Virus genome (UHGV): UHGV-0241471
Strand: one strand, 5' to 3'
Length of the DNA stretch: 35,693 nucleotides
From: a virus
Shown here: piece after piece, positions 1 through 35,693 of the stretch
Layout: each line of letters opens with the position of its first letter
Position numbering within the stretch: position 1 is the stretch's first letter
Made by a program: the position numbers and the translations under genes
Notes under the pieces: model-generated
Database searches by the model: none
What the model was told of the DNA's origin: nothing
Seen by the model: only the letters and a program-made list of their open reading frames with translations

Positions 1-137
1 GCGTTAAATCTAATCAGGCTAGTTTGTTAGTGGCGTGTCTGTCCGCAGCTGGCAAGCGAATGTAAAGACTGACTAAGCATGTAGTGCCGAGGATGTAGGA
101 ATTTCGGACGCGGGTTCAACTCCCGCCAGCTCCACCA
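1..137 (+). ncRNA. ssrA: tmRNA (SsrA) 3' portion, ending in CCA at 135-137; gene continues upstream of the window
   Basis: Recognised from memory of enterobacterial ssrA 3' end (…GTCCGCAGCTGGCAAGCGAATGTAAAGACTGACTAAGCATGTAG…GGACGCGGGTTCAACTCCCGCCAGCTCCACCA); T-arm-like hairpin and CCA end visible. Confidence 0.9.
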
Positions 138-139
138 AA
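93..139. repeat. Prophage attL core: 47-bp direct repeat identical to 35124-35170 (phage-supplied 3' end restoring ssrA)
   Basis: Exact 47/47 match between 93-139 and 35124-35170 by direct comparison; flanks diverge immediately outside. Confidence 0.85.
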
Positions 140-147
140 TAAATCAA

Positions 148-180
148 GGGGCTACGTGAAAGCGTAGCCCCTTTTTCTTT
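148..180. terminator. Bidirectional intrinsic terminator hairpin (ssrA on + strand; RT transcript on - strand)
   Basis: Stem GGGGCTACG / CGTAGCCCC with 6-nt loop followed by TTTTTCTTT on + strand; T-rich on the complementary strand as well. Confidence 0.65.
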
Positions 181-185
181 GGTAG

Positions 186-204
186 TGGCGGCAAAATGGC
201 GGCA
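186..204. promoter_or_regulatory. Candidate Int arm-type sites (two TGGCGGCA repeats, 11-bp period) at attL
   Basis: AGTGGCGGCAAAATGGCGGCAGGCATT here closely matches AGTGGCGGCATTTTGGCGGCAGAGCATT at 35008-35035 beside attR. Confidence 0.4.
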
Positions 205-245
205 GGCATTCAGTCAAGCCCAGTTGCTACTACATGCGATCGCAA

Positions 246-1019
246 TTACAACTTAAAGAGTTTTGCTTGCCCTGGATTAACAGCTTCGACGTAGTTTTTG
301 ACCCCTATTCTGTGCGGCTCATAATTGCTTGAATAGAAATCAATCAGGAAGTCACTCATTTTCTGAGATGTGACTTTCATAACTCCCTTACTCAAAGTTA
401 AATTAAACACGCTAATCTTTGACGATGGTGCCTGAGTTTTACTCATGTTGGCTTGATAACCAGATTTACGCATTGCCACTAGTGCTTCGTCGTAAGCCGC
501 TTGTAATTGGGCCAAATCGTTTGACGAGATGATCACATCATCCATAAACACACTTAGCTTGAGATCATGATGTTTGTTCAATCGGCGTAGTAAGCTACCA
601 AAATAACTTTTATCTAAGCAGAGGGTTGCAAGTATTGGAGATTGAACAAAACCAAAAGGGAGGACATGCTTATGTGGACTATGGGACAAGTTTCTTACAG
701 TTGAAAATGTTGAGATTTCCCGCGCTTGAGAATAGGTGAAGTAGCTCTTTAGATCACGGGTGATACGACTACGGCTCGTTGACTGAAAAAATTGTTTAAT
801 ATCAACAACGGCAAAAAAATCACTTTTTAAGTGTAATCTGGCAGCTTTAAGATGCCCACCAGTTCTTAGATGGTAAAAATAGAGTGGCGGAATCCACTTG
901 TTTCTGACAGCCTGAAGTATCTTCCCTCCGACTTTACGTGCCTCAACGCTTGGGACATAAACCCAAACCCCGGGCTTAATCTCAAATTTATCTTCCCACC
1001 TTTGAACTTCTATTGTCAT
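246..1019 (-). CDS. Compact reverse transcriptase (257 aa), retron/defence-associated RT-like; palm motifs present, catalytic box FMDD
   Basis: Translation shows motif A VVDIKQFFQS (res 71-80), motif B' LPFGFVQSPILATL (120-133), motif C FMDD (158-161, nt 537-548); N-terminal VYVPSVEARKVGGKIL and H-x3-D-F spacing resemble retron-type RTs as recalled. In-frame TAA two codons upstream of the ATG; no obvious SD. Confidence 0.8.
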   Translation of the reverse strand: MTIEVQRWEDKFEIKPGVWVYVPSVEARKVGGKILQAVRNKWIPPLYFYHLRTGGHLKAARLHLKSDFFAVVDIKQFFQSTSRSRITRDLKSYFTYSQAREISTFSTVRNLSHSPHKHVLPFGFVQSPILATLCLDKSYFGSLLRRLNKHHDLKLSVFMDDVIISSNDLAQLQAAYDEALVAMRKSGYQANMSKTQAPSSKISVFNLTLSKGVMKVTSQKMSDFLIDFYSSNYEPHRIGVKNYVEAVNPGQAKLFKL

Positions 1020-1161
1020 GAGTTAAATTGTTGTAGTTGAAGGCCATGTTAAGAACGGCGTAAACCGCACCAACTAAGCCAACAAACGCGGTTGCGCATT
1101 TGAGCATAGCGGTGATCAGTTCAACACGCGCCTTAACTAAGCCAAGTTCGTTTGTATCCAT
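988..1161 (-). CDS. Small hydrophobic protein (57 aa from second ATG; one predicted TM helix), overlaps RT start in another frame
   Basis: ORF with GGAGG 8 nt upstream of ATG at 1161; hydrophobic stretch LITAMLKCATAFVGLVGAVYAVLNMAF; 3' end overlaps RT ATG by 32 nt. Confidence 0.4.
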   Translation of the reverse strand: MDTNELGLVKARVELITAMLKCATAFVGLVGAVYAVLNMAFNYNNLTHDNRSSKVGR

Positions 1162-1179
1162 AACTTGTTCCTCCATAGA

Positions 1180-1362
1180 TACCTGACGTCTCTTAGCGCA
1201 AGCGCATGGCCCTAACTAAATAAAAAATAACAACCAGTTAGCCCAGAAAGCTTAACAAGTCGGCGTCCGATTACATGGCAATCAGGTAATCGGTCCGCAG
1301 TCGCAAAGCGACAAACTACATATCTACGGAGTGGGGATAAATCCCCGCTAACGTCAGGCATT
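1180..1362 (-). ncRNA. Candidate structured ncRNA upstream of the RT module (retron msr/msd-like), bounded by imperfect inverted repeats
   Basis: Inverted repeats CCTGACGT…TAGCG (1182-1198) and CGCTA ACGTCAGG (1346-1358); internal hairpins CCGATTAC/GTAATCGG (8 bp), GTCGC/GCGAC, GGGGA/TCCCC; G-run immediately 3' of the 5' repeat on the - strand. Confidence 0.3.
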
Positions 1363-1422
1363 GTTAATTTAACCTCAACTTATAGAAAAGTATAGTTTTA
1401 AATCATGTAGTTATGTCGCCAT

Positions 1423-1641
1423 TTAAATCGGCAAACCCACCTGTTTAAATTTATGAGGATGCGGCTGAACCGGATTTGACTCTTTTGGCGTTGCAATCGA
1501 ACGAACAAAAGTTTCATGGGTAACAAAAGTATGGCTGCAGTTAATGTTCTGGCACTGGTTGTAACGCTCTTTGGTCAATGAAGATACCTGAAAACTGCTG
1601 CGAGTATGGGCGGCACTTCCACACAGTGGGCAAATCATCAT
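1423..1641 (-). CDS. ogr: Ogr/Delta-type zinc-finger late transcription activator (72 aa from internal MM start)
   Basis: MMICPLCGSAAHTRSS…KERYNQCQNINCSHTF matches the Ogr C4 zinc-finger pattern; GGGGAGA SD before ATG at 1641; the longer upstream ORF extension is unlikely. Confidence 0.85.
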   Translation of the reverse strand: MMICPLCGSAAHTRSSFQVSSLTKERYNQCQNINCSHTFVTHETFVRSIATPKESNPVQPHPHKFKQVGLPI

Positions 1642-1730
1642 TTTCGAGTTCTCCCCATTTTTGCTAAATTCACAATAATGATACCGAATTATTCCATTTT
1701 GAAAACTTAAAAGTTCTCCATTGCGAAGAA

Positions 1731-2831
1731 TCATTCCATTTCGAAATCATCAATCTTCACTTCAAGCTCCAGACTGGTCGTAAAACCGTTATCCGGGCTG
1801 ACAGTATGCGTCAGGGTGGTAATAGTCCATTCCGCATCATCTATCTGCTGTTTAAAGCCACTGACTTTCACTGGCATTTCCGTGTAGAGATCTGCCCGCC
1901 CTTCCGCCAGTTGTAGCGAGAATGACGCAACGCCGCGTTGCAGGCGTTCCCACTGCATTTTCGCCGCTCGTTCGGCGTTGCTCCGGTTGGCATAAGTGCG
2001 ATTAAGTACCAGCACGTTTTCATCCGTACCCACCAGGTAATCGCCCTGCTTCGCTTCCGGCTCTTTCTTCTGCTTCTTAGTTCTGCGCTTACGCTTCACC
2101 GTGGTGCTTTCTTTCTTCGCAGGTTCACGGGTATGCAACCAGCTGGCAATTACGCCCGTGTAGGCTCCGCGATCTGCCAGGGTAAAGCGGTGACTGTCGC
2201 CGTCCTTGCGTGTGATAGTGATCACTGGCAGTGGTTTACCAGTGGCGCTTTTGCCCTGCCCCTGCCGGATGAATAACAGATTGCCATTTTTCACCGACGC
2301 GATGGCACCGTACTGTCGCGCCAGTCGCATCAGAAAACTGCCGTCACTCTCATTAGTCTGGTCTATATGCTCCACGGGCTTATCCGACAGCTCTTTACCC
2401 AGTGCCATCTTCAGCTTGTGCCGCGCGGCTATTTCCTTCACCACTTCCCCGATGGTGGTGTTATGCCACGATTTTTCACGGCGGGTATTCAGGGTTTCCC
2501 GAAAATCAGCACTTCGCGCCCGGATAGTCAGGCGGTCCGGTGCGCCAGTGTGTTCAATCTCGTCCACCGTGAATGCCCCTTTCGGGAAAAGCGGCTGCCC
2601 CTTCCAGCCCAGCGCCAGCGTAATGACCGCACCACGGCGCGGCAGCACGATTTTTCCATCGGCGTCGTCCAGCTCCAGATCAAGCTGGTCCGCTTCAAAT
2701 CCCCGGTTATCCGTCAGCGTCAGCCCCATCAGGCGGTTGTCCAGCACAGTGGTGATATCCCTGCCTTCAATACTGATGCTGAATGCCGGAGTTTTGTTGC
2801 CTTTGTTAAGCAGTTCAGAGCTGAAATTCAC
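1731..2831 (-). CDS. Tail protein, P2 gpD-like
   Basis: 366-aa ORF in conserved P2 position between U and ogr; N-terminus typical of gpD family as recalled. Confidence 0.8.
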   Translation of the reverse strand: MNFSSELLNKGNKTPAFSISIEGRDITTVLDNRLMGLTLTDNRGFEADQLDLELDDADGKIVLPRRGAVITLALGWKGQPLFPKGAFTVDEIEHTGAPDRLTIRARSADFRETLNTRREKSWHNTTIGEVVKEIAARHKLKMALGKELSDKPVEHIDQTNESDGSFLMRLARQYGAIASVKNGNLLFIRQGQGKSATGKPLPVITITRKDGDSHRFTLADRGAYTGVIASWLHTREPAKKESTTVKRKRRTKKQKKEPEAKQGDYLVGTDENVLVLNRTYANRSNAERAAKMQWERLQRGVASFSLQLAEGRADLYTEMPVKVSGFKQQIDDAEWTITTLTHTVSPDNGFTTSLELEVKIDDFEME

Positions 2832-3313
2832 GACAGCAGCCCTCCCACCGTTTTACTGATATCGCTTAAGGCAGATGTTGCCGTTCCCTGCAGATTATTC
2901 AGTTGCGCACTGAGATCACCGAACATATCGGACAGGGATTCATCCACGCGTTTTAGCGACAGGGTGAACTCAATCCTGCGCGGCATACCGTCGCGGAAAA
3001 ACTCCGTTTTAGTCTGATTCAGTCCCTCAATCACATACATGCCGTAAATCGTGCCGCTGCCTTCAATCAGGGGCCATGCTTTCCCCTGTTCTGCCATCTG
3101 CTCCAGTGCCAGCAACGACAGCCTGCCGCCTGTTATTTCCGGCATAAGAACGCCAGAAAGCGTCAGCATGTCGTTATCCGGTCCCAGAAACTGCGTTGAC
3201 GGGCGTCGGTTAACCCGGCTGTTAGCCGCATGTCGCCAGCTGCGCTGATACTGCAGCTCCTGATACGGCACGGTGCGCAGCATAAACACGTATAATCCCA
3301 GCACCATCATCAT
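2828..3313 (-). CDS. Tail protein, P2 gpU-like
   Basis: 161-aa ORF, overlapping stop/start with neighbours, P2 order T-U-D. Confidence 0.8.
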   Translation of the reverse strand: MMMVLGLYVFMLRTVPYQELQYQRSWRHAANSRVNRRPSTQFLGPDNDMLTLSGVLMPEITGGRLSLLALEQMAEQGKAWPLIEGSGTIYGMYVIEGLNQTKTEFFRDGMPRRIEFTLSLKRVDESLSDMFGDLSAQLNNLQGTATSALSDISKTVGGLLS

Positions 3314-6300
3314 GCGTCGTATCCCCCCTGATCGCTGTAGTTACTCCTGGCTTTTGCCTTCAGCCTGCGTTCACGTTCATCAAGCTGGCGGGCCACCTCC
3401 CGCGCAATATCCTGCGCACTTTGTCCTGGCTGCGTCTGAATGATGATCTGCGTCGGTGCCTCAATCCGTTGAACGGGCGGCACAGTGGCTGCACGACTCA
3501 ACATCGCTTCGCCGCCTTTCGCGGGAAGTGCCAACGGATGCAACGGTGGAAGCTCTGCAGGCGCGGCAGCAACACCCATCATTCCGGCAACAACGGCAGC
3601 CAGTGCAGCTGTATTTCTCCGGCTGGTCACATTTGCCGGGCCGTTAACAATTTCCGGCCCGTTTTCACCGACGATGCCAAACTGCCCGCGCGGGATATAG
3701 CCGCCGCTGTCATACATCCCCGCAAAGCCATATCCCCATGACGGAAAACCACCCGATGGCATCATCACTTTACCGTCTGCATTCACCGTCGCAGGTTGCT
3801 GACGCGTCACTCTTTCCGGCAGTTTCGCCTTTGCAGCCTCTTTACTGACAATGCCGAGTTTCTCCAGCAACCAGGAAACGCCAGATTTCAGGGAGTCCAG
3901 CGGATGCATGACCATATTCAGCCCTTCCGCCAGTGCCTCCCCGAATCTCCGCCCCATTGCCGCTGCACTCTGCAGTTCGGCAGAGGTCGACTTAACGGGC
4001 GTCAGCAGATCAGTAAACCAGCCCCACAGCGCCTGCACTTTGTCGCCAATCCACTGGAACACAGGCTTAAGCGGTTCGAACGCTGCACTGATGGGACCTG
4101 CCGCCGCTTTGAATCCTTCCACCACGCCACCGAGAAATGCGGTGATGGGTTGCCAGTATTTCCAGACAACCAGTGCCACACCCGCCAGTGCAGCAACCAC
4201 AAGACCTATCGGACTGAGCAGAGCACCTAACAGACCAGATACGGCATACAGGGCAACGCGCAACATCGCCAGTGGACCAGATGCCAGTACTCGCAGCACC
4301 GTGCCTGTGGCAGCCAGCCCGCCGCGTAGTGCTGCCAGTGGATTCATAAACATCACAGCAACCGCACGTAAACCGGATAATCCAGACCGCAACAGTGCAA
4401 CCGGCGCATCTGCTACAGTTTTCAGGACATTTCCCGTCAGTGATGCCGTGCGGTGCAAAGACGACAACGGCGCAGTAAGTAAACCCGCTGCGTTGCCCGA
4501 TGAAGCAAGCCCGCGTCGCAGCAGTGCCAGTGGAGCGCCAGCCAGCCAGGACAACGCGCTGCTGGTTCGAGTTACTGCTGCCGTAACGGAAGGTAACGTT
4601 TTGATACCCAGCACAGAGAATCCCAGACGGATCACTGCCAGCGGCCCCAGCACTGCAGCCAGCGCCACCGCTAAGGTGCCGAGGCCTACGGTAACCGCAG
4701 CCACAACAGCCGCTACTTTCATCAGTGTGCCTGTCAGTTCCGGGTTAGCTTCCACCCAGCGGCGCAACGCCCCCGTAATGCTTTTCACCGTGTACAGAAT
4801 ATCCATCAGCGGCTGGCGCAGCGTTTCGCCCAGGCTGCTGAAGGTGTTCTGCGCTCCGGTTTTAACCAGCAACCACTGAGCAGAAAGTGAGTCCTTGTTG
4901 ATGTCGGATTCTTTCTGCATGGAACCGAGCGCATCATTGCCCGCTGTCAGTTTTAGCTGGCGCTGCAGTTCCGGCAGGTTGTTTGCCAGTTTCGCCGCGT
5001 CATCACCAAACTCTTTACCAAACAACATGGTCATGGCAGACAGACGCTTGTCCTGCGGCAGTGCGTTCACCTTCTCCAGCACACGCTGGATAGTTCCCAT
5101 CGCATCCTTCGTCATCTGCTTTTCAATCACTTCAGGATTGAGTTTCAGCAGATTCATCCCTTCAAAGAAACTCTTGCTTTGCATGGTGGCAATGGACAAT
5201 TCACGCACCATCGCGTTTGCTGCACTGGCTGCAACCTCCGGCGCAGCGCCCAGTGTCAGAAAGGTGGAACCCAGTGCCGCCGCTTTACGATAATCCAGAC
5301 GGTCAGCCACACCGCCCAGACGTTGCATGACATCAATGATGTCCGCCCCTTTTGACATGGCGTTATCATCCAGATAGTTCAGCGCATCGCCGAGCTGTTC
5401 AATATTACGGGTAGGTATTTTGTAGAGCTGGGCGATTTTCCCCAGACTTTCTGACAGTTCATCCGCTGGCAGCTCAAAGGCTATTGCCGCCTTTGCCGCC
5501 GTACTGGCGAAGGCCAGCAGGTCACGTTTCTGGTCTTCCCAGCTGTCGTCAGGGTTTGCGACGTTCATACGCGCACCACCTTCAACCAGTGCAGCGAAGT
5601 CCACCGCACCGTTTTCCATCGGCAACTGTTCGCTGGCAGCCTTGATGGCATCCTGCATTTCATAAAAACGTGCAGTGCGGTTGCCATTATCGTCACGCAG
5701 ACCATTGACCTGCTTTGCCACACCTTTCATGGCATCTTCCATGCTGGTATAGCTTTTTACTGCCGCCATCACTGGTGTCCCCATTGCCAGCCCTGCAGCC
5801 GTGGTGGTGGCTCCGGCTCCTGCAATACGATCACGCACCTCCAGCGAACGGGCATAACTGGCACGCGCCGCATTCATCCTGCGCTGAGCTTCCCCCAGTC
5901 GCTTCAGCCGCGCCTCCTGTTTTGACAATTCCTGGTTATAACGTGATGTTTCACGGGCTAAACGGGCAGTTGCTCCCGCATCATCTTTCGCAGAAATTCC
6001 CGCCCGATACAGTTCTGCACGCACAAGCGCCGTTTGCTTCTGCAAATATTTTTGTTGTTCTTCCAGGCGTTGGACTGCCAGCGTTTGCCGACCTAAAGCC
6101 ACAAGGTGCCGTTGTGATGGTTGTTCCATCGCTTCCAGCTCAGAACTAAGCAAATTTGCCTTCTGTCTGGCATAGTTCAGCCTGTCGCCTAACCTTTTGT
6201 TATCGGCCTGCAGCTTGCGAAATTTTTCCAGGCTGTTACCCGCCTGATTGAGTTGCTTTAATGCGTCACGGGAGTTTCTGATTGCGCCAGCCAGCTCTTT

Positions 6301-6387
6301 CGAACTGGCCTGTGCAGCACGGAATGGGCGGGTGAGTTTGTCAACCGCATTAAGAATGACCTGCAGGCGCAGGTTATTATCACTCAT
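3310..6387 (-). CDS. Tail tape measure protein, P2 gpT-like
   Basis: 1025-aa ORF rich in coiled-coil and Ala/Gly-rich hydrophobic segments, downstream of E/E'. Confidence 0.85.
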   Translation of the reverse strand: MSDNNLRLQVILNAVDKLTRPFRAAQASSKELAGAIRNSRDALKQLNQAGNSLEKFRKLQADNKRLGDRLNYARQKANLLSSELEAMEQPSQRHLVALGRQTLAVQRLEEQQKYLQKQTALVRAELYRAGISAKDDAGATARLARETSRYNQELSKQEARLKRLGEAQRRMNAARASYARSLEVRDRIAGAGATTTAAGLAMGTPVMAAVKSYTSMEDAMKGVAKQVNGLRDDNGNRTARFYEMQDAIKAASEQLPMENGAVDFAALVEGGARMNVANPDDSWEDQKRDLLAFASTAAKAAIAFELPADELSESLGKIAQLYKIPTRNIEQLGDALNYLDDNAMSKGADIIDVMQRLGGVADRLDYRKAAALGSTFLTLGAAPEVAASAANAMVRELSIATMQSKSFFEGMNLLKLNPEVIEKQMTKDAMGTIQRVLEKVNALPQDKRLSAMTMLFGKEFGDDAAKLANNLPELQRQLKLTAGNDALGSMQKESDINKDSLSAQWLLVKTGAQNTFSSLGETLRQPLMDILYTVKSITGALRRWVEANPELTGTLMKVAAVVAAVTVGLGTLAVALAAVLGPLAVIRLGFSVLGIKTLPSVTAAVTRTSSALSWLAGAPLALLRRGLASSGNAAGLLTAPLSSLHRTASLTGNVLKTVADAPVALLRSGLSGLRAVAVMFMNPLAALRGGLAATGTVLRVLASGPLAMLRVALYAVSGLLGALLSPIGLVVAALAGVALVVWKYWQPITAFLGGVVEGFKAAAGPISAAFEPLKPVFQWIGDKVQALWGWFTDLLTPVKSTSAELQSAAAMGRRFGEALAEGLNMVMHPLDSLKSGVSWLLEKLGIVSKEAAKAKLPERVTRQQPATVNADGKVMMPSGGFPSWGYGFAGMYDSGGYIPRGQFGIVGENGPEIVNGPANVTSRRNTAALAAVVAGMMGVAAAPAELPPLHPLALPAKGGEAMLSRAATVPPVQRIEAPTQIIIQTQPGQSAQDIAREVARQLDERERRLKAKARSNYSDQGGYDA

Positions 6388-6816
6388 CGTTGGCCCCGCT
6401 TCTCTGAATCGCTTTATACCGCCATTCCAGCACTTCTGTCAGCGGCATAACGTCAGTAACGGATGGCGGCCAGTGAAAAATGGTGGCGATATCTGCCACC
6501 AGATCGTCAACCGTCAGGCTGTCGGTAAACCGGCAAGCACCGACTTCTTCAACAAAAAAGTGACAACCTCAACCGACATGGCAGTGAGATCTGCCGGGTC
6601 CATCTCTGCAATTTCCTGTGCGGTCAGTGCCGGGCTGGAGATGCGGGGGATCACGGTCATCATCGCGTTCACATCCATATCCATAATGGCCTGCAGGCGT
6701 GTACCGCGCAGCGCACCGGACTGCGGTTTACGCAGCACAATTTCGGTGATTTCAGTTTTACCACGCTTGATGGGGGTATCCAGTTGAATGGTCTTTTCAG
6801 TCTGCTTATCGCTCAT
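6380..6816 (-). CDS. E+E' frameshift-extended tail assembly chaperone (-1 programmed frameshift at 6553-6559)
   Basis: Hand translation: after slip on T_TTT_TTG the -1 frame stays open for about 57 codons (VEEVGACRFTDSLTVDDLVADIATIFHWPPSVTDVMPLTEVLEWRYKAIQRSGANDE) to TGA at 6380-6382, overlapping the T start at 6387. Confidence 0.65.
6514..6816 (-). CDS. Tail assembly chaperone, P2 gpE-like (0-frame product)
   Basis: 100-aa ORF ending …VTFLLKKSVLAGLPTA; slippery heptamer near its 3' end. Confidence 0.85.
   Translation of the reverse strand: MSDKQTEKTIQLDTPIKRGKTEITEIVLRKPQSGALRGTRLQAIMDMDVNAMMTVIPRISSPALTAQEIAEMDPADLTAMSVEVVTFLLKKSVLAGLPTA
6553..6559 (-). other. Slippery heptamer TTTTTTG for the E/E' -1 frameshift
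   Basis: Reverse complement of CAAAAAA at 6553-6559, inside the gpE-like ORF at the position expected from P2. Confidence 0.6.
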
Positions 6817-6870
6817 TTTGCTGTCCTGTAAATTGGGTCCTGGCGCGGCATTCCGCGCCGTTCAGATACA

Positions 6871-7386
6871 TCAGAGGCCGAGGGCGTTGCGGTGCGCTTC
6901 CATCAGGTCCACACCGTCCACAATCTCCACCATGTTGATAAGGTCCACTTCATAGAGCACCTCACCATTGATGGTCAGCTTCGCGTAGCTGTTGGTACTG
7001 GTCACTTTGGTGGTGTTGCTTTCGCCCGTCTTCCACTCGCCGGAATCCACTTCTTTGTGACGCCCACGCACGACAAGCTCCACGGCCTGCACTTCCCCGG
7101 TATCGTCACGCTGGATAGAGCCGGTAAAGCGCAGTTGGATGCCATCCACCGTGGATTTGCCCATCTGCTTAAACAGCAGCAGTTCAGTACCACCAATGGA
7201 AAATTCTGTGTCCAGAGCACTGTCATCAAGCCCCAGATCCACATCCACCGCCCCCGGCATTCCGCCGCCGCGATACTTCTCATATTTGCGGGTGAATTTC
7301 GGCAGCGTCAGCGACTCAACGATCCCCTGCCAGTTGTTCCCGTCGTTAAACAGGTTCAGGTGTTTTAATTTGCGTGGTAAAGCCAT
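6871..7386 (-). CDS. Tail tube protein, P2 gpFII-like
   Basis: 171-aa ORF directly downstream of sheath gene. Confidence 0.85.
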   Translation of the reverse strand: MALPRKLKHLNLFNDGNNWQGIVESLTLPKFTRKYEKYRGGGMPGAVDVDLGLDDSALDTEFSIGGTELLLFKQMGKSTVDGIQLRFTGSIQRDDTGEVQAVELVVRGRHKEVDSGEWKTGESNTTKVTSTNSYAKLTINGEVLYEVDLINMVEIVDGVDLMEAHRNALGL

Positions 7387-7395
7387 GTTATCCCC

Positions 7396-8568
7396 TTACG
7401 CGCTGACCTGGCTGGAGAAATTCACCAGGTACTGATCGGTGATGCGCTGACGCAGCATCAGGTTTTCAAGTGGCGGCACTGGCGTGTAGTCGTAGTCGAT
7501 GGTGAGCTTCCCGGCTTTCAGAGTATCTTTGTCGTTCACCGACTCATCCAGCCAGCAATCACCACCAATGAGATAGCCCTGACTGACCAGGCTGCGCATT
7601 TTGGCGCGGATACCTTCGATAATGTCGCGGGCCAACGACGGGTTCAGCGGTTTGTCCACCGCCCACATATGCGCTTCTGCCATTGTGTCCATAAGTACCT
7701 GCGCCGTGCGGGTGTAGTTTTCGAAGGCAAAGAGCGGGTCATCACTCAGGCAGCGGGAACCCCAGAAGCGGAAACCGTCTTTGCGGATAAGGGTGGTGAC
7801 GTCGTTCTGGTTCAGCAGTCCCGCATCTGTTGCCGTGTCCTGCAGATCCCAGAACACATCAGCAGAAATTCCGGTGACACCGTTAACGCCCACGTTGGAC
7901 AGGCTTTTGTGCCATCCTGTCTGCTCGTCAATTTTAGCGCGCAGACCAAGCGCACGGGCGGTGGCATAAGCCGTTGCTTCGGCATTCAGCACCGTGTCCC
8001 AGCCAGTAAAGTCGGGCCAGATCAGCATTCCTTCACGCTGACTGAAGTTTTCACGGTAAGTGATCGCCTCCTGCACTGTCTTGCAGCCATACGCTGACAG
8101 GTAAGCAAACCCACGCAGGCTTTGCGCCACGCTCAGCAACTCAGTCGCAACGGCTTTGTTATCGTGGCCTGGCACGCCGAGAATGCGCGGTTTAACGCCG
8201 AGCTGTGACTGGGCAGATAACAGAGCTTTCATTCCTGTTTTTTTACCTTCATCAGTCACTGCGCCGATGATATTAGTTGTGGTTTCTTCTTCCGTTTCAC
8301 CCTGCGGCACACGCACAACAACGGTCACGGGTTTTGCCTGATCAGCAATTGCATCCAGCGAACGAGCCAGTGTGCCGGACTCGCCCGCTTTACCACTGGC
8401 GGTAAGCACATCAGTGATCAGCACGGGTTTATTAAGAGGAAACATTTTTGCATCGGCATCATCGCCCGTGCAGACCATGCCCACGATGGCGGTGCTCACC
8501 GTGGTAATGGATCGGGTGCCTTCGTTGACTTCAACAACGCGCACCCCGTGGTGGTAATCCTGAGCCAT
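7396..8568 (-). CDS. Contractile tail sheath protein, P2 gpFI-like
   Basis: 390-aa ORF starting [19 protein letters not shown], typical sheath N-terminus. Confidence 0.9.
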
Positions 8569-8644
8569 AGTGGCGAACCTCCTGATTGGATTAGGCTTCG
8601 CCCTATGTTGAAGTGATTGTGCCTGACAAACAGCTAAGCGCGGT

Positions 8645-8662
8645 TGTGTCGTTATTCACACA
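8645..8662. promoter_or_regulatory. Ogr-type late promoter element TGT-N12-ACA upstream of the sheath operon
   Basis: TGTgtcgttattcacACA read directly; centre about 85 bp upstream of the FI start codon. Confidence 0.5.
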
Positions 8663-8710
8663 AAATGACGGTATTTGTCTACTTGCAGGGATAATCAAAA
8701 TAATGCTGAT

Positions 8711-9277
8711 TCAGGGGGATTCATTGCTCTTATTTGCCGGAAATTTTCTATAAATGGTAGAAACGCCTACATCAAAAATCAGTGCAATACGCTGTCTTGA
8801 TTCTCCGGCCTCGAGTAAACGCCCAATCTGTGCCCACTGTTCGGTGGTCAACTTAGGACGGCGTCCACCTACTCTGCCTTTGGCACGAGCTGCAGCCAGC
8901 CCTGCCATGGTACGTTCAACTATCAGTTCGCGTTCCATTTTAGCCAGGACCCCCATGACATGAAAAAAGAAACGGCCCATTGGGGTGCTGGTATCAATAC
9001 TGTCAGTCAGGCTTCGGAAATTCACGCCACGCTGACGCAACTCTTCTATCAGTGTAACAAGATGCCGCATACTGCGCCCCAACCTGTCCAGCTTCCAGAC
9101 AACCAGAGTGTCTCCTGCCGATAGTGTCCTGAGCAGTTTTTTAAGCCCCGGTCTGTCGGACTTAGTGCCACTGATTTTATCCTCAAAAATCCGCTCACAT
9201 CCCGCGCAGTTCAGTGCATTACGTTGCAAATCGGTGTTCTGGTCATTTGTTGACACGCGTACATAGCCAATAAGCAT
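8711..9277 (-). CDS. Serine DNA invertase (Pin/Gin/Hin family)
   Basis: MLIGYVRVSTNDQNTDLQRNAL… catalytic Ser motif and C-terminal HTH; AGGGGA SD before ATG at 9277; adjacent to crossover site. Confidence 0.9.
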   Translation of the reverse strand: MLIGYVRVSTNDQNTDLQRNALNCAGCERIFEDKISGTKSDRPGLKKLLRTLSAGDTLVVWKLDRLGRSMRHLVTLIEELRQRGVNFRSLTDSIDTSTPMGRFFFHVMGVLAKMERELIVERTMAGLAAARAKGRVGGRRPKLTTEQWAQIGRLLEAGESRQRIALIFDVGVSTIYRKFPANKSNESP

Positions 9278-9332
9278 GATCAATCCCCTGAATAAAAACC
9301 GTGGATGATGCCAGTTAGCCATTATCTCTGCA

Positions 9333-9358
9333 TTTTCATAAACGTTGGTTTAGGAGAA
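9333..9358. repeat. Invertase crossover site (gix/pix-like), left boundary of invertible segment
   Basis: TTTTCATAAACGTTGGTTTAGGAGAA; its reverse complement matches 11209-11234 at about 21/26 positions. Confidence 0.6.
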
Positions 9359-9703
9359 GCGGCGAAAAGGGATGTGGGCACAGGAGATAATCAGATACCG
9401 GATATGGGAGCATTCGCTTCTGGTTCGGGATGGTTCAGGCTACCAGGTGGATATATTGTTCAGTTTGGCACTTTTTCAGGAAACACGACCCGCTTTATCA
9501 GTGGACACTTCCCTATACCATTCCCTAATCAGCCGATGGTTTCAGTCAGTGTTATGTCTGATGCCGTTCAGTCAGACCCGTCGAATCCTGCCCCGCAGGT
9601 TTTGTCTGTAAATTTTGAACATATCAGTAATTCAGCGTGGCGTGTGGCAACCAGTGATATCTCACAGCAATACAGATTCAGTTATATTTCGATAGGACGG
9701 TAG
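9359..9703 (+). CDS. Alternative tail-fibre C-terminal segment, start-less; fused to H only after inversion
   Basis: Open frame continues through the crossover site encoding …GLGE…, the same tetrapeptide encoded at the site inside H. Confidence 0.5.
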   Translation, partial: AAKRDVGTGDNQIPDMGAFASGSGWFRLPGGYIVQFGTFSGNTTRFISGHFPIPFPNQPMVSVSVMSDAVQSDPSNPAPQVLSVNFEHISNSAWRVATSDISQQYRFSYISIGR

Positions 9704-9705
9704 AA

Positions 9706-10146
9706 ATGCAGAAATATATTTTCAGTGCCGATAAAAATGCGTTTTTCCCTGTGGAGCTTAAAATCGCTTATCAGGAATCCGGCGAATGGCCCGATGATGG
9801 AATCGAAATTGACGACACTGTTGCCGCCGAATTTATGAAGGAAGCACCAGAAGGAAAATACAGATGTGTCATCGACGGAATGCCTGCATGGATTGATATT
9901 CCACCGCCAACTCATGAGGAACAAATTGCCGCAGCCGAACTGGAAAAGCAGCAATTGATTAATCAGGTCAACGAATACATAAACAGTAAGCAATGGCCTG
10001 GTAAAGCAGCGATTGGTCGCCTGAAAGGTGAGGAACTGGCGCAATATAATTTGTGGCTGGATTATCTGGACGCACTGGAACTGGTTGATTCCTCCAGTGC
10101 TCCAGATATTGAATGGCCTACGCCTCCGGCAGTTCAGGCCAGATGA
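9706..10146 (+). CDS. Alternative tail-fibre assembly chaperone (Tfa/gpG-like)
   Basis: 146-aa ORF; C-terminal …APDIEWPTPP parallels …APDVIWPELPEA of the opposite-strand copy. Confidence 0.75.
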   Translation: MQKYIFSADKNAFFPVELKIAYQESGEWPDDGIEIDDTVAAEFMKEAPEGKYRCVIDGMPAWIDIPPPTHEEQIAAAELEKQQLINQVNEYINSKQWPGKAAIGRLKGEELAQYNLWLDYLDALELVDSSSAPDIEWPTPPAVQAR

Positions 10147-10720
10147 CATCCGGTGCGGTGCTGGTATCTGTTGCCGTCACCGCGTCAATGTAATCCAGCA
10201 CGGCGTTAAGTCGGGTTGTTTCTGCCTGCGTCAGCTTCCGCCCGGCCCGTAATTTCAGTTGAATCAGACTGATGGAAGCCATTGCTGCATCAATCAGTGA
10301 CTGGCGCTGTGCTTCTGCCGCTTCTACTGCGGCGCTATGCTGTGCCTCAGTATCCGTCACCCATTTCTCACCATCCCATTTATCATATGGCGTTAACGGG
10401 GCGATAGTGGTTGTATTTTCAGGGTAATCACCCGGAGCTGTGATTTCTTTCGATTCTCCTGTTTCGGTGCTATAGATGATTTCACCGCGATGGTCTGGTA
10501 CATATTCCCATGAGTTAAAATCTGCAGAACGGCAGATTGCATAACCAGCTTTATGTGTAACTGGTGCATCTAAACAAGAACATGCCGGGATACCGACGCC
10601 AACGGCAAGATATTCTGTTGATGATGAAATGTATTCCCGTGTCGTGTTGTCATAGTTATAGACGGTAATATCACCCGCTACTGTGGCAATAAATTCACTG
10701 TTTAATTTTGCCTGTGTCAT
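10118..10720 (-). CDS. Tail-fibre assembly chaperone (P2 gpG-like), currently expressed orientation
   Basis: 200-aa ORF immediately downstream of H. Confidence 0.8.
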   Translation of the reverse strand: MTQAKLNSEFIATVAGDITVYNYDNTTREYISSSTEYLAVGVGIPACSCLDAPVTHKAGYAICRSADFNSWEYVPDHRGEIIYSTETGESKEITAPGDYPENTTTIAPLTPYDKWDGEKWVTDTEAQHSAAVEAAEAQRQSLIDAAMASISLIQLKLRAGRKLTQAETTRLNAVLDYIDAVTATDTSTAPDVIWPELPEA

Positions 10721-12270
10721 TATGCAGCCCTCACGATGTAGTTAAATGCAATGTTGCGCGGGCGGGTTTCAGTGCTAATATTCGCTGCATTGTCAGAAGC
10801 AACCCCACGAGTGCTGATAGCTCTTACTGCTGAAGGTAGGCTTTGAGGCTCCCGGTCAGTATAGGCAATCCCCCCATCCCCTCCAGTTACTAGCGGACCA
10901 TAATTCCCGGTCTGACCAATAGTTGACGATGTTGTATTTGAACCTGTCCAGAACTCTTGGTTATGTGAGTGGTCTCTGAGTGAATGGCCTTGAGATGAAA
11001 GCAGCGCACGCCCGTTGTCGATACCACGACTATCATCCCATCCACGGATAAACTCACCGCGTAAATCAGGTAATTTATTTGTTGGATAAGCCTTTGCCAG
11101 TTCCGGGTATTCTTCAGCAGAAAATGCCGCACCGTTGCATTTCAGCCAGCCTGTTGGCGGTGTGGCTGAAGGCCATGGAACAGGCACACCAACAGGTAAT
11201 GCAGAGCCTTCTCCCAAACCAAGGTATGTGAGAAGACCAGTTACATCCTTTCCACTCAAATTAGTCAGCGTATTGTCCAGCGGTTGTTTACCTGCCAGTG
11301 CATTAAGCATTGTCGTGGCAAAGTTCGGGTCATTCCCCAGCGCCGCCGCCAGTTCGTTCAGTGTATCCAGTGCCGCAGGTGCAGACCCCACCATTGCCGC
11401 AATCGCCGATTTCACAAATGCCGTGGTGGCAATTTGTGTATTGTTGACCGACTGTGCCGCAGTAGGTGCGGTTGGCGTTCCGGTGAGTGTCGGACTCGAC
11501 AGCGGCGCTTTCAGTGCCAGCGCATTGTTAATGGTGGTACTGAATTTCGGATCATTGTTAATGGCTGCGGCTATTTCTTTCAGCGTGTCCAGCGTGGCTG
11601 GCGCACCATTAATAAGAGCCGTCAGAGCCGCCTGAACAAACTCGGTGGTCGCAATCTGCGTGGTGTTATTCCCTGCTGCTGGCGTTGGCGCTTTGGGTGT
11701 CCCGGTAAACGTCGGACTTTCTTTGGGTGCATACTGTGAATGCGGGTCCGGTGCGGCAAGATGTTTTGCCATCTGATCATCCGCGTACACCTTCAGCTCC
11801 AGTGCCTTGTCATCCACATACTTGCGGGTTGCCAGCACTACAGCAGGGTCGATTTTCAGGGTGATATTGTCCGTGCTGCTGGTAATCAGCACCATGCGCA
11901 CGGTCTGAGTGCGCCCGCTACCTTCAGCCAGTTGCGGCTTATAGCTTTCCGGGCAGTTGCCCACGGCAATCAATGCCCCGGACTCATCAAACAAGCCCAC
12001 TTCACGTATCCACCAACCGCCCTCGTTTTCAGGGATCACCTGTTCGGCAATAATCTGACTACTGTTCTGCGGGTCGATATAGAGCATATTCAGCGCAGCC
12101 CGGCGTTTCTCATTTACCAGTGCAGTCTGCTTTGAGTCTGGCGTTGGCAATACTCCGCCGCCATCGCCGACCGCCATATGGGTAATTTTTAGCGGCACAC
12201 CGAGCGCGGCGGCGCTGGCAAGTTTCGCCGCGCCAATATCCGTCAGCAGGGTATAAAATTTTGTGCTCAT
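10720..12270 (-). CDS. Tail fibre protein (P2 gpH-like); variable C-terminus lies inside the invertible segment
   Basis: 516-aa ORF with conserved N-terminus MSTKFYTLLTDIGAAKLA; internal 74-aa tandem repeat; crossover site within the gene. Confidence 0.85.
   Translation of the reverse strand: MSTKFYTLLTDIGAAKLASAAALGVPLKITHMAVGDGGGVLPTPDSKQTALVNEKRRAALNMLYIDPQNSSQIIAEQVIPENEGGWWIREVGLFDESGALIAVGNCPESYKPQLAEGSGRTQTVRMVLITSSTDNITLKIDPAVVLATRKYVDDKALELKVYADDQMAKHLAAPDPHSQYAPKESPTFTGTPKAPTPAAGNNTTQIATTEFVQAALTALINGAPATLDTLKEIAAAINNDPKFSTTINNALALKAPLSSPTLTGTPTAPTAAQSVNNTQIATTAFVKSAIAAMVGSAPAALDTLNELAAALGNDPNFATTMLNALAGKQPLDNTLTNLSGKDVTGLLTYLGLGEGSALPVGVPVPWPSATPPTGWLKCNGAAFSAEEYPELAKAYPTNKLPDLRGEFIRGWDDSRGIDNGRALLSSQGHSLRDHSHNQEFWTGSNTTSSTIGQTGNYGPLVTGGDGGIAYTDREPQSLPSAVRAISTRGVASDNAANISTETRPRNIAFNYIVRAA
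11209..11234. repeat. Invertase crossover site inside tail-fibre gene, right boundary of invertible segment
   Basis: TTCTCCCAAACCAAGGTATGTGAGAA, inverted relative to 9333-9358. Confidence 0.6.
11278..11724. repeat. Intragenic tandem duplication (2 x about 222 bp) in tail-fibre gene
   Basis: Protein repeats …NNTTQIATTEFVQAALTALINGAPATLDTLKEIAAAINNDPKF… and …NNTQIATTAFVKSAIAAMVGSAPAALDTLNELAAALGNDPNF…. Confidence 0.6.
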
Positions 12271-12872
12271 GGATTCACTCTCATTGTGTCAATAACATGG
12301 ACCGCCCCGCCTTCATGCGCGGTGCCGCCAGAAATAATTGTTTCGTTGATATACGGATAGATCGTGATTTCTTCGCCAAGATAGCTGGCGGCCCCCACCC
12401 AATGCGGACCGCTAGTCTGCAGATTGATGGACATGCCGATCATGTGACGGCTACATGGTTTGGCATCGCTTATCAGCCGCTCAAGTTCCAGATAGGTATC
12501 TTCAGTGATGCCCTGGTCCTGCACGCCGATATCCAGGCGAAACGTGCCCGGTGTTTCTCCGGTCTGCCACCACTCAATAATGCGGATCAGGAATCCGAAC
12601 GGTTCCACCACCCGCCGCACGGCACTGGTAGTTCCTTTATGCTGATGAATATAAAAAGCATCCTTCACTACATGGCGTTTGACGCTTTCTGTCCAGCCCT
12701 CGTCCCAGCGATCCACAGAGAACGCCCAGGCGAGATAAGGCAGGAAGCTGACCGGACAGGTAGCCGGATTCCACAAGTCACGCAGCGGCACCTGCAGATC
12801 AGAAATCCCGCTACAGGTTTGCGCCAGTCGGCGCTCCAGTGAAGTTGAACCCGGTGGCAGCAGACTATTCAT
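12267..12872 (-). CDS. Baseplate protein, P2 gpI-like
   Basis: 201-aa ORF in conserved position V-W-J-I-H. Confidence 0.75.
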   Translation of the reverse strand: MNSLLPPGSTSLERRLAQTCSGISDLQVPLRDLWNPATCPVSFLPYLAWAFSVDRWDEGWTESVKRHVVKDAFYIHQHKGTTSAVRRVVEPFGFLIRIIEWWQTGETPGTFRLDIGVQDQGITEDTYLELERLISDAKPCSRHMIGMSINLQTSGPHWVGAASYLGEEITIYPYINETIISGGTAHEGGAVHVIDTMRVNP

Positions 12873-13773
12873 CCGTTCCTCCGTTGGTTACGCTCCACTG
12901 CGTACATGATGCCGCCTGTGTTTTGTTCAGGACCACATCCGCCAGCGGAGAAGCCAGTTCCACACGTTGAACACCCTCAACATGCAGAGCAGCAAAGATG
13001 GCGCTACGGCGAATATCCCGACCAAGCCTCGTCTGGCTGGCAATGTACTTCTGCAGACTGGCTTTTGCCGCTGCCATTACCGGCTCTGCTTCCGGCCCCG
13101 GATAGAGAAAAATGGTGGCTTCCACGCGGTACGGGATGATTTCTGCGCTGCGAACCGTCAGACGGTCAGCCACCGGGCGGACGTTCTCACTGTTCAGAGC
13201 TTTTTCCACCACGTCCAGCAGGTCTTTTTCTGCCGTTCCGTCGCCTTCGCGGCTCAGGACAGTCAGCACCACCTCTGCAGGTGCCGGGCTGGTTGCACTG
13301 GCATCCGCCACCCGACCGTCGGCGCTTCGGGCATGAAATTCATAAGCTGCAGTTGGCCCCGCAACAGAAAGCCCTTCAAAGGCTGCAGGCACACGCAGGC
13401 GTAACGCTTCATCGCTTTCCATCACAGCTGCAACGGGCGGCACAGCATCATTATCAGCAGGCGTCACCGTCAGGCGTGTCACGTTGTAGTTGGCAGCGAG
13501 CTGGTCCAGATCGCTCCCTATGGCATAAGCCACCATCACCGCCTGCGCGGCTTCGTTAATGCGCTGGCGCAGAAGCAACTCACGATAAGCATTCTCCTGC
13601 AACAATTTGGTGACGGGTTCAGATTCCAGTTCCAGGGTACGCATCACAGCCTCCTGTTCATCTTTCGGATGAAGCGCCACAAATTCGGCCTTGCGTTCGG
13701 CAAGCAGCGTCTCAAAGTCCGGCACATCCGCAATCTGCGGCGCAGGCAACTGCGAAAGGTCAATCACTGCCAT
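12865..13773 (-). CDS. Baseplate protein, P2 gpJ-like (start set at internal Met, MAVIDLSQLPAP)
   Basis: 302 aa from this start, the size recalled for gpJ; upstream extension in ORF track is unlikely. Confidence 0.75.
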   Translation of the reverse strand: MAVIDLSQLPAPQIADVPDFETLLAERKAEFVALHPKDEQEAVMRTLELESEPVTKLLQENAYRELLLRQRINEAAQAVMVAYAIGSDLDQLAANYNVTRLTVTPADNDAVPPVAAVMESDEALRLRVPAAFEGLSVAGPTAAYEFHARSADGRVADASATSPAPAEVVLTVLSREGDGTAEKDLLDVVEKALNSENVRPVADRLTVRSAEIIPYRVEATIFLYPGPEAEPVMAAAKASLQKYIASQTRLGRDIRRSAIFAALHVEGVQRVELASPLADVVLNKTQAASCTQWSVTNGGTDE

Positions 13774-14119
13774 TCTCTGCTCCTGTTGATACGGAAAGGG
13801 AAACAGGCACACCGTTATTACGCCGCCCGGTCAGCTCCACCACCATTGAACCGTCAAAATTGCTGTTAATGGTGATGGAATCCAGCGTCAGCCGTGGCTC
13901 CCAGCGACTCAGCGCCACATACACTGCCGACATGACCTGCAGGCGTAATGCCGGATTTTGTGACTGGTCTATCAGTGCCGACAGCAGAGAACCATATTCC
14001 CGACGGGCAATACGGCTACCCTGCGGTGTCAGCAGAATGTCCCGCACCGACTGGCGCAGATGGTCAATATCAGTAATGGCTTTGCCGCTGGTATTATTCA
14101 TCCCGCTATAAAGCGTCAT
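13760..14119 (-). CDS. Baseplate wedge protein, P2 gpW-like (gp25-like)
   Basis: 119-aa ORF, conserved order. Confidence 0.8.
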   Translation of the reverse strand: MTLYSGMNNTSGKAITDIDHLRQSVRDILLTPQGSRIARREYGSLLSALIDQSQNPALRLQVMSAVYVALSRWEPRLTLDSITINSNFDGSMVVELTGRRNNGVPVSLSVSTGAENGSD

Positions 14120-14694
14120 ACCGGACCTCCGGTTGTGTCGCCGCCTTTCAGAACGCCAGTATGCTGATGCGCATCAACCACAATCCCGTTAGAACTCATC
14201 GCTCCGCCGCCCTGGGTAACGCCACCATTGATCACCACTTCGCTGTTAATGCGCGTGCGGTCAGCCTCCAGTACAAACTCACTGGTTTTCATGGTGATGT
14301 TGTCGGCAGCCTCAATGACCATTGATTTGATGCCCCTGACATACCAGCGCCCGGTGGCGGGTTCGTATTCAAACCAGCCACCGTCAGGATGTTCTGTCAC
14401 GCAGGCGTCCGCCGACGTCGACGGTGGAGCGAACTGATTCGAATAGACAGCGGGCAACGCAAAGGCGGTTTCAAGATTTCCGCCCAGACTCAGCAGCACC
14501 ACCTGTTCACCTTCCGTTGGTCGCCACCATGTGCGGGCATTCCCGGCACGCAGCGTCAGCCAGCTGATCCAGTTGGTTTCAAGGTCGCCCGTTTTCACCC
14601 GACAAAGCCAGTTTTCCCTGTCCACTTCGGTGACTACCCCTGTGCGGATCAGGTTGGTGATGAGGCGCATGATTTCGGTTAGTTGTGCGTTCAT
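14116..14694 (-). CDS. Baseplate spike protein, P2 gpV-like
   Basis: 192-aa ORF with Gly-rich C-terminus, conserved order. Confidence 0.8.
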   Translation of the reverse strand: MNAQLTEIMRLITNLIRTGVVTEVDRENWLCRVKTGDLETNWISWLTLRAGNARTWWRPTEGEQVVLLSLGGNLETAFALPAVYSNQFAPPSTSADACVTEHPDGGWFEYEPATGRWYVRGIKSMVIEAADNITMKTSEFVLEADRTRINSEVVINGGVTQGGGAMSSNGIVVDAHQHTGVLKGGDTTGGPV

Positions 14695-14740
14695 AGGGAA
14701 AGGTTGCCATCAGGGGAAGAAAGGCGGCAGTGCTGCAACT

Positions 14741-14758
14741 TGTATCAGTGCTGATACA
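14741..14758. promoter_or_regulatory. Ogr-type late promoter element TGT-N12-ACA (perfect dyad) between S and V
   Basis: TGTATCAGTGCTGATACA read directly in the S-V intergenic gap. Confidence 0.45.
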
Positions 14759-14762
14759 AAGA

Positions 14763-15209
14763 TCACCCCGCCAGCCATTGCAGAATCATGTCGCGGGTCA
14801 TTGCCTCAACATCATCATTTACACCCAGCAGGCGGCGCTCTGCGTAACGGACCTCCGGTCCTTTGCGACTGACGCGATCACGCAGGCCGTAATGGTGAAC
14901 ACGGGCAATACGCTGCACCTTGCCTTCAAACTGTACGCTGGCAGAGTCGGCGCTGGCGGCAGTTTTCAGGTATTTTGTGGTGCGCAGCTTTGCAAACATC
15001 TGACGTTTGATGCGCCCCTTCTTGCTGCGTGCTGTTACCCTGCGCGGTTCATAACTGCTGCCATCTGGATTGCGCTGCATCCTGATATTCTGCTGCTGTG
15101 TCCGGCGCAGTTCCTGCGCCAGCTGGCGCATCATGCGGCTTCTCGTGGCTGGTTCCAGATTCGCCAGCAAGGCACTCAGCCAGTCGTCCACCTTCTGCAG
15201 TTCAGCCAC
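14763..15209 (-). CDS. Tail completion protein, P2 gpS-like
   Basis: 148-aa ORF, conserved order. Confidence 0.8.
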   Translation of the reverse strand: MAELQKVDDWLSALLANLEPATRSRMMRQLAQELRRTQQQNIRMQRNPDGSSYEPRRVTARSKKGRIKRQMFAKLRTTKYLKTAASADSASVQFEGKVQRIARVHHYGLRDRVSRKGPEVRYAERRLLGVNDDVEAMTRDMILQWLAG

Positions 15210-15654
15210 GTTTCACCGTCCACATTTCTTCAGGTTCATCGGGTTCTGCTACAGCTTCAACGCTCGACACACTGCCGTCAGTGCTGACCAGCACACGTTC
15301 CGTCAGTTGCAGGTTAAGGCTGATATCACAGACATCGTTGCGCAAAATATCCACATCAAAGGTGAATAGCTTTTCCCGTAACGCCGGGTTATTGATGGCA
15401 TCGGGCTGGTTATCCCGAAGCCACAGTAAAACCGGGGCCATCAGCAGATTCTGGTCGCCACTGAAATCCTCTATCACCACGTTCAGGGTATAGCGGTACT
15501 CCCATGACATGGAGCTGGCCCCCGTGGCAACCAGCGAACCGTTATCCACAAACAGATGCAGTTTGTCCGGGTTATTGCGGACATAAGGCACCGCTTTATT
15601 GAGGGCGTGGCGCAGGGATTGTGGTTTGTTCACTGTTTCGCTCCTGACACGCAA
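15202..15654 (-). CDS. Tail completion protein, P2 gpR-like
   Basis: 150-aa ORF, conserved order. Confidence 0.8.
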   Translation of the reverse strand: MRVRSETVNKPQSLRHALNKAVPYVRNNPDKLHLFVDNGSLVATGASSMSWEYRYTLNVVIEDFSGDQNLLMAPVLLWLRDNQPDAINNPALREKLFTFDVDILRNDVCDISLNLQLTERVLVSTDGSVSSVEAVAEPDEPEEMWTVKRG

Positions 15655-15886
15655 TAATCATGTCCACTTTGTCTGCACAGACCGCCCAGGCGGCCTCCGT
15701 TTCATCCAACAACGCGTTCAGATCACCGTTAGTGCGCGGCGCTGCCTGCTCCAGCCGACACGGTGTCACTCGCGGACAACCACTGACGATAAGCTGCACC
15801 TCCGGTGAGTGCCGAACGTTCCCGCAGCCGGATAATGTCAGCAGGCAAAGGAGTATCAGCCCAGCGGCGTAAATCCTCGTTCTCAC
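15596..15886 (-). CDS. Outer-membrane spanin lipoprotein (LysC/Rz1-like), nested out of frame in the i-spanin gene
   Basis: Signal peptide plus lipobox LTLSGC; overlaps 15729-16157 in a different frame. Confidence 0.65.
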   Translation of the reverse strand: MRTRIYAAGLILLCLLTLSGCGNVRHSPEVQLIVSGCPRVTPCRLEQAAPRTNGDLNALLDETEAAWAVCADKVDMIIACQERNSEQTTIPAPRPQ

Positions 15887-16157
15887 GTTTCAGTTCCTCG
15901 ATCCGGTGTTGTCGTTGTCTCAGCAGCGCGCTGGTCTGTTCTGCTTCGGCATAGAGCCGCGCCTGCTCCCGGTTATTGGTTTCAGTCAGAATGGACAGGC
16001 TAATAAGCTGGCTGTTGCTCTTTGCCAGTGCCTGGCTTTTGCTCTGCAGCTCGTCTGCCTGCGTACTAATGGTCTGGCTGGCATCAGCCAGCCGCCACGT
16101 CTGCCAGCCCAGCGCCGCCAGTAATAACGCCAGCACAACCAGCAGCAACCGGTTCAT
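15729..16157 (-). CDS. Inner-membrane spanin (LysB/Rz-like)
   Basis: N-terminal TM helix followed by coiled-coil-rich periplasmic domain. Confidence 0.7.
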   Translation of the reverse strand: MNRLLLVVLALLLAALGWQTWRLADASQTISTQADELQSKSQALAKSNSQLISLSILTETNNREQARLYAEAEQTSALLRQRQHRIEELKRENEDLRRWADTPLPADIIRLRERSALTGGAAYRQWLSASDTVSAGAGSAAH

Positions 16158-16531
16158 GCTGCTACCTGTTGCGCCATCTGATTACGGGTGATCCAGAAGG
16201 CAATAACGGTCAGCAGATAAAAGACCAGGGTAATAGCCCACCCCGTCCAGGCGAGACTTACGACAATCAGCAATCGCATCACCCAACTGATAAATACGTT
16301 TTCTTTTCGGGTAATTGTCTTCAGCAAAGATGCCCTTAACTCCTGCCAAAGCGGGCCATTCTTAATTAACGCAGCCAGTGCTACCGGAATTACCGCCCAT
16401 GTCAGCAAACAGGCTACCCAAACGCCGGACGCTGCCAGTACCGGAAAAATCCCCTGCGGATAAACCATTGCTGCGATTAACAGCGCCATCCATAACATCA
16501 GAAACAGTCCGCTGATTAATTTCTTTTTCAT
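16154..16531 (-). CDS. Lysis-timing membrane protein (P2 LysA-like); start uncertain
   Basis: Multi-TM small protein following endolysin; start placed at MKKKLISGLF. Confidence 0.55.
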   Translation of the reverse strand: MKKKLISGLFLMLWMALLIAAMVYPQGIFPVLAASGVWVACLLTWAVIPVALAALIKNGPLWQELRASLLKTITRKENVFISWVMRLLIVVSLAWTGWAITLVFYLLTVIAFWITRNQMAQQVAA

Positions 16532-16532
16532 T

Positions 16533-17045
16533 TCAGTTTGCTCCCTGTAAACACCAGGCCATCTCCCGCGCACGGCGGTTATCCAGCCCCTGATTAAACA
16601 CACCTTTTACATACACCCAGCGCGGTAACTGTCGGCACGCATCCGCCCAGCGCCGCTGGTTGAGCAATTTCACCAACGTGGAACTGCAGGCATTGCCCGT
16701 TCCCACGTTGAAGGCAAACGACACCACCGCGTCATACACCTTCTGCGGCGGCTGTTGCTTCACACACCTTTCCAGCACCCGCTCCACACGTAGCACGTTG
16801 GAGATCAGCCCTTCTGCTGCCTGTCGTTCCGTAATGGTTTTGCCGGGAATGACGCCCGACGTATTACCAATGCCGTCGGTCCAGACACCCGCGCTGCACT
16901 GATACGGCTGCAGACGACAGCCTTCGTAATCGGCAATCAGTTTCAGTCCCTCCACGGAGGTGTGAAGCTGCTGAAAACCCGGCAGCGTGGCAGCAATAGC
17001 CAGCACGGTCCCGACAAGGCAGCGTTTAACGATTGATGGATTCAT
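16533..17045 (-). CDS. Endolysin, phage lysozyme (P2 gpK-like)
   Basis: 170-aa ORF with …DGIGNTSGV… and lysozyme-like core in the lysis cassette. Confidence 0.85.
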   Translation of the reverse strand: MNPSIVKRCLVGTVLAIAATLPGFQQLHTSVEGLKLIADYEGCRLQPYQCSAGVWTDGIGNTSGVIPGKTITERQAAEGLISNVLRVERVLERCVKQQPPQKVYDAVVSFAFNVGTGNACSSTLVKLLNQRRWADACRQLPRWVYVKGVFNQGLDNRRAREMAWCLQGAN

Positions 17046-17241
17046 AATCCTCCCGCGAGATCTGCCCGTCGCGCAGAAGCTGGTAGGCTTTGTGTTTGTA
17101 GTACCAGTTGATAGCCAGCATCAGCACACCAATCATCAGGCCGCCCAGCGTTGAGGCATCCTTGATGGACAAATCGCCCAGCCAGGCCAGCACGACGGCG
17201 ATGCAATACGTGATAAAGGCGCTGATTCGCTCAAGCGTCAT
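17026..17241 (-). CDS. Holin
   Basis: 71-aa protein with two hydrophobic helices and charged C-terminus, directly upstream of endolysin. Confidence 0.7.
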   Translation of the reverse strand: MTLERISAFITYCIAVVLAWLGDLSIKDASTLGGLMIGVLMLAINWYYKHKAYQLLRDGQISREDYESINR

Positions 17242-17244
17242 AAT

Positions 17245-17445
17245 TCAGTCCCATAGCTGGACGGTCTGCACGGTGGTGGTCGGAATGTCCGGCAGCTCCA
17301 CCTGCAGCCCGTGAGGTAAAAAGGGGCCGTGTTCGGCAAGCCCCGGATTTGCCTTCAGTACCTGCTCCGTGACACCCTGTGTACGCCCGTAATGACGCCA
17401 GCAAAGCGCGTCCACCGTGTCATACTGATGCGCACGTACTTTCAT
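17245..17445 (-). CDS. Tail protein, P2 gpX-like
   Basis: 66-aa ORF in conserved position. Confidence 0.7.
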   Translation of the reverse strand: MKVRAHQYDTVDALCWRHYGRTQGVTEQVLKANPGLAEHGPFLPHGLQVELPDIPTTTVQTVQLWD

Positions 17446-17909
17446 CAGATAAGCTCCACTGTGCAGTGCGGCGCATCCTGCACCCGGCTGACGGCCCAGC
17501 GGGCGTCACGCCACAAATCACCGCTGGCTTCTGCCAGTTCTTCACCTCGCTTCACACCGGATGCCGTGGCGTCATAGTCCTGATATCGTTCGTTGAGCAT
17601 GGCGCGTGCCCAGCAGTAAACCGCGTTGAAATAGTGCTGAATGCGCTCACTTTTCCCGTCCAGCTGTTCTGCCGGAACCTCTGCCAGCGAGGCATACCCC
17701 AGCATCTGCTGGCGTCTGCGAAACTCATACAGCTCTGCGTTGACCTCCGAAATTGCCGACAGCGCAACCTGCTTTAAACGCGGCTGCGTCACCGTGCCGT
17801 CAGTGCGCATCACGCTGCGAAACTCCGACAGGTCCACATCAGGCCAGAACGGCGTATTTCTGATGATTTCCGCCTGTTCCGGTGCCTGTTCTGGCGCAAC
17901 AAACTTCAT
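17445..17909 (-). CDS. Head completion protein, P2 gpL-like (start at MKFVAPEQ)
   Basis: Conserved order M-L-X; internal Met chosen over ORF-track start. Confidence 0.75.
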   Translation of the reverse strand: MKFVAPEQAPEQAEIIRNTPFWPDVDLSEFRSVMRTDGTVTQPRLKQVALSAISEVNAELYEFRRRQQMLGYASLAEVPAEQLDGKSERIQHYFNAVYCWARAMLNERYQDYDATASGVKRGEELAEASGDLWRDARWAVSRVQDAPHCTVELI

Positions 17910-18004
17910 GCTGCTTTCTCCTGAAATAGAGGGCGGTGGACGGGGTTTTGATGTGGCGGTGCCTTTCGCCACCCCGTGCCGCCCGTGCGCGGGGGCACGT
18001 TCTG

Positions 18005-18655
18005 TCAGCGGCTGTCATTGCGCAGTCTGCGCTCCAGCTGCTGTTTGTCTTTTTTCACGCCACAGCGGGGATCGAGCTGTAACGCATGGTTGAGATGATT
18101 AAGGGCGGAAGCCGGATTGCTTTCACTCAGGACAGCGCCAATCGCTTTATGCAGACGCGCCCGTGACTGGTCCGGCATATCCAGACCGTCTGTCAGCTCC
18201 AGCGTCTGCAGCAACAGATCGGCATCAAAGCCGGTGGCGGCAAGCATTGCGCTCTGCGCTGCATCTGCCATTTCCTCTGCCAGCACGGTCTGCACGTTGC
18301 GGTTACCCAGCGGCATCACCCAGCCATGACGCAGGGCATGACGCCCGATATCCAGCGCCCCGGCATAATCTCCGGCATCAATGCGCCACAGCATCACGTA
18401 CATCAGCACGTCATCCTGTTGAGCGCCTCCGGCAGCCAGGACGCCCTCCGCCCAGGCGGCATATTTCGGCAGCAGCTCCACCTTTATTTCCGCTTTTTTG
18501 ACCGTGGACTGAACGCCCTTGAGACGGCGGCGGTCTTCCGCCAGTTGCAGCAGCATCAGGTCATAGCCCGACGCGTGGCGAACACTGCCGCCCTCACGGG
18601 CGGCCTGTTCAGCCTGAACGCGCAGGCGATGCTGCCGTGCGGGACTCAGGCTCAT
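18005..18655 (-). CDS. Terminase small (endonuclease) subunit, P2 gpM-like
   Basis: 216-aa ORF, conserved order N-M. Confidence 0.8.
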   Translation of the reverse strand: MSLSPARQHRLRVQAEQAAREGGSVRHASGYDLMLLQLAEDRRRLKGVQSTVKKAEIKVELLPKYAAWAEGVLAAGGAQQDDVLMYVMLWRIDAGDYAGALDIGRHALRHGWVMPLGNRNVQTVLAEEMADAAQSAMLAATGFDADLLLQTLELTDGLDMPDQSRARLHKAIGAVLSESNPASALNHLNHALQLDPRCGVKKDKQQLERRLRNDSR

Positions 18656-18658
18656 GGG

Positions 18659-19717
18659 TTACGCTCCGGTTTCTGCTGCAGCGGCGCTGAAATCGCCAAT
18701 CTGGATGTTTTCCACCAGTGCAGCGCAGCGGTAGTCCTCAACCACATAGGCTTCGTTAACGGATTCAAAATTTTCAATCCGGTCACGTTTCGGGTTGTCG
18801 ATAACTGAACGACGGCGAGTGTCTTCCTGCCAGTAGATGGACAGGTTATCCAGACGGGTGATCAGCAATGCATTCGGCGGGAAGAACGGCGCACGCACGG
18901 CCTGCAGGCCCCCCATACGTTTCTGGCTGATGATCATATCGGCAGCCAGTTTTTCACTGTTTTCCTGCTCTTTGTTGACCAGCGGGAAATACTTGTCAGA
19001 CAGCAGTTCACGCCCGCAAATCACCACCAGATCGTCATCGTCCTGGTAGACAACGTCAATAAGCTCATTGACGGCATCCATCACCACGGCGTCCAGGTTG
19101 GCATATTCGCCCCCTTTCCCGACTTTCACCGCACCCGGTGTGGTTTCACCGCCCGTGGTGGTGCTGCCCATGACGTGATCCGGTGCATCCTCACGGATTT
19201 TCTGTAACCAGCCTTTGTTCACATCCTGCAGCAGCGGGTTTTCGCTACGGTTGGAGGTTTTCGCACGCTTCACGCCGTTAAAGCCGATCATGATGCGGTC
19301 CAGTGCCTGACGTTTCACGATGGCGTCACGAATACGCACCTGGAAATCCTGAAACTTCGCCCACAGGTCCAGCTTCGCGTAGGTCAGTACCGTGTCAAAG
19401 TTGGTCTGCTCGCATTTGTATTCCACATCGACCATCAGCGTCGGATCGACAGGTTCACGCTCTTTCGCGGTGGTGTCAGTGGTTCCGGCAATGGTGCTGC
19501 CAACACCCAACCCCAGCAGCTGACCGGACTGCTCAGTCACTGGCGTGACGTTAATCAGCGTCAGGAAAGCGGCGGACTGCTGGATCTGGTCTTCCAGCGT
19601 CTGCTGCACGGACGGCTCCACGGTGAACTTGCTGGACAGCTCTTCAACTGCCACACCGTTCAGACGCGCCAGCTGCTGCAGGTAAGCGTTAAAAGCAAAG
19701 CGGGTATTCTTCTTCAT
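18659..19717 (-). CDS. Major capsid protein, P2 gpN-like
   Basis: 352-aa ORF, conserved order O-N. Confidence 0.9.
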   Translation of the reverse strand: MKKNTRFAFNAYLQQLARLNGVAVEELSSKFTVEPSVQQTLEDQIQQSAAFLTLINVTPVTEQSGQLLGLGVGSTIAGTTDTTAKEREPVDPTLMVDVEYKCEQTNFDTVLTYAKLDLWAKFQDFQVRIRDAIVKRQALDRIMIGFNGVKRAKTSNRSENPLLQDVNKGWLQKIREDAPDHVMGSTTTGGETTPGAVKVGKGGEYANLDAVVMDAVNELIDVVYQDDDDLVVICGRELLSDKYFPLVNKEQENSEKLAADMIISQKRMGGLQAVRAPFFPPNALLITRLDNLSIYWQEDTRRRSVIDNPKRDRIENFESVNEAYVVEDYRCAALVENIQIGDFSAAAAETGA

Positions 19718-19733
19718 CAGGTTTTGTGCTCCA

Positions 19734-20567
19734 TCAGCAATTGGTCAGAGTGTCAGCGGGGGCGTTACCGCCTGTTGCACGCTGGCGGTAGTCCTGGCGG
19801 CTGTCTTCTTGACTCAGCTTATTCACCAGTTCGTTAAAGGCGGTCTGCTGTGCCTGCAGGGCAGTCTCCAGCTCAGACAGGCGTTCTTCCTGCTCAGACA
19901 GGGATTTTTCGGTGCGCACGCTCAGGTTTTGCTGCTCAGTGGCGACCAGCTCCACGGCCTTATGCACATCAGAGAATCGGGCATCATCGGACTGCTCTTT
20001 TTTGGTGAACAGCGCCGTGACGCGGGCAAACAGGGACGGTTTGTCATCCTGGATTTCTTCCAGTTCGATCACCGTTTCCTCTGCAGCGGTAAAGAGATTG
20101 GCAGGATTCTGCTTGCGGTTTGCCAGCGGGTTATGGGCTGCACTGGCGCTGAATGTCAGCATTTCCGTACCCAGACTGGCGGGATCATCAGTGGCAGCCA
20201 GGCCGACCAGGTAGGCTTTGCCCGTATCAGCAAACTTCGGGCTGACTTCCATAGAGGTGAATAATTTCTGTCCTTTTTTCACCAGTTCCACCAGGGACTC
20301 CGTTGGCTCAACGTCGGCATACAGCGCCATCTTGCCTGCCAGCGGGCCTTCCGTGATTTCTTCAGCAAACAGCGCCGTCACCTTGCCGTAGCGGTTAAAG
20401 GTGCTGTCCGGCAGATAAGACTTGATGTGCTCAAGGTTAATCAGCGCGGTATACACCGCCGGGTTGTAGCTGGCTGCCATCTGTTCCAGCCATTCACGCT
20501 GGATTTCGCGTCCGTCGGTAGTGGCACCTTCCACCCCGATGCGAAAACGCTTTGCTTTCACTGTCAT
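19734..20567 (-). CDS. Capsid scaffolding protein, P2 gpO-like
   Basis: 277-aa ORF with coiled-coil C-terminus, divergent from terminase gene. Confidence 0.85.
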   Translation of the reverse strand: MTVKAKRFRIGVEGATTDGREIQREWLEQMAASYNPAVYTALINLEHIKSYLPDSTFNRYGKVTALFAEEITEGPLAGKMALYADVEPTESLVELVKKGQKLFTSMEVSPKFADTGKAYLVGLAATDDPASLGTEMLTFSASAAHNPLANRKQNPANLFTAAEETVIELEEIQDDKPSLFARVTALFTKKEQSDDARFSDVHKAVELVATEQQNLSVRTEKSLSEQEERLSELETALQAQQTAFNELVNKLSQEDSRQDYRQRATGGNAPADTLTNC

Positions 20568-20645
20568 GAGCCGTGCTCCGTTAGAAAAAACTTACTGGAG
20601 CCTTATGGTTGCGGTGATCGGGGCAGTGAAACAATGCGCGGTATT

Positions 20646-20663
20646 TGTACCGACAACCACACA
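20646..20663. promoter_or_regulatory. Ogr-type late promoter element TGT-N12-ACA in the O/P divergent region
   Basis: TGTaccgacaaccacACA read directly; spacing fits the leftward capsid operon. Confidence 0.5.
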
Positions 20664-20709
20664 AACCGCAGGCGGAGAAAGCCTTTATTCAAGGCTGTAG
20701 GTTTGTGCC

Positions 20710-22476
20710 ATGAACACCACACTGACACCCGCAGATCTCGATCCCCGTCGGCAGGCCATGCTGCTGTACTTTCAGGGATACCGCGTAGCCCGCATTGCTG
20801 AAATGCTGGGCGAGAAAGTTGCAACCGTTCACAGCTGGAAAAAACGCGACAAGTGGGGTGACTATGGGCCGCTGGACCAGATGCAGCTCACCACCGCCGC
20901 ACGCTACTGCCAGCTCATCATGAAGGAGCACAAAGAAGGGAAAGATTTCAAAGAGATTGACCTGCTGGCGCGCCAGTCGGAACGCCACGCGCGGATCGGC
21001 AAGTTTAACAATGGCGGCAACGAAGCCGACTTAAACCCTAACGTCGCCAACCGTAACAAAGGCCCGCGCCGTCAGCCGGAAAAGAATGTTTTCACCGATG
21101 AGCAGATTGAGAAGCTGGAAGAAATCTTCCATTCCTCCATGTTCAACTACCAGCGCCACTGGTGGGAAGCCGGAAAAACCAACCGCATCCGGAACCTGCT
21201 GAAGTCACGCCAGATCGGCGCGACCTTTTACTTTGCCCGTGAAGCCCTGATTGACGCCCTGCTTACCGGACGTAACCAGATTTTCCTTTCCGCCAGCAAG
21301 GCACAGGCCCACGTCTTTAAGCAGTACATCATCGACTTCGCCAAAGAAGTGGAGGTGGAGTTGAAAGGCGATCCGATGGTGCTTCCTAACGGGGCCACGC
21401 TTTACTTCCTCGGCACCAATGCCCGCACGGCCCAGAGTTATCACGGCAACCTGTATCTGGATGAATATTTCTGGATACCGAAATTCCAGGAGCTGCGCAA
21501 AGTGGCTTCCGGTATGGCTATTCACAAAAAATGGCGACAAACCTATTTTTCCACGCCATCCAGCCTGACACACAGTGCTTATCCGTTCTGGTCCGGTGCG
21601 CTGTTCAACCGTGGGCGCAACAAGGCCGACAAGGTGGACATCGACCTGTCCCACAGCAATCTGGCCCCCGGTCTGCTGTGCGCAGACGGGCAATACCGCC
21701 AGATAGTCACCGTGGAAGATGCGGTGCGCGGCGGCTGTAACCTGTTCGACCTTGACCAGTTGCGCATGGAGTACAGCCCGGACGAATACCAGAACCTGCT
21801 GATGTGCGAGTTTGTGGACGATCTCGCGTCCGTGTTCCCGCTCAGCGAGCTGCAGGCGTGCATGGTGGACAGTTGGGAAGTCTGGACCGACTTTCATGCT
21901 CTGGCCCTGCGCCCGTTTGGCTGGCGCGAAGTGTGGATCGGTTATGACCCGGCAAAAGGTACGCAAAACGGCGACAGCGCCGGGTGCGTGGTGGTGGCTC
22001 CGCCAGCCGTGCCGGGCGGTAAGTTCCGCATTCTTGAGCGTCACCAGTGGCGCGGGATGGACTTCCGTGCCCAGGCGGACGCCATCAAAAAACTGACTGA
22101 ACAGTACAACGTGACCTATATCGGTATCGACTCGACAGGTGTCGGTCACGGGGTTTATGAGAACGTAAAAGCGTTCTTTCCTGCCGTCCGGGAGTTTGTC
22201 TACAACCCCAACGTTAAAAACGCCCTGGTACTCAAGGCCTACGACATTATCAGCCACCGCCGTCTGGAGTTTGACGCCGGGCACACCGACATTGCGCAGT
22301 CCTTTATGGCAATCCGTCGCGCCACCACCGCCAGCGGCAACCGCCCAACCTATGAAGCCAGCCGCAGCGAAGAAGCCAGCCATGCCGATCTGGCCTGGGC
22401 AACAATGCACGCACTGTTTAACGAACCGCTGCAGGGCGAATCCGCCAATACCAGCAATATTGTGGAGATTTTTTGA
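20710..22476 (+). CDS. Terminase large (ATPase) subunit, P2 gpP-like
   Basis: 588-aa ORF; deviant Walker A SRQIGAT and Walker B LYLDEY seen in translation. Confidence 0.9.
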   Translation: MNTTLTPADLDPRRQAMLLYFQGYRVARIAEMLGEKVATVHSWKKRDKWGDYGPLDQMQLTTAARYCQLIMKEHKEGKDFKEIDLLARQSERHARIGKFNNGGNEADLNPNVANRNKGPRRQPEKNVFTDEQIEKLEEIFHSSMFNYQRHWWEAGKTNRIRNLLKSRQIGATFYFAREALIDALLTGRNQIFLSASKAQAHVFKQYIIDFAKEVEVELKGDPMVLPNGATLYFLGTNARTAQSYHGNLYLDEYFWIPKFQELRKVASGMAIHKKWRQTYFSTPSSLTHSAYPFWSGALFNRGRNKADKVDIDLSHSNLAPGLLCADGQYRQIVTVEDAVRGGCNLFDLDQLRMEYSPDEYQNLLMCEFVDDLASVFPLSELQACMVDSWEVWTDFHALALRPFGWREVWIGYDPAKGTQNGDSAGCVVVAPPAVPGGKFRILERHQWRGMDFRAQADAIKKLTEQYNVTYIGIDSTGVGHGVYENVKAFFPAVREFVYNPNVKNALVLKAYDIISHRRLEFDAGHTDIAQSFMAIRRATTASGNRPTYEASRSEEASHADLAWATMHALFNEPLQGESANTSNIVEIF

Positions 22477-23201
22477 TGCCCCCAATCCCAACTAACCTCA
22501 TGACTATCGCGGGACTTCCGGTGGATAGCTCTTTCTTTGCTTACCAGTATGAGTGGAACACTAGCCCAAAGAGTAGAAACCGTGTACTCACAAAAATGCG
22601 CCAGGCAGGCGCGAATTTCTTTTTTTCCTATGAAGCCCTGAACGATGCACTGCATACCGGGCGTAACCAGATTTTCCTCTGCTGCAGCACAGCATCTGCC
22701 CTGACAGTCAAAACCTATATGTCAGCCTTTATAGATCAGGCCGCAACCTGGACACACCTTGGGAAAATAAAATCAGGTAAAGCGCATCTGGAACTACCTA
22801 ACGGTGCGGTCATTTATTTTATCGGGCCGAAAAGTCTCGCCGCCGCGCTCCATGGAAACGTCTATGTGTCAGAGTATGCCTGGGCGGACTCCCCGAAAAA
22901 TATGATTGCGCTCGCCAAAAGCCTGTCCATGCACGCGCGCTATCACGCTACCTACTACACCACCCCAAGCCCCAGCCCGGAAGCATGGCGGGAATACAAG
23001 AAGCTGATTGCCCGCAACAGCACAACCAGCATGATTTTTACCGCTGATGACGCTGCAGCATCCGGGGCAACGCTCGCAACCGGAGCCGCGCTCTTTGATG
23101 ATGAATGGCTTAATGACATGAAAAAAGAGTTATCAGCAGAGGACTGGAAAATGCTGTTTATGTGCGAATGGCCCCAGACTGACAAGGAGCAGGCGGCATG
23201 A
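22476..23201 (+). CDS. Truncated, divergent terminase-ATPase-domain paralogue inserted between terminase and portal
   Basis: 241 aa; by-eye alignment to gpP residues about 125-345 (e.g. ALNDALHTGRNQIFL vs ALIDALLTGRNQIFL; TYYTTPSPS vs TYFSTPSSL; LFMCEW vs LLMCEF); TGATG overlap with P stop and ATGA overlap with Q start. Confidence 0.6.
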   Translation: MPPIPTNLMTIAGLPVDSSFFAYQYEWNTSPKSRNRVLTKMRQAGANFFFSYEALNDALHTGRNQIFLCCSTASALTVKTYMSAFIDQAATWTHLGKIKSGKAHLELPNGAVIYFIGPKSLAAALHGNVYVSEYAWADSPKNMIALAKSLSMHARYHATYYTTPSPSPEAWREYKKLIARNSTTSMIFTADDAAASGATLATGAALFDDEWLNDMKKELSAEDWKMLFMCEWPQTDKEQAA

Positions 23202-24238
23202 GCAAACGTAAAAACAAGAATAACCGCGCAGCAGTAGATCACAACCCAAATTCAGGCGGTGCTGCGGCAGAGGCGTTCAGCTTTGGCGACCCGGTGCCGG
23301 TGTTAGACCGACGCGAATTGCTGGACTACGTGGAATGCGTGCAGATGGATCGCTGGTATGAACCGCCGGTGAGCTTTGACGGACTGGCGCGGACCTATCG
23401 CGCCGCCGTGCATCACAGCTCACCGATTGCCGTTAAGCGTGACATTCTCAGCAGTACCTATATCCCGCACCGCCTGCTCAGCCAGCAGGCTTTTGCCCGT
23501 TTCGTCCAGGATTATCTGGTGTTCGGTAACGCCTATCTGGAAAAGCGCACCAACCGGCTCGGCAGCGTTCTCTCGCTGGAGCCAGCACTGGCGAAGTACA
23601 CACGGCGCGGCGTGGATCTCGACACCTACTGGTTTGTGCAGTATGGCATGACCACGCAGCCCTATGAATTTACGCAGGGCAACATCTTTCATCTGCTGGA
23701 ACCGGATATTAATCAGGAGATTTACGGGCTGCCCGGCTATCTCTCCGCCATCCCGTCAACCCTGCTCAACGAGTCAGCAACGCTGTTTCGCCGGAAGTAT
23801 TACATCAACGGCAGCCACGCGGGTTTCATCATGTACATGACCGACGCAGCACAGAATCAGGAGGACGTGAACAATATCCGCCAGGCAATGAAAAGCGCCA
23901 AAGGGCCGGGCAACTTCCGCAACCTGTTTATGTATTCGCCCAACGGTAAAAAGGACGGCATCCAGATAATCCCGTTGTCGGAAGTTGCGGCAAAGGATGA
24001 ATTTCTGAACATCAAGAACGTGAGCCGTGATGACATGATGGCTGCTCACCGCGTGCCGCCGCAGATGATGGGCATCATTCCCAACAATACCGGCGGCTTT
24101 GGTGATGTGGAAAAGGCCAGCCGCGTCTTTGTCCGCAACGAGCTGATGCCGCTGCAGAAGCGACTGCAGGAGCTTAACGACTGGCTGGGCGAAGAAGTGA
24201 TCCGCTTTGAGCCCTACACCTTAGATATTGAAAACTAA
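23198..24238 (+). CDS. Portal protein, P2 gpQ-like
   Basis: 346-aa ORF, conserved position next to terminase. Confidence 0.9.
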   Translation: MSKRKNKNNRAAVDHNPNSGGAAAEAFSFGDPVPVLDRRELLDYVECVQMDRWYEPPVSFDGLARTYRAAVHHSSPIAVKRDILSSTYIPHRLLSQQAFARFVQDYLVFGNAYLEKRTNRLGSVLSLEPALAKYTRRGVDLDTYWFVQYGMTTQPYEFTQGNIFHLLEPDINQEIYGLPGYLSAIPSTLLNESATLFRRKYYINGSHAGFIMYMTDAAQNQEDVNNIRQAMKSAKGPGNFRNLFMYSPNGKKDGIQIIPLSEVAAKDEFLNIKNVSRDDMMAAHRVPPQMMGIIPNNTGGFGDVEKASRVFVRNELMPLQKRLQELNDWLGEEVIRFEPYTLDIEN

Positions 24239-24240
24239 TA

Positions 24241-24268
24241 CAGAGAGCGCTTTGCAAAGCGCCCTCTA
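24241..24268. terminator. Palindromic hairpin between convergent portal and SEFIR-like genes (putative bidirectional terminator)
   Basis: Perfect palindrome GCGCTTTGCAAAGCGC (24247-24262) flanked by T-rich runs on both strands. Confidence 0.5.
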
Positions 24269-24272
24269 ATTT

Positions 24273-25706
24273 TCATTCAATACTATCTAGACGACTAACA
24301 TTCATTTTATTGAGAAAGTCTCTATTAAAACCGAAATGATACCAGTTACTAGTATTTCGCTGGGCCTCACCCTCTGTCAGCTTTTGAGCCAAAAGTTTAC
24401 TGTCATCGATTCCGGTAATAACTGCAATACTCTTGAATCCTCTATGCTGTATTGCTCTTGTAAATAGAGGATATTTCTCATAGTGCCCGGAATACAACAA
24501 CATTTGCGGGTACCAAAAAATACCGGGATTAATGAAGGATATCATAAGAGCAACAAGATCAGCTTGTTTCAAATCATCGAAAGACACATCATCTCTAGTT
24601 GCACTTTGCTTTACTAACTCAGCAACAGGGGAATACAGTCGATAGTTTTCAGGGGACAATTTACTTTGAAGGTAATCAGAGCTTAAATATAACTCACTGT
24701 AATTAGCAAACTCCATTCCCGGACTGGTTATATGATCGGGTAGCAAATAAGATGTATGCAGTAATGTATGTACATGCTGGAAAGCTTCAATTTTTATTAA
24801 AGCCGCCAAAATATATAAAAACGTTTCATACGCAAAAATCTGATGGGGCAAAAACCATATTTCATTATATGAATTTACATTTTTCGGACGATTTCTAATC
24901 GCTAACATTACTTCCATAAACTGTAATAGTGCTTTGGAAAAGTCTTCGCCCTGCGTATCACCCTCAAGTAAAACCCAGTCTGTAATGGCATCCCTAACGG
25001 CAATAAGCTCTTTATGAATTTGCAAAACTTCCGCTGCAAAATCTTCAGTAGTTGGGTTTGTTACGACTTGTAGTGAGATACAATAATTTCGGCACACCTC
25101 TAAAAATTGCCTTCTGCAATCCTTTAATGTCTGCTTTTGATTTAAGACAGCTGATTTTAAAGTTTGAAATTTTGCATGAATTTCATACGTCGGTTTTGAC
25201 GTGTCTTGCTCTAAATAAACCGGAGGCTTACCTAATGGTGGCTTAGTAAATTCTGGTTTTCCATAAAGCAACCTGATTAAACGTTCCCAATTATCATTTT
25301 CTTTTTCTGGTGTTGAAAAATCAATATAGATTCTAGACTTCAGAAAGATTGGAGTATACGGCTCTCCATTATCTTTGTACTCAAATATTAATGGTATAAA
25401 TTTGGACTGCGACACGGATGAATATATTTCCTGGGAAATTATCATCGACTCAACACCGACACCATCTTTTCTTAAATCGGCTTTTTCTGAGTATTTTTTA
25501 TCACAAATGACTAAAACATGCGTAACCGTTTCATCTTGAACCATTCTTTCCATGTAATAATTTTTATCATCCCCTTCTTTCAAGTCATAAATATCTATGA
25601 CAGTTTCAACTCCATCTGCCGCCAATCGTTCAGCCATATCTTTGATATGTTGCTGATGAGTTTTACTTGACCAACTATAGGATATAAAAACTTTTGGCTG
25701 GATCAT
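24273..25706 (-). CDS. SEFIR/TIR-like domain protein (477 aa), candidate standalone anti-phage effector
   Basis: N-terminus KVFISYSWSS…IDIYD…FIPLIFEY fits the SEFIR/TIR pattern as recalled; about 300-aa helical C-terminal domain of unknown type; GGGAGG SD; visibly AT-rich versus flanks. Confidence 0.6.
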   Translation of the reverse strand: MIQPKVFISYSWSSKTHQQHIKDMAERLAADGVETVIDIYDLKEGDDKNYYMERMVQDETVTHVLVICDKKYSEKADLRKDGVGVESMIISQEIYSSVSQSKFIPLIFEYKDNGEPYTPIFLKSRIYIDFSTPEKENDNWERLIRLLYGKPEFTKPPLGKPPVYLEQDTSKPTYEIHAKFQTLKSAVLNQKQTLKDCRRQFLEVCRNYCISLQVVTNPTTEDFAAEVLQIHKELIAVRDAITDWVLLEGDTQGEDFSKALLQFMEVMLAIRNRPKNVNSYNEIWFLPHQIFAYETFLYILAALIKIEAFQHVHTLLHTSYLLPDHITSPGMEFANYSELYLSSDYLQSKLSPENYRLYSPVAELVKQSATRDDVSFDDLKQADLVALMISFINPGIFWYPQMLLYSGHYEKYPLFTRAIQHRGFKSIAVITGIDDSKLLAQKLTEGEAQRNTSNWYHFGFNRDFLNKMNVSRLDSIE

Positions 25707-25785
25707 CCTCTGCCTCCCTTAGGTTTGATGTTTGATTTATATGACAAATATTTTAACAAGTCTAGGGGTTTACCTGTTGCGCGCG

Positions 25786-25806
25786 CTCGTATCCCCGCCA
25801 CGCCTG
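25786..25806. other. Candidate cos site (cohesive-end region)
   Basis: Reverse complement reads GGCGTGGCGGGGATACGAGC, matching the first 13 nt of P2/186 cos ends as recalled; exact boundaries not determinable here. Confidence 0.35.
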
Positions 25807-26008
25807 CCCGCTTTATGTAGTGGTTTTCATGCACCTGCATGATCTACGCAAAAGCCCACCAGTTCTGGCGGGCCTTAGCAAAAACGATCCTCAAACGATC
25901 ATGCGATCTCATGCGGCATAGACATGCACTACAGAGCTAACGCCTCGCAAGGGCTCGTTGTTCAACCTTGCTGACGCCAGAAACAAGTTCAGACGCCAGC
26001 AACGTTTC

Positions 26009-26242
26009 TTAATGCAGCCAGCTGTCGTCTTCCCACACCTTCTGCATAATTTCCATTACCCGCTGCTTATCCTCATCAAGTTTTAAGCCGGTCAACTCGA
26101 TACCGTTGGCACTGCCTTTGCGAATGCGGATCGCCGTCTTGGGATACAGGGGGCGCAGATTGCGGTAAAGCTCGGATTCAAGGGCGTCCAGGGTAGACTG
26201 GCTAATCTTCTGCTCTTTATCGATCATTATTTCAATGCGCAT
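26009..26242 (-). CDS. DinI-family protein (77 aa from MRIEIMIDKEQK)
   Basis: MRIE…DALESELYRNL…DKQRVMEIMQKVWEDDSW resembles DinI; GAGGTGA SD before ATG at 26242. Confidence 0.7.
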   Translation of the reverse strand: MRIEIMIDKEQKISQSTLDALESELYRNLRPLYPKTAIRIRKGSANGIELTGLKLDEDKQRVMEIMQKVWEDDSWLH

Positions 26243-26252
26243 AAAAGTCACC

Positions 26253-26441
26253 TCAGCTGATGACATCCATTGAGCGGTTGTATTCGTGAGTTCTGATTTT
26301 TGCCATGAGTTCATCTGTCAGTTCAGAAACCCACTGCAAAGCCAGCCCCTTCTCTTCATCACTACACTCACTAGCCGCTACAAGCTTAAGAAAAAAATCA
26401 ATGCGCTGGAGCTTCAAAGACTCCAAAAAATAGTCCTGCAT
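26253..26441 (-). CDS. Small protein (62 aa) downstream of a LexA box; possible Tum-like antirepressor N-terminal module
   Basis: AGGAGG SD before ATG at 26441; LexA box about 45 bp upstream; followed directly by DinI-like ORF. Confidence 0.45.
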   Translation of the reverse strand: MQDYFLESLKLQRIDFFLKLVAASECSDEEKGLALQWVSELTDELMAKIRTHEYNRSMDVIS

Positions 26442-26482
26442 CTTTCCTCCTATGACACCACAAGCAACACTGTATGCATAGC

Positions 26483-26502
26483 CACTGTTTATATTTACAG
26501 TA
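26483..26502. promoter_or_regulatory. LexA operator (SOS box) CTGT-N8-ACAG
   Basis: caCTGTttatatttACAGta read directly, upstream of 26441 start. Confidence 0.6.
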
Positions 26503-26594
26503 TATAATAATCTTACTGATATAAAACGTTTTTTTACGTTCATCAGCCTGATATGCCTGGTATTATTAAGAGCACGAATTGTTAACCCGCGTAA

Positions 26595-29009
26595 TTAATA
26601 CAGGTTTCGCCACTTATCATCTTCCTGCAAACGCTGGTTCCGACAGAAGATACGCAGGCCTGCTCCTGACGGAATACTGCCACCGCGAAGGAGCAGATCG
26701 ACCTCTTTCTCGCTGCCATCAAATCCTCTTGACTTCAGTTCATAGACGAGCTGCTGTCGCTGATGGTCTGTAATTCGCTGTTTGTAGTCTTTACGCCGTT
26801 TCGGTTTCACCAGGCGTAACCTTGCAGCCAGTTCCCGGCGCTCTTTTTTGCTCATACTGTGCAGGTAATCGTGCAACTCCTTGTCATCCATGCGGGTAAT
26901 GTCCGTCCTGGTATCCCCATCAGCTGATTTGTCTTTCCCTTGTTGGTTCAAATTTTCAGCAAGGGGACAGTTATTGCCACGAGTCCAAGGGGCGCAAGCG
27001 CCCTGGTCGGCTGCCGCCTCCTGAACGTCAACGGCCTTACGAACCATTTTCCACTTCACGGCATGAGTGCAGATCTTGCCCTCTGCAATAGGTGACCAGA
27101 TGCCATAAATACGAATGCCGTGATCGCCATAGGCGGTCGGCTCTTCGTTGATTTCATAAGCAGTTCTGATGAGGTGATATTTACGGGGAACCAGTACGCC
27201 GCCCTGCTTCATGATGTAGGTGGCAAAACAACCAGCATCAGCAGCAGCCAGGATTGCATCAAGGCGCGGGTTATCCAGTACCGGCGCACCTGCTTTTTTG
27301 TCACCCTGTTGCCTTGCCGCCTGACCAGCCAGCAATCGCAGTTCACGGTAAGCCTGACGCCCCGGAATGCCAAAGAAGCGGAATTGCTGAACACGATGCA
27401 GAGACGCCCAGGCATTCACGTATTCAGCGTTATCACGCAGGGATTTACCCGTTTCCTTGCTGATCTCGCCAGCCAGACCACGCCCGTCAATGTTCTTACT
27501 GATATATTTCGCGATGTAGCTTGTCGGCGTTCCTTTGCGCGGGTTAATCAACTCAGACTTAAAGCGTGGTCCCGTGTTATTCCCCAGCTCCTCGCGGTCT
27601 TCACGAATGGCAAACTTACGCAACAAAGCAGTAATGGCGCGGCGATCTTTTTTGCGCATAAAACACAACAGGTGCCAGTGAACTGTACCGTCATGATGCG
27701 GCTCAGCCACCCGCACGCCATACCAGCGCAATCCGGCTTTGTGCATCGCCTTACGAAATGCAGCAAACATGCCAACCAGATAATCACTGCTTTGTCTTAC
27801 CGTCGCATTTGTCCAGGTCGGGTTGGGCCTGCCGTTATTTAGCGTGGAATGGAAACGTGACGGACAGGTGATGGTGTAGAAAACGGCGCAGTCACCGCGC
27901 ATTTCCGCGATAAGCTCCAGGCCTTTAACACAGGCCATCATCTCATTGCGGCGATGCGCAGGGTTGCTGCTGCTGGCGTTTACCACATCCTCCATGTCCA
28001 GCGTGTCGCCGTCTTCGTTCACCAGTTCATGAGAACGGAAAAACTCCAGCGACTTACGGCGCTGCTCACGTTTATGCATCACGGCTTCATAGCTGACATA
28101 GGGAGATGCTTTTTTGCTGACCAGACAGACAGCACGCAACTGCTCTTCCCGCCATTCGCAACGCATCTTCCATAATTTCCGATACCACCAGTCGGCGCAC
28201 AGCATACGCGCCAGCGAACCCGGAATGAGTTCATAGGGCACAGGTTTGCGGCGGTTTCTTTTCCGGCGGAGTTGCTCAAACGCAGGCGGTATGACATCCA
28301 GTCGCAGGGTTTCTGCTGCCACCTTTTCCCATGTCTTGCGGATTTCTTCCGGCTTAACATCATCGGAGGCGTACAAATCACCACAAGCGGCATCAAGACA
28401 CATGCTCATATGCGCAGCGACAAGGGTGGACAGGCGTTTCACCTGATCCTGACTCATTTCAGGCAGGCTCAGCAGACCGTCCAGCCCTTCATGGCTTGCC
28501 ATAAAACGAAAAGATGCAGATAGCTGGCTGTCGCGTACATGCTCCAGTCGTTCCAGGCATGGCTTAATCGTCTCACGCAAATAGCGGGAATAAGCCTTTG
28601 GCCTGCCCAGGTTGCTGAAGTATTTAATACGTTGCATCAGCGGCTTGCTGATATGGGAAGGCTGGGCGTTGACATCCGCCAGAATGACCATGTCTGGATT
28701 AAAACGCTGCTGCTCATGCGCCAGCTTTGCCCGGCTAATTAGCTTATCCTGCTCCATTTCGCGCTGGACAGGATCACGGGATTCATTAAAGAAATAACGC
28801 TCCCAGACCTGATCACTCAGTGCCTCGCGGCGCAGTTGTTCCTGCTCGTTATCGGCAGCGTACAGAGTGATCAGGTTTGAAAGCGCAGAAACCGGCGCAA
28901 CTTCCGCCGGGTCCAGATAAGGGTTAATGGCCTTTTTCGGGCTGTTCCATGAGAATGCTGCGGCAGCCTCGTTAAAGCCGCAGCAGTTGTTCATATCGGC
29001 ATGGCTCAT
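26595..29009 (-). CDS. Rolling-circle replication initiator, P2 gpA-like
   Basis: HuH-like VHWHLL and active-site tyrosine pair SYIAKYISK seen in the 804-aa translation; start codon uncertain. Confidence 0.85.
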
Positions 29010-29863
29010 GCACGTACTCCGTACACGGCAGAACTGTCCACGCCACGCGAATAATCAAATCCCACCCAGCAGCGCGGCCCGGAAACAGCAATGATTTCTG
29101 TTGCTGATTTACCCTCTCCAGCTGCCACACCGATGTTGCGTTTTGCCTTGATGTAGTGGTGAGTAAAATTGCGATACAGCGAACGGATCAGGGATGTGTC
29201 ACTGTTAGAAACAATGACCGGATGTCCTTCTGATGACCGATGTTCAAGAACGGATGCCAGGTGATACTGGTCATCTTCAGTGAAGCCGTCAGTGTGATAA
29301 CCGGAAAACGTGCCGTCATACGGCGGATCGCAATACACCACATCCCCCGCCTTCAACATCGCCAGCGTTTCATCAAAGCTGGCGCAGATAAACGTTGCCC
29401 GCTGGGCTTTTTCTGCAAATGCGCGAATTTCTTTTTCAGGGAAATACGGATTTTTATAATTACCGTAGGGAATGTTGAAATGCCCGCTCTTGTTATAGCG
29501 ACATAAACCACGGTAACCGTGACGATTGAGATACAGGAAATATACCGCTTTCATGAAATCAGTAATTTCAGTGGAGTAATTAAACTCCTGCCTTATGTTG
29601 TAATAAGCCACCTCCCTGTTTGCGATCTCAAATAAAACTCTGGCGCGAGATATAAACGATTCACAATCAGCGGCAACCTTTTTATAGAGGTTGATTAAAT
29701 CAGGATTAATATCCGCAACCAGATAGCTGGGGTAATCCGTCTCCATCATCACAGCACAGGAACCCGCGAAAGGTTCAACCAGTCGCGGGCCAGCAGGAAG
29801 GTGTTTTTTCAGTTCGGACATAATGGCGGTTTTATTTCCCGCCCATTTCAGGATGGTGCTCAT
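29006..29863 (-). CDS. DNA N6-adenine methyltransferase (Dam family), orphan
   Basis: DPPY motif ([10 protein letters not shown]) and N-terminal AdoMet-binding region; strong GGAGG SD before ATG at 29863; no adjacent restriction gene. Confidence 0.85.
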
Positions 29864-30087
29864 ACAGCACCTCCGTTGTAATGTTTGCCTTTCAGCTCTG
29901 CGATTTCCTGACAGGTAATGCAAAGCTGCACACCTGGAATGGCGCGGCGGCGTGCTGGCGGAATTGGCGCTTCACACTCAATGCAAAGCACGCGGGACAC
30001 GCCCGGCGTTTTGGCACGGGCAGCACGAATATGGCGCTGGCGTTCTTCTTCAACGCGCTGCTGTACAAGATCCATTGCATCAGCCAT
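29860..30087 (-). CDS. TraR/DksA-family C4 zinc-finger protein
   Basis: CIECEAPIPPARRRAIPGVQLCITCQ four-cysteine motif. Confidence 0.7.
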   Translation of the reverse strand: MADAMDLVQQRVEEERQRHIRAARAKTPGVSRVLCIECEAPIPPARRRAIPGVQLCITCQEIAELKGKHYNGGAV

Positions 30088-30326
30088 TAGTGGATCTCCT
30101 GCGCTTCGTTCTGGATTGCTTCAGCAGTTACACGCAGTAGTTCTGCTGCTTCGACGTGGTTTAGCTGGCGGGATGTGATATGACACGCCAGGCTATCAAG
30201 GCGAGCTGCCATTGCTTCAGCCCTTGCCCGGCGTTCTTCCAGACGAGCCTCTGTCAGTAAAATATTAAGCCCTGCATCATCCGGTCCGGTTTTAGTCGTG
30301 AGGGTTTCAATATTACGCATAATCAA
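30087..30326 (-). CDS. Hypothetical early-region protein (79 aa)
   Basis: ORF coupled to neighbours in the early operon; no family recognised. Confidence 0.5.
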   Translation of the reverse strand: MIMRNIETLTTKTGPDDAGLNILLTEARLEERRARAEAMAARLDSLACHITSRQLNHVEAAELLRVTAEAIQNEAQEIH

Positions 30327-30387
30327 TTCTCCTGAATTTAGATAAAGGGATACCCGGCGGGTTTACGCCATTAATTTCATTAGTTGG

Positions 30388-30729
30388 TTAATTCGGCATG
30401 GTTAGCCGTCTGGGAAATAAGCTCACCACTGCACGAAAATGATTCATTGCTTTAATCAACTCCCGCTTTTCGTCAGTGGTCAGCTCATTAATGCTGATGC
30501 TATGACGTTCAGCTGGAATTTTTGCCATAAAGAATATAGCAGCCAGTGCCCGTTTATTTTGTTCGTTATTGATATCCCGTGGATCACGCATATCTTTAAT
30601 AAACCGCTCAAGCTCTGACTCAATATTCAGGCCAAATACTTTCGCCCTTAACTCCGCAATATGGTTAAGTCCATTCAGGCGTTCACCGGGGCTTAATGGA
30701 ACAGTCGCCGCAGCGCCTTCAATAGCCAT
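30388..30729 (-). CDS. Hypothetical early-region protein (113 aa)
   Basis: ORF in the early operon; no family recognised. Confidence 0.5.
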   Translation of the reverse strand: MAIEGAAATVPLSPGERLNGLNHIAELRAKVFGLNIESELERFIKDMRDPRDINNEQNKRALAAIFFMAKIPAERHSISINELTTDEKRELIKAMNHFRAVVSLFPRRLTMPN

Positions 30730-30923
30730 TTGTTCCCCCGTTTTTTCGTAGATAGTTCTGCCAGCAATTCATCTTGTGAACGGCACGGATGCCAGCGTTT
30801 ACCATCCTCCCCCATGATCCAGCCGTGACCGTAGTGCATTGCCGGGCTTTGTTTTACCAGCAGCGATGCAAATGATGGTTCTTTCGTCAGCATAAGCACC
30901 TCACAGCAAACCGAATGACGCAC
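30693..30923 (-). CDS. Hypothetical small protein; start uncertain
   Basis: ORF only; overlaps neighbours at both ends. Confidence 0.3.
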   Translation of the reverse strand: MRHSVCCEVLMLTKEPSFASLLVKQSPAMHYGHGWIMGEDGKRWHPCRSQDELLAELSTKKRGNKWLLKALRRLFH

Positions 30924-31410
30924 CGAGGCCAGTTACAGTATCAACTGCACTTGCCATCGCAGGATTAGCCTGTAAACGGGCCTGCAATGAAACAGCCGCC
31001 AGCGCCATCAGTCGTGTTACAGAGTTAATGCTGCTGATAGCATCACGACGACCTGCACTGGTTTTTACATCGCCAGATACCGCACCTGCAGCAACACGCC
31101 CGATCTCTGCAGTTGCACTCATGACGTAATGCGGCAGTTTCTCTTTTGCCACCTCATTAATCGGAACACATGGCAGACAATGAATCTGTGCCAGAAAACC
31201 GTCTACCAACGTTGAATCTTCAGTCAGATCGGTAAGCAACCAGATTTCTGGTGCGGTGAGCTGATGCGGTTGATCTGGATTGAGTTTGTTTCGCAGTGTC
31301 TGAACATTCATTCCTGCACGTTCTGCCAGCTTTGCCATATTGTGACGTAGTGCAAAAGCTCTACAGGCTTCATCAAAATGCGGATGTTTGGAAATCTTGT
31401 AATCAAACAT
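30901..31410 (-). CDS. 186-type CII-like lysogeny establishment regulator (169 aa)
   Basis: Size and N-terminal HTH region (…NMAKLAERAGMNVQTLRNKLNPDQ…) match 186 CII as recalled. Confidence 0.7.
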   Translation of the reverse strand: MFDYKISKHPHFDEACRAFALRHNMAKLAERAGMNVQTLRNKLNPDQPHQLTAPEIWLLTDLTEDSTLVDGFLAQIHCLPCVPINEVAKEKLPHYVMSATAEIGRVAAGAVSGDVKTSAGRRDAISSINSVTRLMALAAVSLQARLQANPAMASAVDTVTGLGASFGLL

Positions 31411-31442
31411 GCTGCCCCCTTAGAAAGTTCTCATAATTGAAC

Positions 31443-31691
31443 TTAGTCACCAACGATGACATTAAAGTTGAAATTGGATTGGCCCATGTTTTTCCTGACT
31501 TGTTCCTTTTTGTACTCAAGGTAACGTATACATACTCTGTCTTTCGGTTTTTCTTTTCTTTCCAAGAAGTTAGCGAGTTTACCATTATGAATCATTTGAT
31601 ATACCGAACCGCGAGAGCGGCCTTCCCATTCCGCGAACTCAGCTGGTGTCGCCATCACTTTTGGTACACGAATTGAAATGTCGTTGCTCAT
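31443..31691 (-). CDS. Apl/Cox-like small DNA-binding protein (excisionase and lytic repressor role)
   Basis: 82-aa ORF first in the lytic operon, divergent from repressor gene. Confidence 0.6.
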   Translation of the reverse strand: MSNDISIRVPKVMATPAEFAEWEGRSRGSVYQMIHNGKLANFLERKEKPKDRVCIRYLEYKKEQVRKNMGQSNFNFNVIVGD

Positions 31692-31749
31692 AGTGCAGTA
31701 TCTCTCGATTAAGGTTTGGTTTACGTCGTTTTATCTTGTTTTATTTGAT

Positions 31750-31793
31750 TCAATATTTGATACACCAAGATACTACGATCCAATATTTGATAC
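31750..31793. promoter_or_regulatory. Switch-region operator repeats (two copies of CAATATTTGATAC, 30-bp spacing) between apl and cI
   Basis: Direct repeats at 31751-31763 and 31781-31793 in the 119-bp divergent intergenic region; a partial third copy TATTTGAT at 31742-31749. Confidence 0.4.
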
Positions 31794-31810
31794 GTCAACA
31801 GGATTGAAAA

Positions 31811-32443
31811 ATGATACAAGTAAAAGCTGGCGAGAATACAGGGGGAAGAGAGGCTATCCATAGGCTAATGGCAGCCTATGATTTCAAGTCCAGACAGCAA
31901 CTTTGCGATCACTTGGGCGCATCAAAAAGCACTATGGCAAACAGATACTTAAGAGATAGTTTTCCTGCAGAATGGGTGATTCAGTGCGCTTTGGAAACAG
32001 GAGTTTCTTTACTGTGGCTAACTACCGGACAGGGCGATCCAGGTTCAAACATTGACCCTAAAAAAAATATCAATTCCGTGAACTCTAGCAAAGTTAAACC
32101 TCTTTCGGAGCTTGTATCTCCTGAAATTGACAAGGCAACTCTCAACGGAGGTTTGCTGATCGATGCTGGAAAAGCAATCATTGATAGCAGCATACTCCCC
32201 TCAGACTCAAGCAACCTGCTGCTGGTGACTACTTCTGGTGATTCTTATTTAATAGATCGCAACCAAACACCACCAGTAAATGGTACGTGGTTAGTGGACA
32301 TCGACGGGATAAAAAGCATTGTAAAATTGACACGACTCCCGGGAAACAGATTAGTAGTGCATCAGGATGATTCATCGTTTGAGTGCGAACTGGATGACAT
32401 TGAGGTAATAGGCCGCGCACTGAAAATCATTAAGAGCCTTTGA
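31811..32443 (+). CDS. CI-type immunity repressor (210 aa)
   Basis: N-terminal HTH, position immediately upstream of int and divergent from apl; AGGA SD. Confidence 0.8.
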   Translation: MIQVKAGENTGGREAIHRLMAAYDFKSRQQLCDHLGASKSTMANRYLRDSFPAEWVIQCALETGVSLLWLTTGQGDPGSNIDPKKNINSVNSSKVKPLSELVSPEIDKATLNGGLLIDAGKAIIDSSILPSDSSNLLLVTTSGDSYLIDRNQTPPVNGTWLVDIDGIKSIVKLTRLPGNRLVVHQDDSSFECELDDIEVIGRALKIIKSL

Positions 32444-32444
32444 T

Positions 32445-33458
32445 ATGACCATCAGAAAACAGCCGAACGGAAAGTGGTTATGTGAATGCTACCCAAACGG
32501 GCGAGATGGCAAACGCGTACGCAAACAATTTGCGACGAAAGGCGAAGCCATTGCGTTTGAGAATTTCACCATGGACGAGGTAAACAAGAAACCTTGGCTG
32601 GGAGAAAAGGAAGATCGGCGACACCTATCAGAATTAATTGAGCTGTGGTATTCCCTGTATGGTCAAACACTCGCAGACCCCAAGCGACTCATGGCGAAAC
32701 TTGGAATTATCTGTAATGGTCTGGGCGATCCCATCGCTTCAGAGCTGACTGCCGGTGACTTTACGAAATACCGCGAAGCACGGCTAAAAGGTGAAGTGCG
32801 AAATGAAGATGGCACGCTGATGTCGCCCGTTAAGCCCCGCACGGTAAACCTTGAACAGCGCAATCTATCATCTGTGTTCGGTACATTAAAAAAACTAGGA
32901 CACTGGTCAGCACCAAACCCGCTGGCAGGACTTCCGACCTTCAAAATTGCCGAAGGTGAGCTGGCTTTTCTTTCCACGGACGAAATCAAGCGCCTGTTGG
33001 CGGCATGTGCTGAATCTCAAAGCCCTAGCTTACTAATGATTGCAAAAATATGCCTGGCTACTGGCGCACGGTGGAGTGAAGCCGAAAATCTGCAGGGCCA
33101 TCAAATATCGAAATACCGAATTACTTATACAAAAACAAAAGGCAAGAAAAACCGTACTGTGCCGATATCTCAGGATCTGTATGATGAACTCCCCAAAAAC
33201 AGAGGAAAGTTATTCACGCCATGCAGAAAAGCCTTTGAGCGGGCAGTAAAGCGGGCCGGTATTGACCTACCGGAGGGCCAATGCACCCACGTGCTTCGCC
33301 ATACATTCGCCAGTCACTTTATGATGAACGGCGGAAACATACTGGTACTGCGTGATATTTTGGGTCATGCCGATATAAAAATGACCATGATTTACGCCCA
33401 CTTTTCGCCCGATCACCTTGAAGACGCGGTGACTAAAAATCCTCTTTATAATTTGTAG
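32445..33458 (+). CDS. int: Tyrosine integrase (P2/186 Int family)
   Basis: C-terminal catalytic signature HVLRHTFAS … HADIKMTMIYAHF; start overlaps cI stop. Confidence 0.9.
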   Translation: MTIRKQPNGKWLCECYPNGRDGKRVRKQFATKGEAIAFENFTMDEVNKKPWLGEKEDRRHLSELIELWYSLYGQTLADPKRLMAKLGIICNGLGDPIASELTAGDFTKYREARLKGEVRNEDGTLMSPVKPRTVNLEQRNLSSVFGTLKKLGHWSAPNPLAGLPTFKIAEGELAFLSTDEIKRLLAACAESQSPSLLMIAKICLATGARWSEAENLQGHQISKYRITYTKTKGKKNRTVPISQDLYDELPKNRGKLFTPCRKAFERAVKRAGIDLPEGQCTHVLRHTFASHFMMNGGNILVLRDILGHADIKMTMIYAHFSPDHLEDAVTKNPLYNL

Positions 33459-33470
33459 TGGAGACCTATT

Positions 33471-34991
33471 GTGATTCAAAAATTAGATATTCAATCTGAT
33501 GCGGTTGCAAAGTTAAGAATGGATGCTATTCGTTCAGAAATCCAAGGTTATTCCCCTGATTTATTTATCGAATTCTGTATGCAATATAACTTACAAAAAT
33601 TTGAAGATAATATCCACATGTTACGACACATGCCTTGGATTGTTAATTTATGTCTAAAGTGGTCTGCGTCAGTAACTGGCAAGAATAAAAAATTCAAAAT
33701 CCTCGATAAAAATCAAGCAATAAAACTCTTCCAAAAAACTTATGAAACCTTGAACATTATTCCTATCGGTCTTGAGAGGAAGAATGGCATGCATTTCTTC
33801 ATTAGAAATAATCTATACCAACAAGGAATCTACCAGAAAATTGACGCTCTAAACACAATTAGCAGACAAGTCTTTCTATTTTCAGAACTTGAAAAAAACC
33901 ATAAAATAAAGACAAGTTTTTTTACTATCACGAATGTATCTATCGAAGACTTTCTTAAGCTATCTTACATATTAATAACTCACATAACAGAAGAGCATCC
34001 CGTGAGAAAAATGAATGTAGATACATTTACTATATTATTTGACATCATTCCTAGAAATACCATTGAGAAATTTCTTGATGCAATATCAATAAATTACAAT
34101 GAACTATCTACATTTTGCAAATCAAAAACCTATGATAAACCTTTGCTTGAATACTACTCATCATCACCTTTTCTTGAAAAACCATTAATAAAAAAAGGTT
34201 CAGAGTATTTTCAGATACACACACAACTGACTTCAACAAGCATACAGACGTTCATATATGATCTTTTAAGAAGAACTGATGCCGAGAAGTTCATGGATAG
34301 CTTTGGAAATGTATTTGAAAATGCACTGGAATTAATACTAAAAGAAAGCGAAATTGATTTTCATAACGAAAAATACCTTAAAGAACGACTACCTAAAGAT
34401 AATAAAGTAGTTGATTATTTCATTCCACATACTGAGGCAAATATTTTCATTGATGCTAAAGGCGTTGAGATACACCAAAAAGGCATGGTAACATTACGCC
34501 CTGAGGATATTGCAGGAAAAATAAAGAAATCGGTATTAAAAGCAATCGAACAATCTCACGAAGTTAATCGAGAAATATACTCTAATGAGCGAATAATAGC
34601 TCCATTCAGGGCTAACTCATATATCATTTGCATTACATATAAAAACCTTTTCTTAGGCAATGGTAGTATCCTAGCTAATACTTATGCTAAAGATGAGATG
34701 AATAAGATATATGACAAGTTTAAACATAACTATCATATCCCTACAGAGAATATTTTTTGTCTATCATTTGAAGAGTTTGAATATCTCATTGCATCATGCA
34801 AAAGGTTTAAAATTCCGCCTCATGAAGTCTTGCAATCTGCAGTTGAAAAGAACAAAAAACCATCAAGTGCTGCTTTCCTATTTTCCCACCATATAGAAGA
34901 CTATTTTGATAGAGTAGTCAATTCAGTCATAGTCAATGAGGCAGGCATTAAAATGGTAGATTCTATTATCAATAAATTAAAGCCTGAATAA
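33471..34991 (+). CDS. AT-rich cargo protein (506 aa) with PD-(D/E)xK-like nuclease motif; candidate defence or abortive-infection gene
   Basis: GTG start with GGAG SD 8 nt upstream; motif VVDYFIPHTEANIFIDAKGVE (D … D-A-K) about residues 330-350; composition markedly more AT-rich than the phage backbone. Confidence 0.6.
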   Translation: MIQKLDIQSDAVAKLRMDAIRSEIQGYSPDLFIEFCMQYNLQKFEDNIHMLRHMPWIVNLCLKWSASVTGKNKKFKILDKNQAIKLFQKTYETLNIIPIGLERKNGMHFFIRNNLYQQGIYQKIDALNTISRQVFLFSELEKNHKIKTSFFTITNVSIEDFLKLSYILITHITEEHPVRKMNVDTFTILFDIIPRNTIEKFLDAISINYNELSTFCKSKTYDKPLLEYYSSSPFLEKPLIKKGSEYFQIHTQLTSTSIQTFIYDLLRRTDAEKFMDSFGNVFENALELILKESEIDFHNEKYLKERLPKDNKVVDYFIPHTEANIFIDAKGVEIHQKGMVTLRPEDIAGKIKKSVLKAIEQSHEVNREIYSNERIIAPFRANSYIICITYKNLFLGNGSILANTYAKDEMNKIYDKFKHNYHIPTENIFCLSFEEFEYLIASCKRFKIPPHEVLQSAVEKNKKPSSAAFLFSHHIEDYFDRVVNSVIVNEAGIKMVDSIINKLKPE

Positions 34992-35010
34992 GTCTCCCAA
35001 GCAAAACCAG

Positions 35011-35029
35011 TGGCGGCATTTTGGCGGCA
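35011..35029. promoter_or_regulatory. Candidate Int arm-type sites at attR (two GGCGGCA repeats, 11-bp period)
   Basis: Matches the attL-side repeat block at 183-210. Confidence 0.4.
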
Positions 35030-35123
35030 GAGCATTAAAAATGCGTAAAACAGACAAACACAAAATAATACTAACACACTGATTTTAAACATAAGTTCAT
35101 GTTTTTGTTATAGTAAAAATGGT

Positions 35124-35170
35124 ATGTAGGAATTTCGGACGCGGGTTCAACTCCCGCCAGCTCCACCAAA
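35124..35170. repeat. Prophage attR core: displaced native 3' 47 nt of ssrA
   Basis: Identical to 93-139; followed by a different (chromosomal) downstream sequence and terminator. Confidence 0.85.
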
Positions 35171-35215
35171 ATTCTCCATCGGTGATTACCAGAGTCATCC
35201 GATGTAGTCCTAAGA

Positions 35216-35247
35216 GCCCGCACGGCGCAAGCCCTGCGGGCTTTTTT
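35216..35247 (+). terminator. Intrinsic terminator (native ssrA terminator displaced by integration)
   Basis: Stem GCCCGCA / TGCGGGC with 12-nt loop followed by TTTTTT. Confidence 0.6.
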
Positions 35248-35438
35248 GTGCCCTCAATTTGCCCCACGACGTCCGAAGAGAACTCATTAAATCCGCACCT
35301 TTTAGGCCCATTGATGGGCCCAACGAAAAGCTCTGTTGTTTTCGCGTTACCAATTACCCGGCAACCCATCCCTCTCAGAATTAGACCACCAACGACACCT
35401 TTCACCCTCCGGCCGCGTCCGCGGCCGGAGGGATAGAT

Positions 35439-35687
35439 TTACCCCTTGTGAGAATACGCGTCCAGCATGGCAAGGACCGCCCGACGCGCCGCATCGTCTG
35501 CGATATTGTCAGGCAGCGCATCAGCCCGCAGATTGACATAAGCGTCAGCAGTCCTTCGAATGGCAATCCCGACGGAGTGACGATCGTGTGTTGCCAGAGT
35601 GGAAGTCAGCAGGCCATCGGGATCAATGCCGAGGGCTTCTATTCGACGAACGCCGCGTTGCGGTAGATTGGCGCGACGAAACAGCAT
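35439..35687 (-). CDS. Chromosomal ORF, C-terminal fragment of unknown protein (continues beyond window)
   Basis: Open frame runs to the window edge; a GC-rich palindrome (35405-35432) lies just downstream of its stop. Confidence 0.35.
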   Translation of the reverse strand: MLFRRANLPQRGVRRIEALGIDPDGLLTSTLATHDRHSVGIAIRRTADAYVNLRADALPDNIADDAARRAVLAMLDAYSHKG

Positions 35688-35693
35688 CGGTCC

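What the first reader, a model, noticed from the sequence alone, without database searches (positions are those of the whole stretch)
246..1422. Compact retron-like reverse transcriptase module between attL and ogr
The attL-ogr gap holds a 1.2-kb insert where P2 itself has only a short spacer between ogr and attP, as I recall. It encodes a 257-aa RT with a complete palm (motif A Asp, LPFGFVQSP, FMDD) but almost no N- or C-terminal extension. The catalytic box is FMDD rather than the retron YADD, and no clear retron VTG motif is seen, so it may belong to a defence-associated RT family other than classical retrons. It sits with a small hydrophobic ORF and a structured upstream RNA region.
Basis: partly seen in the sequence, partly recalled or inferred. 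Interest (0 to 1): 0.8.

Follow-up and report, generated by a model that had tools for sequence, protein, structure and literature searches.

The report
Compact retron-like RT, toxin peptide, RNA switch
A P2-like prophage carries, between its ogr gene and the attachment site, a self-contained three-part module (structured RNA, 57-residue hydrophobic peptide, unusually small 257-residue reverse transcriptase) that looks like an undescribed, HTH-less relative of Type VI retrons, most likely an anti-phage suicide switch.

Summary
Window 246-1360 (- strand) holds an operon of a roughly 190-nt structured RNA, a 57-aa peptide (SP) and a 257-aa reverse transcriptase (RT). It is inserted where phage P2 has only about 100 bp between ogr and attP.

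The RT is intact. It belongs to a discrete family of 158 or more clusters, all about 250-260 aa, found across Proteobacteria, prophages and plasmids. Its best matches are retron RTs, with Type VI first, but only at 27-63 bits. A genuine Type VI RT scores 279 bits on its own model and 100-160 bits on other retron types.

The RNA has retron hallmarks. The a1/a2 inverted repeats covary (7 of 8 pairs), an invariant AG follows a1, and a -10-like box sits 7-8 nt upstream. A second covarying helix (b1:b2) buries the Shine-Dalgarno sequence of SP. It crosses a1:a2, and the two folds are nearly equal in energy. SP (invariant NY motif) overlaps the RT start in 38 of 39 loci, and the RT usually lacks its own ribosome-binding site. 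No HTH gene or other conserved partner gene exists.

Best reading: a retron-like abortive-infection module in which RNA folding and reverse transcription gate translation of a toxic peptide. Function is inferred, not shown. I rate it a new variant of a known kind.

The parts
1..137 (+). 3' end of ssrA (tmRNA), the integration site. It marks attL of the P2-like prophage.
   Evidence: Rfam tmRNA 105.7 bits, E 9e-42. RefSeq context ssrA-RT-SP-ogr-gpD.
246..1019 (-). Reverse transcriptase, 257 aa. Catalytic box FMDD 158-161, motif A D73, LPFGFVQSP 120-128.
   Evidence: Family of 158 or more 50%-identity clusters, about 250-260 aa. PADLOC best match RT_VI at 63 bits. PDB best matches are retron RTs at E about 1e-12.
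988..1161 (-). SP, a 57-aa peptide (MDTNELGLVKARVELITAMLKCATAFVGLVGAVYAVLNMAFNYNNLTHDNRSSKVGR). It has a hydrophobic helix and the family-invariant N42-Y43, and overlaps the RT start by 32 nt. Candidate toxic effector.
   Evidence: Annotated as a 57-aa CDS. Conserved directly upstream of the RT in essentially all loci with sequence available. Overlaps the RT start in 38 of 39 loci. No Pfam, PADLOC or PHROG family.
1171..1181 (-). b2, the 3' arm of the SD-sequestering helix (UAUCUAUGGAG). It contains the SP Shine-Dalgarno sequence GGAGG (1174-1170).
   Evidence: 11-bp complement of b1. An equivalent helix covers the SD core in 26 of 29 loci, with many different sequences.
1181..1190 (-). a2, the 3' inverted repeat (GACGUCAGGU). 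It pairs with a1.
   Evidence: 7 of 8 pairs show changes on both sides and 94.7% of cells are paired, against 27-44% when the partner is slid.
1191..1219 (-). Sequence-invariant 3' block: UUAGUU (1219-1214), hairpin HP3 GCGC-uu-GCGC (1205-1196), then UAAGA. Inferred RT recognition and first-template region just 5' of a2.
   Evidence: Invariant columns T1218, T1214, G1205, G1203, C1202, G1199, C1198, G1197, C1196. HP3 recovered by RNAalifold.
1220..1299 (-). Variable, hairpin-rich region (arms 1267-1277 / 1283-1293). Candidate msd, the reverse-transcribed template.
   Evidence: Its length and sequence vary between homologues while the flanks are conserved. The hairpin is I4. The 80%-identical relatives show compensatory differences.
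1300..1312 (-). HP2 hairpin GUCGC-uuu-GCGAC (family consensus GUCAC-nnn-GUGAU).
   Evidence: (90% of cells paired, 3 of 5 pairs with double changes).
1321..1331 (-). b1, the anti-SD arm (CUCCGUAGAUA). It pairs with b2.
   Evidence: (the MFE fold contains this helix).
1333..1350 (-). UAG + HP1: invariant A1349 G1348 (candidate 2'-OH priming G), then hairpin GGGG-auuua-CCCC (1346-1333).
   Evidence: A16 and G17 are invariant in 26 of 26 sequences. The position immediately 3' of a1 matches the retron priming G (established retron knowledge; function not testable here).
1351..1360 (-). a1, the 5' inverted repeat (UGCCUGACGU).
1366..1371 (-). -10-like hexamer TAAATT. It places the predicted transcript start at about 1359-1360, the first bases of a1.
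   Evidence: A TAnnnT hexamer ends 7-8 nt before a1 in about 20 of 29 loci. Promoter scores average 7.3 against 5.3 in shuffles. The -35 box in the window is weak.
1423..1641 (-). ogr (late-gene activator), the flanking phage gene. It is not part of the module.
   Evidence: Pfam Ogr_Delta 76.5 bits. RefSeq CDS.

Best explanation
This is a self-contained, retron-like abortive-infection module carried as cargo at the ogr-att junction of a P2-like prophage.

**Proposed mechanism**
1. One transcript starts at a1 and contains the ncRNA, SP and the RT.
2. The RNA can form two crossing long-range helices. Helix b1:b2 buries the SP Shine-Dalgarno sequence.
3. The RT start lies inside the end of the SP ORF and usually has no ribosome-binding site of its own. 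Helix b1:b2 therefore holds down both the peptide and the RT.
4. Helix a1:a2 places the invariant G (G1348) next to the 3' template end, as in retrons. The RT, bound to the invariant HP2/HP3 hairpins, can then prime cDNA (msDNA) synthesis through the variable msd region towards b1.
5. Forming a1:a2, or copying through b1, releases the Shine-Dalgarno sequence. This gives a burst of SP, plus more RT as positive feedback.
6. SP is a small hydrophobic helix with an invariant NY motif. It is proposed to poison the membrane and stop growth before an invading phage completes its cycle.

**Shown here:** the gene order and overlaps, conservation of all three parts, covariation of both helices, burial of the Shine-Dalgarno sequence, near-equal stability of the two folds, and the absence of any other conserved gene.

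**Inferred:** a single transcript, priming from G1348, msDNA synthesis, SP toxicity, the phage trigger and defence itself. These rest mainly on analogy with Type VI retrons (Retron-Vpa2 and Retron-Sen3 preprints).
For: **RT**
- The only relatives outside the family are retron RTs. PADLOC RT_VI is best at 63 bits. The NCBIfam retron St85 model gives 49.5 bits. PDB hits Ec86, Eco8 and Kva2 have E about 1e-12.
- The catalytic residues are invariant.

**ncRNA**
- a1:a2 has 7 of 8 pairs with compensatory changes and 94.7% of cells paired. No shuffle in 500 reaches the observed covariation score.
- A1349 and G1348 are invariant after a1.
- A -10-like box is positionally fixed 7-8 nt upstream of a1.
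- The b1:b2 helix is 8-12 bp with 25 different sequences. Cognate pairs score 9.1 against 6.8 for non-cognate pairs, while the nested alternatives show no cognate advantage.
- The b1:b2 helix beats 95% or more of shuffles in 21 of 29 loci and covers the SD core in 26 of 29.
- Relatives at 80% identity show compensatory changes in b1:b2.
- The two folds are nearly isoenergetic. The median difference is 0.7 kcal/mol, and 0.3 in the window.

**SP and coupling**
- SP is conserved with an invariant NY motif.
- The SP ORF overlaps the RT start in 38 of 39 loci, and an SD-like sequence precedes the RT in only 7 of 39.
- No conserved flanking gene exists.

**Context**
- The same prophage carries bSEFIR.
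- Plasmid homologues sit beside AbiE, Abi and PIN genes.
- 42 IMG/VR viral contigs carry the family.

**Precedent**
- In Type VI retrons the SP is the toxin, and the ncRNA represses its translation or sequesters its RBS.
Against: - No experiment bears on this family. msDNA, SP toxicity and phage defence are all untested.
- RT similarity to retron models (63 bits or less) is barely above a generic RT core model (59 bits). Placement in the retron clade therefore rests mainly on the RNA architecture.
- The retron motifs YADD and VTG are absent.
- Translational coupling means SP is made whenever the RT is made. This sits awkwardly with SP being a strong toxin when no antitoxin protein is present.
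- The two helices might coexist as a pseudoknot rather than alternate as a switch.
- The window's -35 box is weak and there is no terminator after ogr. Expression may therefore depend on phage late transcription.
- The SP is not detectably homologous to the one Type VI SP tested.
Confidence: 0.55

Rival explanations
1. It works as a canonical retron toxin-antitoxin. The RT makes msDNA constitutively, and the RT-msDNA complex itself neutralises co-translated SP. A phage factor that degrades, modifies or binds the msDNA frees SP. In this reading the b1:b2 helix only tunes expression.
For: - This is the established logic of most characterised retrons (background).
- Translational coupling would give fixed SP:RT stoichiometry.
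- There is no separate antitoxin gene.
- Retron-Sen3 makes ssDNA constitutively and is controlled post-translationally.
Against: - The SD-sequestering helix is as well conserved as a1:a2 and is isoenergetic with it. This suggests more than fine tuning.
- In Sen3 the antitoxin is the HTH protein, which is absent here.
Confidence: 0.2
2. It is simply a member of the Type VI retrons, an HTH-less sub-lineage, and needs no new category.
For: - RT_VI is the top PADLOC model for the family (34 of 34 members match; best E 1.9e-24).
- The best non-family tblastn hit in plasmids is a genuine Type VI RT.
- The order ncRNA-SP-RT and the RBS sequestration match Type VI.
- About 22% of Type VI entries lack the HTH.
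- The Bacteroides Type VI locus L063 has SP directly before the RT and an FVDD box.
Against: - RT_VI scores 63 bits here against 279 bits for a genuine Type VI RT. That RT also scores 100-160 bits on other retron types, where this family scores 27-59.
- For some family members RT_I-B scores higher than RT_VI.
- The SP shows no profile similarity to a Type VI SP.
- The conserved ncRNA motifs are absent upstream of the Type VI SP in L063.
- a2 lies upstream of SP, not downstream as in the Vpa2 hyRNA.
Confidence: 0.15
3. It is an addiction or stabilisation module, not primarily a defence system. It would resemble hok/sok-type type I toxin-antitoxins: a small membrane peptide whose translation is blocked by long-range mRNA pairing and coupled reading frames. 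The RT-made cDNA would replace the antisense RNA.
For: - It occurs on plasmids, including next to ssb/psiB in a leading region, and in prophages.
- It combines a small hydrophobic peptide, SD sequestration by a distant segment, and overlapping coupled ORFs.
Against: - It also sits in chromosomal islands and next to Abi-type genes.
- All characterised relatives (retrons) act in phage defence.
- Addiction and defence are not mutually exclusive.
Confidence: 0.07
4. The ORF is a decayed remnant of a longer RT (frameshift against 988-1176), or a group II intron or DRT/Abi fragment without function.
For: The protein is short for an RT, and a small ORF overlaps its 5' end.
Against: - The 250-260 aa length is conserved in more than 150 divergent clusters with invariant catalytic residues.
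- The upstream ORF is a conserved peptide with its own SD and no RT similarity.
- The group II RT model scores 23 bits against a cutoff of 300, and Drt3a scores 17.6 against 200. UG models score 33 bits or less.
Confidence: 0.01

Closest known systems
Type VI retrons (Retron-Vpa2, Retron-Eco12, Retron-Sen3; Mestre et al. 2020 PMC7736814; bioRxiv 10.1101/2025.10.22.683967; bioRxiv 10.64898/2026.04.27.721009)
   Same: - Operon order: structured ncRNA, then a small helical/hydrophobic protein (SP), then a short RT.
- The SP ribosome-binding site is buried in the ncRNA.
- Terminal inverted repeats resemble a1/a2.
- RT_VI is the best-scoring retron model.
- Some Type VI loci also lack the HTH and have an F-x-DD box (L063).
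   Different: - No Cro/C1 HTH gene, which is the Type VI antitoxin/regulator.
- The RT is 20-40 aa shorter and scores 63 bits against 279 bits on RT_VI.
- The SP family (MKK..RLV..NMAFNY) is unrelated by profile comparison to the one Type VI SP tested.
- The ncRNA has its own invariant motifs (GUCAC hairpin, UUGGUU, GCGC-n-GCGC-UAGG).
- a2 lies upstream of the SP coding sequence.
- The SP ORF overlaps the RT start.
Classical retrons (e.g. Retron-Eco1/Ec86, Type II-A)
   Same: - ncRNA immediately upstream of the RT.
- Covarying a1/a2 inverted repeats.
- Conserved G directly after a1.
- A variable internal stem region where msd would lie.
- Nearest solved structures by sequence (E 2e-12).
   Different: - F/YMDD instead of YADD.
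- The VTG position is replaced by an invariant FN.
- About 50 N-terminal and 25 C-terminal residues are missing.
- The effector is a 40-80-aa peptide placed between the ncRNA and the RT.
- An extra SD-sequestering helix crosses a1:a2.
- There is no Rfam retron msr match.
hok/sok-type type I toxin-antitoxin mRNAs (mechanistic analogue only; from established knowledge)
   Same: - A small membrane-active peptide.
- Translation blocked by long-range intramolecular pairing that hides the SD.
- Overlapping, translationally coupled reading frames.
- Carriage on plasmids and prophages.
   Different: - No antisense RNA gene is evident.
- A conserved RT and retron-like priming elements are present.
- There is no sequence relationship.
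Abi-P2 / UG-DRT reverse transcriptases (other RTs carried by P2-like prophages; Odegrip 2006, cited in PMC9122126; Mestre 2022 PMC9226505)
   Same: An RT carried as accessory cargo in a variable locus of P2-like phages. Defence association.
   Different: - A different locus: ogr-att, not the tin/old hotspot analysed by Rousset 2022, whose text never mentions ogr.
- UG and Abi models score 33 bits or less.
- Those RTs are 400-600 aa or longer and are not primed by an a1/a2 ncRNA.

Membership tests
Retron (general) | RT falls in the retron RT clade | tested here: inconclusive
   All the best hits are retron RTs. The scores are only 27-63 bits, against 100-280 bits for a genuine retron RT on the same models. 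They are barely above a generic RT core model at 59 bits. No phylogeny with reference sets could be run.
Retron (general) | ncRNA directly upstream of the RT, flanked by inverted repeats a1/a2 | tested here: met
   a1 is 1351-1360 and a2 is 1181-1190. 7 of 8 pairs have changes on both sides and 94.7% of cells are paired, against 27-44% when slid. Cognate pairs score 8.6 against 5.6 for non-cognate pairs.
Retron (general) | Conserved priming guanosine at the 3' end of a1 | tested here: met
   A1349 and G1348 are invariant in 26 of 26 aligned loci. Use of the 2'-OH for priming is not testable here.
Retron (general) | Retron RT signature motifs (NAxxH, YADD, VTG) | tested here: not met
   The catalytic box is FMDD (family Y/F-M/V-DD). 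The VTG position aligns to the invariant F205-N206. The NAxxH His is kept (H63) but the Asn is not.
Retron (general) | Produces branched msDNA | not testable with these tools
   This needs nucleic-acid extraction, PAGE and cDNA sequencing.
Retron (general) | Match to a curated retron ncRNA family | tested here: not met
   Rfam 15 at E<=10 on window 1-2000 gives only tmRNA and chance hits.
Type VI retron | RT is a member of the Type VI RT lineage (strong RT_VI match) | tested here: not met
   RT_VI scores 63 bits (family best E 1.9e-24), against 279 bits (E 9.5e-84) for the Bacteroides Type VI RT in L063.
Type VI retron | Cro/C1-type HTH protein encoded between SP and RT or overlapping the RT | tested here: not met
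   The SP ORF runs straight into the RT start in 38 of 39 loci. No conserved neighbouring ORF occurs on either side. Note that about 22% of listed Type VI entries also lack the HTH.
Type VI retron | Small helical/hydrophobic SP upstream of the RT, with its RBS buried in the ncRNA | tested here: met
   SP is 988-1161. Helix b1:b2 covers the SD in 26 of 29 loci.
Type VI retron | SP homologous to the Type VI SP clusters (cl2075, cl2760, cl3272, cl3897, 'Large') | tested here: inconclusive
   hhalign against the single available Type VI SP (L063) gives probability 0.2%. Sequences of the other clusters could not be obtained.
UG/Abi (DRT) and Abi-P2 reverse transcriptases | Significant match to the class models | tested here: not met
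   The best score is RT_UG33 at 33 bits. Drt3a scores 17.6 bits against a cutoff of 200. No AbiP2, AbiA or AbiK model is among the top hits.
Group II intron RT/maturase | Match to TIGR04416 plus maturase/X domain and intron RNA | tested here: not met
   23.3 bits against a cutoff of 300. The protein ends about 95 aa after the catalytic box.

The most novel reading that the evidence does not exclude
This family is a fourteenth, minimal retron type. A bistable or pseudoknotted ncRNA links two things: the fold that allows priming (a1:a2), and the release of the ribosome-binding site that drives both a toxic peptide and the RT itself. Reverse transcription would then act as a self-amplifying translational switch, with no protein antitoxin or sensor. 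Its RT, at about 250 aa, would be among the smallest natural RTs.
Probability: 0.35. Interest if true: 0.8.

Novelty: new variant of a known kind. Interest (0 to 1): 0.68.

Why it matters
- **Coverage gap.** If confirmed, it adds a widespread retron-like system that no PADLOC retron-type model matches strongly; whether PADLOC or DefenseFinder would call it as a system was not tested. The exact RT protein is indexed in 2,610 blocks of the assembly collection. It is present in E. coli and Klebsiella P2-like prophages, and the family extends across Alpha-, Beta- and Gammaproteobacteria.
- **New cargo site.** It shows that the ogr-att junction of P2-like phages carries accessory cargo, alongside the known tin/old hotspot.
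- **Simple test system.** It is a very simple case of the recently proposed idea that reverse transcription de-represses a toxin. There are only three parts and every RNA helix can be mutated and compensated.
- **Tool potential.** A 257-aa self-priming RT with a short ncRNA would be attractive for retron-based genome editing and in-cell DNA production.

Tried and rejected
With the window protein alone it found nothing in genome contigs. I replaced it with a degenerate DNA pattern for PFGFVQSP...YMDD, which returned 53 genomic and 42 viral loci.
- Single-sequence AlphaFold gave pLDDT 32, which is unusable, so I ran no fold search.

**Analyses that gave nothing useful**
- RNAalifold on a MAFFT alignment recovered HP2 and HP3 but not b1:b2, because the variable spacing puts the arms out of register. 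I tested that helix instead with cognate/non-cognate and shuffle controls. I did not build a covariance model.
- Rfam gave no retron RNA match.
- The supplements of the retron census and of the Vpa2 preprint hold no sequences, so they could not show whether this family had been tested.
- A literature search for the RefSeq accession found nothing relevant.

**Readings rejected**
- Decayed or frameshifted RT.
- Group II intron RT.
- UG/DRT or Abi-P2 RT.
- The 49-aa ORF at 1212-1361 as a gene. It lies inside the conserved ncRNA and is not conserved as a protein.
- The nested pairings a1:b2 and b1:a2, which show no cognate advantage.
Full report
**1. What is at the locus**

Window 1-137 is the 3' end of ssrA (tmRNA; Rfam 105.7 bits). 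A terminator hairpin follows at 146-173. On the minus strand lie four genes in order:
- a 257-aa ORF (246-1019);
- a small ORF (988-1176, annotated from 1161 as 57 aa);
- ogr (1423-1641);
- gpD and the rest of a P2-like tail operon.

In phage P2 the ogr stop codon is about 100 bp from the attP core, with a terminator between them. Here the gap is 1285 bp, and no terminator-like site follows ogr.

The same insert, at 99.6-99.9% identity, occurs in 28 of 5,426 complete E. coli genomes and in 13 Klebsiella prophage records. The exact RT protein is indexed in 2,610 blocks of the assembly collection.

**2. The RT is intact and defines a discrete, compact family**

- Pfam RVT_1 scores 77 bits.
- A word-indexed search found 72 relatives. 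An exhaustive phmmer scan of 1.84 billion representatives found 158 clusters at E<=1e-30 and 320 at E<=1e-10. Nearly all are 250-260 aa and match end to end.
- Thirty-four aligned homologues, down to 30% identity, keep D73, P121, G123, Q126-S127-P128, D160-D161, S165, N191, K194 and F205-N206 invariant.
- The idea that the ORF is a frameshifted remnant of a longer RT is rejected.
- A profile of the family aligns to residues 59-296 of the 320-aa Ec86 RT. The family therefore lacks about 50 N-terminal and 25 C-terminal residues of a classical retron RT.

**3. Which RT class it belongs to**

- Only retron models and retron structures are hit. Examples are PADLOC RT_VI at 63 bits, RT_I-B at 54, RT_IX at 52 and RT_II-A at 48. 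NCBIfam retron_St85 gives 49.5 bits against a cutoff of 235. PDB entries Ec86, Kva2 and Eco8 have E about 1e-12.
- UG/DRT, Abi and group II models score 33 bits or less.
- The retron scores are nonetheless low. A genuine Type VI RT, found on a Bacteroides plasmid (L063), scores 279 bits on RT_VI and 100-160 bits on most other retron types. The present family scores 27-63 bits on all of them.
- A generic RT core model scores 59 bits.
- For an alphaproteobacterial family member, RT_I-B scores higher than RT_VI.
- The catalytic box is F/Y-M/V-DD rather than YADD. The retron VTG position is occupied by the invariant FN.

By protein sequence the family is an outlier. It is nearest to retrons and marginally nearest to Type VI, but it is not a member of any of the 13 modelled types.

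**4. The peptide (SP)**

I fetched 53 genomic and 42 viral loci with a degenerate pattern built from the RT motifs.
- Essentially every locus with upstream sequence has a 39-80-aa ORF directly before the RT.
- The ORF has a good Shine-Dalgarno sequence, a basic N-terminus (MKK..RLV), a 25-35-residue hydrophobic or amphipathic helix, and an invariant NY (consensus LLNMAFNY). A variable tail follows.
- It matches no Pfam, PADLOC or PHROG family.
- It shows no profile similarity to the Type VI SP of L063 (hhalign probability 0.2%).
- Its ORF overlaps the RT start codon in 38 of 39 distinct loci, by 4-116 nt (32 nt in the window). Only 7 of 39 RT starts have an SD-like sequence. Translation of the RT is therefore probably coupled to that of SP.
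- No other ORF is conserved on either side. There is no HTH gene. The module is ncRNA + SP + RT and nothing else.

**5. The RNA**

Upstream of SP the family shares the following order of elements. Window coordinates are on the minus strand.

| Element | Window coordinates | Sequence or note |
|---|---|---|
| -10-like box | 1371-1366 | TAAATT |
| a1 | 1360-1351 | |
| Invariant AG | A1349 G1348 | |
| Hairpin HP1 | 1346-1333 | |
| b1 | 1331-1321 | |
| Hairpin HP2 | 1312-1300 | GUCAC-nnn-GUGAU |
| Variable hairpin-rich stretch | 1299-1220 | |
| Invariant UUGGUU | 1219-1214 | UUAGUU in the window |
| Invariant hairpin HP3 | 1205-1196 | GCGC-n-GCGC-UAGG |
| a2 | 1190-1181 | |
| b2, containing the SP SD | 1181-1171 | |
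| SP start codon | 1161 | AUG |

- A TAnnnT hexamer ends 7-8 nt before a1 in about 20 of 29 loci. This places the transcript start at a1, as in retrons.
- **a1:a2.** It covaries strongly. 7 of 8 pairs change on both sides and 94.7% of cells are paired, against 27-44% when the partner is slid. No shuffle in 500 reaches the observed covariation score.
- **b1:b2.** It is 8-12 bp long with 25 different sequences.
  - Cognate arms pair better than non-cognate arms (9.1 against 6.8). The nested alternatives a1:b2 and b1:a2 show no cognate advantage.
  - The helix beats 95% or more of shuffles in 21 of 29 loci and covers the SD core in 26 of 29.
  - Prophage relatives at 80-82% RT identity, also next to ogr, differ from the window by compensatory changes in this helix.
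- **Topology.** The two helices cross (order a1, b1, a2, b2), and a2 and b2 are contiguous. They form either a pseudoknot or two exclusive folds.
- **Energetics.** Constrained folding makes the two folds nearly isoenergetic. The median difference is 0.7 kcal/mol, and 0.3 in the window. One fold wins in 16 loci and the other in 13. In the window the MFE structure contains b1:b2 and the centroid contains a1:a2.
- **Database matches.** Rfam has no match. The conserved motifs are absent upstream of the Type VI SP in L063.

**6. Mechanism**

The anatomy is that of a retron: an RNA that starts at a1, a conserved G after a1, a2 downstream of a variable template, and the RT downstream. Two things are added. 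A peptide gene sits between the RNA and the RT, and a conserved anti-SD helix is present.

The closest described systems are Type VI retrons:
- In Retron-Vpa2 the SP is the toxin. It lies on the same 'hybrid' RNA as msr-msd, its translation is repressed by the RNA, and phage-induced msDNA de-represses it.
[quoted passage not shown] Control is post-translational, through the HTH antitoxin.

I therefore propose the following for this family:
1. Helix b1:b2 keeps SP off and, through coupling, also the RT.
2. Formation of a1:a2, and/or cDNA synthesis primed from G1348 and running from HP3 towards b1, frees the SD.
3. The result is a self-reinforcing burst of SP and RT.
4. SP then arrests the cell.

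The conserved pairings, SD burial, overlap and self-containment are shown. Priming, msDNA, toxicity, the trigger and defence are inferred.

The context fits defence cargo:
- The same prophage carries bSEFIR at the tin/old-type hotspot.
- Plasmid homologues sit beside AbiE, Abi, PIN and ATPase-peptidase genes.
- The family is present on 42 IMG/VR contigs, often at the contig end.

**7. Rivals**

- (a) A canonical retron toxin-antitoxin, in which RT-msDNA neutralises co-translated SP.
- (b) An HTH-less branch of Type VI. This is a question of classification, which a proper phylogeny would settle.
- (c) A hok/sok-like addiction module.
- (d) A decayed RT. This is rejected.

**8. Novelty**

- I found no description of this family. 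The E. coli RefSeq accession appears in no relevant paper.
- The P2 hotspot study does not mention the ogr locus.
- No PADLOC system model matches the SP.
- The principle of an SP toxin gated by a retron RNA has been in preprints since 2025. I therefore rate this a new variant of a known kind rather than categorically new.
- Its distinctive points are the minimal RT, the absence of any protein regulator, the SP-RT translational coupling, and the crossing, isoenergetic helices.

**9. Limits**

- Homologue proteins could not be submitted to the context, structure or representative-profile tools.
- The single-sequence structure model failed.
- No reference retron RT set was available for a tree.
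- Only one genuine Type VI locus could be compared.
- The b1:b2 statistics come from my own scripts, because MAFFT alignments put the arms out of register.

Noticed in passing
window 24273-25706 (-): A 477-aa bSEFIR/TIR-type defence protein (PADLOC bSEFIR 343 bits; Pfam SEFIR and TIR_2). It sits in the position of the P2 tin/old cargo hotspot next to the packaging genes. The prophage therefore carries at least one recognised defence gene besides the RT module.
   Followed up: partly
window 33471-34991 (+): A 506-aa ORF starts immediately after the integrase (32445-33458). It has no Pfam or PADLOC match. It may be further unknown cargo at the attR side or a flanking host gene.
   Followed up: no
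window 29006-29923 (-), 26009-26314 (-), 8711-9322 (-): Three further accessory genes: a Dam-type orphan N6-adenine methyltransferase (PADLOC oMTase 368 bits), a DinI-like protein, and a Cin/Gin-type invertase (Resolvase + HTH_7) beside the tail-fibre genes.
   Followed up: partly
window 1362-1422 (-): No terminator-like hairpin lies between the ogr stop codon and the start of the ncRNA. P2 has a rho-independent terminator right after ogr. Late-operon or ogr transcription could therefore read into the RT module during lytic growth.
   Followed up: partly
L063 (Bacteroides uniformis plasmid pBUN2) 1230-2615: A genuine Type VI retron RT (RT_VI 279 bits) with a 71-73-aa basic/hydrophobic SP directly upstream. 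No HTH gene lies between them. It has an FVDD catalytic box and a 13-nt direct repeat (TTTTAGGCACGTG, two copies) just before the SP. This shows that SP-RT adjacency and F-x-DD boxes occur inside Type VI.
   Followed up: partly
L007 3288-3902 (-) and L009 3300-3920 (-): The Agrobacterium and Phyllobacterium plasmid homologues share a convergent hypothetical gene of about 205 aa that overlaps the 3' end of the RT. It is absent from the gammaproteobacterial loci and may be a lineage-specific partner.
   Followed up: no
L006 (Pantoea agglomerans plasmid) 168-3256: A family member sits in a conjugative-plasmid leading region just downstream of ssb and psiB. This region is usually linked with early-expressed anti-defence and establishment genes.
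   Followed up: no
L030 (Candidatus Erwinia dacicola), L004 1392-2504: Insertion sequences disrupt or abut the module in some genomes. The RT N-terminus is replaced after an IS in L030. A DDE transposase lies between ogr and the ncRNA in one E. coli genome (L004).
   Followed up: no

What the first reader, a model, noticed from the sequence alone, without database searches (positions are those of the whole stretch)
988..1176. Small single-TM ORF sitting between the candidate ncRNA and the RT, overlapping the RT start
A 57-62-aa ORF with a good SD (GGAGG) encodes a hydrophobic helix and ends 32 nt inside the RT ORF in another frame, while the RT ATG has no SD. Either it is a coupled small membrane effector, or the two ORFs are halves of a roughly 310-aa RT split by a frameshift (sizes add up to a typical retron RT). 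Both alternatives change how the module should be annotated.
Basis: inference. Interest (0 to 1): 0.45.

Follow-up and report, generated by a model that had tools for sequence, protein, structure and literature searches.

The report
Conserved small peptide gene of a compact retron
The tiny ORF is a real, widely conserved gene for a 57-residue hydrophobic peptide lying between a structured RNA and a short but complete reverse transcriptase in a phage-borne, retron-like (probable anti-phage) module; it is not half of a broken enzyme.

Summary
On the minus strand an ORF (988-1161, 57 aa; the 62-aa start at 1176 is not conserved) has a GGAGG Shine-Dalgarno (SD) and ends 32 nt inside the 257-aa RT gene (246-1019). 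The RT is in the +1 frame and has no SD.

The ORF is a gene, not a frameshift remnant. In 80 of 82 homologous loci a 39-95-aa hydrophobic ORF with a near-invariant Asn-Tyr precedes the RT. Median dN/dS is 0.35. About 255 aa is the normal RT length in this family.

Rare natural in-frame fusions of 299-312 aa exist, and a one-base indel separates fused from split forms in close relatives. The two products are therefore functionally linked.

Upstream lies a conserved retron-type ncRNA (1156-1364) closed by a covarying a1/a2 stem. A second covarying helix pairs an internal anti-SD with the peptide's SD. No HTH gene or other third gene is conserved nearby.

The RT is structurally closest to retron RTs but fits no curated retron type. 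The peptide matches no known family.

Most likely this is the effector peptide of an HTH-less relative of Type VI retrons, translationally gated by its ncRNA and coupled to RT synthesis. Toxicity and msDNA production are inferred, not shown.

The parts
988..1161 (-). Small protein (SP) gene, 57 aa: MDTNELGLVKARVELITAMLKCATAFVGLVGAVYAVLNMAFNYNNLTHDNRSSKVGR
   Evidence: ORF. PGAP calls the same 57-aa product. Conserved in 80/82 loci, with an ATG start and SD score >=4 in 77/80. Median dN/dS 0.35 and codon-position entropy 1.41/1.13/1.57. No Pfam, PADLOC, NCBIfam or significant PHROG match.
1033..1038 (-). Asn42-Tyr43 codons (AAC TAC), the only near-invariant residues of SP; 13 nt upstream of the RT start
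   Evidence: Y is invariant and N is >=90% conserved in 67 sequences. The codons vary synonymously: AAC/AAT and TAC/TAT. The motif ends a median of 10 nt (range -2 to 31) before the RT start codon in all split loci.
1170..1174 (-). Shine-Dalgarno GGAGG of SP, 8 nt before ATG 1161
   Evidence: Read directly from the sequence. A strong SD is family-wide.
988..1019 (-). 32-nt overlap of the SP 3' end with the RT 5' end (RT in +1 frame)
   Evidence: Across split loci the overlap is 4-173 nt (median 35). The RT is in the +1 frame in 66 loci, the -1 frame in 12, and fused in 2.
246..1019 (-). Reverse transcriptase, 257 aa, active-site motif FMDD (D160, D161)
   Evidence: Pfam RVT_1 2e-21. The best sequence and structure matches are retron RTs. 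It falls below every curated retron model: PADLOC RT_VI 63 bits; NCBIfam retron_St85_RT 49.5 bits against a cutoff of 235. There is no SD before its ATG; the same holds in 56/80 loci.
1156..1364 (-). Retron-type ncRNA (putative msr-msd), running into the SP translation start
   Evidence: A covariance model built only from non-enterobacterial relatives hits exactly this stretch: 33.2 bits, E about 1e-5, full model length. MFE -69.1 kcal/mol, z = -2.2. No Rfam family matches.
1350..1361 (-). a1 arm (AUGCCUGACGUU), followed by UUAGCG and a GGGGAUUUAUCCCC hairpin (1333-1346)
   Evidence: The a1/a2 helix has 7 pairs, 6 with changes on both sides; 98% of cells pair against 30-38% in slid controls.
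1179..1190 (-). a2 arm (GACGUCAGGUAU), preceded by the conserved CCAUGCGCUUGCGCUAAG hairpin (1192-1209)
1320..1331 (-). Anti-SD segment CUCCGUAGAUAU inside the ncRNA
   Evidence: It pairs over 12 nt with the SD arm. An equivalent helix scores >=9 in 59 of the 80 loci scored. Own-locus pairing beats cross-locus pairing (9.26 vs 7.13; 59/75; Wilcoxon p = 1e-9). Compensatory changes occur in close relatives: window CCGUAGAU/AUCUAUGG vs L050 CCGUAGAA/UUCUACGG, and CUCUCUGUAC/GUAUAGAGAG vs CUCUCCGUAC/GUAUGGAGAG.
1171..1182 (-). SD arm GUAUCUAUGGAG (contains most of the SD; shares GUAU with a2)
   Evidence: Its pairing crosses the a1/a2 helix, so the two form either a pseudoknot or mutually exclusive structures.
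146..173 (.). G+C-rich hairpin with T-runs on both sides: terminator-like on both strands, downstream of both ssrA and the RT
   Evidence: consensus scan only.

Best explanation
The ORF is a genuine gene. It encodes a 57-aa hydrophobic helical peptide (SP), the third component of a compact (~1.2 kb), apparently unclassified retron-like module. The order on the minus strand is ncRNA (1156-1364), SP (988-1161), RT (246-1019). The module is cargo between ogr and the ssrA attachment site of a P2-like prophage.

Shown here:
- SP is conserved as a separately initiated ORF across alpha-, beta- and gamma-proteobacterial relatives and is under purifying selection.
- The RT is a complete ~255-aa enzyme of retron-type fold.
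- The ncRNA has a covarying a1/a2 closing stem.
- A second covarying helix pairs an internal anti-SD with the SP ribosome-binding site.
- The RT usually has no SD, and its start codon lies just after SP's invariant Asn-Tyr.
- SP and RT are occasionally fused in frame.
- No HTH gene or other gene is conserved nearby.

Inferred:
- SP is the effector, a toxic and probably membrane-active or oligomerising peptide, as in Type VI retrons.
- Its translation is normally held down by the ncRNA anti-SD helix.
- RT synthesis is coupled to SP translation, either by reinitiation or by ribosomes opening the RT start region.
- The RT-ncRNA (msDNA) complex controls when the SD is released or when SP acts, so that phage infection leads to SP-mediated growth arrest.
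- The natural fusions parallel other retron types, in which the effector is either a separate protein or a domain fused to the RT.
For: Gene reality:
- 80/82 loci carry the ORF, 77/80 with a strong SD, and the RT follows a median of 10 nt after NY.
- Median dN/dS is 0.35 and the NY codons vary synonymously.
- PGAP independently calls the ORF in E. coli.

RT is complete:
- The RT frame is closed shortly upstream in 76 of 83 sequences.
- Family lengths are about 250-266 aa.
- An AF2 model of fused homologue P0036 has pLDDT 93-99 from residue ~50. The SP part is a single helix (residues 3-36, pLDDT ~60) joined by a low-confidence linker.
- The top 18 PDB fold matches are all retron RTs.

ncRNA:
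- Covariance-model hit in the window.
- a1/a2 covariation.
- Anti-SD helix.

Other points:
- No conserved third gene.
- Fusion and fission: P0036, P0019, P0141, L045, L069, and L086 compared with L089. The fused allele is indexed in 7,802 blocks of the assembly collection, and the loci shown are K. pneumoniae chromosomes.
- Precedent: in Type VI retrons the SP is the toxin and is encoded on the same transcript as msr-msd with its RBS sequestered (bioRxiv 10.1101/2025.10.22.683967; bioRxiv 10.64898/2026.04.27.721009).
- Retron effectors are known both as separate proteins and as RT-fused domains (PMC7736814).
Against: - No experiment or expression data were available. Toxicity, membrane insertion, msDNA synthesis and defence are all untested.
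- SP has no detectable similarity to Type VI SPs: only 1 of 67 members hits PADLOC SP_VI, at E = 0.025.
- Most family members have 1-3 charged residues in their most hydrophobic 19-mer, so a transmembrane helix is not assured.
- If the RT depends on SP translation, repressing the SP SD should also starve the RT. This has to be reconciled with a working retron.
- The Vpa2-style device, a repeat that lets msDNA open the riboregulator, was not found family-wide.
- The very common fused K. pneumoniae allele would never release free SP unless it is processed, which fits a docked subunit equally well.
- The RT lacks the retron hallmark VTG (it has A/V-F-N) and has AxxxH instead of NAxxH, so canonical msDNA priming is not guaranteed.
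Confidence: 0.6

Rival explanations
1. SP is a detachable N-terminal module or subunit of the RT, not a toxin. It would stand in for the ~45-55-residue helical N-terminal region that canonical retron RTs have and this 257-aa RT lacks. It would be needed for RNA binding, priming or localisation of the RT, for example as a membrane tether.
For: - The family profile starts aligning at Ec86 residue ~56-59, so about 45-55 N-terminal residues of Ec86 have no counterpart in the short RT.
- SP + RT (314 aa) and the natural fusions (299-312 aa) match the size of solved retron RTs of 306-320 aa.
- Fusions arose repeatedly, and one is very widespread in K. pneumoniae assemblies.
- The invariant NY always sits next to the RT N-terminus.
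- Foldseek alignments of the fused model with Ec83 and Eco7 RTs span 273-291 of 302 columns.
Against: - A profile of virtual SP+RT fusions does not extend into the N-terminal region of any solved retron RT.
- AF2 does not dock the SP helix confidently on the RT body: pLDDT ~60 for the helix and <50 for the linker, though only three fused rows supported that region.
- SP is far more hydrophobic and far less conserved (17% mean column identity) than expected for a soluble packed subdomain.
- SP has its own strong, specifically sequestered SD while the RT has none. That asymmetry is typical of a regulated effector.
Confidence: 0.22
2. SP is only a regulatory leader or upstream ORF. The act of translating it matters, because it delivers ribosomes to the SD-less RT start and senses the ncRNA fold, but the peptide itself has no function.
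For: The RT lacks an SD in 56/80 loci and its start lies within or just after the SP ORF. The SP SD is under RNA-structural control. The SP sequence is poorly conserved overall.
Against: - dN/dS is below 1 in all 40 comparisons printed, with a median of 0.35 over 59.
- Asn-Tyr is invariant while its codons vary synonymously.
- Hydrophobic-helix character and length are conserved from alpha- to gamma-proteobacteria.
- In 13 loci the RT has its own SD (score >=4), yet SP is retained.
Confidence: 0.08
3. In split loci a programmed +1 ribosomal frameshift (or -2) within the 32-nt overlap produces an SP-RT fusion, reproducing the natural in-frame fusions. Free SP, free RT and the fusion would then coexist.
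For: The RT is in the +1 frame in 66 of 78 split loci. Fused and split alleles interconvert by one base and both persist. The RT's own ATG is retained in frame inside fused ORFs.
Against: - 12 loci have the RT in the other frame.
- Overlap length (4-173 nt) and sequence are not conserved.
- I saw no known shift-prone motif in the window overlap (AAU AGA AGU UCA AAG GUG GGA AGA UAA), by inspection only.
- The frame bias may simply reflect shared ancestry.
Confidence: 0.05
4. The two ORFs are a recently frameshifted, decaying ~310-aa RT gene, or a sequencing error.
For: The sizes add up (57 + 257 aa), and fused homologues exist.
Against: - The same split arrangement is found at 99.5-99.7% identity over the full module in 21 of 5,426 complete E. 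coli genomes (28 cover at least 80% of it) and at >=99.6% in 13 phage records.
- It is also found in a 67%-identical E. coli variant and in 78 loci across Proteobacteria.
- Both ORFs are under purifying selection.
Confidence: 0.02

Closest known systems
Type VI retrons (Retron-Vpa2, Retron-Eco12, Retron-Sen3; Mestre et al. 2020; bioRxiv 10.1101/2025.10.22.683967 and 10.64898/2026.04.27.721009)
   Same: - The gene order begins ncRNA, then a small helical hydrophobic protein, on the same strand as a short RT.
- The small protein's RBS is sequestered in ncRNA structure.
- Of all PADLOC models, the RT's best match is RT_VI.
- The experimentally shown role of the Type VI SP (toxin) is the model for the function proposed here.
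   Different: - There is no Cro/C1 HTH antitoxin gene. There is no room for one between SP and RT, and none is conserved nearby.
- SP overlaps the RT start directly and is sometimes fused to the RT.
- SP is not recognisably related to Type VI SPs and is shorter (core 31-69 aa, ending in NY).
- The RT scores only 63 bits on RT_VI, about the same as on RT_I-B and RT_IX.
- The RBS is sequestered by a single long-range anti-SD helix that crosses a1/a2.
- The msd/riboregulator direct repeat described for Vpa2 was not found.
Canonical retrons with effectors that are either separate or fused to the RT (types I-B vs I-C, VII-A2 vs VII-A1; PMC7736814)
   Same: A tripartite logic of RT + ncRNA with terminal inverted repeats + effector. 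The effector occurs both as a separate ORF and as an RT fusion. The RT fold is closest to solved retron RTs.
   Different: - The effector candidate is only 40-60 aa and sits at the N-terminal side of the RT. The fused domains cited in PMC7736814 are C-terminal.
- The RT is ~255 aa, against 306-320 aa for the solved ones.
- The VTG hallmark is replaced by invariant (A/V)FN, and NAxxH by AxxxH.
Type IV retron (Retron-Eco6/Ec48) with a 2-TM effector (PMC7736814)
   Same: A retron paired with a hydrophobic, membrane-type accessory protein whose gene lies next to or overlaps the RT gene.
   Different: The Ec48-type effector has two TM helices and lies downstream of, or overlapping the end of, the RT. 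Here there is one helix, upstream of the RT and overlapping its start. No sequence relationship was detected in PADLOC.
Type I toxin-antitoxin loci such as hok/mok/sok (from general knowledge, not tested here)
   Same: A very small hydrophobic peptide whose ribosome-binding site is locked by long-range RNA pairing, with translational coupling between overlapping reading frames.
   Different: No antisense RNA was identified here. The regulator is a retron-type ncRNA in cis with a reverse transcriptase. There is no sequence similarity.

Membership tests
Retron (RT + msr-msd ncRNA; criteria of Mestre et al. 2020, PMC7736814) | RT belongs to the retron/retron-like RT lineage | tested here: met
   - The best PDB sequence hits are retron RTs (Ec86 3e-12, Kva2, Eco8, Ec78, Ec67, Ec83), with group II intron RTs at about 5e-5.
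- The top 18 Foldseek PDB hits for the AF2 model are retron RTs, TM 0.59-0.69.
- It scores far below curated family cutoffs (NCBIfam retron_St85_RT 49.5 vs 235). Membership therefore holds at superfamily level only.
Retron (RT + msr-msd ncRNA; criteria of Mestre et al. 2020, PMC7736814) | Conserved VTG triplet in RT7 (region Y; G most conserved) | tested here: not met
   In the HMM alignment to Ec86, VTG aligns with (A/V)-F-N. F205 and N206 are invariant in the family.
Retron (RT + msr-msd ncRNA; criteria of Mestre et al. 2020, PMC7736814) | NAXXH motif in region X (H most conserved) | tested here: inconclusive
   The H is retained and invariant (H63). The family motif is A59-x-x-x-H63 (window AARLH), and the N is not conserved.
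Retron (RT + msr-msd ncRNA; criteria of Mestre et al. 2020, PMC7736814) | Adjacent ncRNA whose terminal inverted repeats (a1/a2) pair and enclose internal hairpins | tested here: met
   a1 is at 1350-1361 and a2 at 1179-1190. The helix has 7 pairs, 6 with double-sided changes, and 98% of cells pair against 30-38% in slid controls. The covariance model hits the window at 1156-1364. The Rfam scan of this stretch returned only tmRNA-type and one unrelated sRNA match.
Retron (RT + msr-msd ncRNA; criteria of Mestre et al. 2020, PMC7736814) | Branching G and RT-dependent msDNA | not testable with these tools
   The sequence after a1 is UUAGCG in the window and (A/U)UAGGC in relatives. That this resembles the Ec86 branching-G context is my recollection only.
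Type VI retron | RT within the Type VI RT clade | tested here: inconclusive
   PADLOC RT_VI is the top model but only at 63 bits (6.6e-18). The best value over 38 family members is 1.9e-24, equal in order of magnitude to RT_I-B at 4.6e-24. No phylogeny with reference RTs could be built.
Type VI retron | Cro/C1-type HTH protein encoded next to or overlapping the RT (present in ~78% of Type VI entries; antitoxin in Sen3) | tested here: not met
   SP overlaps the RT directly. The only recurrent HTH-like neighbour occurs in 7 of 80 loci, in mixed positions and orientations.
Type VI retron | Small protein belonging to the Type VI SP clusters | tested here: not met
   PADLOC SP_VI is hit by 1 of 67 SP sequences at E = 0.025, and not by the window SP.
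Type VI retron | SP coding region directly downstream of the ncRNA with its RBS sequestered in RNA structure | tested here: met
   a2 ends 17 nt before the SP ATG. The anti-SD/SD helix is supported by locus-specific pairing and compensatory changes. Whether SP and the ncRNA are on one transcript was not testable.

The most novel reading that the evidence does not exclude
SP and RT are two parts of one machine that cells make in three forms. Free peptide and free RT come from the split reading frames, and an SP-RT fusion comes from +1 ribosomal frameshifting in the overlap, or permanently from a one-base indel as in the very widespread fused K. pneumoniae allele. The peptide would act as a detachable N-terminal module: a membrane tether or toxin held on the RT. 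The pseudoknot between the retron a1/a2 stem and the anti-SD helix would let the state of the ncRNA (bound, primed or reverse-transcribed) decide whether the module is translated at all. That would be a self-contained 1.2-kb retron whose sensor RNA is also the riboswitch for its own effector and enzyme.
Probability: 0.08. Interest if true: 0.8.

Novelty: new variant of a known kind. Interest (0 to 1): 0.6.

Why it matters
Annotation:
- The small ORF should be kept as a gene (PGAP calls it only 'hypothetical protein').
- The 257-aa RT should be treated as full-length, not as a pseudogene.
- The ~210-nt upstream stretch is a retron-type ncRNA.

Biology:
- The module belongs to a large family that none of the curated models tried here recognises. 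There are 165 species-level hits among 185,579 representative genomes, 576 protein clusters, and one fused allele indexed in 7,802 blocks of the assembly collection.
- Sources name the RT only 'reverse transcriptase domain-containing protein'.
- It would extend the recently discovered small-protein toxin logic of Type VI retrons to a version with no HTH antitoxin. Control would have to rest on the ncRNA and RT alone.
- It offers a clean, covariation-supported RNA device (anti-SD helix crossing a1/a2) in which to test how reverse transcription is linked to effector translation.

Other points:
- It marks the ogr-attR end of P2-like phages as a site that carries cargo.
- At ~255 aa, this RT is shorter than the solved retron RTs it matches (306-320 aa), which may interest those building compact retron editors.

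Tried and rejected
1. **Structure prediction.** A single-sequence model of the window RT was useless (pLDDT 32). The tool accepted only proteins listed by the latest protein search, after which the fused homologue P0036 was modelled. No SP+RT complex or window-specific fusion could be modelled.

2. **Homology of SP to the N-terminal region of canonical retron RTs.** A profile of 25 virtual SP+RT fusions did not extend into residues 1-55 of Ec86 or of any other solved RT. My remembered resemblance to the '...LY-(7 aa)-Y..F.I.KK.G' N-termini of Ec67/Ec86 stays an untested lead.

3. **Vpa2-like riboregulator.** I looked for a direct repeat of the anti-SD inside the msd, so that the cDNA could free the SD. 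It was not enriched: 4.5 nt against 4.3 nt in shuffles. Only two Xanthomonas loci have an 8-9-nt repeat.

4. **Column-wise covariation count for the anti-SD helix.** The register slips by 1-2 nt in the model-based alignment. I used an own-locus versus cross-locus pairing test and explicit compensatory examples instead.

5. **Conserved third gene (HTH, ATPase, nuclease).** None was found. The largest neighbour cluster is a 531-aa ORF of unassigned function in 10/80 loci.

6. **Database and literature names.**
   - SP has no match in Pfam, PADLOC or NCBIfam, and only a non-significant PHROG match at E = 0.079.
   - Rfam has none for the ncRNA.
   - The accession numbers appear in no relevant paper.
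   - Literature searches found the two Type VI preprints but no description of this HTH-less family. The Mestre 2020 supplements were not available.

7. **Frameshift or sequencing-error reading.** Rejected on population and comparative data.
Full report
**Setting.** Everything relevant lies on the minus strand.
- Window 1-137 is the 3' end of ssrA (tmRNA; Rfam 105.7 bits).
- The rest of the window is a P2-like prophage: gpD 1731-2831, a 1025-aa ORF at 3310-6387 whose counterpart is annotated tail tape measure protein in E. coli S171-1, CI-type repressor 31811-32443 and integrase 32445-33458.
- The ogr ORF is listed as 1423-1734; PGAP's 72-aa product corresponds to 1423-1641.
- The finding lies in a 1.2-kb cargo segment between ogr and the ssrA attachment site.

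**The observation.**
- The ORF 988..1176 (62 aa) exists, as does the 257-aa RT ORF 246..1019.
- GGAGG (1170-1174) lies 8 nt upstream of the second ATG (1161), giving 57 aa. PGAP annotates exactly this product in identical E. coli loci.
- The first ATG (1176) is inside the SD and is ACG in the 81%-identical relative L050. So 57 aa is the conserved product.
- The stop (988-990) lies 29 nt past the RT ATG (1017-1019), an overlap of 32 nt. The RT is in the +1 frame, and nothing SD-like precedes its ATG.
- Residues 22-41 form an uncharged hydrophobic stretch.
- The description is therefore correct. The only corrections are the start codon and the strength of the 'single TM' label.

**Is it a gene?**
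- The RT family was collected from protein databases: 72 clusters with the single sequence and 576 with a profile.
- It was also collected from one genome per species: 165 species hits, of which 80 loci were fetched, spanning alpha-, beta- and gamma-proteobacteria and a few MAGs of other phyla.
- In 80 of 82 loci (window included) an ORF sits immediately upstream of the RT. All 80 start with ATG.
- The SD scores >=4 in 77/80. Length is 39-95 aa (median 51). The N-terminus is usually basic, followed by a long hydrophobic helix.
- A C-terminal Asn-Tyr is conserved: Y is invariant and N >=90% in 67 sequences. It ends a median of 10 nt (range -2 to 31) before the RT start codon.
- The two exceptions are L015, where the RT match starts only at residue 19 behind an unrelated upstream ORF on a 1.3-kb contig, and L081, a MAG with a frameshifted RT.
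- The part of the ORF upstream of the overlap shows a coding signature. Codon-position entropy is 1.41/1.13/1.57. Median dN/dS is 0.35 over 59 pairs. The NY codons vary synonymously.
- The peptide has no Pfam, PADLOC, NCBIfam or significant PHROG match. Its database homologues are all 'hypothetical protein'.

**Is the RT half a gene?** No.
- The RT frame is closed by a stop within 20 codons upstream of the expected start in 76 of 83 sequences; of the other 7, only two are fusions.
- Of the best 120 clusters, 116 are 249-266 aa; the others are 275, 299, 302 and 309 aa.
- An AlphaFold2 model of a fused homologue (P0036, 302 aa, 80-row alignment) has pLDDT 93-99 for residues ~50-302.
- In that model the SP-like part is one helix (residues 3-36, pLDDT ~60), connected by a low-confidence linker that contains NY.
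- The model's 18 best PDB matches are all retron RTs, namely Ec83, Ec86, Ec78/Eco7, Eco8 and Eco2, with TM 0.59-0.69. DRT9 and group II intron RTs follow.
- The split arrangement is found at 99.5-99.7% identity over the full module in 21 of 5,426 complete E. coli genomes, and 28 genomes cover at least 80% of it. It is also found at >=99.6% in 13 Klebsiella phage records.

**The true core of the 'two halves' idea.**
- In-frame fusions occur in K. pneumoniae (P0036, 302 aa), Serratia (P0019, 309 aa), a metagenomic gammaproteobacterial-type sequence (P0141, 299 aa), Kistimonas (L069) and a Desulfobulbales MAG (L045).
- P0036 is indexed in 7,802 blocks of the assembly collection.
- These fusions belong to different SP sub-lineages, so they arose several times.
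- Among close relatives in viral contigs, L083-L086 are fused while L087-L090 are split in the +1 frame. L086 and L089 differ essentially by a one-base indel between NY and the RT ATG.
- The RT's own ATG stays in frame inside the fused ORFs.
- The family profile begins to align at Ec86 residue ~56-59. The short RT therefore lacks the ~45-55-residue N-terminal region of canonical retron RTs.
- However, a profile of virtual SP+RT fusions does not extend into that region of any solved RT. Homology of SP to it is not shown.

**The RNA.**
- Upstream of SP is a conserved ncRNA. Family alignment shows this order: a1 (YCCYGGCG), (A/U)UAGGC hairpin, CCUCAUC-like segment, GUCAC-N-GUGA hairpin, variable stem, UGUUGGUU, CCAUGCGC-UUU-GCGCUAGG hairpin, a2, SD, AUG.
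- RNAalifold and pair counting give a 7-bp a1/a2 helix with 6 pairs changed on both sides. 98% of cells pair, against 30-38% when the partner column is slid.
- A covariance model built without any enterobacterial sequence finds the window's copy at 1156-1364 (33.2 bits, E about 1e-5, full length) and nothing else in the window.
- In the window a1 is 1350-1361 and a2 is 1179-1190.

**The anti-SD helix.**
- A second long-range helix pairs the CCUC-containing segment (window 1320-1331, CUCCGUAGAUAU) with the SD and its 5' flank (1171-1182, GUAUCUAUGGAG).
- A comparable helix scores >=9 in 59 of the 80 loci scored. The mean is 10.2, against 7.8 with a shuffled upstream region.
- Each locus's anti-SD pairs better with its own SD arm than with those of other loci: 9.26 vs 7.13, own better in 59/75, Wilcoxon p = 1e-9. 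The loci are phylogenetically related, so the p-value is indicative only.
- Compensatory changes occur between close relatives: window vs L050 and L083/L087 vs L086/L089.
- In 5'-to-3' order the elements run a1 < anti-SD < a2 < SD arm. The two helices therefore cross and form either a pseudoknot or alternative folds. In the window they also share GUAU.

**Context.**
- No third gene is conserved. The largest neighbour cluster is a 531-aa ORF of unassigned function in 10/80 loci. An XRE-type HTH ORF occurs in 7 loci in mixed positions.
- The P2 gpD/ogr context recurs in E. coli, Klebsiella michiganensis and Kalamiella, with gpD alone in Salinicola.

**Comparison with known systems.**
- Type VI retrons encode ncRNA, SP, a Cro/C1 HTH and an RT.
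- In Retron-Vpa2, SP is the toxin. It lies on the same 'hybrid RNA' as msr-msd with its RBS and AUG in stems, and it is translated only when msDNA accumulates.
- In Retron-Sen3, SP is constitutively made and is neutralised by the HTH protein, which binds the RT.
- The window's module shares the ncRNA-then-SP layout, RBS sequestration, a short RT, and RT_VI as its best PADLOC model.
- It fails three Type VI criteria. It has no HTH gene. Its SP is not in the Type VI SP clusters. Its RT is no closer to RT_VI than to several other types (63 bits).
- It also lacks the retron hallmark VTG, carrying invariant (A/V)FN instead, and has AxxxH rather than NAxxH (definitions from PMC7736814).
- I therefore class it as a retron-like system that works like a Type VI retron without the HTH. 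I do not class it as a member of Type VI.
- I found no paper describing it. The search was limited to the held library.

**Mechanism proposed.** *Shown:* the anatomy above. *Inferred:*
- SP is the effector peptide.
- The anti-SD helix keeps SP translation low.
- Because the RT start has no SD and lies inside the SP ORF, RT synthesis follows SP translation.
- The RT-ncRNA/msDNA complex and a phage cue decide when the SD is exposed or when SP is released.
- Fusion to the RT is tolerated because effector and RT act together, as in other retron types with fused effectors.

**Main weaknesses.**
- There are no functional data.
- The transmembrane character is ambiguous across the family.
- How an RT that depends on SP translation is made while SP is repressed is unresolved.
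- The widespread fused allele fits an RT-subunit role equally well (rival, 0.22).

**Verdict.** The finding is real and more interesting than a stray ORF. It is the conserved small-protein gene of a widespread, compact and apparently unclassified retron-like family carried by P2-like phages. The 'broken RT' reading is wrong for this locus, although the link between the two ORFs is genuine.

Noticed in passing
window 24273-25706 (-): A 477-aa protein with an N-terminal TIR/SEFIR domain (Pfam SEFIR 1.5e-14, TIR_2 2.7e-13). It lies between the capsid/portal gene block and the 804-aa ORF 26595-29009, which by size and position I take to be the replication gene gpA (not tested). By position this is the P2 'old/tin'-type cargo site, so it is a second candidate defence gene in the same prophage.
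   Followed up: partly
window 8711-9322 (-): A serine recombinase/invertase (Resolvase 6.8e-52 + HTH_7) embedded in the tail-gene block. It may be a tail-fibre inversion switch.
   Followed up: no
window 29006-29923 (-): A D12-class N6-adenine DNA methyltransferase (MethyltransfD12, 1.5e-76) in the early region of the prophage.
   Followed up: no
window 33471-34991 (+): A 506-aa ORF directly after the integrase gene with no Pfam match at E <= 0.001. It is either further cargo or the first host gene beyond attL.
   Followed up: no
window 543-554 (-) (RT residues 157-160): The window RT has FMDD, where at least 90% of the family has Y at the first position (YMDD/YVDD). The divergent E. coli S171-1 variant has YMDD.
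   Followed up: partly
L002 (E. coli S171-1) 2495-3700 vs window 140-1430: Mosaic identity. The ncRNA and the first ~26 codons of SP are almost 100% identical to the window, while the rest of SP and the RT are about 70% identical at nucleotide level and 67% at protein level. This suggests a recombination breakpoint inside SP. That prophage is flanked by ybjL, not ssrA.
   Followed up: partly
L091-L093 (K. pneumoniae chromosomes), gene at 4001-4909: The fused SP-RT allele (302 aa) is indexed in 7,802 blocks of the assembly collection and sits about 0.7 kb downstream of a umuD/umuC-like pair. In L091 a second, 494-aa RVT_1 protein lies 2.4 kb upstream.
   Followed up: no
L074 and L041 (Xanthomonas) ncRNA: Only these loci carry an 8-9-nt direct repeat of the anti-SD (CTCTATTCG) about 30 nt further into the ncRNA. 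That is the kind of repeat proposed to let msDNA open the riboregulator in Retron-Vpa2.
   Followed up: no
L015 (Ca. Erwinia dacicola) and L081 (Thermodesulfobacteriota MAG): These are the only two loci without a detectable SP ORF, and both look degraded. In L015 the RT match starts at residue 19 behind an unrelated upstream ORF on a 1.3-kb contig. L081 has a frameshift inside the RT but keeps the ncRNA (103 bits).
   Followed up: partly
window 146-173: A G+C-rich hairpin scores as terminator-like on both strands. It lies just after ssrA on the plus strand and about 70 nt after the RT stop on the minus strand.
   Followed up: no

What the first reader, a model, noticed from the sequence alone, without database searches (positions are those of the whole stretch)
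1180..1362. Inverted-repeat-bounded structured region upstream of the RT: candidate template ncRNA
Imperfect inverted repeats (CCTGACGT…TAGCG at 1182-1198 versus CGCTA ACGTCAGG at 1346-1358) bracket about 180 nt containing three hairpins, including an 8-bp stem CCGATTAC/GTAATCGG. On the RT strand the 5' repeat is followed immediately by GGGG, as expected for a 2'-OH priming guanosine in retron msr. The length is in the range of msr-msd units.
Basis: inference. Interest (0 to 1): 0.6.

Follow-up and report, generated by a model that had tools for sequence, protein, structure and literature searches.

The report
Retron-like RNA controlling a small peptide
The flagged repeats are real and belong to a conserved structured RNA that sits in front of a small-peptide gene and a short retron-like reverse transcriptase in a P2/186-like prophage, and this compact three-part unit, found across Proteobacteria, is not captured by current retron models.

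Summary
On the minus strand, CCUGACGU/UAGCG (1358-1346) pairs with CGCUA/ACGUCAGG (1198-1182), enclosing three hairpins.

On its own this could be chance. However, the same architecture lies directly upstream of homologous ~255-aa reverse transcriptases (RTs) in over 40 loci. It comprises:
- a promoter ending about 6 nt before the 5' arm, here called a1;
- an a1/a2 stem with compensatory changes in 8 of 9 pairs;
- an invariant UAG;
- a hairpin of variable sequence, a conserved GUCRC...GYGAC hairpin and a variable msd-like hairpin;
- a GCGC-loop-GCGC hairpin.

A conserved 40-65-aa peptide gene (SP) lies between the RNA and the RT. A second covarying helix, b1/b2, pairs 1331-1321 with 1181-1171 and covers the SP Shine-Dalgarno sequence. 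It crosses a1/a2, and the two folds are nearly isoenergetic.

The RT's nearest relatives are retron RTs, but it falls below all curated cut-offs. There is no HTH gene or other conserved neighbour.

Best reading: a new HTH-less variant of the Type VI "hybrid RNA" retron design, serving as RT template/primer and as translational gate for a putative toxic peptide. cDNA synthesis, toxicity and defence are untested. The GGGG run is probably not the priming site; the invariant G1348 is a better candidate.

The parts
1366..1372 (-). -10-like promoter box (TTAAAT/TAAATT) ending about 6 nt before the 5' repeat. The family consensus is often an extended -10, TGnTAnnnT.
   Evidence: Across 29 non-redundant loci the -10 score peaks at offsets -12/-11 relative to the first a1 base. 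The generic scan of the window alone found no minus-strand promoter here.
1347..1358 (-). a1, the 5' arm of the terminal inverted repeat (CCUGACGUUAGC). It contains the invariant UAG at 1350-1348, and G1348 is the best candidate for the priming guanosine.
   Evidence: T13 A14 G15 invariant in 32/32; 8 of 9 pairs with changes on both sides.
1333..1346 (-). HP1, the hairpin GGGGA-UUUA-UCCCC. It has a conserved position and a different sequence in every lineage.
   Evidence: a hairpin is predicted at this position in all 29 non-redundant loci folded.
1321..1331 (-). b1, an anti-Shine-Dalgarno segment (CUCCGUAGAUA) complementary to 1171-1181.
   Evidence: pair I3, 11 nt, 91%; cognate b1/b2 duplexes average -15.5 kcal/mol against -9.7 for non-cognate pairs, with 0 of 10000 permutations as good.
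1300..1312 (-). HP2, a conserved hairpin GUCGC-UUU-GCGAC (family consensus GUCAC-NNN-GUGAY).
   Evidence: A-U to G-C compensatory change in pair 84/91; the other pairs are invariant.
1222..1299 (-). Variable region with stem-loops, including the 8-bp CCGAUUAC/GUAAUCGG stem at 1293-1267. It is msd-like: the structure is kept while sequence and length vary (about 35-110 nt in other loci).
   Evidence: region lengths; mean z = -1.9 over 29 loci; window z = -3.5.
1214..1219 (-). Conserved single-stranded motif UUAGUU (most loci have UGUUGGUU).
   Evidence: nearly invariant columns. Its role is unknown.
1196..1205 (-). HP3, a small conserved hairpin GCGC-UU-GCGC directly 5' of a2. It would be the first template copied if priming is retron-like.
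   Evidence: 100% paired; one compensatory GCAC/GUGC variant.
1182..1196 (-). a2, the 3' arm of the terminal inverted repeat (CUA-AGAG-ACGUCAGG).
1171..1181 (-). b2 (UAUCUAUGGAG), which pairs with b1 and contains the Shine-Dalgarno GGAGG (1174-1170) of the small ORF.
988..1161 (-). SP, a 57-aa small protein (RefSeq WP_000380485.1) with a basic N-terminus, a hydrophobic helix and the motif LNMAFNY. Its 3' end overlaps the RT start by 32 nt. An in-frame upstream AUG lies at 1176.
   Evidence: an ORF with the same features in 57 loci; C-terminal [NS]Y motif. No Pfam, PADLOC, NCBIfam or PHROG hit.
246..1019 (-). A 257-aa retron-like reverse transcriptase with catalytic FMDD (family consensus YMDD).
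   Evidence: Pfam RVT_1 at 2e-21. Best PADLOC model RT_VI at 63 bits. Best PDB relatives are retron RTs, Ec86 at E = 1.7e-12 over nearly the full length.

Best explanation
Region 1157-1372(-) is the promoter and 5' part of one transcription unit, promoter-ncRNA-SP-RT, carried as cargo at the ogr/att end of a P2/186-like prophage integrated in ssrA. The roughly 200-nt leader is a retron-type RNA. The 5' arm a1 and 3' arm a2 form the stem that, in retrons, presents a conserved guanosine (here G1348 of an invariant UAG) as primer. That stem also presents the RNA just 5' of a2 (HP3, then the variable hairpin) as template for the adjacent RT. The same RNA gates translation of the small peptide. The segment b1, located between HP1 and HP2, pairs with b2, which carries the SP Shine-Dalgarno sequence. 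The b1/b2 helix crosses a1/a2, so the RNA is either a two-state switch or a pseudoknot. The two states would be priming stem formed with the ribosome-binding site free, or ribosome-binding site sequestered with the priming stem open. By analogy with Type VI retrons (Retron-Vpa2), reverse transcription or the RT-RNA complex is proposed to tip the RNA towards the translatable state during phage infection. Release of SP, a putative toxic hydrophobic peptide, would then abort the infection. Shown here: the RNA architecture, both covarying helices, promoter placement, SP conservation, exclusive linkage to this RT family, the retron affinity of the RT, and the absence of any other conserved gene. 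Inferred: cDNA synthesis and its start site, SP toxicity, the direction of the switch, and the defence function.
For: The architecture is conserved in loci whose RTs are only 36-46% identical, in Gamma- and Betaproteobacteria. A divergent version occurs in Alphaproteobacteria. a1/a2: 93% of cells are paired against 22-49% when slid, 8 of 9 pairs show double changes, and 0 of 500 shuffles match. Cognate duplexes average -16.2 kcal/mol against -10.7 for non-cognate, 0 of 10000 permutations. b1/b2: at least 24 different sequences are each matched by their own partner, -15.5 against -9.7 kcal/mol, 0 of 10000 permutations. The crossed controls a1/b2 and b1/a2 show no signal. The two exclusive folds are near-isoenergetic: mean difference -0.96 +/- 2.7 kcal/mol over 29 loci, and -68.2 against -68.5 in the window. 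A -10 box is positioned so that transcription starts at a1. The covariance model gives one hit per locus, always just upstream of the RT on its strand: 45 hits in 750 kb, and a single hit in the window. The RT profile's best solved relatives are retron RTs (Ec86, Kva2, Eco8, Ec78, Ec83, Ec67). All 28 family members sampled match retron RT models. SP is conserved in 57 loci. No other gene is conserved among 38 loci with both flanks. The published precedent is the Type VI retron: ncRNA plus SP in one 'hybrid RNA', a sequestered ribosome-binding site, a toxic SP, and msDNA required for SP translation (10.1101/2025.10.22.683967; 10.64898/2026.04.27.721009).
Against: There is no experimental evidence for a transcript, for cDNA or for toxicity. 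The RT scores far below curated retron cut-offs: NCBIfam retron_St85_RT gives 49.5 bits against a cut-off of 235, and PADLOC RT_VI gives 63 bits. The retron VTG motif is replaced by VFN, and the N of NAxxH is lost. Rfam has no match. No Shine-Dalgarno motif is evident by eye just upstream of the RT start codon, and the RT ORF overlaps the end of SP. RT synthesis may therefore depend on SP translation, which sits awkwardly with a simple 'RT first, toxin later' order. One specific msDNA-as-decoy idea was tested and not supported, namely a locus-specific copy of b1 inside the template. Whether a1/a2 and b1/b2 alternate or coexist cannot be decided by nested-fold energy models.
Confidence: 0.6

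Rival explanations
1. The RNA is only a cis-regulatory leader. It would control translation of SP and RT, for example as an RT-binding autoregulatory site or a thermosensor-like or ligand-like switch. It would not be reverse transcribed, and the RT would act on another template or be protein-primed like the Abi RTs.
For: The b1/b2 helix over the Shine-Dalgarno sequence is as well supported as a1/a2. The RT lacks the retron VTG motif and fails curated retron thresholds. Six Type VI retrons tested in a census gave no detectable ssDNA in standard assays, according to 10.64898/2026.04.27.721009.
Against: A pure translational leader needs only b1/b2. It does not explain the covarying 5'-3' terminal stem, the invariant UAG next to it, transcription starting exactly at a1, the conserved HP2, UGUUGGUU and HP3 elements, or a structure-conserved, sequence-variable hairpin in the msd position. 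No other candidate template is conserved near the RT. The RT aligns with Ec86 RT through the thumb region that grips the msr RNA.
Confidence: 0.2
2. The inverted repeats are a chance feature, or a phage element unrelated to the RT, such as an ogr terminator or part of the attachment site.
For: Inverted repeats of this size are common in this 451-nt stretch (24 pairs). The region lies between ogr and the att repeat.
Against: The same architecture occurs with RT homologues in plasmids (Pantoea, after ssb-psiB) and in chromosomes of many proteobacterial genera with unrelated neighbours. The covariance model hits nothing else in the 35.7-kb prophage. No terminator-like site was found between ogr and SP on the minus strand.
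Confidence: 0.02
3. The unit is a DRT2-like system in which the ncRNA is copied by rolling-circle reverse transcription into a concatemeric cDNA that encodes a new gene.
For: The layout is compact, an ncRNA plus an RT with no large effector protein.
Against: No Drt2/UG2 model is among the 25 best PADLOC matches of the RT, and all 28 family members match retron RT models. The putative template is variable in length and sequence between close relatives, which does not suit a conserved encoded protein. A separate conserved peptide gene is present. The reading-frame content of the template was not tested formally.
Confidence: 0.03

Closest known systems
Type VI retrons (Retron-Vpa2, Retron-Sen3, Retron-Eco12): ncRNA-SP-HTH-RT with a 'hybrid RNA'
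   Same: The gene order is ncRNA, then a small-protein ORF, then the RT, all on one strand. The SP ribosome-binding site is buried in the RNA structure. SP is small with a hydrophobic C-terminal half. RT_VI is the best-scoring PADLOC model for all 28 family members sampled. These systems also occur on prophages and other mobile elements. The published mechanism, msDNA derepressing SP translation, fits the anatomy found here.
   Different: There is no Cro/C1-type HTH gene in the window or in 38 homologous loci, whereas in Vpa2 and Sen3 the HTH is the repressor or antitoxin. The RT is a separate, shorter family of about 255 aa. It scores only 63 bits on RT_VI, barely above RT_I-B, RT_IX and RT_II-A. 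SP is 40-65 aa with a C-terminal [NS]Y motif, against 75-79-aa three-helix proteins in Type VI. The ribosome-binding site is not in the basal stem as in Sen3. It is in a separate helix (b1/b2) that crosses the terminal stem.
Canonical retrons (for example Ec86/Eco1): msr-msd RNA plus RT
   Same: A promoter sits at the 5' inverted repeat. A terminal a1/a2 stem is followed by a conserved G. The msr-like hairpins come first, followed by a variable msd-like hairpin. The RT is homologous to Ec86 RT over residues 60-295 (E = 1.7e-12).
   Different: The RT lacks about 50 N-terminal residues. It has YMDD/FMDD instead of YADD, VFN instead of VTG, and AAxxH instead of NAxxH. The effector ORF lies inside the same structured transcript, between the ncRNA and the RT. 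There is no Rfam match. No msDNA has been shown.
Type I toxin mRNAs with 5'-3' or anti-SD folding (hok, tisB type); from general knowledge, not tested here
   Same: A small hydrophobic peptide is encoded by an mRNA that is made translationally inert by a long-range pairing covering the Shine-Dalgarno sequence.
   Different: No antisense RNA gene is evident. The activating event is proposed to be reverse transcription or RT binding rather than mRNA processing.
DRT2 (UG2): ncRNA plus RT
   Same: A minimal RT-plus-upstream-ncRNA layout on mobile elements.
   Different: The RT belongs to the retron side of the RT tree rather than UG/Abi. A peptide gene is present, and the template region is not conserved in sequence.

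Membership tests
Retron (general) | RT belongs to the retron RT lineage | tested here: inconclusive
   The best solved relatives are all retron RTs (Ec86 at 1.7e-12), and all 28 members match the retron-type PADLOC models. The scores are far below curated cut-offs: NCBIfam retron_St85_RT gives 49.5 against 235 bits. A recent survey reports 114.5 bits as the lowest score of 1,928 reference retron RTs on its general HMM (that is a different model).
Retron (general) | ncRNA immediately upstream of the RT on the same strand, bounded by inverted repeats a1/a2 | tested here: met
   The stem covaries in 8 of 9 pairs.
Retron (general) | Conserved guanosine at the 3' end of a1 that primes through its 2'-OH | tested here: inconclusive
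   An invariant UAG (G1348) directly follows the a1 core in 32 of 32 sequences. Its branching role cannot be tested in silico.
Retron (general) | Production of msDNA (RT-dependent ssDNA, 2'-5' branched) | not testable with these tools
   This needs RNase-treated nucleic-acid preparations or sequencing from wild-type and RT-dead strains.
Retron (general) | RT signature motifs NAxxH and VTG (as recalled from the retron RT literature) | tested here: not met
   In the alignment to Ec86 RT, NNATPH aligns with AAxxxH (only the H is kept) and VTG aligns with VFN, where F205 and N206 are invariant in the family.
Type VI retron | Adjacent Cro/C1-type HTH gene (present in about 78% of Type VI entries) | tested here: not met
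   The window has only SP between the ncRNA and the RT, with ssrA/att downstream and ogr upstream. No conserved neighbour occurs in 38 loci.
Type VI retron | RT within the Type VI clade (RT clade 3) | tested here: inconclusive
   RT_VI is the top PADLOC model, but at 63 bits, with a family best of 1.9e-24, close to RT_I-B at 3.7e-22 and RT_IX at 2.3e-21. No phylogeny was made.
Type VI retron | SP from clusters cl2075, cl2760, cl3272 or cl3897 (75-79 aa, three-helix bundle) | not tested
The SP here is 40-65 aa with a distinctive [NS]Y motif. The size alone argues for a different family.
Type VI retron | Hybrid RNA: ncRNA and SP coding sequence in one transcript, with the SP ribosome-binding site sequestered | tested here: met
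   Sequestration by the covarying b1/b2 helix is shown. No terminator-like site lies between the ncRNA and SP. Transcript continuity itself is not testable here.
Rfam RNA families, including any retron RNAs it holds | Match to a curated covariance model | tested here: not met
   Only tmRNA matched in the window.
DRT2 / UG-Abi RTs | RT matches UG/Abi models | tested here: not met
   UG33 at 33 bits is the only UG model among the 25 best PADLOC matches shown, and the retron models score higher. NCBIfam Drt3a gives 17.6 bits against a cut-off of 200.

The most novel reading that the evidence does not exclude
This would be a previously unclassified, minimal retron lineage: an RT of about 255 aa, a 40-65-aa peptide and one RNA, with no protein antitoxin or repressor. 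In it the RNA itself is the switch. The priming stem (a1/a2) and the stem that hides the peptide's ribosome-binding site (b1/b2) are mutually exclusive and energetically balanced. Engagement of the RNA by the RT, or cDNA synthesis from it, would then directly license translation of a toxic peptide. That would be the simplest known coupling of reverse transcription to an abortive-infection effector. It would also give a structural explanation for the 'msDNA derepresses translation' behaviour reported for Type VI retrons.
Probability: 0.3. Interest if true: 0.85.

Novelty: new variant of a known kind. Interest (0 to 1): 0.68.

Why it matters
First, retron surveys and defence-finding tools rely on RT models. 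This family scores only about 50-63 bits on those models and no curated library tested here names it, so it probably goes unreported. A full-database search nevertheless finds 158 clusters (at 50% identity) with E <= 1e-30. The family occurs in Alpha-, Beta- and Gammaproteobacteria, on prophages, plasmids and chromosomes.

Second, the RT is reported to be 99% similar to STY2879, the gene used as a LAMP diagnostic target for Salmonella Typhi. The diagnostic papers state that its function is unexplored.

Third, the unit has only two proteins and about 200 nt of RNA, and both helices have clearly defined partners. That makes it a simpler system than Retron-Vpa2 or Retron-Sen3, which need an HTH protein. 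It could be used to test how reverse transcription can switch on translation of a toxin. Compensatory mutagenesis of a1/a2 and b1/b2 would test the switch directly.

Fourth, a very short retron-like RT with a defined RNA partner may interest people who engineer retrons for DNA production in cells.

Tried and rejected
The workaround was a degenerate DNA pattern back-translated from LPFGFVQSPILA of the window RT. It returned 112 stretches, of which all but four encode RT homologues.

2. I tested whether the template contains a locus-specific direct repeat of b1, so that the cDNA would mimic b2 and titrate b1. This is analogous to the 7-nt repeats proposed for Vpa2. It was rejected as a general rule: variable region against b2 gave -12.16 kcal/mol for cognate and -12.07 for non-cognate pairs, with 4090 of 10000 permutations as good. 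A few loci, such as L093, do have such a repeat.

3. Folding the whole ncRNA-SP region of the window as a single sequence gave long-range pairings with no comparative support, so it was not used.

4. The generic promoter scan found no minus-strand promoter upstream of a1 in the window. The promoter call rests on the positional -10 enrichment across loci, and the window's own box (TTAAAT) is weak.

5. In most lineages it can also pair with CCUAU after HP1. Neither alternative shows informative covariation, so this is left open.

6. No published description of this family was found. The search terms were WP_000151541, STY2879, 'type XIV', 'hyRNA', and P2/ogr with retron. Only diagnostic papers mention the gene. 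Subscription-only literature was not searchable.

7. The Burkholderia P2-like phage KS5 RT looked like a lead, but it is a 339-aa RT next to an HTH regulator, a Type VI-like layout and not this family.

Full report
CONTEXT. The window begins with the 3' end of ssrA (tmRNA, 1-137; Rfam 105.7 bits). The last 23 bases of ssrA recur at 35146-35168. Almost the whole window is therefore a prophage integrated in ssrA. It encodes Ogr, gpD, tail genes, gpA, a Dam-type methylase, a CI repressor and an integrase, so it is P2/186-like. Between ogr (1423-1734, minus strand) and the ssrA-proximal att copy lie three features on the minus strand. These are the flagged region, a small ORF (988-1161 or 988-1176), and a 257-aa ORF with a reverse-transcriptase domain (246-1019; Pfam RVT_1, 2e-21). 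The same arrangement is present at about 99% identity in 28 of 5,426 complete E. coli genomes. There the genes are annotated only as 'reverse transcriptase domain-containing protein' and 'hypothetical protein'. It is also present in 13 unannotated Klebsiella prophage records.

THE OBSERVATION. The repeat and the three hairpins are present as described. The 201-nt stretch folds better than all 200 shuffles (z = -3.08). However, inverted repeats of this size are frequent in the region (24 pairs in 451 nt). The single sequence therefore does not prove anything, and related sequences were needed.

RELATED LOCI. The RT belongs to a family of proteins of uniform length, about 250-265 aa. A word-indexed search found 72 clusters. 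An exhaustive phmmer search of 1.84 billion representatives found 158 clusters at E <= 1e-30. I therefore scanned the species-representative genome collection with a degenerate DNA pattern back-translated from the window's own LPFGFVQSPILA segment. Of 112 matching stretches, all but four encode an RT homologue at 32-46% identity. They come from Alpha-, Beta- and Gammaproteobacteria and a few other MAGs. Further loci came from viral contigs (80-81% identity) and plasmids.

A CONSERVED RNA ARCHITECTURE. Reading the upstream regions side by side shows the same order of elements in Gamma- and Betaproteobacterial loci:
- a1, with consensus CCYGRCG-WUAGG;
- HP1, a hairpin whose sequence differs in each lineage;
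- b1;
- HP2, GUCAC-NNN-GUGAY (GUCGC-UUU-GCGAC in the window);
- a variable region of about 35-110 nt that tends to fold into a hairpin (mean z = -1.9);
- a conserved UGUUGGUU or UUAGUU motif;
- HP3, GCGC-loop-GCGC;
- a2;
- b2, then the start codon of a small ORF.

On a MAFFT alignment of 32 sequences the a1/a2 helix has 8 of 9 pairs with changes on both sides. Overall, 93% of cells are paired against 22-49% when the partner is slid, and no shuffle out of 500 reaches the observed covariation. The triplet UAG that follows the a1 core is invariant in all 32 sequences.

A covariance model built from this alignment hits the window once, at 1157-1362(-), with 81 bits and E = 1e-18. It gives 45 hits in 100 sources (750 kb), one per locus. 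Every hit checked lies just upstream of the RT homologue on its strand. Several of these loci were not in the seed alignment. Alphaproteobacterial loci carry a more divergent version (a1 CGGCGAUAGCC, a2 UUGCCGAG) that the model detects only weakly. Their upstream segments still pair better with their own 3' segments than with those of other loci (30 and 19 of 10,000 permutations).

A -10-like box, often the extended form TGnTAnnnT, peaks 11-12 nt before the first a1 base across 29 non-redundant loci. Several loci have a good -35 as well. The transcript should therefore begin at a1, as in classical retrons.

A small ORF lies between the RNA and the RT in 57 loci. It encodes 40-65 aa with a basic N-terminus, a hydrophobic or amphipathic helix and a C-terminal [NS]Y motif (LNMAFNY, KVVNY, EVTNY). 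Its end overlaps the RT start. In the window it is the 57-aa product of 988-1161 (RefSeq WP_000380485.1). Its Shine-Dalgarno GGAGG is at 1174-1170, immediately 3' of a2.

The 11 nt carrying this Shine-Dalgarno sequence (b2, 1181-1171) are complementary to b1 (1331-1321, pair I3). The pairing recurs in every locus with a different sequence; at least 24 variants are listed. To avoid fitting bias I compared best duplex energies of cognate and non-cognate partners over 29 non-redundant loci:
- b1/b2: -15.5 against -9.7 kcal/mol, 0 of 10,000 permutations as good;
- a1/a2: -16.2 against -10.7 kcal/mol, 0 of 10,000;
- crossed controls a1/b2 and b1/a2: no signal.

The order along the RNA is a1, b1, a2, b2, so the two helices cross. 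When one or the other is enforced in nested folding, the energies are nearly equal. The mean difference is -0.96 +/- 2.7 kcal/mol, and the window gives -68.2 against -68.5. The RNA is therefore either a balanced two-state switch or a pseudoknot. These tools cannot decide between the two.

THE RT. No curated library names it, and all scores are far below cut-offs. NCBIfam retron_St85_RT gives 49.5 bits against a cut-off of 235. The best PADLOC model, RT_VI, gives 63 bits. The best PHROG hit is a generic polymerase family. All 28 family members sampled hit retron RT models of many types at similar weak levels, with RT_VI marginally best. A family profile finds retron RTs as the best solved structures. 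Ec86 scores E = 1.7e-12 and aligns from residue 60 to 295, including the thumb. Kva2, Eco8, Ec78, Ec83 and Ec67 follow, ahead of group II intron RTs.

In that alignment Ec86 YADD corresponds to YMDD (FMDD in the window), VTG to an invariant VFN, and NNATPH to AAxxxH. The family also lacks about 50 N-terminal residues. It is thus a retron-superfamily RT outside the modelled types. A recent survey kept only RTs scoring at least 160 bits on a general retron HMM, so this family would plausibly have been missed.

NO THIRD GENE. Among 38 loci with at least 1.5 kb on both sides, no flanking ORF is shared by more than 4 loci. The unit is therefore promoter-RNA-SP-RT. Its contexts differ. They include a prophage end here, the ssb-psiB leading region of a Pantoea plasmid, and varied chromosomal sites. 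That distribution is typical of mobile defence cargo, which is an inference.

COMPARISON WITH WHAT IS KNOWN. Two recent preprints describe Type VI retrons as ncRNA-SP-HTH-RT. In Retron-Vpa2 the msr-msd and the SP coding sequence form one 'hybrid RNA'. The SP ribosome-binding site and start codon are in stem-loops, and SP is the toxin. The HTH represses reverse transcription, and msDNA is needed for SP translation and suffices in trans (10.1101/2025.10.22.683967). In Retron-Sen3 the SP ribosome-binding site is in the basal stem of a covarying ncRNA, ssDNA is made constitutively, and the HTH is the antitoxin (10.64898/2026.04.27.721009).

The present unit works like these in layout. It fails the membership tests that could be run. 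It has no HTH, a different and shorter RT family, and a shorter SP with a different motif (Type VI SPs are 75-79 aa). It also has a different way of hiding the ribosome-binding site. I therefore file it as a new variant of a known kind, not as a Type VI member.

MECHANISM PROPOSED. Transcription starts at a1 (supported). The leader can adopt the a1/a2 stem, which in retrons positions the priming G and the template. In that case G1348, or the base after it, would prime and HP3 would be copied first, followed by the variable hairpin (inferred). The alternative or additional b1/b2 helix keeps the SP Shine-Dalgarno sequence paired (supported as a structure; its effect is inferred). RT binding or cDNA synthesis, increased or stabilised during infection, would favour the state with a free Shine-Dalgarno sequence. 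SP would then be made and arrest the cell (inferred by analogy with Vpa2).

One point does not fit neatly. No Shine-Dalgarno motif is evident by eye upstream of the RT start codon, and the RT ORF overlaps the end of SP. RT synthesis may therefore be coupled to SP translation. That would imply a basal level of SP translation, or that the RT itself or the RT-RNA complex neutralises SP. A specific decoy model was tested and not supported as a general rule.

The GGGG run is the 5' arm of HP1 and is not conserved; other lineages have GGCGG, CCGG, GGGGG and so on. The invariant G is at 1348. The 8-bp hairpin is real but lies in the variable, msd-like part.

VERDICT. The element is a real, conserved, retron-like RNA that doubles as the translational leader of a small-peptide gene. 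It belongs to a compact RT system that current classifications do not capture. The comparative evidence is strong for structure and linkage. Function remains inference.

Noticed in passing
window about 1336-1342 (inside HP1); loci L126, H11, H12: In 3 of the 28 E. coli genomes that carry the unit (strains 5735, NMBU-W12E19 and GPEC1201), an IS421 element is inserted in the ncRNA. In strain 5735, the one read, it sits inside the first hairpin. It separates the promoter and a1 from b1, SP and the RT. This is a natural knock-out that the cells tolerate.
   Followed up: partly
window 246-1019 (-): According to a diagnostic paper (PMC4409374), Salmonella Typhi gene STY2879 encodes a 257-aa RT 99% similar to WP_000151541, which is the RefSeq protein annotated for this ORF in the E. 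coli hits (RT translation 100% identical in locus L001). STY2879 is used as a LAMP target for typhoid detection, and its function is described as unexplored. I did not check whether the S. Typhi locus keeps the ncRNA and SP.
   Followed up: partly
locus L013 (Pantoea agglomerans plasmid NZ_CP090210.1), 1400-3256: A homologous ncRNA-SP-RT unit (RT 45% identical) sits directly after ssb and psiB, in the leading region of a mobilizable plasmid. This is the region that enters the recipient first during conjugation.
   Followed up: no
window 33471-34991 (+): A 506-aa ORF lies between the integrase and the other att copy, at the opposite end of the prophage. It has no Pfam or PADLOC match and may be a second cargo gene of unknown function.
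   Followed up: partly
proteins P0036 (Klebsiella pneumoniae, 302 aa) and P0019 (Serratia proteamaculans, 309 aa): In these homologues the small-protein reading frame appears as an N-terminal extension of the RT. It is either truly fused or an annotation that runs through the overlap. P0036 stands for 173 member sequences and was seen on at least 1000 contigs (the counting cap).
   Followed up: no
window 1214-1219 (-) and the equivalent position in other loci: A nearly invariant single-stranded motif (UGUUGGUU; UUAGUU in the window) lies about 8-10 nt before HP3. No pairing partner was found, so it may be a protein-contact or termination signal.
   Followed up: no
window 1017-1030 (-), the RT start region: No Shine-Dalgarno-like sequence is evident by eye before the RT start codon, which lies 29 nt upstream of the SP stop codon. 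RT translation may depend on ribosomes that translate SP.
   Followed up: no
window 29006-29923 (-): The prophage encodes a D12-class N6-adenine methyltransferase. Its best PADLOC match is an orphan methyltransferase model, at 5e-111.
   Followed up: no

Follow-up and report, generated by a model that had tools for sequence, protein, structure and literature searches.

Organization of the P-X-Q region

The window analyzed here is a 35,693-nt stretch of DNA (UHGV virus genome UHGV-0241471) in which an open reading frame, ORF X, extends from an ATG at 22476 to a TGA ending at 23201, between genes for a large terminase (gpP) and a portal protein (gpQ; Table 1). An in-frame TTG at 22473 was listed mechanically for ORF X; its homologues all begin at ATG. 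Overlapping stop and start codons on both sides of the frame, to which an earlier note on this DNA had drawn attention, are indeed present: the gpP stop codon (TGA, 22474-22476) shares 1 nt with the ORF X start codon as TGATG, and the ORF X stop codon (TGA, 23199-23201) overlaps the portal ATG (23198-23200) by 4 nt, as ATGA. In P2, as that note had stated, P is followed directly by Q.

Table 1. Sequence features in and around ORF X, with positions in the window.
Feature	Position	Strand	Remarks
TGT-N12-ACA dyad, O-P intergenic region	20646..20663		Pattern match; presumed Ogr/B late activator site, divergent late promoters
gpP large terminase (588 aa)	20710..22476	+	Terminase_5, Terminase_6N, Terminase_6C; canonical KSRQIGAT and LYLDE
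GGAG Shine-Dalgarno	22464..22467	+	Inside the end of gpP, 8 nt 5′ of the ORF X ATG
ORF X (241 aa)	22476..23201	+	ATPase-domain-only gpP paralogue, divergent orthologue of coliphage 186 gene W
P-loop K40-M-R-Q-A-G-A-N47	22593..22616	+	Lys, Arg, Gln, Gly retained; final Thr of gpP replaced by Asn (AAT)
Walker B strand N-V-Y-V-S132-E133	22857..22874	+	Asp replaced by Ser; catalytic Glu retained
C (coupling) motif T159-Y-Y-T-T-P-S165	22950..22970	+	Conserved; T159 and S165 invariant
AAGGAG Shine-Dalgarno for portal	23184..23189	+	Inside the end of ORF X
gpQ portal (346 aa)	23198..24238	+	phrog_68, 1.4e-174
GC-rich hairpin 3′ of portal, T-runs on both strands	24241..24268		Likely terminator

The dyad upstream of P presumably binds the Ogr/B late activator, to judge from its position and homology; annotations of this element read 'activator binding site; pO, pP promoters' in P2 and 'B protein; activation of pV and p12 promoters' in 186. 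No promoter-like site above chance was found before X. The hairpin downstream of the portal gene, which occupies the same place as terminators tW of 186 and tQ of P2, likely terminates both the P-X-Q operon and a convergent bSEFIR gene, and the 186 annotation gives a single orf12 operon that runs from p12 to tW. Judged from its sequence context, X is probably transcribed and translated with P and Q as part of the late P operon. The bSEFIR gene (24273-25706) fits the defence cargo of the P2 cos-proximal hotspot, the variable region from gpA to gpQ. X is not cargo of this kind, as it sits inside the P-Q operon and has no PADLOC or NCBIfam match; neither resource gave a model or match for 186 W.

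Relationship of ORF X to the large terminase

Residues 18-232 of ORF X align by BLASTP with residues 142-368 of gpP at 33% identity (E 2e-32), a significant similarity that bears out the earlier proposal of a terminase ATPase-core paralogue. A multiple alignment pushes the start of the match back to gpP residue ∼126, in agreement with the span of 125-345 given previously; the other end lies further on, at ∼370. The N-terminal and nuclease domains are absent, as had been claimed: the only Pfam domain detected in ORF X is Terminase_6N (PF03237; 7.8e-15, residues 42-233), with no match to Terminase_5 or Terminase_6C, both of which are present in gpP. The protein terminates at the hinge motif MCEWPQ and is thus without the C-terminal RNaseH-like nuclease domain expected of a TerL protein.

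An AF2 model of ORF X (pLDDT 83.6, pTM 0.83) finds its best PDB matches in the TerL ATPase domains of P74-26, T4 gp17, D6E, and HK97 (TM 0.6-0.73) and also resembles the TerL of the Avs3 complex 8dgc, while a search with the gpP sequence against solved structures gave no true match. ORF X is accordingly predicted by the model to adopt a complete TerL ATPase fold, consisting of a RecA-like core and lid.

Kinship with coliphage 186 W

A protein gene in the same position is found in coliphage 186, where the 248-aa 'W protein, similar to Orf12' (AAC34147 / NP_052250; 1215-1961) is encoded between the P2-P homologue (1961-3730) and the portal gene (196-1218). X matches 186 W with an E-value of 3e-34 (32% identity), and W in turn matches its own Orf12 (E 3e-44). 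X, W, and intermediates between them have in common their N- and C-terminal boundaries and two single-residue deletions relative to gpP, and all gpPs are split from all short paralogues at 100% bootstrap in a tree that is distance-based (NJ) only and has long branches. These observations suggest that the W/X family arose once, by partial duplication of gpP. X accordingly has the attributes of the 186 W family, namely a single Terminase_6N domain of ∼225-255 aa, a gene flanked on its own strand by the P2-P homologue and the portal gene, with stop and start codons that overlap, and common descent with W as opposed to an independent gpP duplication. It differs in lacking the W-type Walker motifs (K-x-RQ-x-GAT and h-h-h-DE), a deviation that is treated here as a subfamily difference and is no ground for exclusion.

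A survey for frames at this position, as the earlier note had suggested, recovered the P-X-Q order with overlapping codons from E. coli, Yersinia, Limnobaculum, Buttiauxella, and Pantoea as well as from 186, and W homologues from PSP3 (gp2), EtG, SW9, SI22, BIS20, Midge, and Yersinia vB_YenM_201.16 / 56.17. A frame between terminase and portal is unusual by the standard of P2, as had been noted, but it is not new; because the same gene is present in 186, PSP3, EtG, SW9, and the Yersinia YenM phages, it represents a conserved component of some Peduoviridae lineages. A related subgroup with GAD/SE motifs (see below) is encoded after the replication gene A, across cos, indicating that members of the family can exist without translational coupling to P and Q.

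The 186 record names W after a genetically defined gene, which we take to be the head gene W defined by conditional-lethal mutants; amber alleles of this gene could exert a polar effect on the coupled portal gene. A literature search for the function of 186 W, or of any gene between P and Q, yielded no useful account, the original 186 papers being outside the search.

The nucleotide-binding site

The motif changes reported earlier, from KSRQIGAT in gpP to KMRQAGAN in ORF X and from LYLDE to VYVSE, are confirmed and persist after alignment. The combination that characterizes a canonical TerL site, a Walker A Lys with Thr/Ser and a Walker B Asp-Glu, is consequently missing, with Thr replaced by Asn and Asp by Ser. 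Proteins of the 186 W type keep the gpP motifs (GAT, DE), the clade of ORF X has GAD and SE, and the window allele has GAN and SE. Conservation of the non-canonical residues across the clade rules out an alignment artefact. The two positions covary perfectly, in that GAT occurs only with DE and GAD only with S/G/P/A-E, and the paired change of Thr to Asp and Asp to Ser looks less like simple decay than like relocation of a carboxylate. Conservation in the X family is highest in the Q-motif, P-loop, Walker B strand, and C-motif, and K40, R42, Q43, G45, E133, T159, and S165 are invariant among 41 family members; sister alleles of the window's X carry R42H or Q43L.

The description of X as 'catalytically suspect' thus holds. 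Non-canonical residues take the place of the Walker A Thr and Walker B Asp throughout the clade, but the Lys, Arg-Gln, Glu, Q-motif, and C-motif are kept. Set against a pseudoenzyme, X shows two replaced metal-site residues that covary, alongside a retained Lys, catalytic Glu, and C-motif. A suspect site is not the same as a dead ATPase. Variation is wider in the family at large: K/R/T(S)/D/E are kept in all 59 full-length terminases, whereas 30 of the 48 short representatives deviate at catalytic positions, some having neither Lys nor Glu, and a degenerate variant (ITASRQIGCD / YVPNYAW) occupies the same slot between P and Q. For P0150, P0211, and P0179, the short representatives in which loss of catalytic residues has gone furthest, scans of viral contigs gave nothing or full-length terminases only. 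From this pattern, catalysis appears not to be required across the W/X family. A trans-acting arginine finger, suggested by the absence from X and W of the Arg in the gpP NARTAQS box, was considered and rejected, as this Arg is not conserved and full-length relatives show K, C, or M in its place.

The perfect covariation, together with the invariance within the X clade of the Lys, Arg-Gln, catalytic Glu, C-motif, and Q-motif, could indicate that X retains full ATPase activity with its Mg2+ ligands swapped (Walker A Asp, Walker B Ser) and serves as a working, possibly required, motor subunit; the canonical site of 186 W, and the naming of its record after a genetically defined gene, point the same way. 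We nevertheless hold this to be quite improbable, given that the widespread window allele has Asn in place of Asp, that its sister alleles have lost R42 or Q43, that Lys and Glu have disappeared altogether from other family members, and that this terminase and close portals can do without X (see below).

Selection and distribution

X is under purifying selection, yet it evolves far faster than P or Q, with dN/dS values of 0.2-0.3 (dS up to 0.78) compared with 0.01-0.08 (P) and 0.05-0.1 (Q). Its frame is intact, with a length of 225-254 aa, across proteins down to 33% identity. ORF X is hence a real, selected copy of the ATPase domain alone of the phage's large terminase. Its deviation at catalytic positions and its absence from most relatives would suit a functionless remnant of partial duplication, retained only for the signals that couple the portal gene. 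This reading is close to refuted, however, by the intact frame and the dN/dS values, by conservation structured around the nucleotide pocket, and by X-less phages, which couple Q straight to P through the same junction and have no need of a spacer gene.

The exact X allele of the window was found in 71 contigs. Among 1,195 E. coli records with the terminase at at least 95% nt identity, X is present in only ∼21 genomes (∼2%). In the E. coli CE10 prophage, the terminase differs from that of the window at 1 of 588 residues and Q follows directly through a TGATG junction, the GGAGATTTTTTGATG junction that precedes X in the window here preceding the portal gene. In phage records including Cartapus and SEN8, a terminase 99.7-99.8% identical to that of the window is accompanied by no X-like match, and portals with 94% nt identity likewise occur without X. 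X is accessory in the window's lineage, given that this terminase and close portals are also found in its absence. Between X+ and X- phages P is 99-100% identical, while X varies by up to 23%, and a sliding-window comparison places recombination breakpoints inside X, which is thus mosaic.

Co-adaptation of P or Q with X was discarded on these data, being contradicted by the near-identical terminase and close portals that occur without X; nor do breakpoints inside X delimit a clean X-Q module. A mirror-tree comparison of X distances with those of P and Q was uninformative, X being saturated at 33-47% identity.

Possible roles of X

We tentatively favor, at somewhat less than an even chance, the view that X is a late-expressed, non-canonical ATPase-domain subunit of the 186 W family that modulates packaging. 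Such a subunit would bind nucleotide but show little or no hydrolysis, join gpP subunits or the portal-docked motor, and act during packaging through ATPase-domain surfaces in common with gpP, so tuning the assembly or activity of the motor. X itself would neither cut nor translocate DNA, as it lacks the nuclease, the TerS/DNA-binding N-terminus, and the C-terminal domain. Counting against a modulator is the near-identity of P in X+ and X- phages that contrasts with the variability of X and gives no sign of partner co-adaptation, as does the GAD/SE subgroup encoded after gene A. A gene so fast-evolving, mosaic, and patchy also seems, on the sequence comparisons, to behave more like a conflict gene than like part of a motor.

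This last pattern leads to a different view, which we regard as rather unlikely, that X does no packaging work and is instead a TerL mimic, produced late in infection alongside the real terminase as a decoy or sponge for factors, of host or prophage origin, directed against the ATPase domain of terminase. Candidates are sensors of the Avs1-3 type, which wrap around the TerL fold, and inhibitors of packaging comparable to Listeria TerI. X is optional, patchy, recombinant, and 3-10 times faster than its neighbors while still selected; P and Q are both unadapted to its presence; and catalytic residues can be lost in the wider family, the shape of the pocket being conserved in the X clade. The resemblance of the model to TerL in the Avs3 complex also fits this view; Avs families bind TerL directly and recognize its fold (PMC13581612), and prophage proteins that block terminase have been described (bioRxiv 10.1101/2025.02.27.640495). 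On the other hand, a stoichiometric sponge would offer little protection from a sensor already triggered at low occupancy, X might itself trigger TerL sensors, the fully canonical motifs of 186-type W would be unneeded in a pure decoy, and the literature search yielded no paper on a TerL decoy. The broader proposition, that the W/X family as a whole is the virus's mimic of its own TerL, absorbing immunity or inhibitors aimed at the ATPase domain, is distinctly unlikely. If it were true, the rearranged or degraded site of X would keep the mimic from disturbing packaging, and W/X would serve as bait in place of a conserved viral pattern, a form of counter-defence not known to have been described for terminases.

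A poison subunit directed against same-cell competitors for the same machinery, such as P4-like satellites or co-induced P2-like prophages, is a proposal that we consider strongly doubtful. The composition of X is that of a dominant negative, an oligomerizing ATPase domain from which the working domains are absent and whose catalytic residues are altered, and competition is conceivable in E. coli genomes, where at most 3-5 places match the P-X-Q region. However, the W-bearing phage 186 is a competent P4 helper; gpP is the same as in X-less relatives, which leaves X blind to self and competitor at the level of the terminase; and X is made only with its own late genes, so that packaging of its own phage would be poisoned equally. 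That P4 uses the terminase of its helper (PMC9122126) is in keeping with the proposal.

Whichever role applies, ORF X is no new kind of gene, and what sets it apart from 186 W is its altered active site. Large terminases are generally regarded as strongly conserved motor proteins present in a single copy, and the role of the second, ATPase-only copy found in some P2-like phages, the model phage 186 among them, has to our knowledge never been explained, though it has long been annotated. In the window's sublineage, an optional, fast-evolving X with a rearranged metal site lies beside a virtually invariant terminase. Because nature supplies both X+ and X- phages for one and the same terminase, a clean experiment is possible, and their comparison would tell regulatory motor subunits from pseudo-enzymes or decoys. 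There is also a consequence for annotation, as pipelines call W/X genes 'terminase large subunit', giving rise to phage records with two TerL genes.

Comparison with known systems

The TerL ATPase domains of P2 gpP, T4 gp17 (N-terminal; 2o0h/3cpe), and P74-26 (4znl/7ks4) have their fold in common with X over its whole length and, like X, possess the Q-motif, P-loop Lys/Arg/Gln, catalytic Glu, and C-motif. X differs from them in being a separate gene product without a nuclease or gpP-type N-terminal domain and in the replacement of the Walker A Thr and Walker B Asp. Oligomeric P-loop/RecA-like machines can hold non-catalytic paralogous subunits, as exemplified by the alpha and beta subunits of F1-ATPase. 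Like X, the former is a paralogue of the catalytic subunit that is co-made with it and keeps the pocket with altered catalytic residues; unlike non-catalytic subunits of this type, X is optional in the window's lineage, and a ring with gpP is hypothetical.

Listeria TerI (TERi; bioRxiv 10.1101/2025.02.27.640495) resembles X in being phage-encoded and in acting at the packaging step, which is the plausible target of X. TerI is small, is expressed in the lysogen, and has dedicated anti-TerI immunity proteins, whereas X is a TerL paralogue encoded in the late operon and lacks partner genes; homology between X and TerI is not claimed. 186 W occupies the same slot as X, with start and stop codons that overlap in the same way, and belongs to the same size class (225-254 aa), with a solitary Terminase_6N domain of equal boundaries, but unlike X it has canonical motifs (TKSRQIGAT, VYLDEF) and a segment of ∼15-20 residues in the lid region that has been lost from X.

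Organization of the head and packaging module

In this P2-like (Peduoviridae) prophage, the 241-aa ORF X belongs to the head and packaging module, where it lies between the genes for the large terminase (gpP) and the portal (gpQ). Its stop and start codons overlap those of both neighbours, as the earlier note had described: at a TGATG junction one base is common to the TGA of the gpP gene and the ATG of X, and at an ATGA junction the TGA of X overlaps the portal ATG. Shine-Dalgarno sequences (GGAG or AAGGAG) precede the X and portal starts by 8 nt. A promoter scan of the region found no promoter-like site before X, and pattern matching located a TGT-N12-ACA dyad in the O-P intergenic region, the position at which P2 and 186 annotate the late-activator site for divergent late promoters. 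Given the overlapping codons, the Shine-Dalgarno sequences, the upstream dyad and the lack of a promoter-like site of its own, X is by position a member of a late P-X-Q transcription unit, and we infer that it is translationally coupled to P and Q.

Coordinates of features in the window and in coliphage 186
Genome	Feature	Coordinates	Strand	Remark
Window	gpM, terminase small subunit	18005-18655	-	
Window	gpN, capsid	18659-19717	-	
Window	gpO, scaffold	19734-20567	-	
Window	gpP, large terminase	20710-22476	+	588 aa
Window	X	22476-23201	+	241 aa
Window	gpQ, portal	23198-24238	+	
Window	bSEFIR defence gene	24273-25706	-	477-aa TIR/SEFIR protein, convergent; PADLOC bSEFIR model PDLC03957, 1.6e-102
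Window	Replication gene A	26595-29009	-	
186	W	1215-1961		248 aa; between Orf12 and Orf2, overlapping codons
186	Orf12, P2 P homologue	1961-3730		
186	Orf2, portal	196-1218		

Within X, at 22597-22623 (+), a GC-rich hairpin (TGCGCC-AGGCA-GGCGCG) followed by AATTTCTTTTTTT resembles an intrinsic terminator located over the P-loop codons, with AAT, the codon for Asn47, forming part of its tail. When translation is uncoupled, such an element could reduce transcription of the downstream part of X and of the portal gene; the alternative is a chance occurrence, the region containing 10 terminator-like sites against 4.5 expected.

The variable region that separates the portal gene from replication gene A holds the gene for the bSEFIR protein, whose counterpart in E. 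coli LS4 is annotated 'SEFIR domain-containing protein'; such a gene is what the P2 cos-proximal defence hotspot typically carries. Other X-containing prophages carry a reverse transcriptase, an AIPR/SIR2 pair or an IS element in this region. A cytolethal distending toxin A subunit gene just past the portal of a P2-like phage of E. coli O157:H43 T22 (NC_041848, 5651 onwards) falls there too; the terminase in that record is given as two CDS.

Relationship to the large terminase and to gene W of coliphage 186

The homology of X to the ATPase core of gpP, claimed previously, is borne out by BLASTP (33% identity, E 2e-32, X 18-232 against gpP 142-368). Truncation relative to gpP is likewise evident, as X matches only the Pfam family Terminase_6N and gpP adds Terminase_5 and Terminase_6C. 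A confident AlphaFold model of X (41-sequence alignment; pLDDT 83.6, pTM 0.83) finds its best PDB matches in the ATPase domains of the P74-26, T4, D6E and HK97 large terminases (TM 0.6-0.73). Since X has no nuclease, gpP-type N-terminal or C-terminal domain, it is predicted to be incapable of cutting cos or of acting as a full translocase.

The P2 record contains no X-type gene between terminase and portal, in agreement with the earlier note. Coliphage 186, which was noticed through phage records matching X twice, encodes the W protein in this position, labelled 'W protein; similar to Orf12' in the original record. W is 32% identical to X (E 3e-34) and 37% identical to its own terminase, Orf12 (E 3e-44). 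Aligned with gpP, X, W and the intermediate forms all start near residue 125 and all stop at one hinge motif (MCEW or CDW). They also have in common two single-residue deletions with respect to gpP, and a distance tree splits all gpPs from all short paralogues with 100% bootstrap support. Judged by these sequence features, X corresponds to gene W of coliphage 186, and one ancient partial duplication of gpP is the simplest account.

Gene W of 186 was presumably defined by conditional-lethal head mutants; if that is so, the phenotype could alternatively arise from polar effects on the coupled portal gene. RefSeq re-annotation names 186 W, PSP3 gp2 and the EtG, SW9 and YenM homologues 'terminase large subunit', so that these genomes seem to hold two TerL genes; the label W is also found on the 186 portal CDS (NC_001317).

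Active-site residues

Both motif replacements described in the earlier note are present, KSRQIGAT of gpP being KMRQAGAN in X (Walker A) and LYLDE being VYVSE (Walker B). The alternative considered there, an ordinary conserved gene with intact motifs, stands as to conservation, the same gene being present in 186 and other phages, but not as to the motifs, which are altered in the X clade. Members of this clade carry GAD with S-E, and the Yersinia type GAD with G-E. The GAN of the window allele is not an error, since 71 contigs from several genera encode exactly this protein. Invariant positions in a 41-member family alignment gather around the nucleotide pocket (Q-motif F21, Q24 and W27; P-loop K40, R42, Q43, G45 and A46; Walker B strand G127, Y130 and E133; C-motif T159 and S165). 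With the paired change a carboxylate is lost from Walker B and gained at the end of Walker A, and the metal site looks rearranged rather than randomly decayed. That X is a fully active enzyme with such a swapped metal site is quite unlikely, given the Asn of the window allele and the existence of degenerate relatives.

Three different pocket changes occur among eight close sequences: N47, R42H in WP_001717244 (E. coli LS4 and 2011C-3911) and phage 500465-1, and Q43L in ET650, the last two falling on P-loop residues that are otherwise invariant. In a profile search of 1.84 billion representatives, K/R/T(S)/D/E was kept in 59/59 full-length terminases, and 30 of the 48 short proteins (205-290 aa) deviated from it, some having lost the Lys (to A, L, C, Q, E or N) and the catalytic Glu (to N, D, H or Q). 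One variant, ITASRQIGCD ... YVPNYAW, was confirmed in the P-X-Q slot; viral-contig scans did not recover the genomic context of the other degenerate variants. The R42H and Q43L alleles and the degenerate short proteins speak against a strict, family-wide need for catalysis.

Distribution, recombination and selection

Two database searches yielded ∼95 cluster representatives (225-254 aa) from Escherichia, Salmonella, Citrobacter, Klebsiella, Enterobacter, Leclercia, Pantoea, Pectobacterium, Hafnia, Edwardsiella, Yersinia, Buttiauxella and Limnobaculum, and every context examined among them was P-X-Q in a P2-like element. The gene is present in roughly 20 of 489 P2-like phage records, deposited phages with it being 186, PSP3, EtG, Midge, SI22, SW9, BIS20, two Yersinia YenM phages, vB_YpM_MLG42 and 500465-1; frameshifts that split both X and the portal in the last record (NC_049342) are probably sequencing errors. 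A short paralogue with GAD and SE (P0195 type; match at 5001-5684 in IMG/VR contigs L021-L023) is encoded on the early strand directly after replication gene A or a 3′-5′ exonuclease gene, convergent with Q-P across the cos region, in phages that have P then Q directly. This location demonstrates that members of the family need not be translationally coupled to P and Q in order to function.

The window terminase is 64% identical to P2 gpP and 63% to 186 Orf12, and is the commonest P2-like type in E. coli (about 1,200 complete genomes); its 99-100% identity in Klebsiella and Salmonella phages indicates very strong conservation across host genera.

Among 1,195 E. coli records with the window terminase at ≥95% nucleotide identity, X is found in only about 21 genomes. 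The terminase of the E. coli CE10 prophage differs at 1 of 588 residues and is followed directly by the portal, the junction being the same GGAGATTTTTTGATG as in the window, and portals 94% identical in nucleotide sequence are found in X-less prophages. Terminases 99.7-100% identical to that of the window occur in phage records including Cartapus, SEN8 and vB_EcoM-813R9, in which the phage-record search found no X-like match. X itself is a mosaic (22476-22700 compared with 22700-23201): the first ∼150 nt are 99% identical to a 235-aa type (E. coli A38, MFDS1016424) and the rest is 100% identical to a 241-aa type (LS4, 2011C-3911). The 3′ quarter of gpP likewise switches relatives; such switches place recombination breakpoints inside both X and gpP. 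Given its rarity and the close terminases and portals without it, X is in this lineage an accessory cassette swapped by homologous recombination, not an obligatory part of the motor.

Across eight E. coli loci, Nei-Gojobori dN/dS was 0.2-0.3 for X (dS 0.06-0.78), compared with 0.01-0.08 for P and 0.05-0.1 for Q; X is thus constrained but evolving several-fold faster than its neighbours. Identities of the window to strain A38, for example, are 100% for P, 80% for X and 89% for Q. The dN/dS of X, and a length conserved down to 33% identity, make it scarcely credible that X is a dead remnant.

Possible function and comparison with known systems

The conserved nucleotide pocket, co-expression with P and Q and long retention in several lineages suggest that X would act through surfaces common to it and the gpP ATPase domain. 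Our tentative reading, with a little less than an even chance of being right, is that X is a nucleotide-binding partner of gpP or of the portal-docked motor and tunes motor assembly or activity. The population pattern fits a conflict gene equally well: X is optional and patchily distributed, it recombines and evolves fast, and neither P nor Q shows co-adaptation to it. The main rival is a TerL-mimic decoy for terminase-directed immunity or inhibitors, which we consider unlikely; a literature search found no precedent. Interference with satellites or co-resident phages is very unlikely, since nothing distinguishes the phage's terminase from those of its competitors.

Ever since its deposition, the 186 genome record has shown a terminase-like gene between terminase and portal. 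PGAP annotates such proteins as 'terminase large subunit domain-containing protein', and they belong to PHROG 3746; X is thus a rediscovery of a known, functionally unexplained gene family. As far as could be determined, there is no prior description of the divergent subfamily in which Walker A and Walker B replacements covary, of recurrent loss of catalytic residues across the wider family, or of the demonstration that an identical terminase can do without the gene. All 186-type W proteins and all gpPs have K-x-RQ-x-GAT together with h-h-h-D-E, whereas the X clade differs at both sites.

Follow-up and report, generated by a model that had tools for sequence, protein, structure and literature searches.

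A bSEFIR family gene in an exchangeable cassette beside cos of a P2-like prophage

Introduction

The bSEFIR system described by Millman et al. (2022) consists of a single gene, which is found in a defence hotspot and encodes an N-terminal SEFIR domain fused to a C-terminal domain, about 300 aa long, that is specific to the family. The only tested member that we found in the literature is the protein of Bacillus sp. NIO-1130, and the sole mutation reported for it is D40A, located at a predicted SEFIR-SEFIR interface (10.1101/2022.05.11.491447). In later work, SEFIR was described as a single protein whose N-terminal domain depletes NAD+ to yield ADPR and nicotinamide, and this defence was neutralised by NARP1, a phage NAD+-reconstitution pathway (10.1101/2024.02.11.579819). 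The structure of BcSEFIR from B. cereus F65185 (PDB ID: 5y8e/5y8f; Yang et al. 2018) represents the same kind of N-terminal domain as that of the protein analysed here, but it was solved as an isolated domain only.

Two further systems are comparable in part. DSR2 likewise combines an N-terminal NAD+-consuming effector with a large helical C-terminal domain, acts by abortive NAD+ depletion and is countered by NARP1; for the protein in this study, the NAD+ consumption is predicted and the effect of NARP1 applies to its family. The effector of DSR2, however, is a SIR2 domain, and its C-terminal domain is an alpha-solenoid that binds the phage tail tube, whereas our protein is SEFIR/TIR-like and much smaller. 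The SEFIR domains of eukaryotes (IL-17 receptors and Act1) have the same fold as the N-terminal domain of our protein. They serve, however, as signalling adaptors in membrane-receptor complexes, and they lack its C-terminal domain. To our knowledge, eukaryotic SEFIR domains have no NADase role.

In P2, a defence hotspot lies between gpA and gpQ beside cos (Rousset et al. 2022, PMC9122126). In the supplementary table of hotspot contents from the same study, WP_001399243 appears in gene sets labelled "TIR_2/SEFIR", one of them from NZ_CP025865, and the text makes no mention of testing it (PMC9122126). The gpA-gpQ hotspot was re-examined in a 2026 preprint (10.64898/2026.02.27.708500). The gene in this study was found in the viral genome UHGV-0241471, the whole analysed stretch of which (35,693 nt) is hereafter called the window. 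It likewise lies between gpA and gpQ, by cos, and is variable. The protein is identical to WP_001399243 at 473 of 477 residues. The gene is already known on three levels, namely as a family (bSEFIR), as a locus (the P2 gpA-gpQ hotspot) and as a protein (annotated in RefSeq and tabulated). In the searchable literature, we found no phage-defence experiment on the enterobacterial SEFIR allele. Beyond annotation, the finding has little significance: a prophage carries a recognised family of NAD+-depleting abortive-infection gene.

Here we report the family membership, domain architecture and single-gene status of this gene, the boundaries of its cassette and its allelic replacement by other abortive-infection genes. 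We consider it a bSEFIR defence gene in an exchangeable cos-proximal cassette, for which abortive infection through NAD+ loss is inferred from the work on the family. We give this reading a probability of roughly 85%.

Gene and protein family

The first-pass annotation of the window had described an AT-rich 1.4-kb gene convergent with the portal gene, and this description was borne out. The gene, its leader and the portal gene are located as follows.

23198..24238, plus strand: portal gene (gpQ homologue), a backbone flank, identified by the portal annotation in homologous records
24273..25706, minus strand: bSEFIR gene, ATG start, 477 aa plus stop codon
25707..25777, minus strand: cassette leader with candidate promoter and Shine-Dalgarno sequence, read by hand
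25764..25759 and 25741..25736, minus strand: candidate promoter, TAGACT and TATAAA separated by a 17-nt spacer, a hand-read 9/12 match
25719..25714, minus strand: Shine-Dalgarno sequence GGGAGG, read directly from the sequence

The bSEFIR gene and the portal gene are convergent and separated by a gap of 34 nt. The GC content of the bSEFIR gene is 0.359 (35.9%) and its GC3 is 0.31, whereas the corresponding values of the portal gene are 0.552 and 0.70. The terminase and gpA genes showed GC contents of 0.53-0.57, and the flanks of the bSEFIR gene are at about 55%. The stop-free run extends over 477 codons, compared with a mean of 80 and a maximum of 173 when the same 1434 bases were shuffled 1000 times. 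The 477-aa protein was matched by more than 1200 proteins in the database, which come from many phyla and are mostly full length, at about 477 aa. The open reading frame at 24273..25706 is a real gene.

For the gene to be expressed in the lysogen, the cassette itself would have to provide a promoter. A sigma-70 consensus scan of the leader called no promoter. The two hand-read hexamers listed above, just inside cos, may serve this role.

The profile searches that had been proposed along with the first-pass annotation gave significant matches, both in Pfam (see below) and in PADLOC. The protein matched the PADLOC bSEFIR profile (PDLC03957) with an E-value of 9.6e-103, residues 3-471 being aligned to profile positions 38-380 of 412. 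Since 469 residues are aligned to 343 profile positions, this clade has insertions relative to the PADLOC profile. PHROG 11745 was matched over the full length (2.5e-223). The protein showed no meaningful match in NCBIfam, and nothing in Pfam matched outside the SEFIR/TIR domain. Judged by these profiles, the gene belongs over its full length to bSEFIR, a family of single-gene systems for defence against phages. It is worth noting that the prototype of bSEFIR is a Bacillus protein, whereas the allele in the window is enterobacterial and prophage-borne; the two are likened via the PADLOC profile.

Domain architecture and predicted depletion of NAD+

A full-length AlphaFold2 model was built from 40 homologues, with a mean pLDDT of 84. 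The protein is composed of two domains connected by a linker.

25257..25697, minus strand: N-terminal SEFIR domain, aa 4-150, predicted NADase/oligomerisation effector
25197..25250, minus strand: proline-rich disordered linker, aa 153-170, with AlphaFold2 pLDDT below 50
24276..25196, minus strand: all-helical C-terminal domain, aa 171-477, presumed sensor/regulatory domain

The N-terminal domain had been annotated as a SEFIR/TIR-like fold, and sequence and structure comparisons both agreed with this assignment. In Pfam, SEFIR matched aa 4-143 with an E-value of 1.5e-14 (55.0 bits), and TIR_2 matched with an E-value of 2.7e-13 (50.9 bits), so that the lead of SEFIR is only 4 bits, a small margin. 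Members of bSEFIR were originally selected by the rule that the SEFIR match be stronger than the TIR match in HHsearch (10.1101/2022.05.11.491447). The protein in the window follows the same order by Pfam bit scores, although the original rule is based on HHsearch. In a sequence search of the PDB, the only significant relatives were 5y8e and 5y8f, the former with an E-value of 2.4e-29 over aa 4-158, and the GVGxE motif is common to our protein and 5y8e, the B. cereus SEFIR domain. The predicted structure, which had also been proposed as a check, showed the SEFIR fold. The best Foldseek matches of the N-terminal domain were again 5y8e/5y8f, with target TM-scores of 0.83-0.87. The next ranks were occupied by 9ot1_E, an entry of the IL-17RA/RB/ACT1 complex (E=2.4e-4, 23% identity), followed by the TIR domains of MyD88 and SPARTA (15-17% identity).

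Invariant residues of the SEFIR domain in the 40-sequence alignment, which extends down to 47% identity, include D38, E44, D47, E53 and E86. D38 and D47 are invariant in 40/40 homologues and align with D37 and D46 of BcSEFIR. Either D38 or D47 may be the counterpart of the tested D40 in the Bacillus sp. NIO-1130 protein. E86 belongs to the invariant G-V-G-x-E motif and is located between beta-C and beta-D of the model, in a loop modelled at low confidence (pLDDT below 50 for residues 81-87). In TIR NADases, the catalytic glutamate is located between beta-C and beta-D. E86 is thus a candidate, and probably the likeliest one, for the catalytic glutamate.

The C-terminal region of about 300 aa had been expected to be helical, and AlphaFold2 indeed modelled aa 171-477 confidently as an all-helical fold. 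Neither a structure of this domain nor that of a full-length bSEFIR protein was found in the PDB. Its similarity to solved structures is that of a generic helical repeat, without a specific relative, and no enzymatic or pore-forming fold was seen. Invariant residues in the same alignment include W244, E248, Y298, R371, D373, W398, R417 and Q420. Since invariant residues occur in each domain and the length is conserved among the more than 1200 homologues, both domains are considered to be under purifying selection.

When the C-terminal domain was used as the query of an exhaustive HMMER search, 535 representative proteins were obtained. Full-length homologues are about 470-490 aa long, and in them the domain begins near residue 170. 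When ten of the homologues were scanned with Pfam, six showed SEFIR or TIR on the N-terminal side of the domain, and another effector domain was found in none of the ten (0/10). In this sample, the C-terminal domain appears to occur only in fusion with SEFIR. We also considered whether it could be a promiscuous sensor attached to varied effectors. The search lent this idea no support; the proteins found are of bSEFIR length or fragments, and the lone outlier, of 659 aa, carries SEFIR.

On the basis of the family work, we propose the following mechanism. In the lysogen, the protein would be made from its own putative promoter just inside cos. The C-terminal helical domain would keep the protein inactive and, upon infection by a competing phage, might sense an infection cue. 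The SEFIR domains would then associate, followed by hydrolysis of NAD+, in which the catalytic glutamate would most likely be E86. The loss of NAD+ would abort the infection, and the lysogen population, together with the resident prophage, would be protected.

There is another possible interpretation, in which the protein defends the cell but does not act as an NADase. As in IL-17R/Act1, the SEFIR domain would serve only for homotypic interaction or scaffolding, and the C-terminal domain or a recruited host factor would bring about toxicity or exclusion. The C-terminal domain is conserved as strongly as the N-terminal one, and the closest structural relatives after BcSEFIR belong to the IL-17RA/RB/ACT1 signalling assembly. 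In addition, the sole mutation in the 2022 preprint, D40A, hits the predicted interface and not a catalytic site (10.1101/2022.05.11.491447). These facts are consistent with a scaffold. In the later work, however, the SEFIR N-terminal domain depleted NAD+, and NARP1 abolished the defence (10.1101/2024.02.11.579819). The invariant E86 at its position between beta-C and beta-D of the model, and a C-terminal domain without an enzymatic or pore-forming fold, also argue against this interpretation. We therefore consider a defence independent of NAD+ hydrolysis improbable.

Location of the gene beside cos

The features on the other side of the bSEFIR gene are as follows.

25786..25804, minus strand: putative 19-nt cohesive end (cos), GGCGTGGCGGGGATACGAG, aligned to P2 cosL and 186 cos
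26009..26314: DinI-like gene between the gpA homologue and cos (Pfam DinI, 2.5e-24)
26595..29009, minus strand: replication endonuclease (gpA homologue), the other backbone flank, identified by annotations in homologous records

When the P2 cohesive end GGCGAGGCGGGGAAAGCAC was searched for with up to 3 mismatches allowed, no match was obtained. The putative cos was recognised by inspection of the upstream spacer of 302 nt and by alignment with the annotated ends of P2 and 186; it differs from the P2 cohesive end at 5 positions. The pattern common to the cos of the window, P2 cosL (nt 1-19) and 186 cos (nt 1-19) is GGCG.GGCGGGGA.A..A..GCGCGC. The 19-nt sequence of the window is identical in Fels-2, RE-2010, 813R9 and KpST15phi14.1.

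The cos at 25786..25804 and the portal stop codon at 24238 place the SEFIR gene between the portal gene and cos, where the first-pass annotation had put it. The annotation had also stated that the portal gene abuts cos in P2, so that the gene would be an insertion. This statement agrees with the P2 record, in which cosL occupies nt 1-19 and the stop codon of Q is at nt 187; in 186, cos occupies nt 1-19 and the stop codon of W is at 196. In both phages, only about 170 nt separate cos from the portal stop, and this interval holds only a terminator. The corresponding distance in the window is 1547 nt.

Exchange of the cassette

The segment that is exchanged and the terminator at its portal end are located as follows.

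24239..25777: exchangeable cassette, delimited by alignments and BLAST breakpoints, GC 0.362
24241..24268: bidirectional intrinsic-terminator hairpin, 12-bp stem, T-run on both strands

Homology to the sister phages stops at the portal stop codon; at the opposite end it breaks off after CGCGCGCAA, 9 nt beyond cos, where the BLAST breakpoints fell at query positions 70-73 of 25707-26008. Since the homology ends at these two edges, the cassette was defined as 24239..25777. The terminator hairpin is common only to the Klebsiella phage with the same cassette and is not found in Fels-2, RE-2010 or 813R9. It is therefore assigned to the cassette.

The same slot is filled differently in the sister phages, the DinI-gpA flank of which is 93-100% identical to that of the window. 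An AbiU/AIPR gene, convergent with the portal gene, occupies the slot in Fels-2 (PADLOC AbiU, 2.7e-112) and in RE-2010 (7.8e-68). In vB_EcoM-813R9, the slot holds a gene of the same orientation for a Hypoth_Ymh protein, which also matched PADLOC models of the HEPN type. Fels-2, RE-2010, 813R9, the Kp48xx phages and many further relatives whose flanks are 93-100% identical lack the SEFIR gene. The proposal that the gene is variable defence cargo of a P2-like prophage is thus upheld: it is swappable cargo in the cos-proximal gpA-gpQ hotspot of a P2-like (Fels-2/Wadgaonvirus-type) prophage. The locus provides a clean example of how single-gene cassettes (SEFIR, AbiU and HEPN-type) are exchanged, with a joint beside cos that could be mapped precisely.

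A second variable slot was found on the gpA side of cos. It is empty in the window and filled in Fels-2 and KpST15phi14.1. The P2 genes tin and old, as cargo of the hotspot, lie on this gpA side of cos, whereas the cassette of the window lies on the portal side and begins 9 nt after the cohesive end.

Since the joint is only 9 nt from the cohesive end and a second variable slot lies across cos, terminase cutting or recombination at the cos ends could drive the swapping of cassettes. In the literature examined, no mechanism is described for the exchange of defence genes at the gpA-gpQ hotspot. Along the same line of thought, the enterobacterial prophage clade may sense, through its C-terminal domain, a trigger other than that of the prototype from Bacillus; a protein encoded by a competing P2-like phage or by another coliphage would be an example. 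This combined proposal is speculative, and we regard it as rather unlikely in this form.

Occurrence of the gene in other genomes

The same gene was found at 97.5-99.5% nucleotide identity in Escherichia phage 500465-1, in Klebsiella phage ST15-OXA48phi14.1 and in 7 of 5426 complete E. coli genomes, the copies in E. coli being annotated as "SEFIR domain-containing protein". The exact protein of the window is present in NCBI on 60 contigs. The gene could affect phage susceptibility, and the outcome of phage therapy, for lysogens of Salmonella, E. coli and Klebsiella that carry it.

More distant homologues adjoin the portal gene, and are convergent with it, in P2-like prophages of Pectobacterium (61% identity) and Hafnia (49% identity). 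When the Pectobacterium and Hafnia loci were compared, a cos-like motif upstream of the SEFIR homologue was found only in those of Pectobacterium. The homologue of Pseudomonas cichorii is chromosomal and standalone; it lies beside a transposase, outside any prophage. Full-length homologues were also found in Chloroflexi, Thermotogota, Anaerolineales, Ekhidna and Vibrio.

This distribution bears on the possibility that the protein is a factor of lysogenic conversion or virulence, a mimic of the TcpC/TcpB type that disturbs IL-17 or TLR signalling of the animal host, and not a phage-defence protein. The bacterial hosts are Enterobacteriaceae, with pathogens among them; the fold resembles the SEFIR domains of IL-17RA/RB/ACT1 (9ot1_E, E=2.4e-4); and older literature gave bacterial SEFIR proteins general roles in protein interaction (as cited in 10.1101/2022.05.11.491447). 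The same architecture, however, occurs in environmental lineages and in plant-associated Pseudomonas and Pectobacterium, and Pfam gave no match beyond the SEFIR/TIR domain. Furthermore, the slot is occupied in the sister phages by abortive-infection genes, and the HMM of the family derives from a validated defence gene. A role as a virulence mimic is therefore very improbable. That the gene is a conserved phage component, such as a packaging or head accessory factor, might be suspected from its position next to cos, the portal gene and the terminase, but the chance of this is negligible, because the gene is missing in many relatives whose flanking backbone is 93-100% identical, the interval from cos to the portal stop measures only about 170 nt in P2 and 186, the foreign base composition is in keeping with a cassette and the Pseudomonas homologue lies outside any prophage.

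The assignment to the bSEFIR defence family also agrees with the standalone character of the gene, which had been noted in the first-pass annotation. The neighbouring genes in the enterobacterial prophages are different from those at the chromosomal locus of Pseudomonas, and no conserved partner gene was found among the loci compared. In ST15-OXA48phi14.1, three ORFs lie upstream of the SEFIR gene, and they were considered as missing partners. They were rejected as such; all three are absent from the window. The first of them spans cos and is probably a spurious ORF. The remaining two are located in the gpA-side slot and showed neither a significant Pfam match nor a PADLOC match; they do not occur in the E. 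coli, Pectobacterium and Hafnia loci either.

In the record of Escherichia phage 500465-1, the annotation of the SEFIR gene is fragmented into short ORFs.

Genes at the prophage ends

Two genes lie at the prophage ends.

33471..34991 (+), 506-aa ORF, GC 0.314, directly 3' of the integrase gene (32445..33458)
246..1019 (-), reverse transcriptase, 257 aa, Pfam RVT_1 (2e-21), GC 0.40

The 506-aa ORF is a second cargo gene of foreign composition, located at the prophage's integrase-att end; sequence searches of Pfam, PADLOC and the PDB returned no match to it. The integrase-att end has been named a minor P2 defence hotspot in a 2026 preprint (10.64898/2026.02.27.708500). The reverse transcriptase gene is positioned at the opposite end, just beyond the ogr-like gene (1423..1734), and the top PADLOC match of its product was retron RT type VI (6.6e-18). 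The gene may encode a defence of the retron type.

Variable genes near the portal gene and cos

An additional ORF separates the large terminase gene (20710..22476) from the portal gene and shares 4 nt with each of them.

22473..23201 (+), additional ORF, 242 aa

The encoded protein is a paralogue restricted to the ATPase domain of the terminase (33% identity, gpP residues 142-368; Pfam Terminase_6N, 7.9e-15), and the nuclease domain is missing. The same paralogue is present in E. coli prophages and in Escherichia phage 500465-1, where it is annotated as 'terminase large subunit domain-containing protein'. The sister phages Fels-2, RE-2010 and 813R9 and Klebsiella phage ST15-OXA48phi14.1 lack it, and in all of them the terminase stop directly adjoins the portal start. 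The paralogue might serve as a decoy in packaging or modulate it.

A second variable slot is located on the gpA side of cos, with the following contents.

25805..26008 of the window, vacant
5921..6981 of L002 (Klebsiella phage ST15-OXA48phi14.1), 280-aa and 72-aa ORFs
5202..5933 of L003 (Fels-2), 243-aa ORF

The ORFs in this slot showed no significant match in Pfam and no match at all in PADLOC.

P2-like prophages of the Hafnia alvei type (L013, 3498..5273; L014, 3897..5273) carry genes for PAAR-motif proteins (123 and 458 aa) in the interval that separates gpA from the SEFIR gene. PAAR-motif genes are unusual cargo at this position.

The 90%-identity cluster containing the SEFIR protein of the window (24276..25706, -) is represented by a 797-aa 'replication endonuclease', and gpA and SEFIR proteins are mixed in it. 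The mixture probably reflects an artefact of the clustering, for which a chimeric gene call may be responsible. Because of this mixed cluster, the best match to the SEFIR protein in the homologue search was only 89% identical, even though the collection contains an identical sequence.

Methyltransferase and invertase genes

A methyltransferase gene lies directly downstream of gpA, an arrangement also seen in Fels-2, and an invertase gene adjoins opposite-strand ORFs that overlap each other (region 8711..10149).

29006..29923 (-), Dam-like orphan N6-adenine methyltransferase, Pfam MethyltransfD12 (1.5e-76), PADLOC orphan MTase (5.3e-111)
8711..9322 (-), serine recombinase/invertase, Resolvase (6.8e-52) and HTH_7
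9706..10146 (+), tail-fibre-assembly protein (Caudo_TAP), the plus-strand member of the overlapping ORFs

The region 8711..10149 appears to be an invertible segment governing host range, of the Mu G / P1 C type.

What the first reader, a model, noticed from the sequence alone, without database searches (positions are those of the whole stretch)
33471..34991. AT-rich 506-aa cargo gene with a PD-(D/E)xK-like motif at the int-attR junction
This gene starts 13 bp after the integrase stop, uses a GTG start with a GGAG SD, and is strongly AT-rich against the GC-rich backbone. That is the pattern of a recently acquired moron at the classic integrase-att cargo position. The segment VVDYFIPHTEANIFIDAKGVE resembles a restriction-endonuclease-type catalytic core, and no known domain is recognisable elsewhere.
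Basis: inference. Interest (0 to 1): 0.6.

Follow-up and report, generated by a model that had tools for sequence, protein, structure and literature searches.

The report
Prophage-borne GapS1 anti-phage nuclease gene
The AT-rich gene after the integrase is a member of the GapS1 (GAPS1) family, a known one-protein anti-phage defence with a restriction-enzyme-like nuclease domain, so it is a correct but ordinary finding.

Summary

The gene is not unknown. It scores 428 bits (cutoff 320) on NCBIfam NF047931 'antiphage_GapS1'. The identical protein is named 'GapS1 family protein' in RefSeq. It is 58% identical to EJP5250929.1, an E. coli homologue shown experimentally to block coliphages (Mahata et al.). 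In the founding Vibrio GAPS1, the catalytic D and K are required, the T7 capsid protein is the trigger, and the outcome is dormancy.

The host element is a P2/186-like Klebsiella pneumoniae prophage in ssrA. The gene fills a swap-in cassette (33461..35010) between the int stop and the attP arm. That slot is empty or filled differently in relatives and is already described as a minor P2 defence hotspot.

The only new detail is a structural resemblance of the N-terminal domain to Upx. Verdict: already known, low interest.

The parts
33460..33463 (+). GGAG Shine-Dalgarno, 7 nt upstream of the GTG start
   Evidence: Read directly from the sequence.
33471..34991 (+). gapS1 CDS, 506 aa, GTG start; GapS1-family single-protein anti-phage defence
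   Evidence: ORF. NCBIfam NF047931 at 428.5 bits against a cutoff of 320, covering the whole 455-position profile. 100% identical to 'MULTISPECIES: GapS1 family protein [Enterobacteriaceae]' and to WP_135661401.1. 58% identical to the experimentally validated EJP5250929.1.
33471..34256 (+). N-terminal domain (aa 1-262): helical with winged-helix-like elements; putative sensor or nucleic-acid-binding part (function inferred)
34257..34991 (+). C-terminal half (aa 263-506) holding the PD-(D/E)xK nuclease domain, closest to the FokI/BspD6I cleavage domains
34407..34469 (+). Catalytic motif VVDYFIPHTEANIFIDAKGVE (aa 313-333): D315 (34413-34415), D328 (34452-34454), K330 (34458-34460), E333
   Evidence: D315, D328, K330 and E333 are invariant in 25 homologues down to 28% identity. 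The block 311-335 is the best-conserved part, 80-88% in enteric homologues that are 50-60% identical overall. The D-to-K spacing of 15 equals D313-K328 of Vibrio GAPS1, whose alanine mutants lose defence.
33461..35010 (+). Swap-in cargo cassette (AT-rich) between the int stop codon and the conserved attP arm
   Evidence: blastn against SEN8, RE2010, Cartapus and ST437-OXA245phi4.1. Homology ends at 33445-33460 and resumes at 35011. Only one ORF of any size lies in the cassette.
32445..33458 (+). Tyrosine integrase (337 aa), immediately upstream on the same strand
   Evidence: Pfam Int_N and Phage_integrase.
31811..32443 (+). 186-type CI repressor (210 aa); cI-int-gapS1 are tightly spaced on one strand, so co-transcription in the lysogen is inferred
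   Evidence: Pfam Phage_CI_repr and Phage_CI_C. No terminator-like site between int and gapS1.
35011..35123 (+). Conserved attP arm shared with related phages
   Evidence: 86-91% identity to SEN8, RE2010, Cartapus and ST437-OXA245phi4.1 from 35011 onward.
35124..35170 (+). attR core: displaced 3' end of ssrA (tmRNA)
   Evidence: Perfect 47-nt direct repeat of 93-139. Rfam tmRNA 3' end.
93..139 (+). attL core: 3' end of the reconstituted ssrA gene
   Evidence: Direct repeat. Rfam tmRNA at 49.1 bits, above the gathering score, at 100-137.
35229..35253 (+). Terminator-like hairpin plus T-run downstream of attR (native ssrA terminator); first + strand terminator after gapS1
   Evidence: Terminator scan.

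Best explanation
The gene encodes a GapS1 (GAPS1) family protein, a self-contained single-polypeptide anti-phage defence. It sits as a swap-in cassette between the integrase stop codon and the attP arm of a P2/186-like (Peduoviridae) Klebsiella pneumoniae prophage integrated in ssrA. Shown here: family membership, the PD-(D/E)xK fold with an intact invariant catalytic motif (E283, D315, D328-x-K330), the single-gene cassette with fixed boundaries, and its accessory, foreign-composition status. Taken from published work on homologues (Mahata et al., bioRxiv 10.1101/2023.03.28.534373): the family protects against diverse coliphages; the catalytic D and K are required; T7 escapes by mutations in its major capsid protein Gp10; co-expression of Gp10 with GAPS1 causes reversible growth arrest (dormancy) rather than death. 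Inferred for this copy: it is transcribed with cI and int in the lysogen. Its N-terminal helical/winged-helix half keeps the FokI-like nuclease half inactive until it senses a superinfecting phage's capsid protein. The nuclease then cuts a nucleic acid target that is still unknown, halting growth and phage replication. This protects the lysogen population and so the prophage itself.
Against: No experiment exists on this exact allele; the closest tested homologue is 58% identical. The trigger (capsid) and the outcome (dormancy) were established for the Vibrio protein, which is only about 24-29% identical to enteric homologues, so trigger specificity here is unknown. The nucleic acid target of the family is unknown. 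I could not align the Vibrio GAPS1 sequence directly, so the equivalence D315=D313 and K330=K328 rests on spacing and invariance. Co-transcription with cI-int is inferred only from spacing and the absence of a predicted terminator. The promoter scan is uninformative: 11 sites found against 9.2 expected. PADLOC-DB 2023 has no model for the family and gave no hit.
Confidence: 0.88

Rival explanations
1. An orphan type IIS-like restriction endonuclease. The N-terminal winged-helix domains would recognise a DNA sequence and the FokI-like domain would cut nearby. It would act constitutively on unmodified incoming DNA rather than being triggered by a phage protein.
Against: The cassette has no methyltransferase; it holds a single ORF. 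The only methylase-like gene nearby is a backbone Dam homologue that is also present in relatives lacking gapS1. Homologues are not toxic when expressed alone. Defence is escaped by capsid mutations, not by DNA modification.
Confidence: 0.05
2. A nuclease that serves the prophage's own life cycle, for example host-DNA degradation, a recombination or excision accessory, or superinfection exclusion by another route. It would not be a triggered immune sensor.
Against: The gene is absent from the close relative SEN8 and is replaced by unrelated genes in others, so it is dispensable for the phage cycle. The same family occurs outside prophages, in GMT islands and in distant phyla. Tested homologues give anti-phage defence on a plasmid without any prophage.
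Confidence: 0.04
3. An inactive or decaying passenger gene with no current function.
For: Extreme AT-richness and the GTG start could fit poorly expressed foreign DNA.
Against: The reading frame is intact at full length. All invariant family residues are kept. The identical protein sequence is found on at least 1000 contigs across Enterobacteriaceae, and 99.9%-identical DNA is present in 15 complete E. coli genomes. That pattern indicates recent spread under selection rather than decay.
Confidence: 0.03

Closest known systems
GAPS1 of Vibrio parahaemolyticus VPaI-6 (WP_005477165.1) and the GapS1 family (NCBIfam NF047931; Mahata et al., bioRxiv 10.1101/2023.03.28.534373)
   Same: Single-protein system of about 500 aa. 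C-terminal PD-(D/E)xK domain with the D...DxK motif and the same D-to-K spacing. Above-threshold match to the family HMM. 58% identical to the validated E. coli homologue EJP5250929.1. The paper notes that about 78% of homologues are in K. pneumoniae genomes.
   Different: It is carried in a P2-like prophage int-att cassette rather than in a Gamma-Mobile-Trio island. It is only distantly related in sequence to the Vibrio founder; enteric homologues are 24-29% identical to it. This allele's trigger and phage range are untested.
GAPS1-like protein of Klebsiella prophage ST437-OXA245phi4.1 (QBP08064.1; noted in the Phold paper, PMC12774648)
   Same: Same slot directly after int and before the same ssrA att arm, in a related Klebsiella Peduoviridae prophage. 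Same family and same motif.
   Different: Only 49% amino-acid identity. The N-terminal half and the C-terminal tail are the most diverged parts: 45% identity in 1-262 and 19% in 471-506, against 84% in the motif block.
Defence hotspots of P2-like phages (Rousset et al. 2022, PMC9122126; preprint 10.64898/2026.02.27.708500)
   Same: Conserved flanking core genes with interchangeable defence cargo. The 2026 preprint explicitly lists an integrase-att hotspot holding 3% of P2 defence systems. The same prophage also fills the classic gpA-portal hotspot, with bSEFIR.
   Different: This is the minor hotspot, not the main gpA-portal (old/tin) one.
FokI / BspD6I type IIS restriction enzymes
   Different: No sequence similarity (10-14% identity), no methyltransferase partner, and published behaviour of the family is trigger-dependent growth arrest.
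Upx single-protein nuclease defence (PDB 9wuf; PMC13099982, PMC13601566)
   Different: Upx is about 1,270 aa with two nuclease domains and senses terminase. There is no detectable sequence relationship. The structural match is moderate (TM 0.46, E 0.17) and I could not see which Upx region is matched.

Membership tests
GapS1 / GAPS1 anti-phage family | Match to the curated family model NF047931 above its cutoff over the full length | tested here: met
   428.5 bits against a cutoff of 320; residues 20-474 cover profile positions 1-455 of 455.
GapS1 / GAPS1 anti-phage family | C-terminal PD-(D/E)xK phosphodiesterase fold | tested here: met
   [not shown]
GapS1 / GAPS1 anti-phage family | Conserved catalytic D ... 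(D/E)xK motif | tested here: met
   D315, D328 and K330 (also E283 and E333) are invariant in 25 homologues down to 28% identity. The motif block is the most conserved region.
GapS1 / GAPS1 anti-phage family | Residue-by-residue equivalence to the mutated D313 and K328 of WP_005477165.1 | tested here: inconclusive
   The spacing D315-K330 = 15 = D313-K328. The Vibrio sequence could not be retrieved, so no direct alignment was made.
GapS1 / GAPS1 anti-phage family | Single-gene system with no conserved partner gene | tested here: met
   The cassette 33461-35010 holds one ORF of any size. The neighbours are the backbone int gene and att.
GapS1 / GAPS1 anti-phage family | Close relationship to an experimentally validated member | tested here: met
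   58% identity over 504 aa to P0063 = EJP5250929.1, which was validated in Mahata et al..
GapS1 / GAPS1 anti-phage family | Anti-phage activity, capsid-protein trigger, dormancy outcome | not testable with these tools
   These need plaque assays, escape mutants and co-expression assays. They are known only for homologues.
P2-like prophage defence hotspot (int-att) | Conserved flanks with interchangeable cargo among related phages | tested here: met
   Four states share the same junctions: about 29 bp in SEN8, a 401-aa gene in RE2010 and Cartapus, GapS1 allele A here and in E. coli XJW9B263, and GapS1 allele B in ST437-OXA245phi4.1. The hotspot is described in the literature.
Type IIS restriction-modification (FokI-like) | Cognate methyltransferase next to the endonuclease | tested here: not met
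   There is no second gene in the cassette. The Dam-like gene about 4 kb away is a backbone gene that is also present in relatives without gapS1.
Type IIS restriction-modification (FokI-like) | FokI-type cleavage domain fold | tested here: met
   [not shown]
Upx | About 1,200-aa protein with N-terminal and C-terminal nuclease domains joined by a middle domain | tested here: not met
   506 aa with one nuclease domain. No sequence similarity to 9wuf. Only the N-terminal domain shows a moderate structural match.

The most novel reading that the evidence does not exclude
GapS1 may be a 'half-size' structural relative of Upx. Its N-terminal helical/winged-helix domain would share ancestry with part of the Upx sensor scaffold. 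If so, a common superfamily of single-chain PD-(D/E)xK sensors would read phage morphogenesis proteins, capsid for GapS1 and terminase for Upx. The two diverged GapS1 alleles that alternate at the same int-att slot of Klebsiella and E. coli P2-like prophages would then be specificity variants. Each would be tuned to different competitor capsids while sparing the carrier phage's own capsid.
Probability: 0.2. Interest if true: 0.45.

Novelty: already known. Interest (0 to 1): 0.15.

Why it matters
The result confirms that a tool-free reading of sequence can correctly flag a defence moron and its catalytic motif, but it adds little new biology. The family, its nuclease requirement, its capsid trigger, its abundance in Klebsiella, its presence in Peduoviridae prophages and the int-att hotspot are all published or annotated. 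Practically, K. pneumoniae lysogens of this prophage carry GapS1 plus bSEFIR plus a small reverse transcriptase. That is relevant to predicting phage-therapy host range. The exact cassette junctions and the Upx-like N-terminal fold are small additions that could guide domain-swap experiments on trigger specificity.

Tried and rejected
- Pfam, PADLOC-DB 2023 and PDB sequence searches gave nothing significant for the protein. PADLOC 2023 predates the family. The Pfam 'TPD' hit (14.6 bits against a cutoff of 27) and the NCBIfam Maf hit (14 bits against 273) are noise.
- ARAGORN found no tmRNA because only the 3' end is present. Rfam did find it. The long Rfam 'tmRNA' alignment over 34900-35120 is spurious; only the last ~50 nt are real.
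- I tried three routes to the Vibrio GAPS1 sequence for a direct D313/K328 mapping, and none delivered it:
  - The genome-contig scan returned 11 distant loci but no Vibrio.
  - A profile search of the protein collection returned the same set plus one weak hit.
  - The paper's supplements hold only plasmid names and the synthesised homologue DNA.
- The promoter scan around the gene is at background level, 11 sites against 9.2 expected, so no dedicated promoter can be claimed.
- The 401-aa alternative cargo of RE2010 and Cartapus, annotated 'putative RES protein', has no hit in Pfam, PADLOC or NCBIfam. That annotation could not be confirmed.
- I considered a type IIS restriction enzyme, a phage life-cycle nuclease and a decaying gene; all are rejected as set out under the rival explanations.

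Full report
**Observation**

The ORF list shows a 506-aa GTG-started frame at 33471..34991 on the + strand.
- It follows the 337-aa integrase ORF (32445..33458), whose TAG is at 33456-33458.
- GGAG lies at 33460-33463, 7 nt before the GTG.
- The gene has GC 0.314 and GC3 0.276.
- The prophage backbone is at GC 0.532, with GC3 of 0.57-0.70 in gpA, portal and gpD.
- No other 1521-nt stretch of the window is as AT-rich.
- The peptide VVDYFIPHTEANIFIDAKGVE is residues 313-333.

All parts of the observation are confirmed.

**Setting**

A perfect 47-nt direct repeat lies at 93-139 and 35124-35170. It is the 3' end of tmRNA: Rfam gives 49.1 bits at 100-137 and a 3'-end match at 35121-35168. So the window is one prophage integrated in ssrA, with the finding next to attR.

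The element is a P2/186-like (Peduoviridae) phage. It has a CI repressor of the 186 type, cII, Ogr, gpD, gpA and a portal. It is 99.9% identical over 31800-35123 to the Klebsiella pneumoniae phage records Kp4845-2 and relatives.

**What the gene is**

The profile libraries gave the following.
- Pfam, PADLOC-DB 2023 and PDB sequences give nothing.
- PHROG 14259 (unknown function) matches at E 5e-165.
- NCBIfam NF047931 'antiphage_GapS1' matches at 428.5 bits, above its 320-bit cutoff, over the whole profile.

The public annotation agrees.
- The protein is 100% identical to WP_135661401.1 and to 'MULTISPECIES: GapS1 family protein [Enterobacteriaceae]', which is seen on at least 1000 contigs.
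- Fifteen of 5,426 complete E. coli genomes carry 99.9%-identical DNA.
- PGAP annotates that DNA as gapS1. In the one genome examined (XJW9B263) it sits in the same cI-int-gapS1 order next to ypjA.

The family was defined by Mahata et al. (bioRxiv 10.1101/2023.03.28.534373). Their findings, taken from that paper, are:
- GAPS1 of V. parahaemolyticus is a single protein with a C-terminal PD-(D/E)xK domain.
- D313A and K328A abolish defence against T7.
- T7 escapes through mutations in the capsid protein Gp10.
- Gp10 plus GAPS1 causes non-lethal growth arrest.
- About 78% of homologues are in K. pneumoniae.
- Three E. coli homologues, and one native one, protect against coliphages.

One of the tested homologues, EJP5250929.1, is in my hit set as P0063. 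It is 58% identical to the window protein over 504 residues.

**The nuclease motif**

An alignment of 25 homologues down to 28% identity shows invariant E283, E300, D315, D328, K330, E333 and Q361. Block 311-335 is the best-conserved part of the protein. The D315-K330 distance of 15 equals D313-K328 in the Vibrio protein.

AlphaFold2 on this alignment gives pLDDT 88.8 and pTM 0.88. D315 lies at the start of a strand (316-319), D328-A-K330 lies at the end of the next strand (324-330), and E283 lies in the preceding long helix. That is the canonical arrangement.

- then Bse634I, Can2, NgoMIV, McrC, NucC and Shedu

**The N-terminal half**

Modelled alone (aa 1-262), it gives pLDDT 87.9. It is mostly helical.
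- Foldseek independently ranks 9wuf first (prob 0.95, E 0.17, TMq 0.46), with nothing else above prob 0.21.
- There is no sequence-level link, even with a profile.

Upx is a single-chain PD-(D/E)xK defence reported to sense phage terminase (PMC13099982, PMC13601566). The resemblance is moderate. I could not see which Upx residues are matched, so I record it as a lead and not as a relationship.

**The cassette**

blastn of 31800-35693 against related phages shows homology ending at the int stop (33445-33460) and resuming at 35011. Between these junctions:
- SEN8 has about 29 bp and no gene.
- RE2010 and Cartapus have a 1.2-kb insert with a 401-aa protein that matches no library.
- ST437-OXA245phi4.1 has a 516-aa GapS1 allele that is 49% identical. 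The Phold paper already points to it as GAPS1-like.

So 33461..35010 is a single-gene swap-in cassette. [quoted passage not shown] An INPHARED survey lists GAPS1 among phage-borne systems.

**Mechanism**

- Shown here: membership, fold, an intact motif, single-gene status and accessory status.
- From the literature on homologues: defence, nuclease dependence, the capsid trigger and dormancy.
- Inferred: expression from the cI-int transcript, since there are 12 nt after int and no predicted terminator; an autoinhibited N-terminal sensor; and trigger specificity.
- The substrate of the family is unknown.

**Rivals**

- An orphan type IIS enzyme is unlikely. There is no methyltransferase in the cassette, and homologues are escaped by capsid mutations.
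- A life-cycle nuclease is unlikely because relatives lack the gene.
- A decaying gene is unlikely given full conservation and wide recent spread.

**Verdict**

The object is an already named, experimentally characterised defence family in an already described hotspot, and the identical protein is annotated as such in RefSeq. Novelty: already known. Interest is low.

Noticed in passing
window 24273..25706 (- strand): A second AT-rich island (GC 0.35-0.37) encodes a 477-aa bSEFIR defence protein (PADLOC PDLC03957, E 1e-102; Pfam SEFIR and TIR_2). It lies between the portal-like gene (23198..24238) and DinI (26009..26314)/gpA (26595..29009), which is the classic P2 gpA-portal (old/tin) defence hotspot. 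NCBIfam has no model for it.
   Followed up: partly
window 246..1019 (- strand) and 988..1176 (- strand): Next to attL and upstream of ogr (1423..1734) lies a small 257-aa reverse transcriptase. It matches Pfam RVT_1 at E 2e-21 and gives only weak retron-type hits (PADLOC RT_VI 6.6e-18; NCBIfam retron St85 RT at 49 bits against a cutoff of 235). An overlapping 62-aa ORF with a hydrophobic stretch precedes it. No Rfam msr/msd-type RNA was found at 100-1500. In the phage collection the RT occurs only in this Klebsiella phage group (13 records). It is possibly an unclassified RT-based defence on the other side of att.
   Followed up: partly
L001 3635..4840 (Escherichia phage Cartapus) and L004 2635..3840 (Salmonella phage RE2010): The alternative cargo at the same int-att slot is a 401-aa protein, annotated 'putative RES protein, NAD+ binding domain' in Cartapus and 'unknown' in RE2010. 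It has no hit in Pfam, PADLOC or NCBIfam. It is an uncharacterised candidate defence gene.
   Followed up: partly
[not shown]
   Followed up: partly
window 21208-21310 and 22599-22701: A 103-nt direct repeat pair at 75% identity, 1391 nt apart, inside the late-gene region. Not examined.
   Followed up: no
window 29006..29923 (- strand): A 305-aa ORF at the position where relatives annotate a Dam DNA adenine methylase, next to the TraR/DksA-like gene at 29860..30087. It is a backbone gene in relatives that lack gapS1, so it is not a partner of the nuclease. Its identity was not verified by a domain search here.
   Followed up: no
L006-L015 (genome-contig loci): GapS1 homologues at 28-33% identity occur in MAGs of distant lineages: Anammoxibacter, Nitrosomonas, Planctomycetota, Chloroflexota, Cloacimonadota and others. 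This is consistent with wide horizontal spread. Their neighbourhoods were not examined.
   Followed up: no
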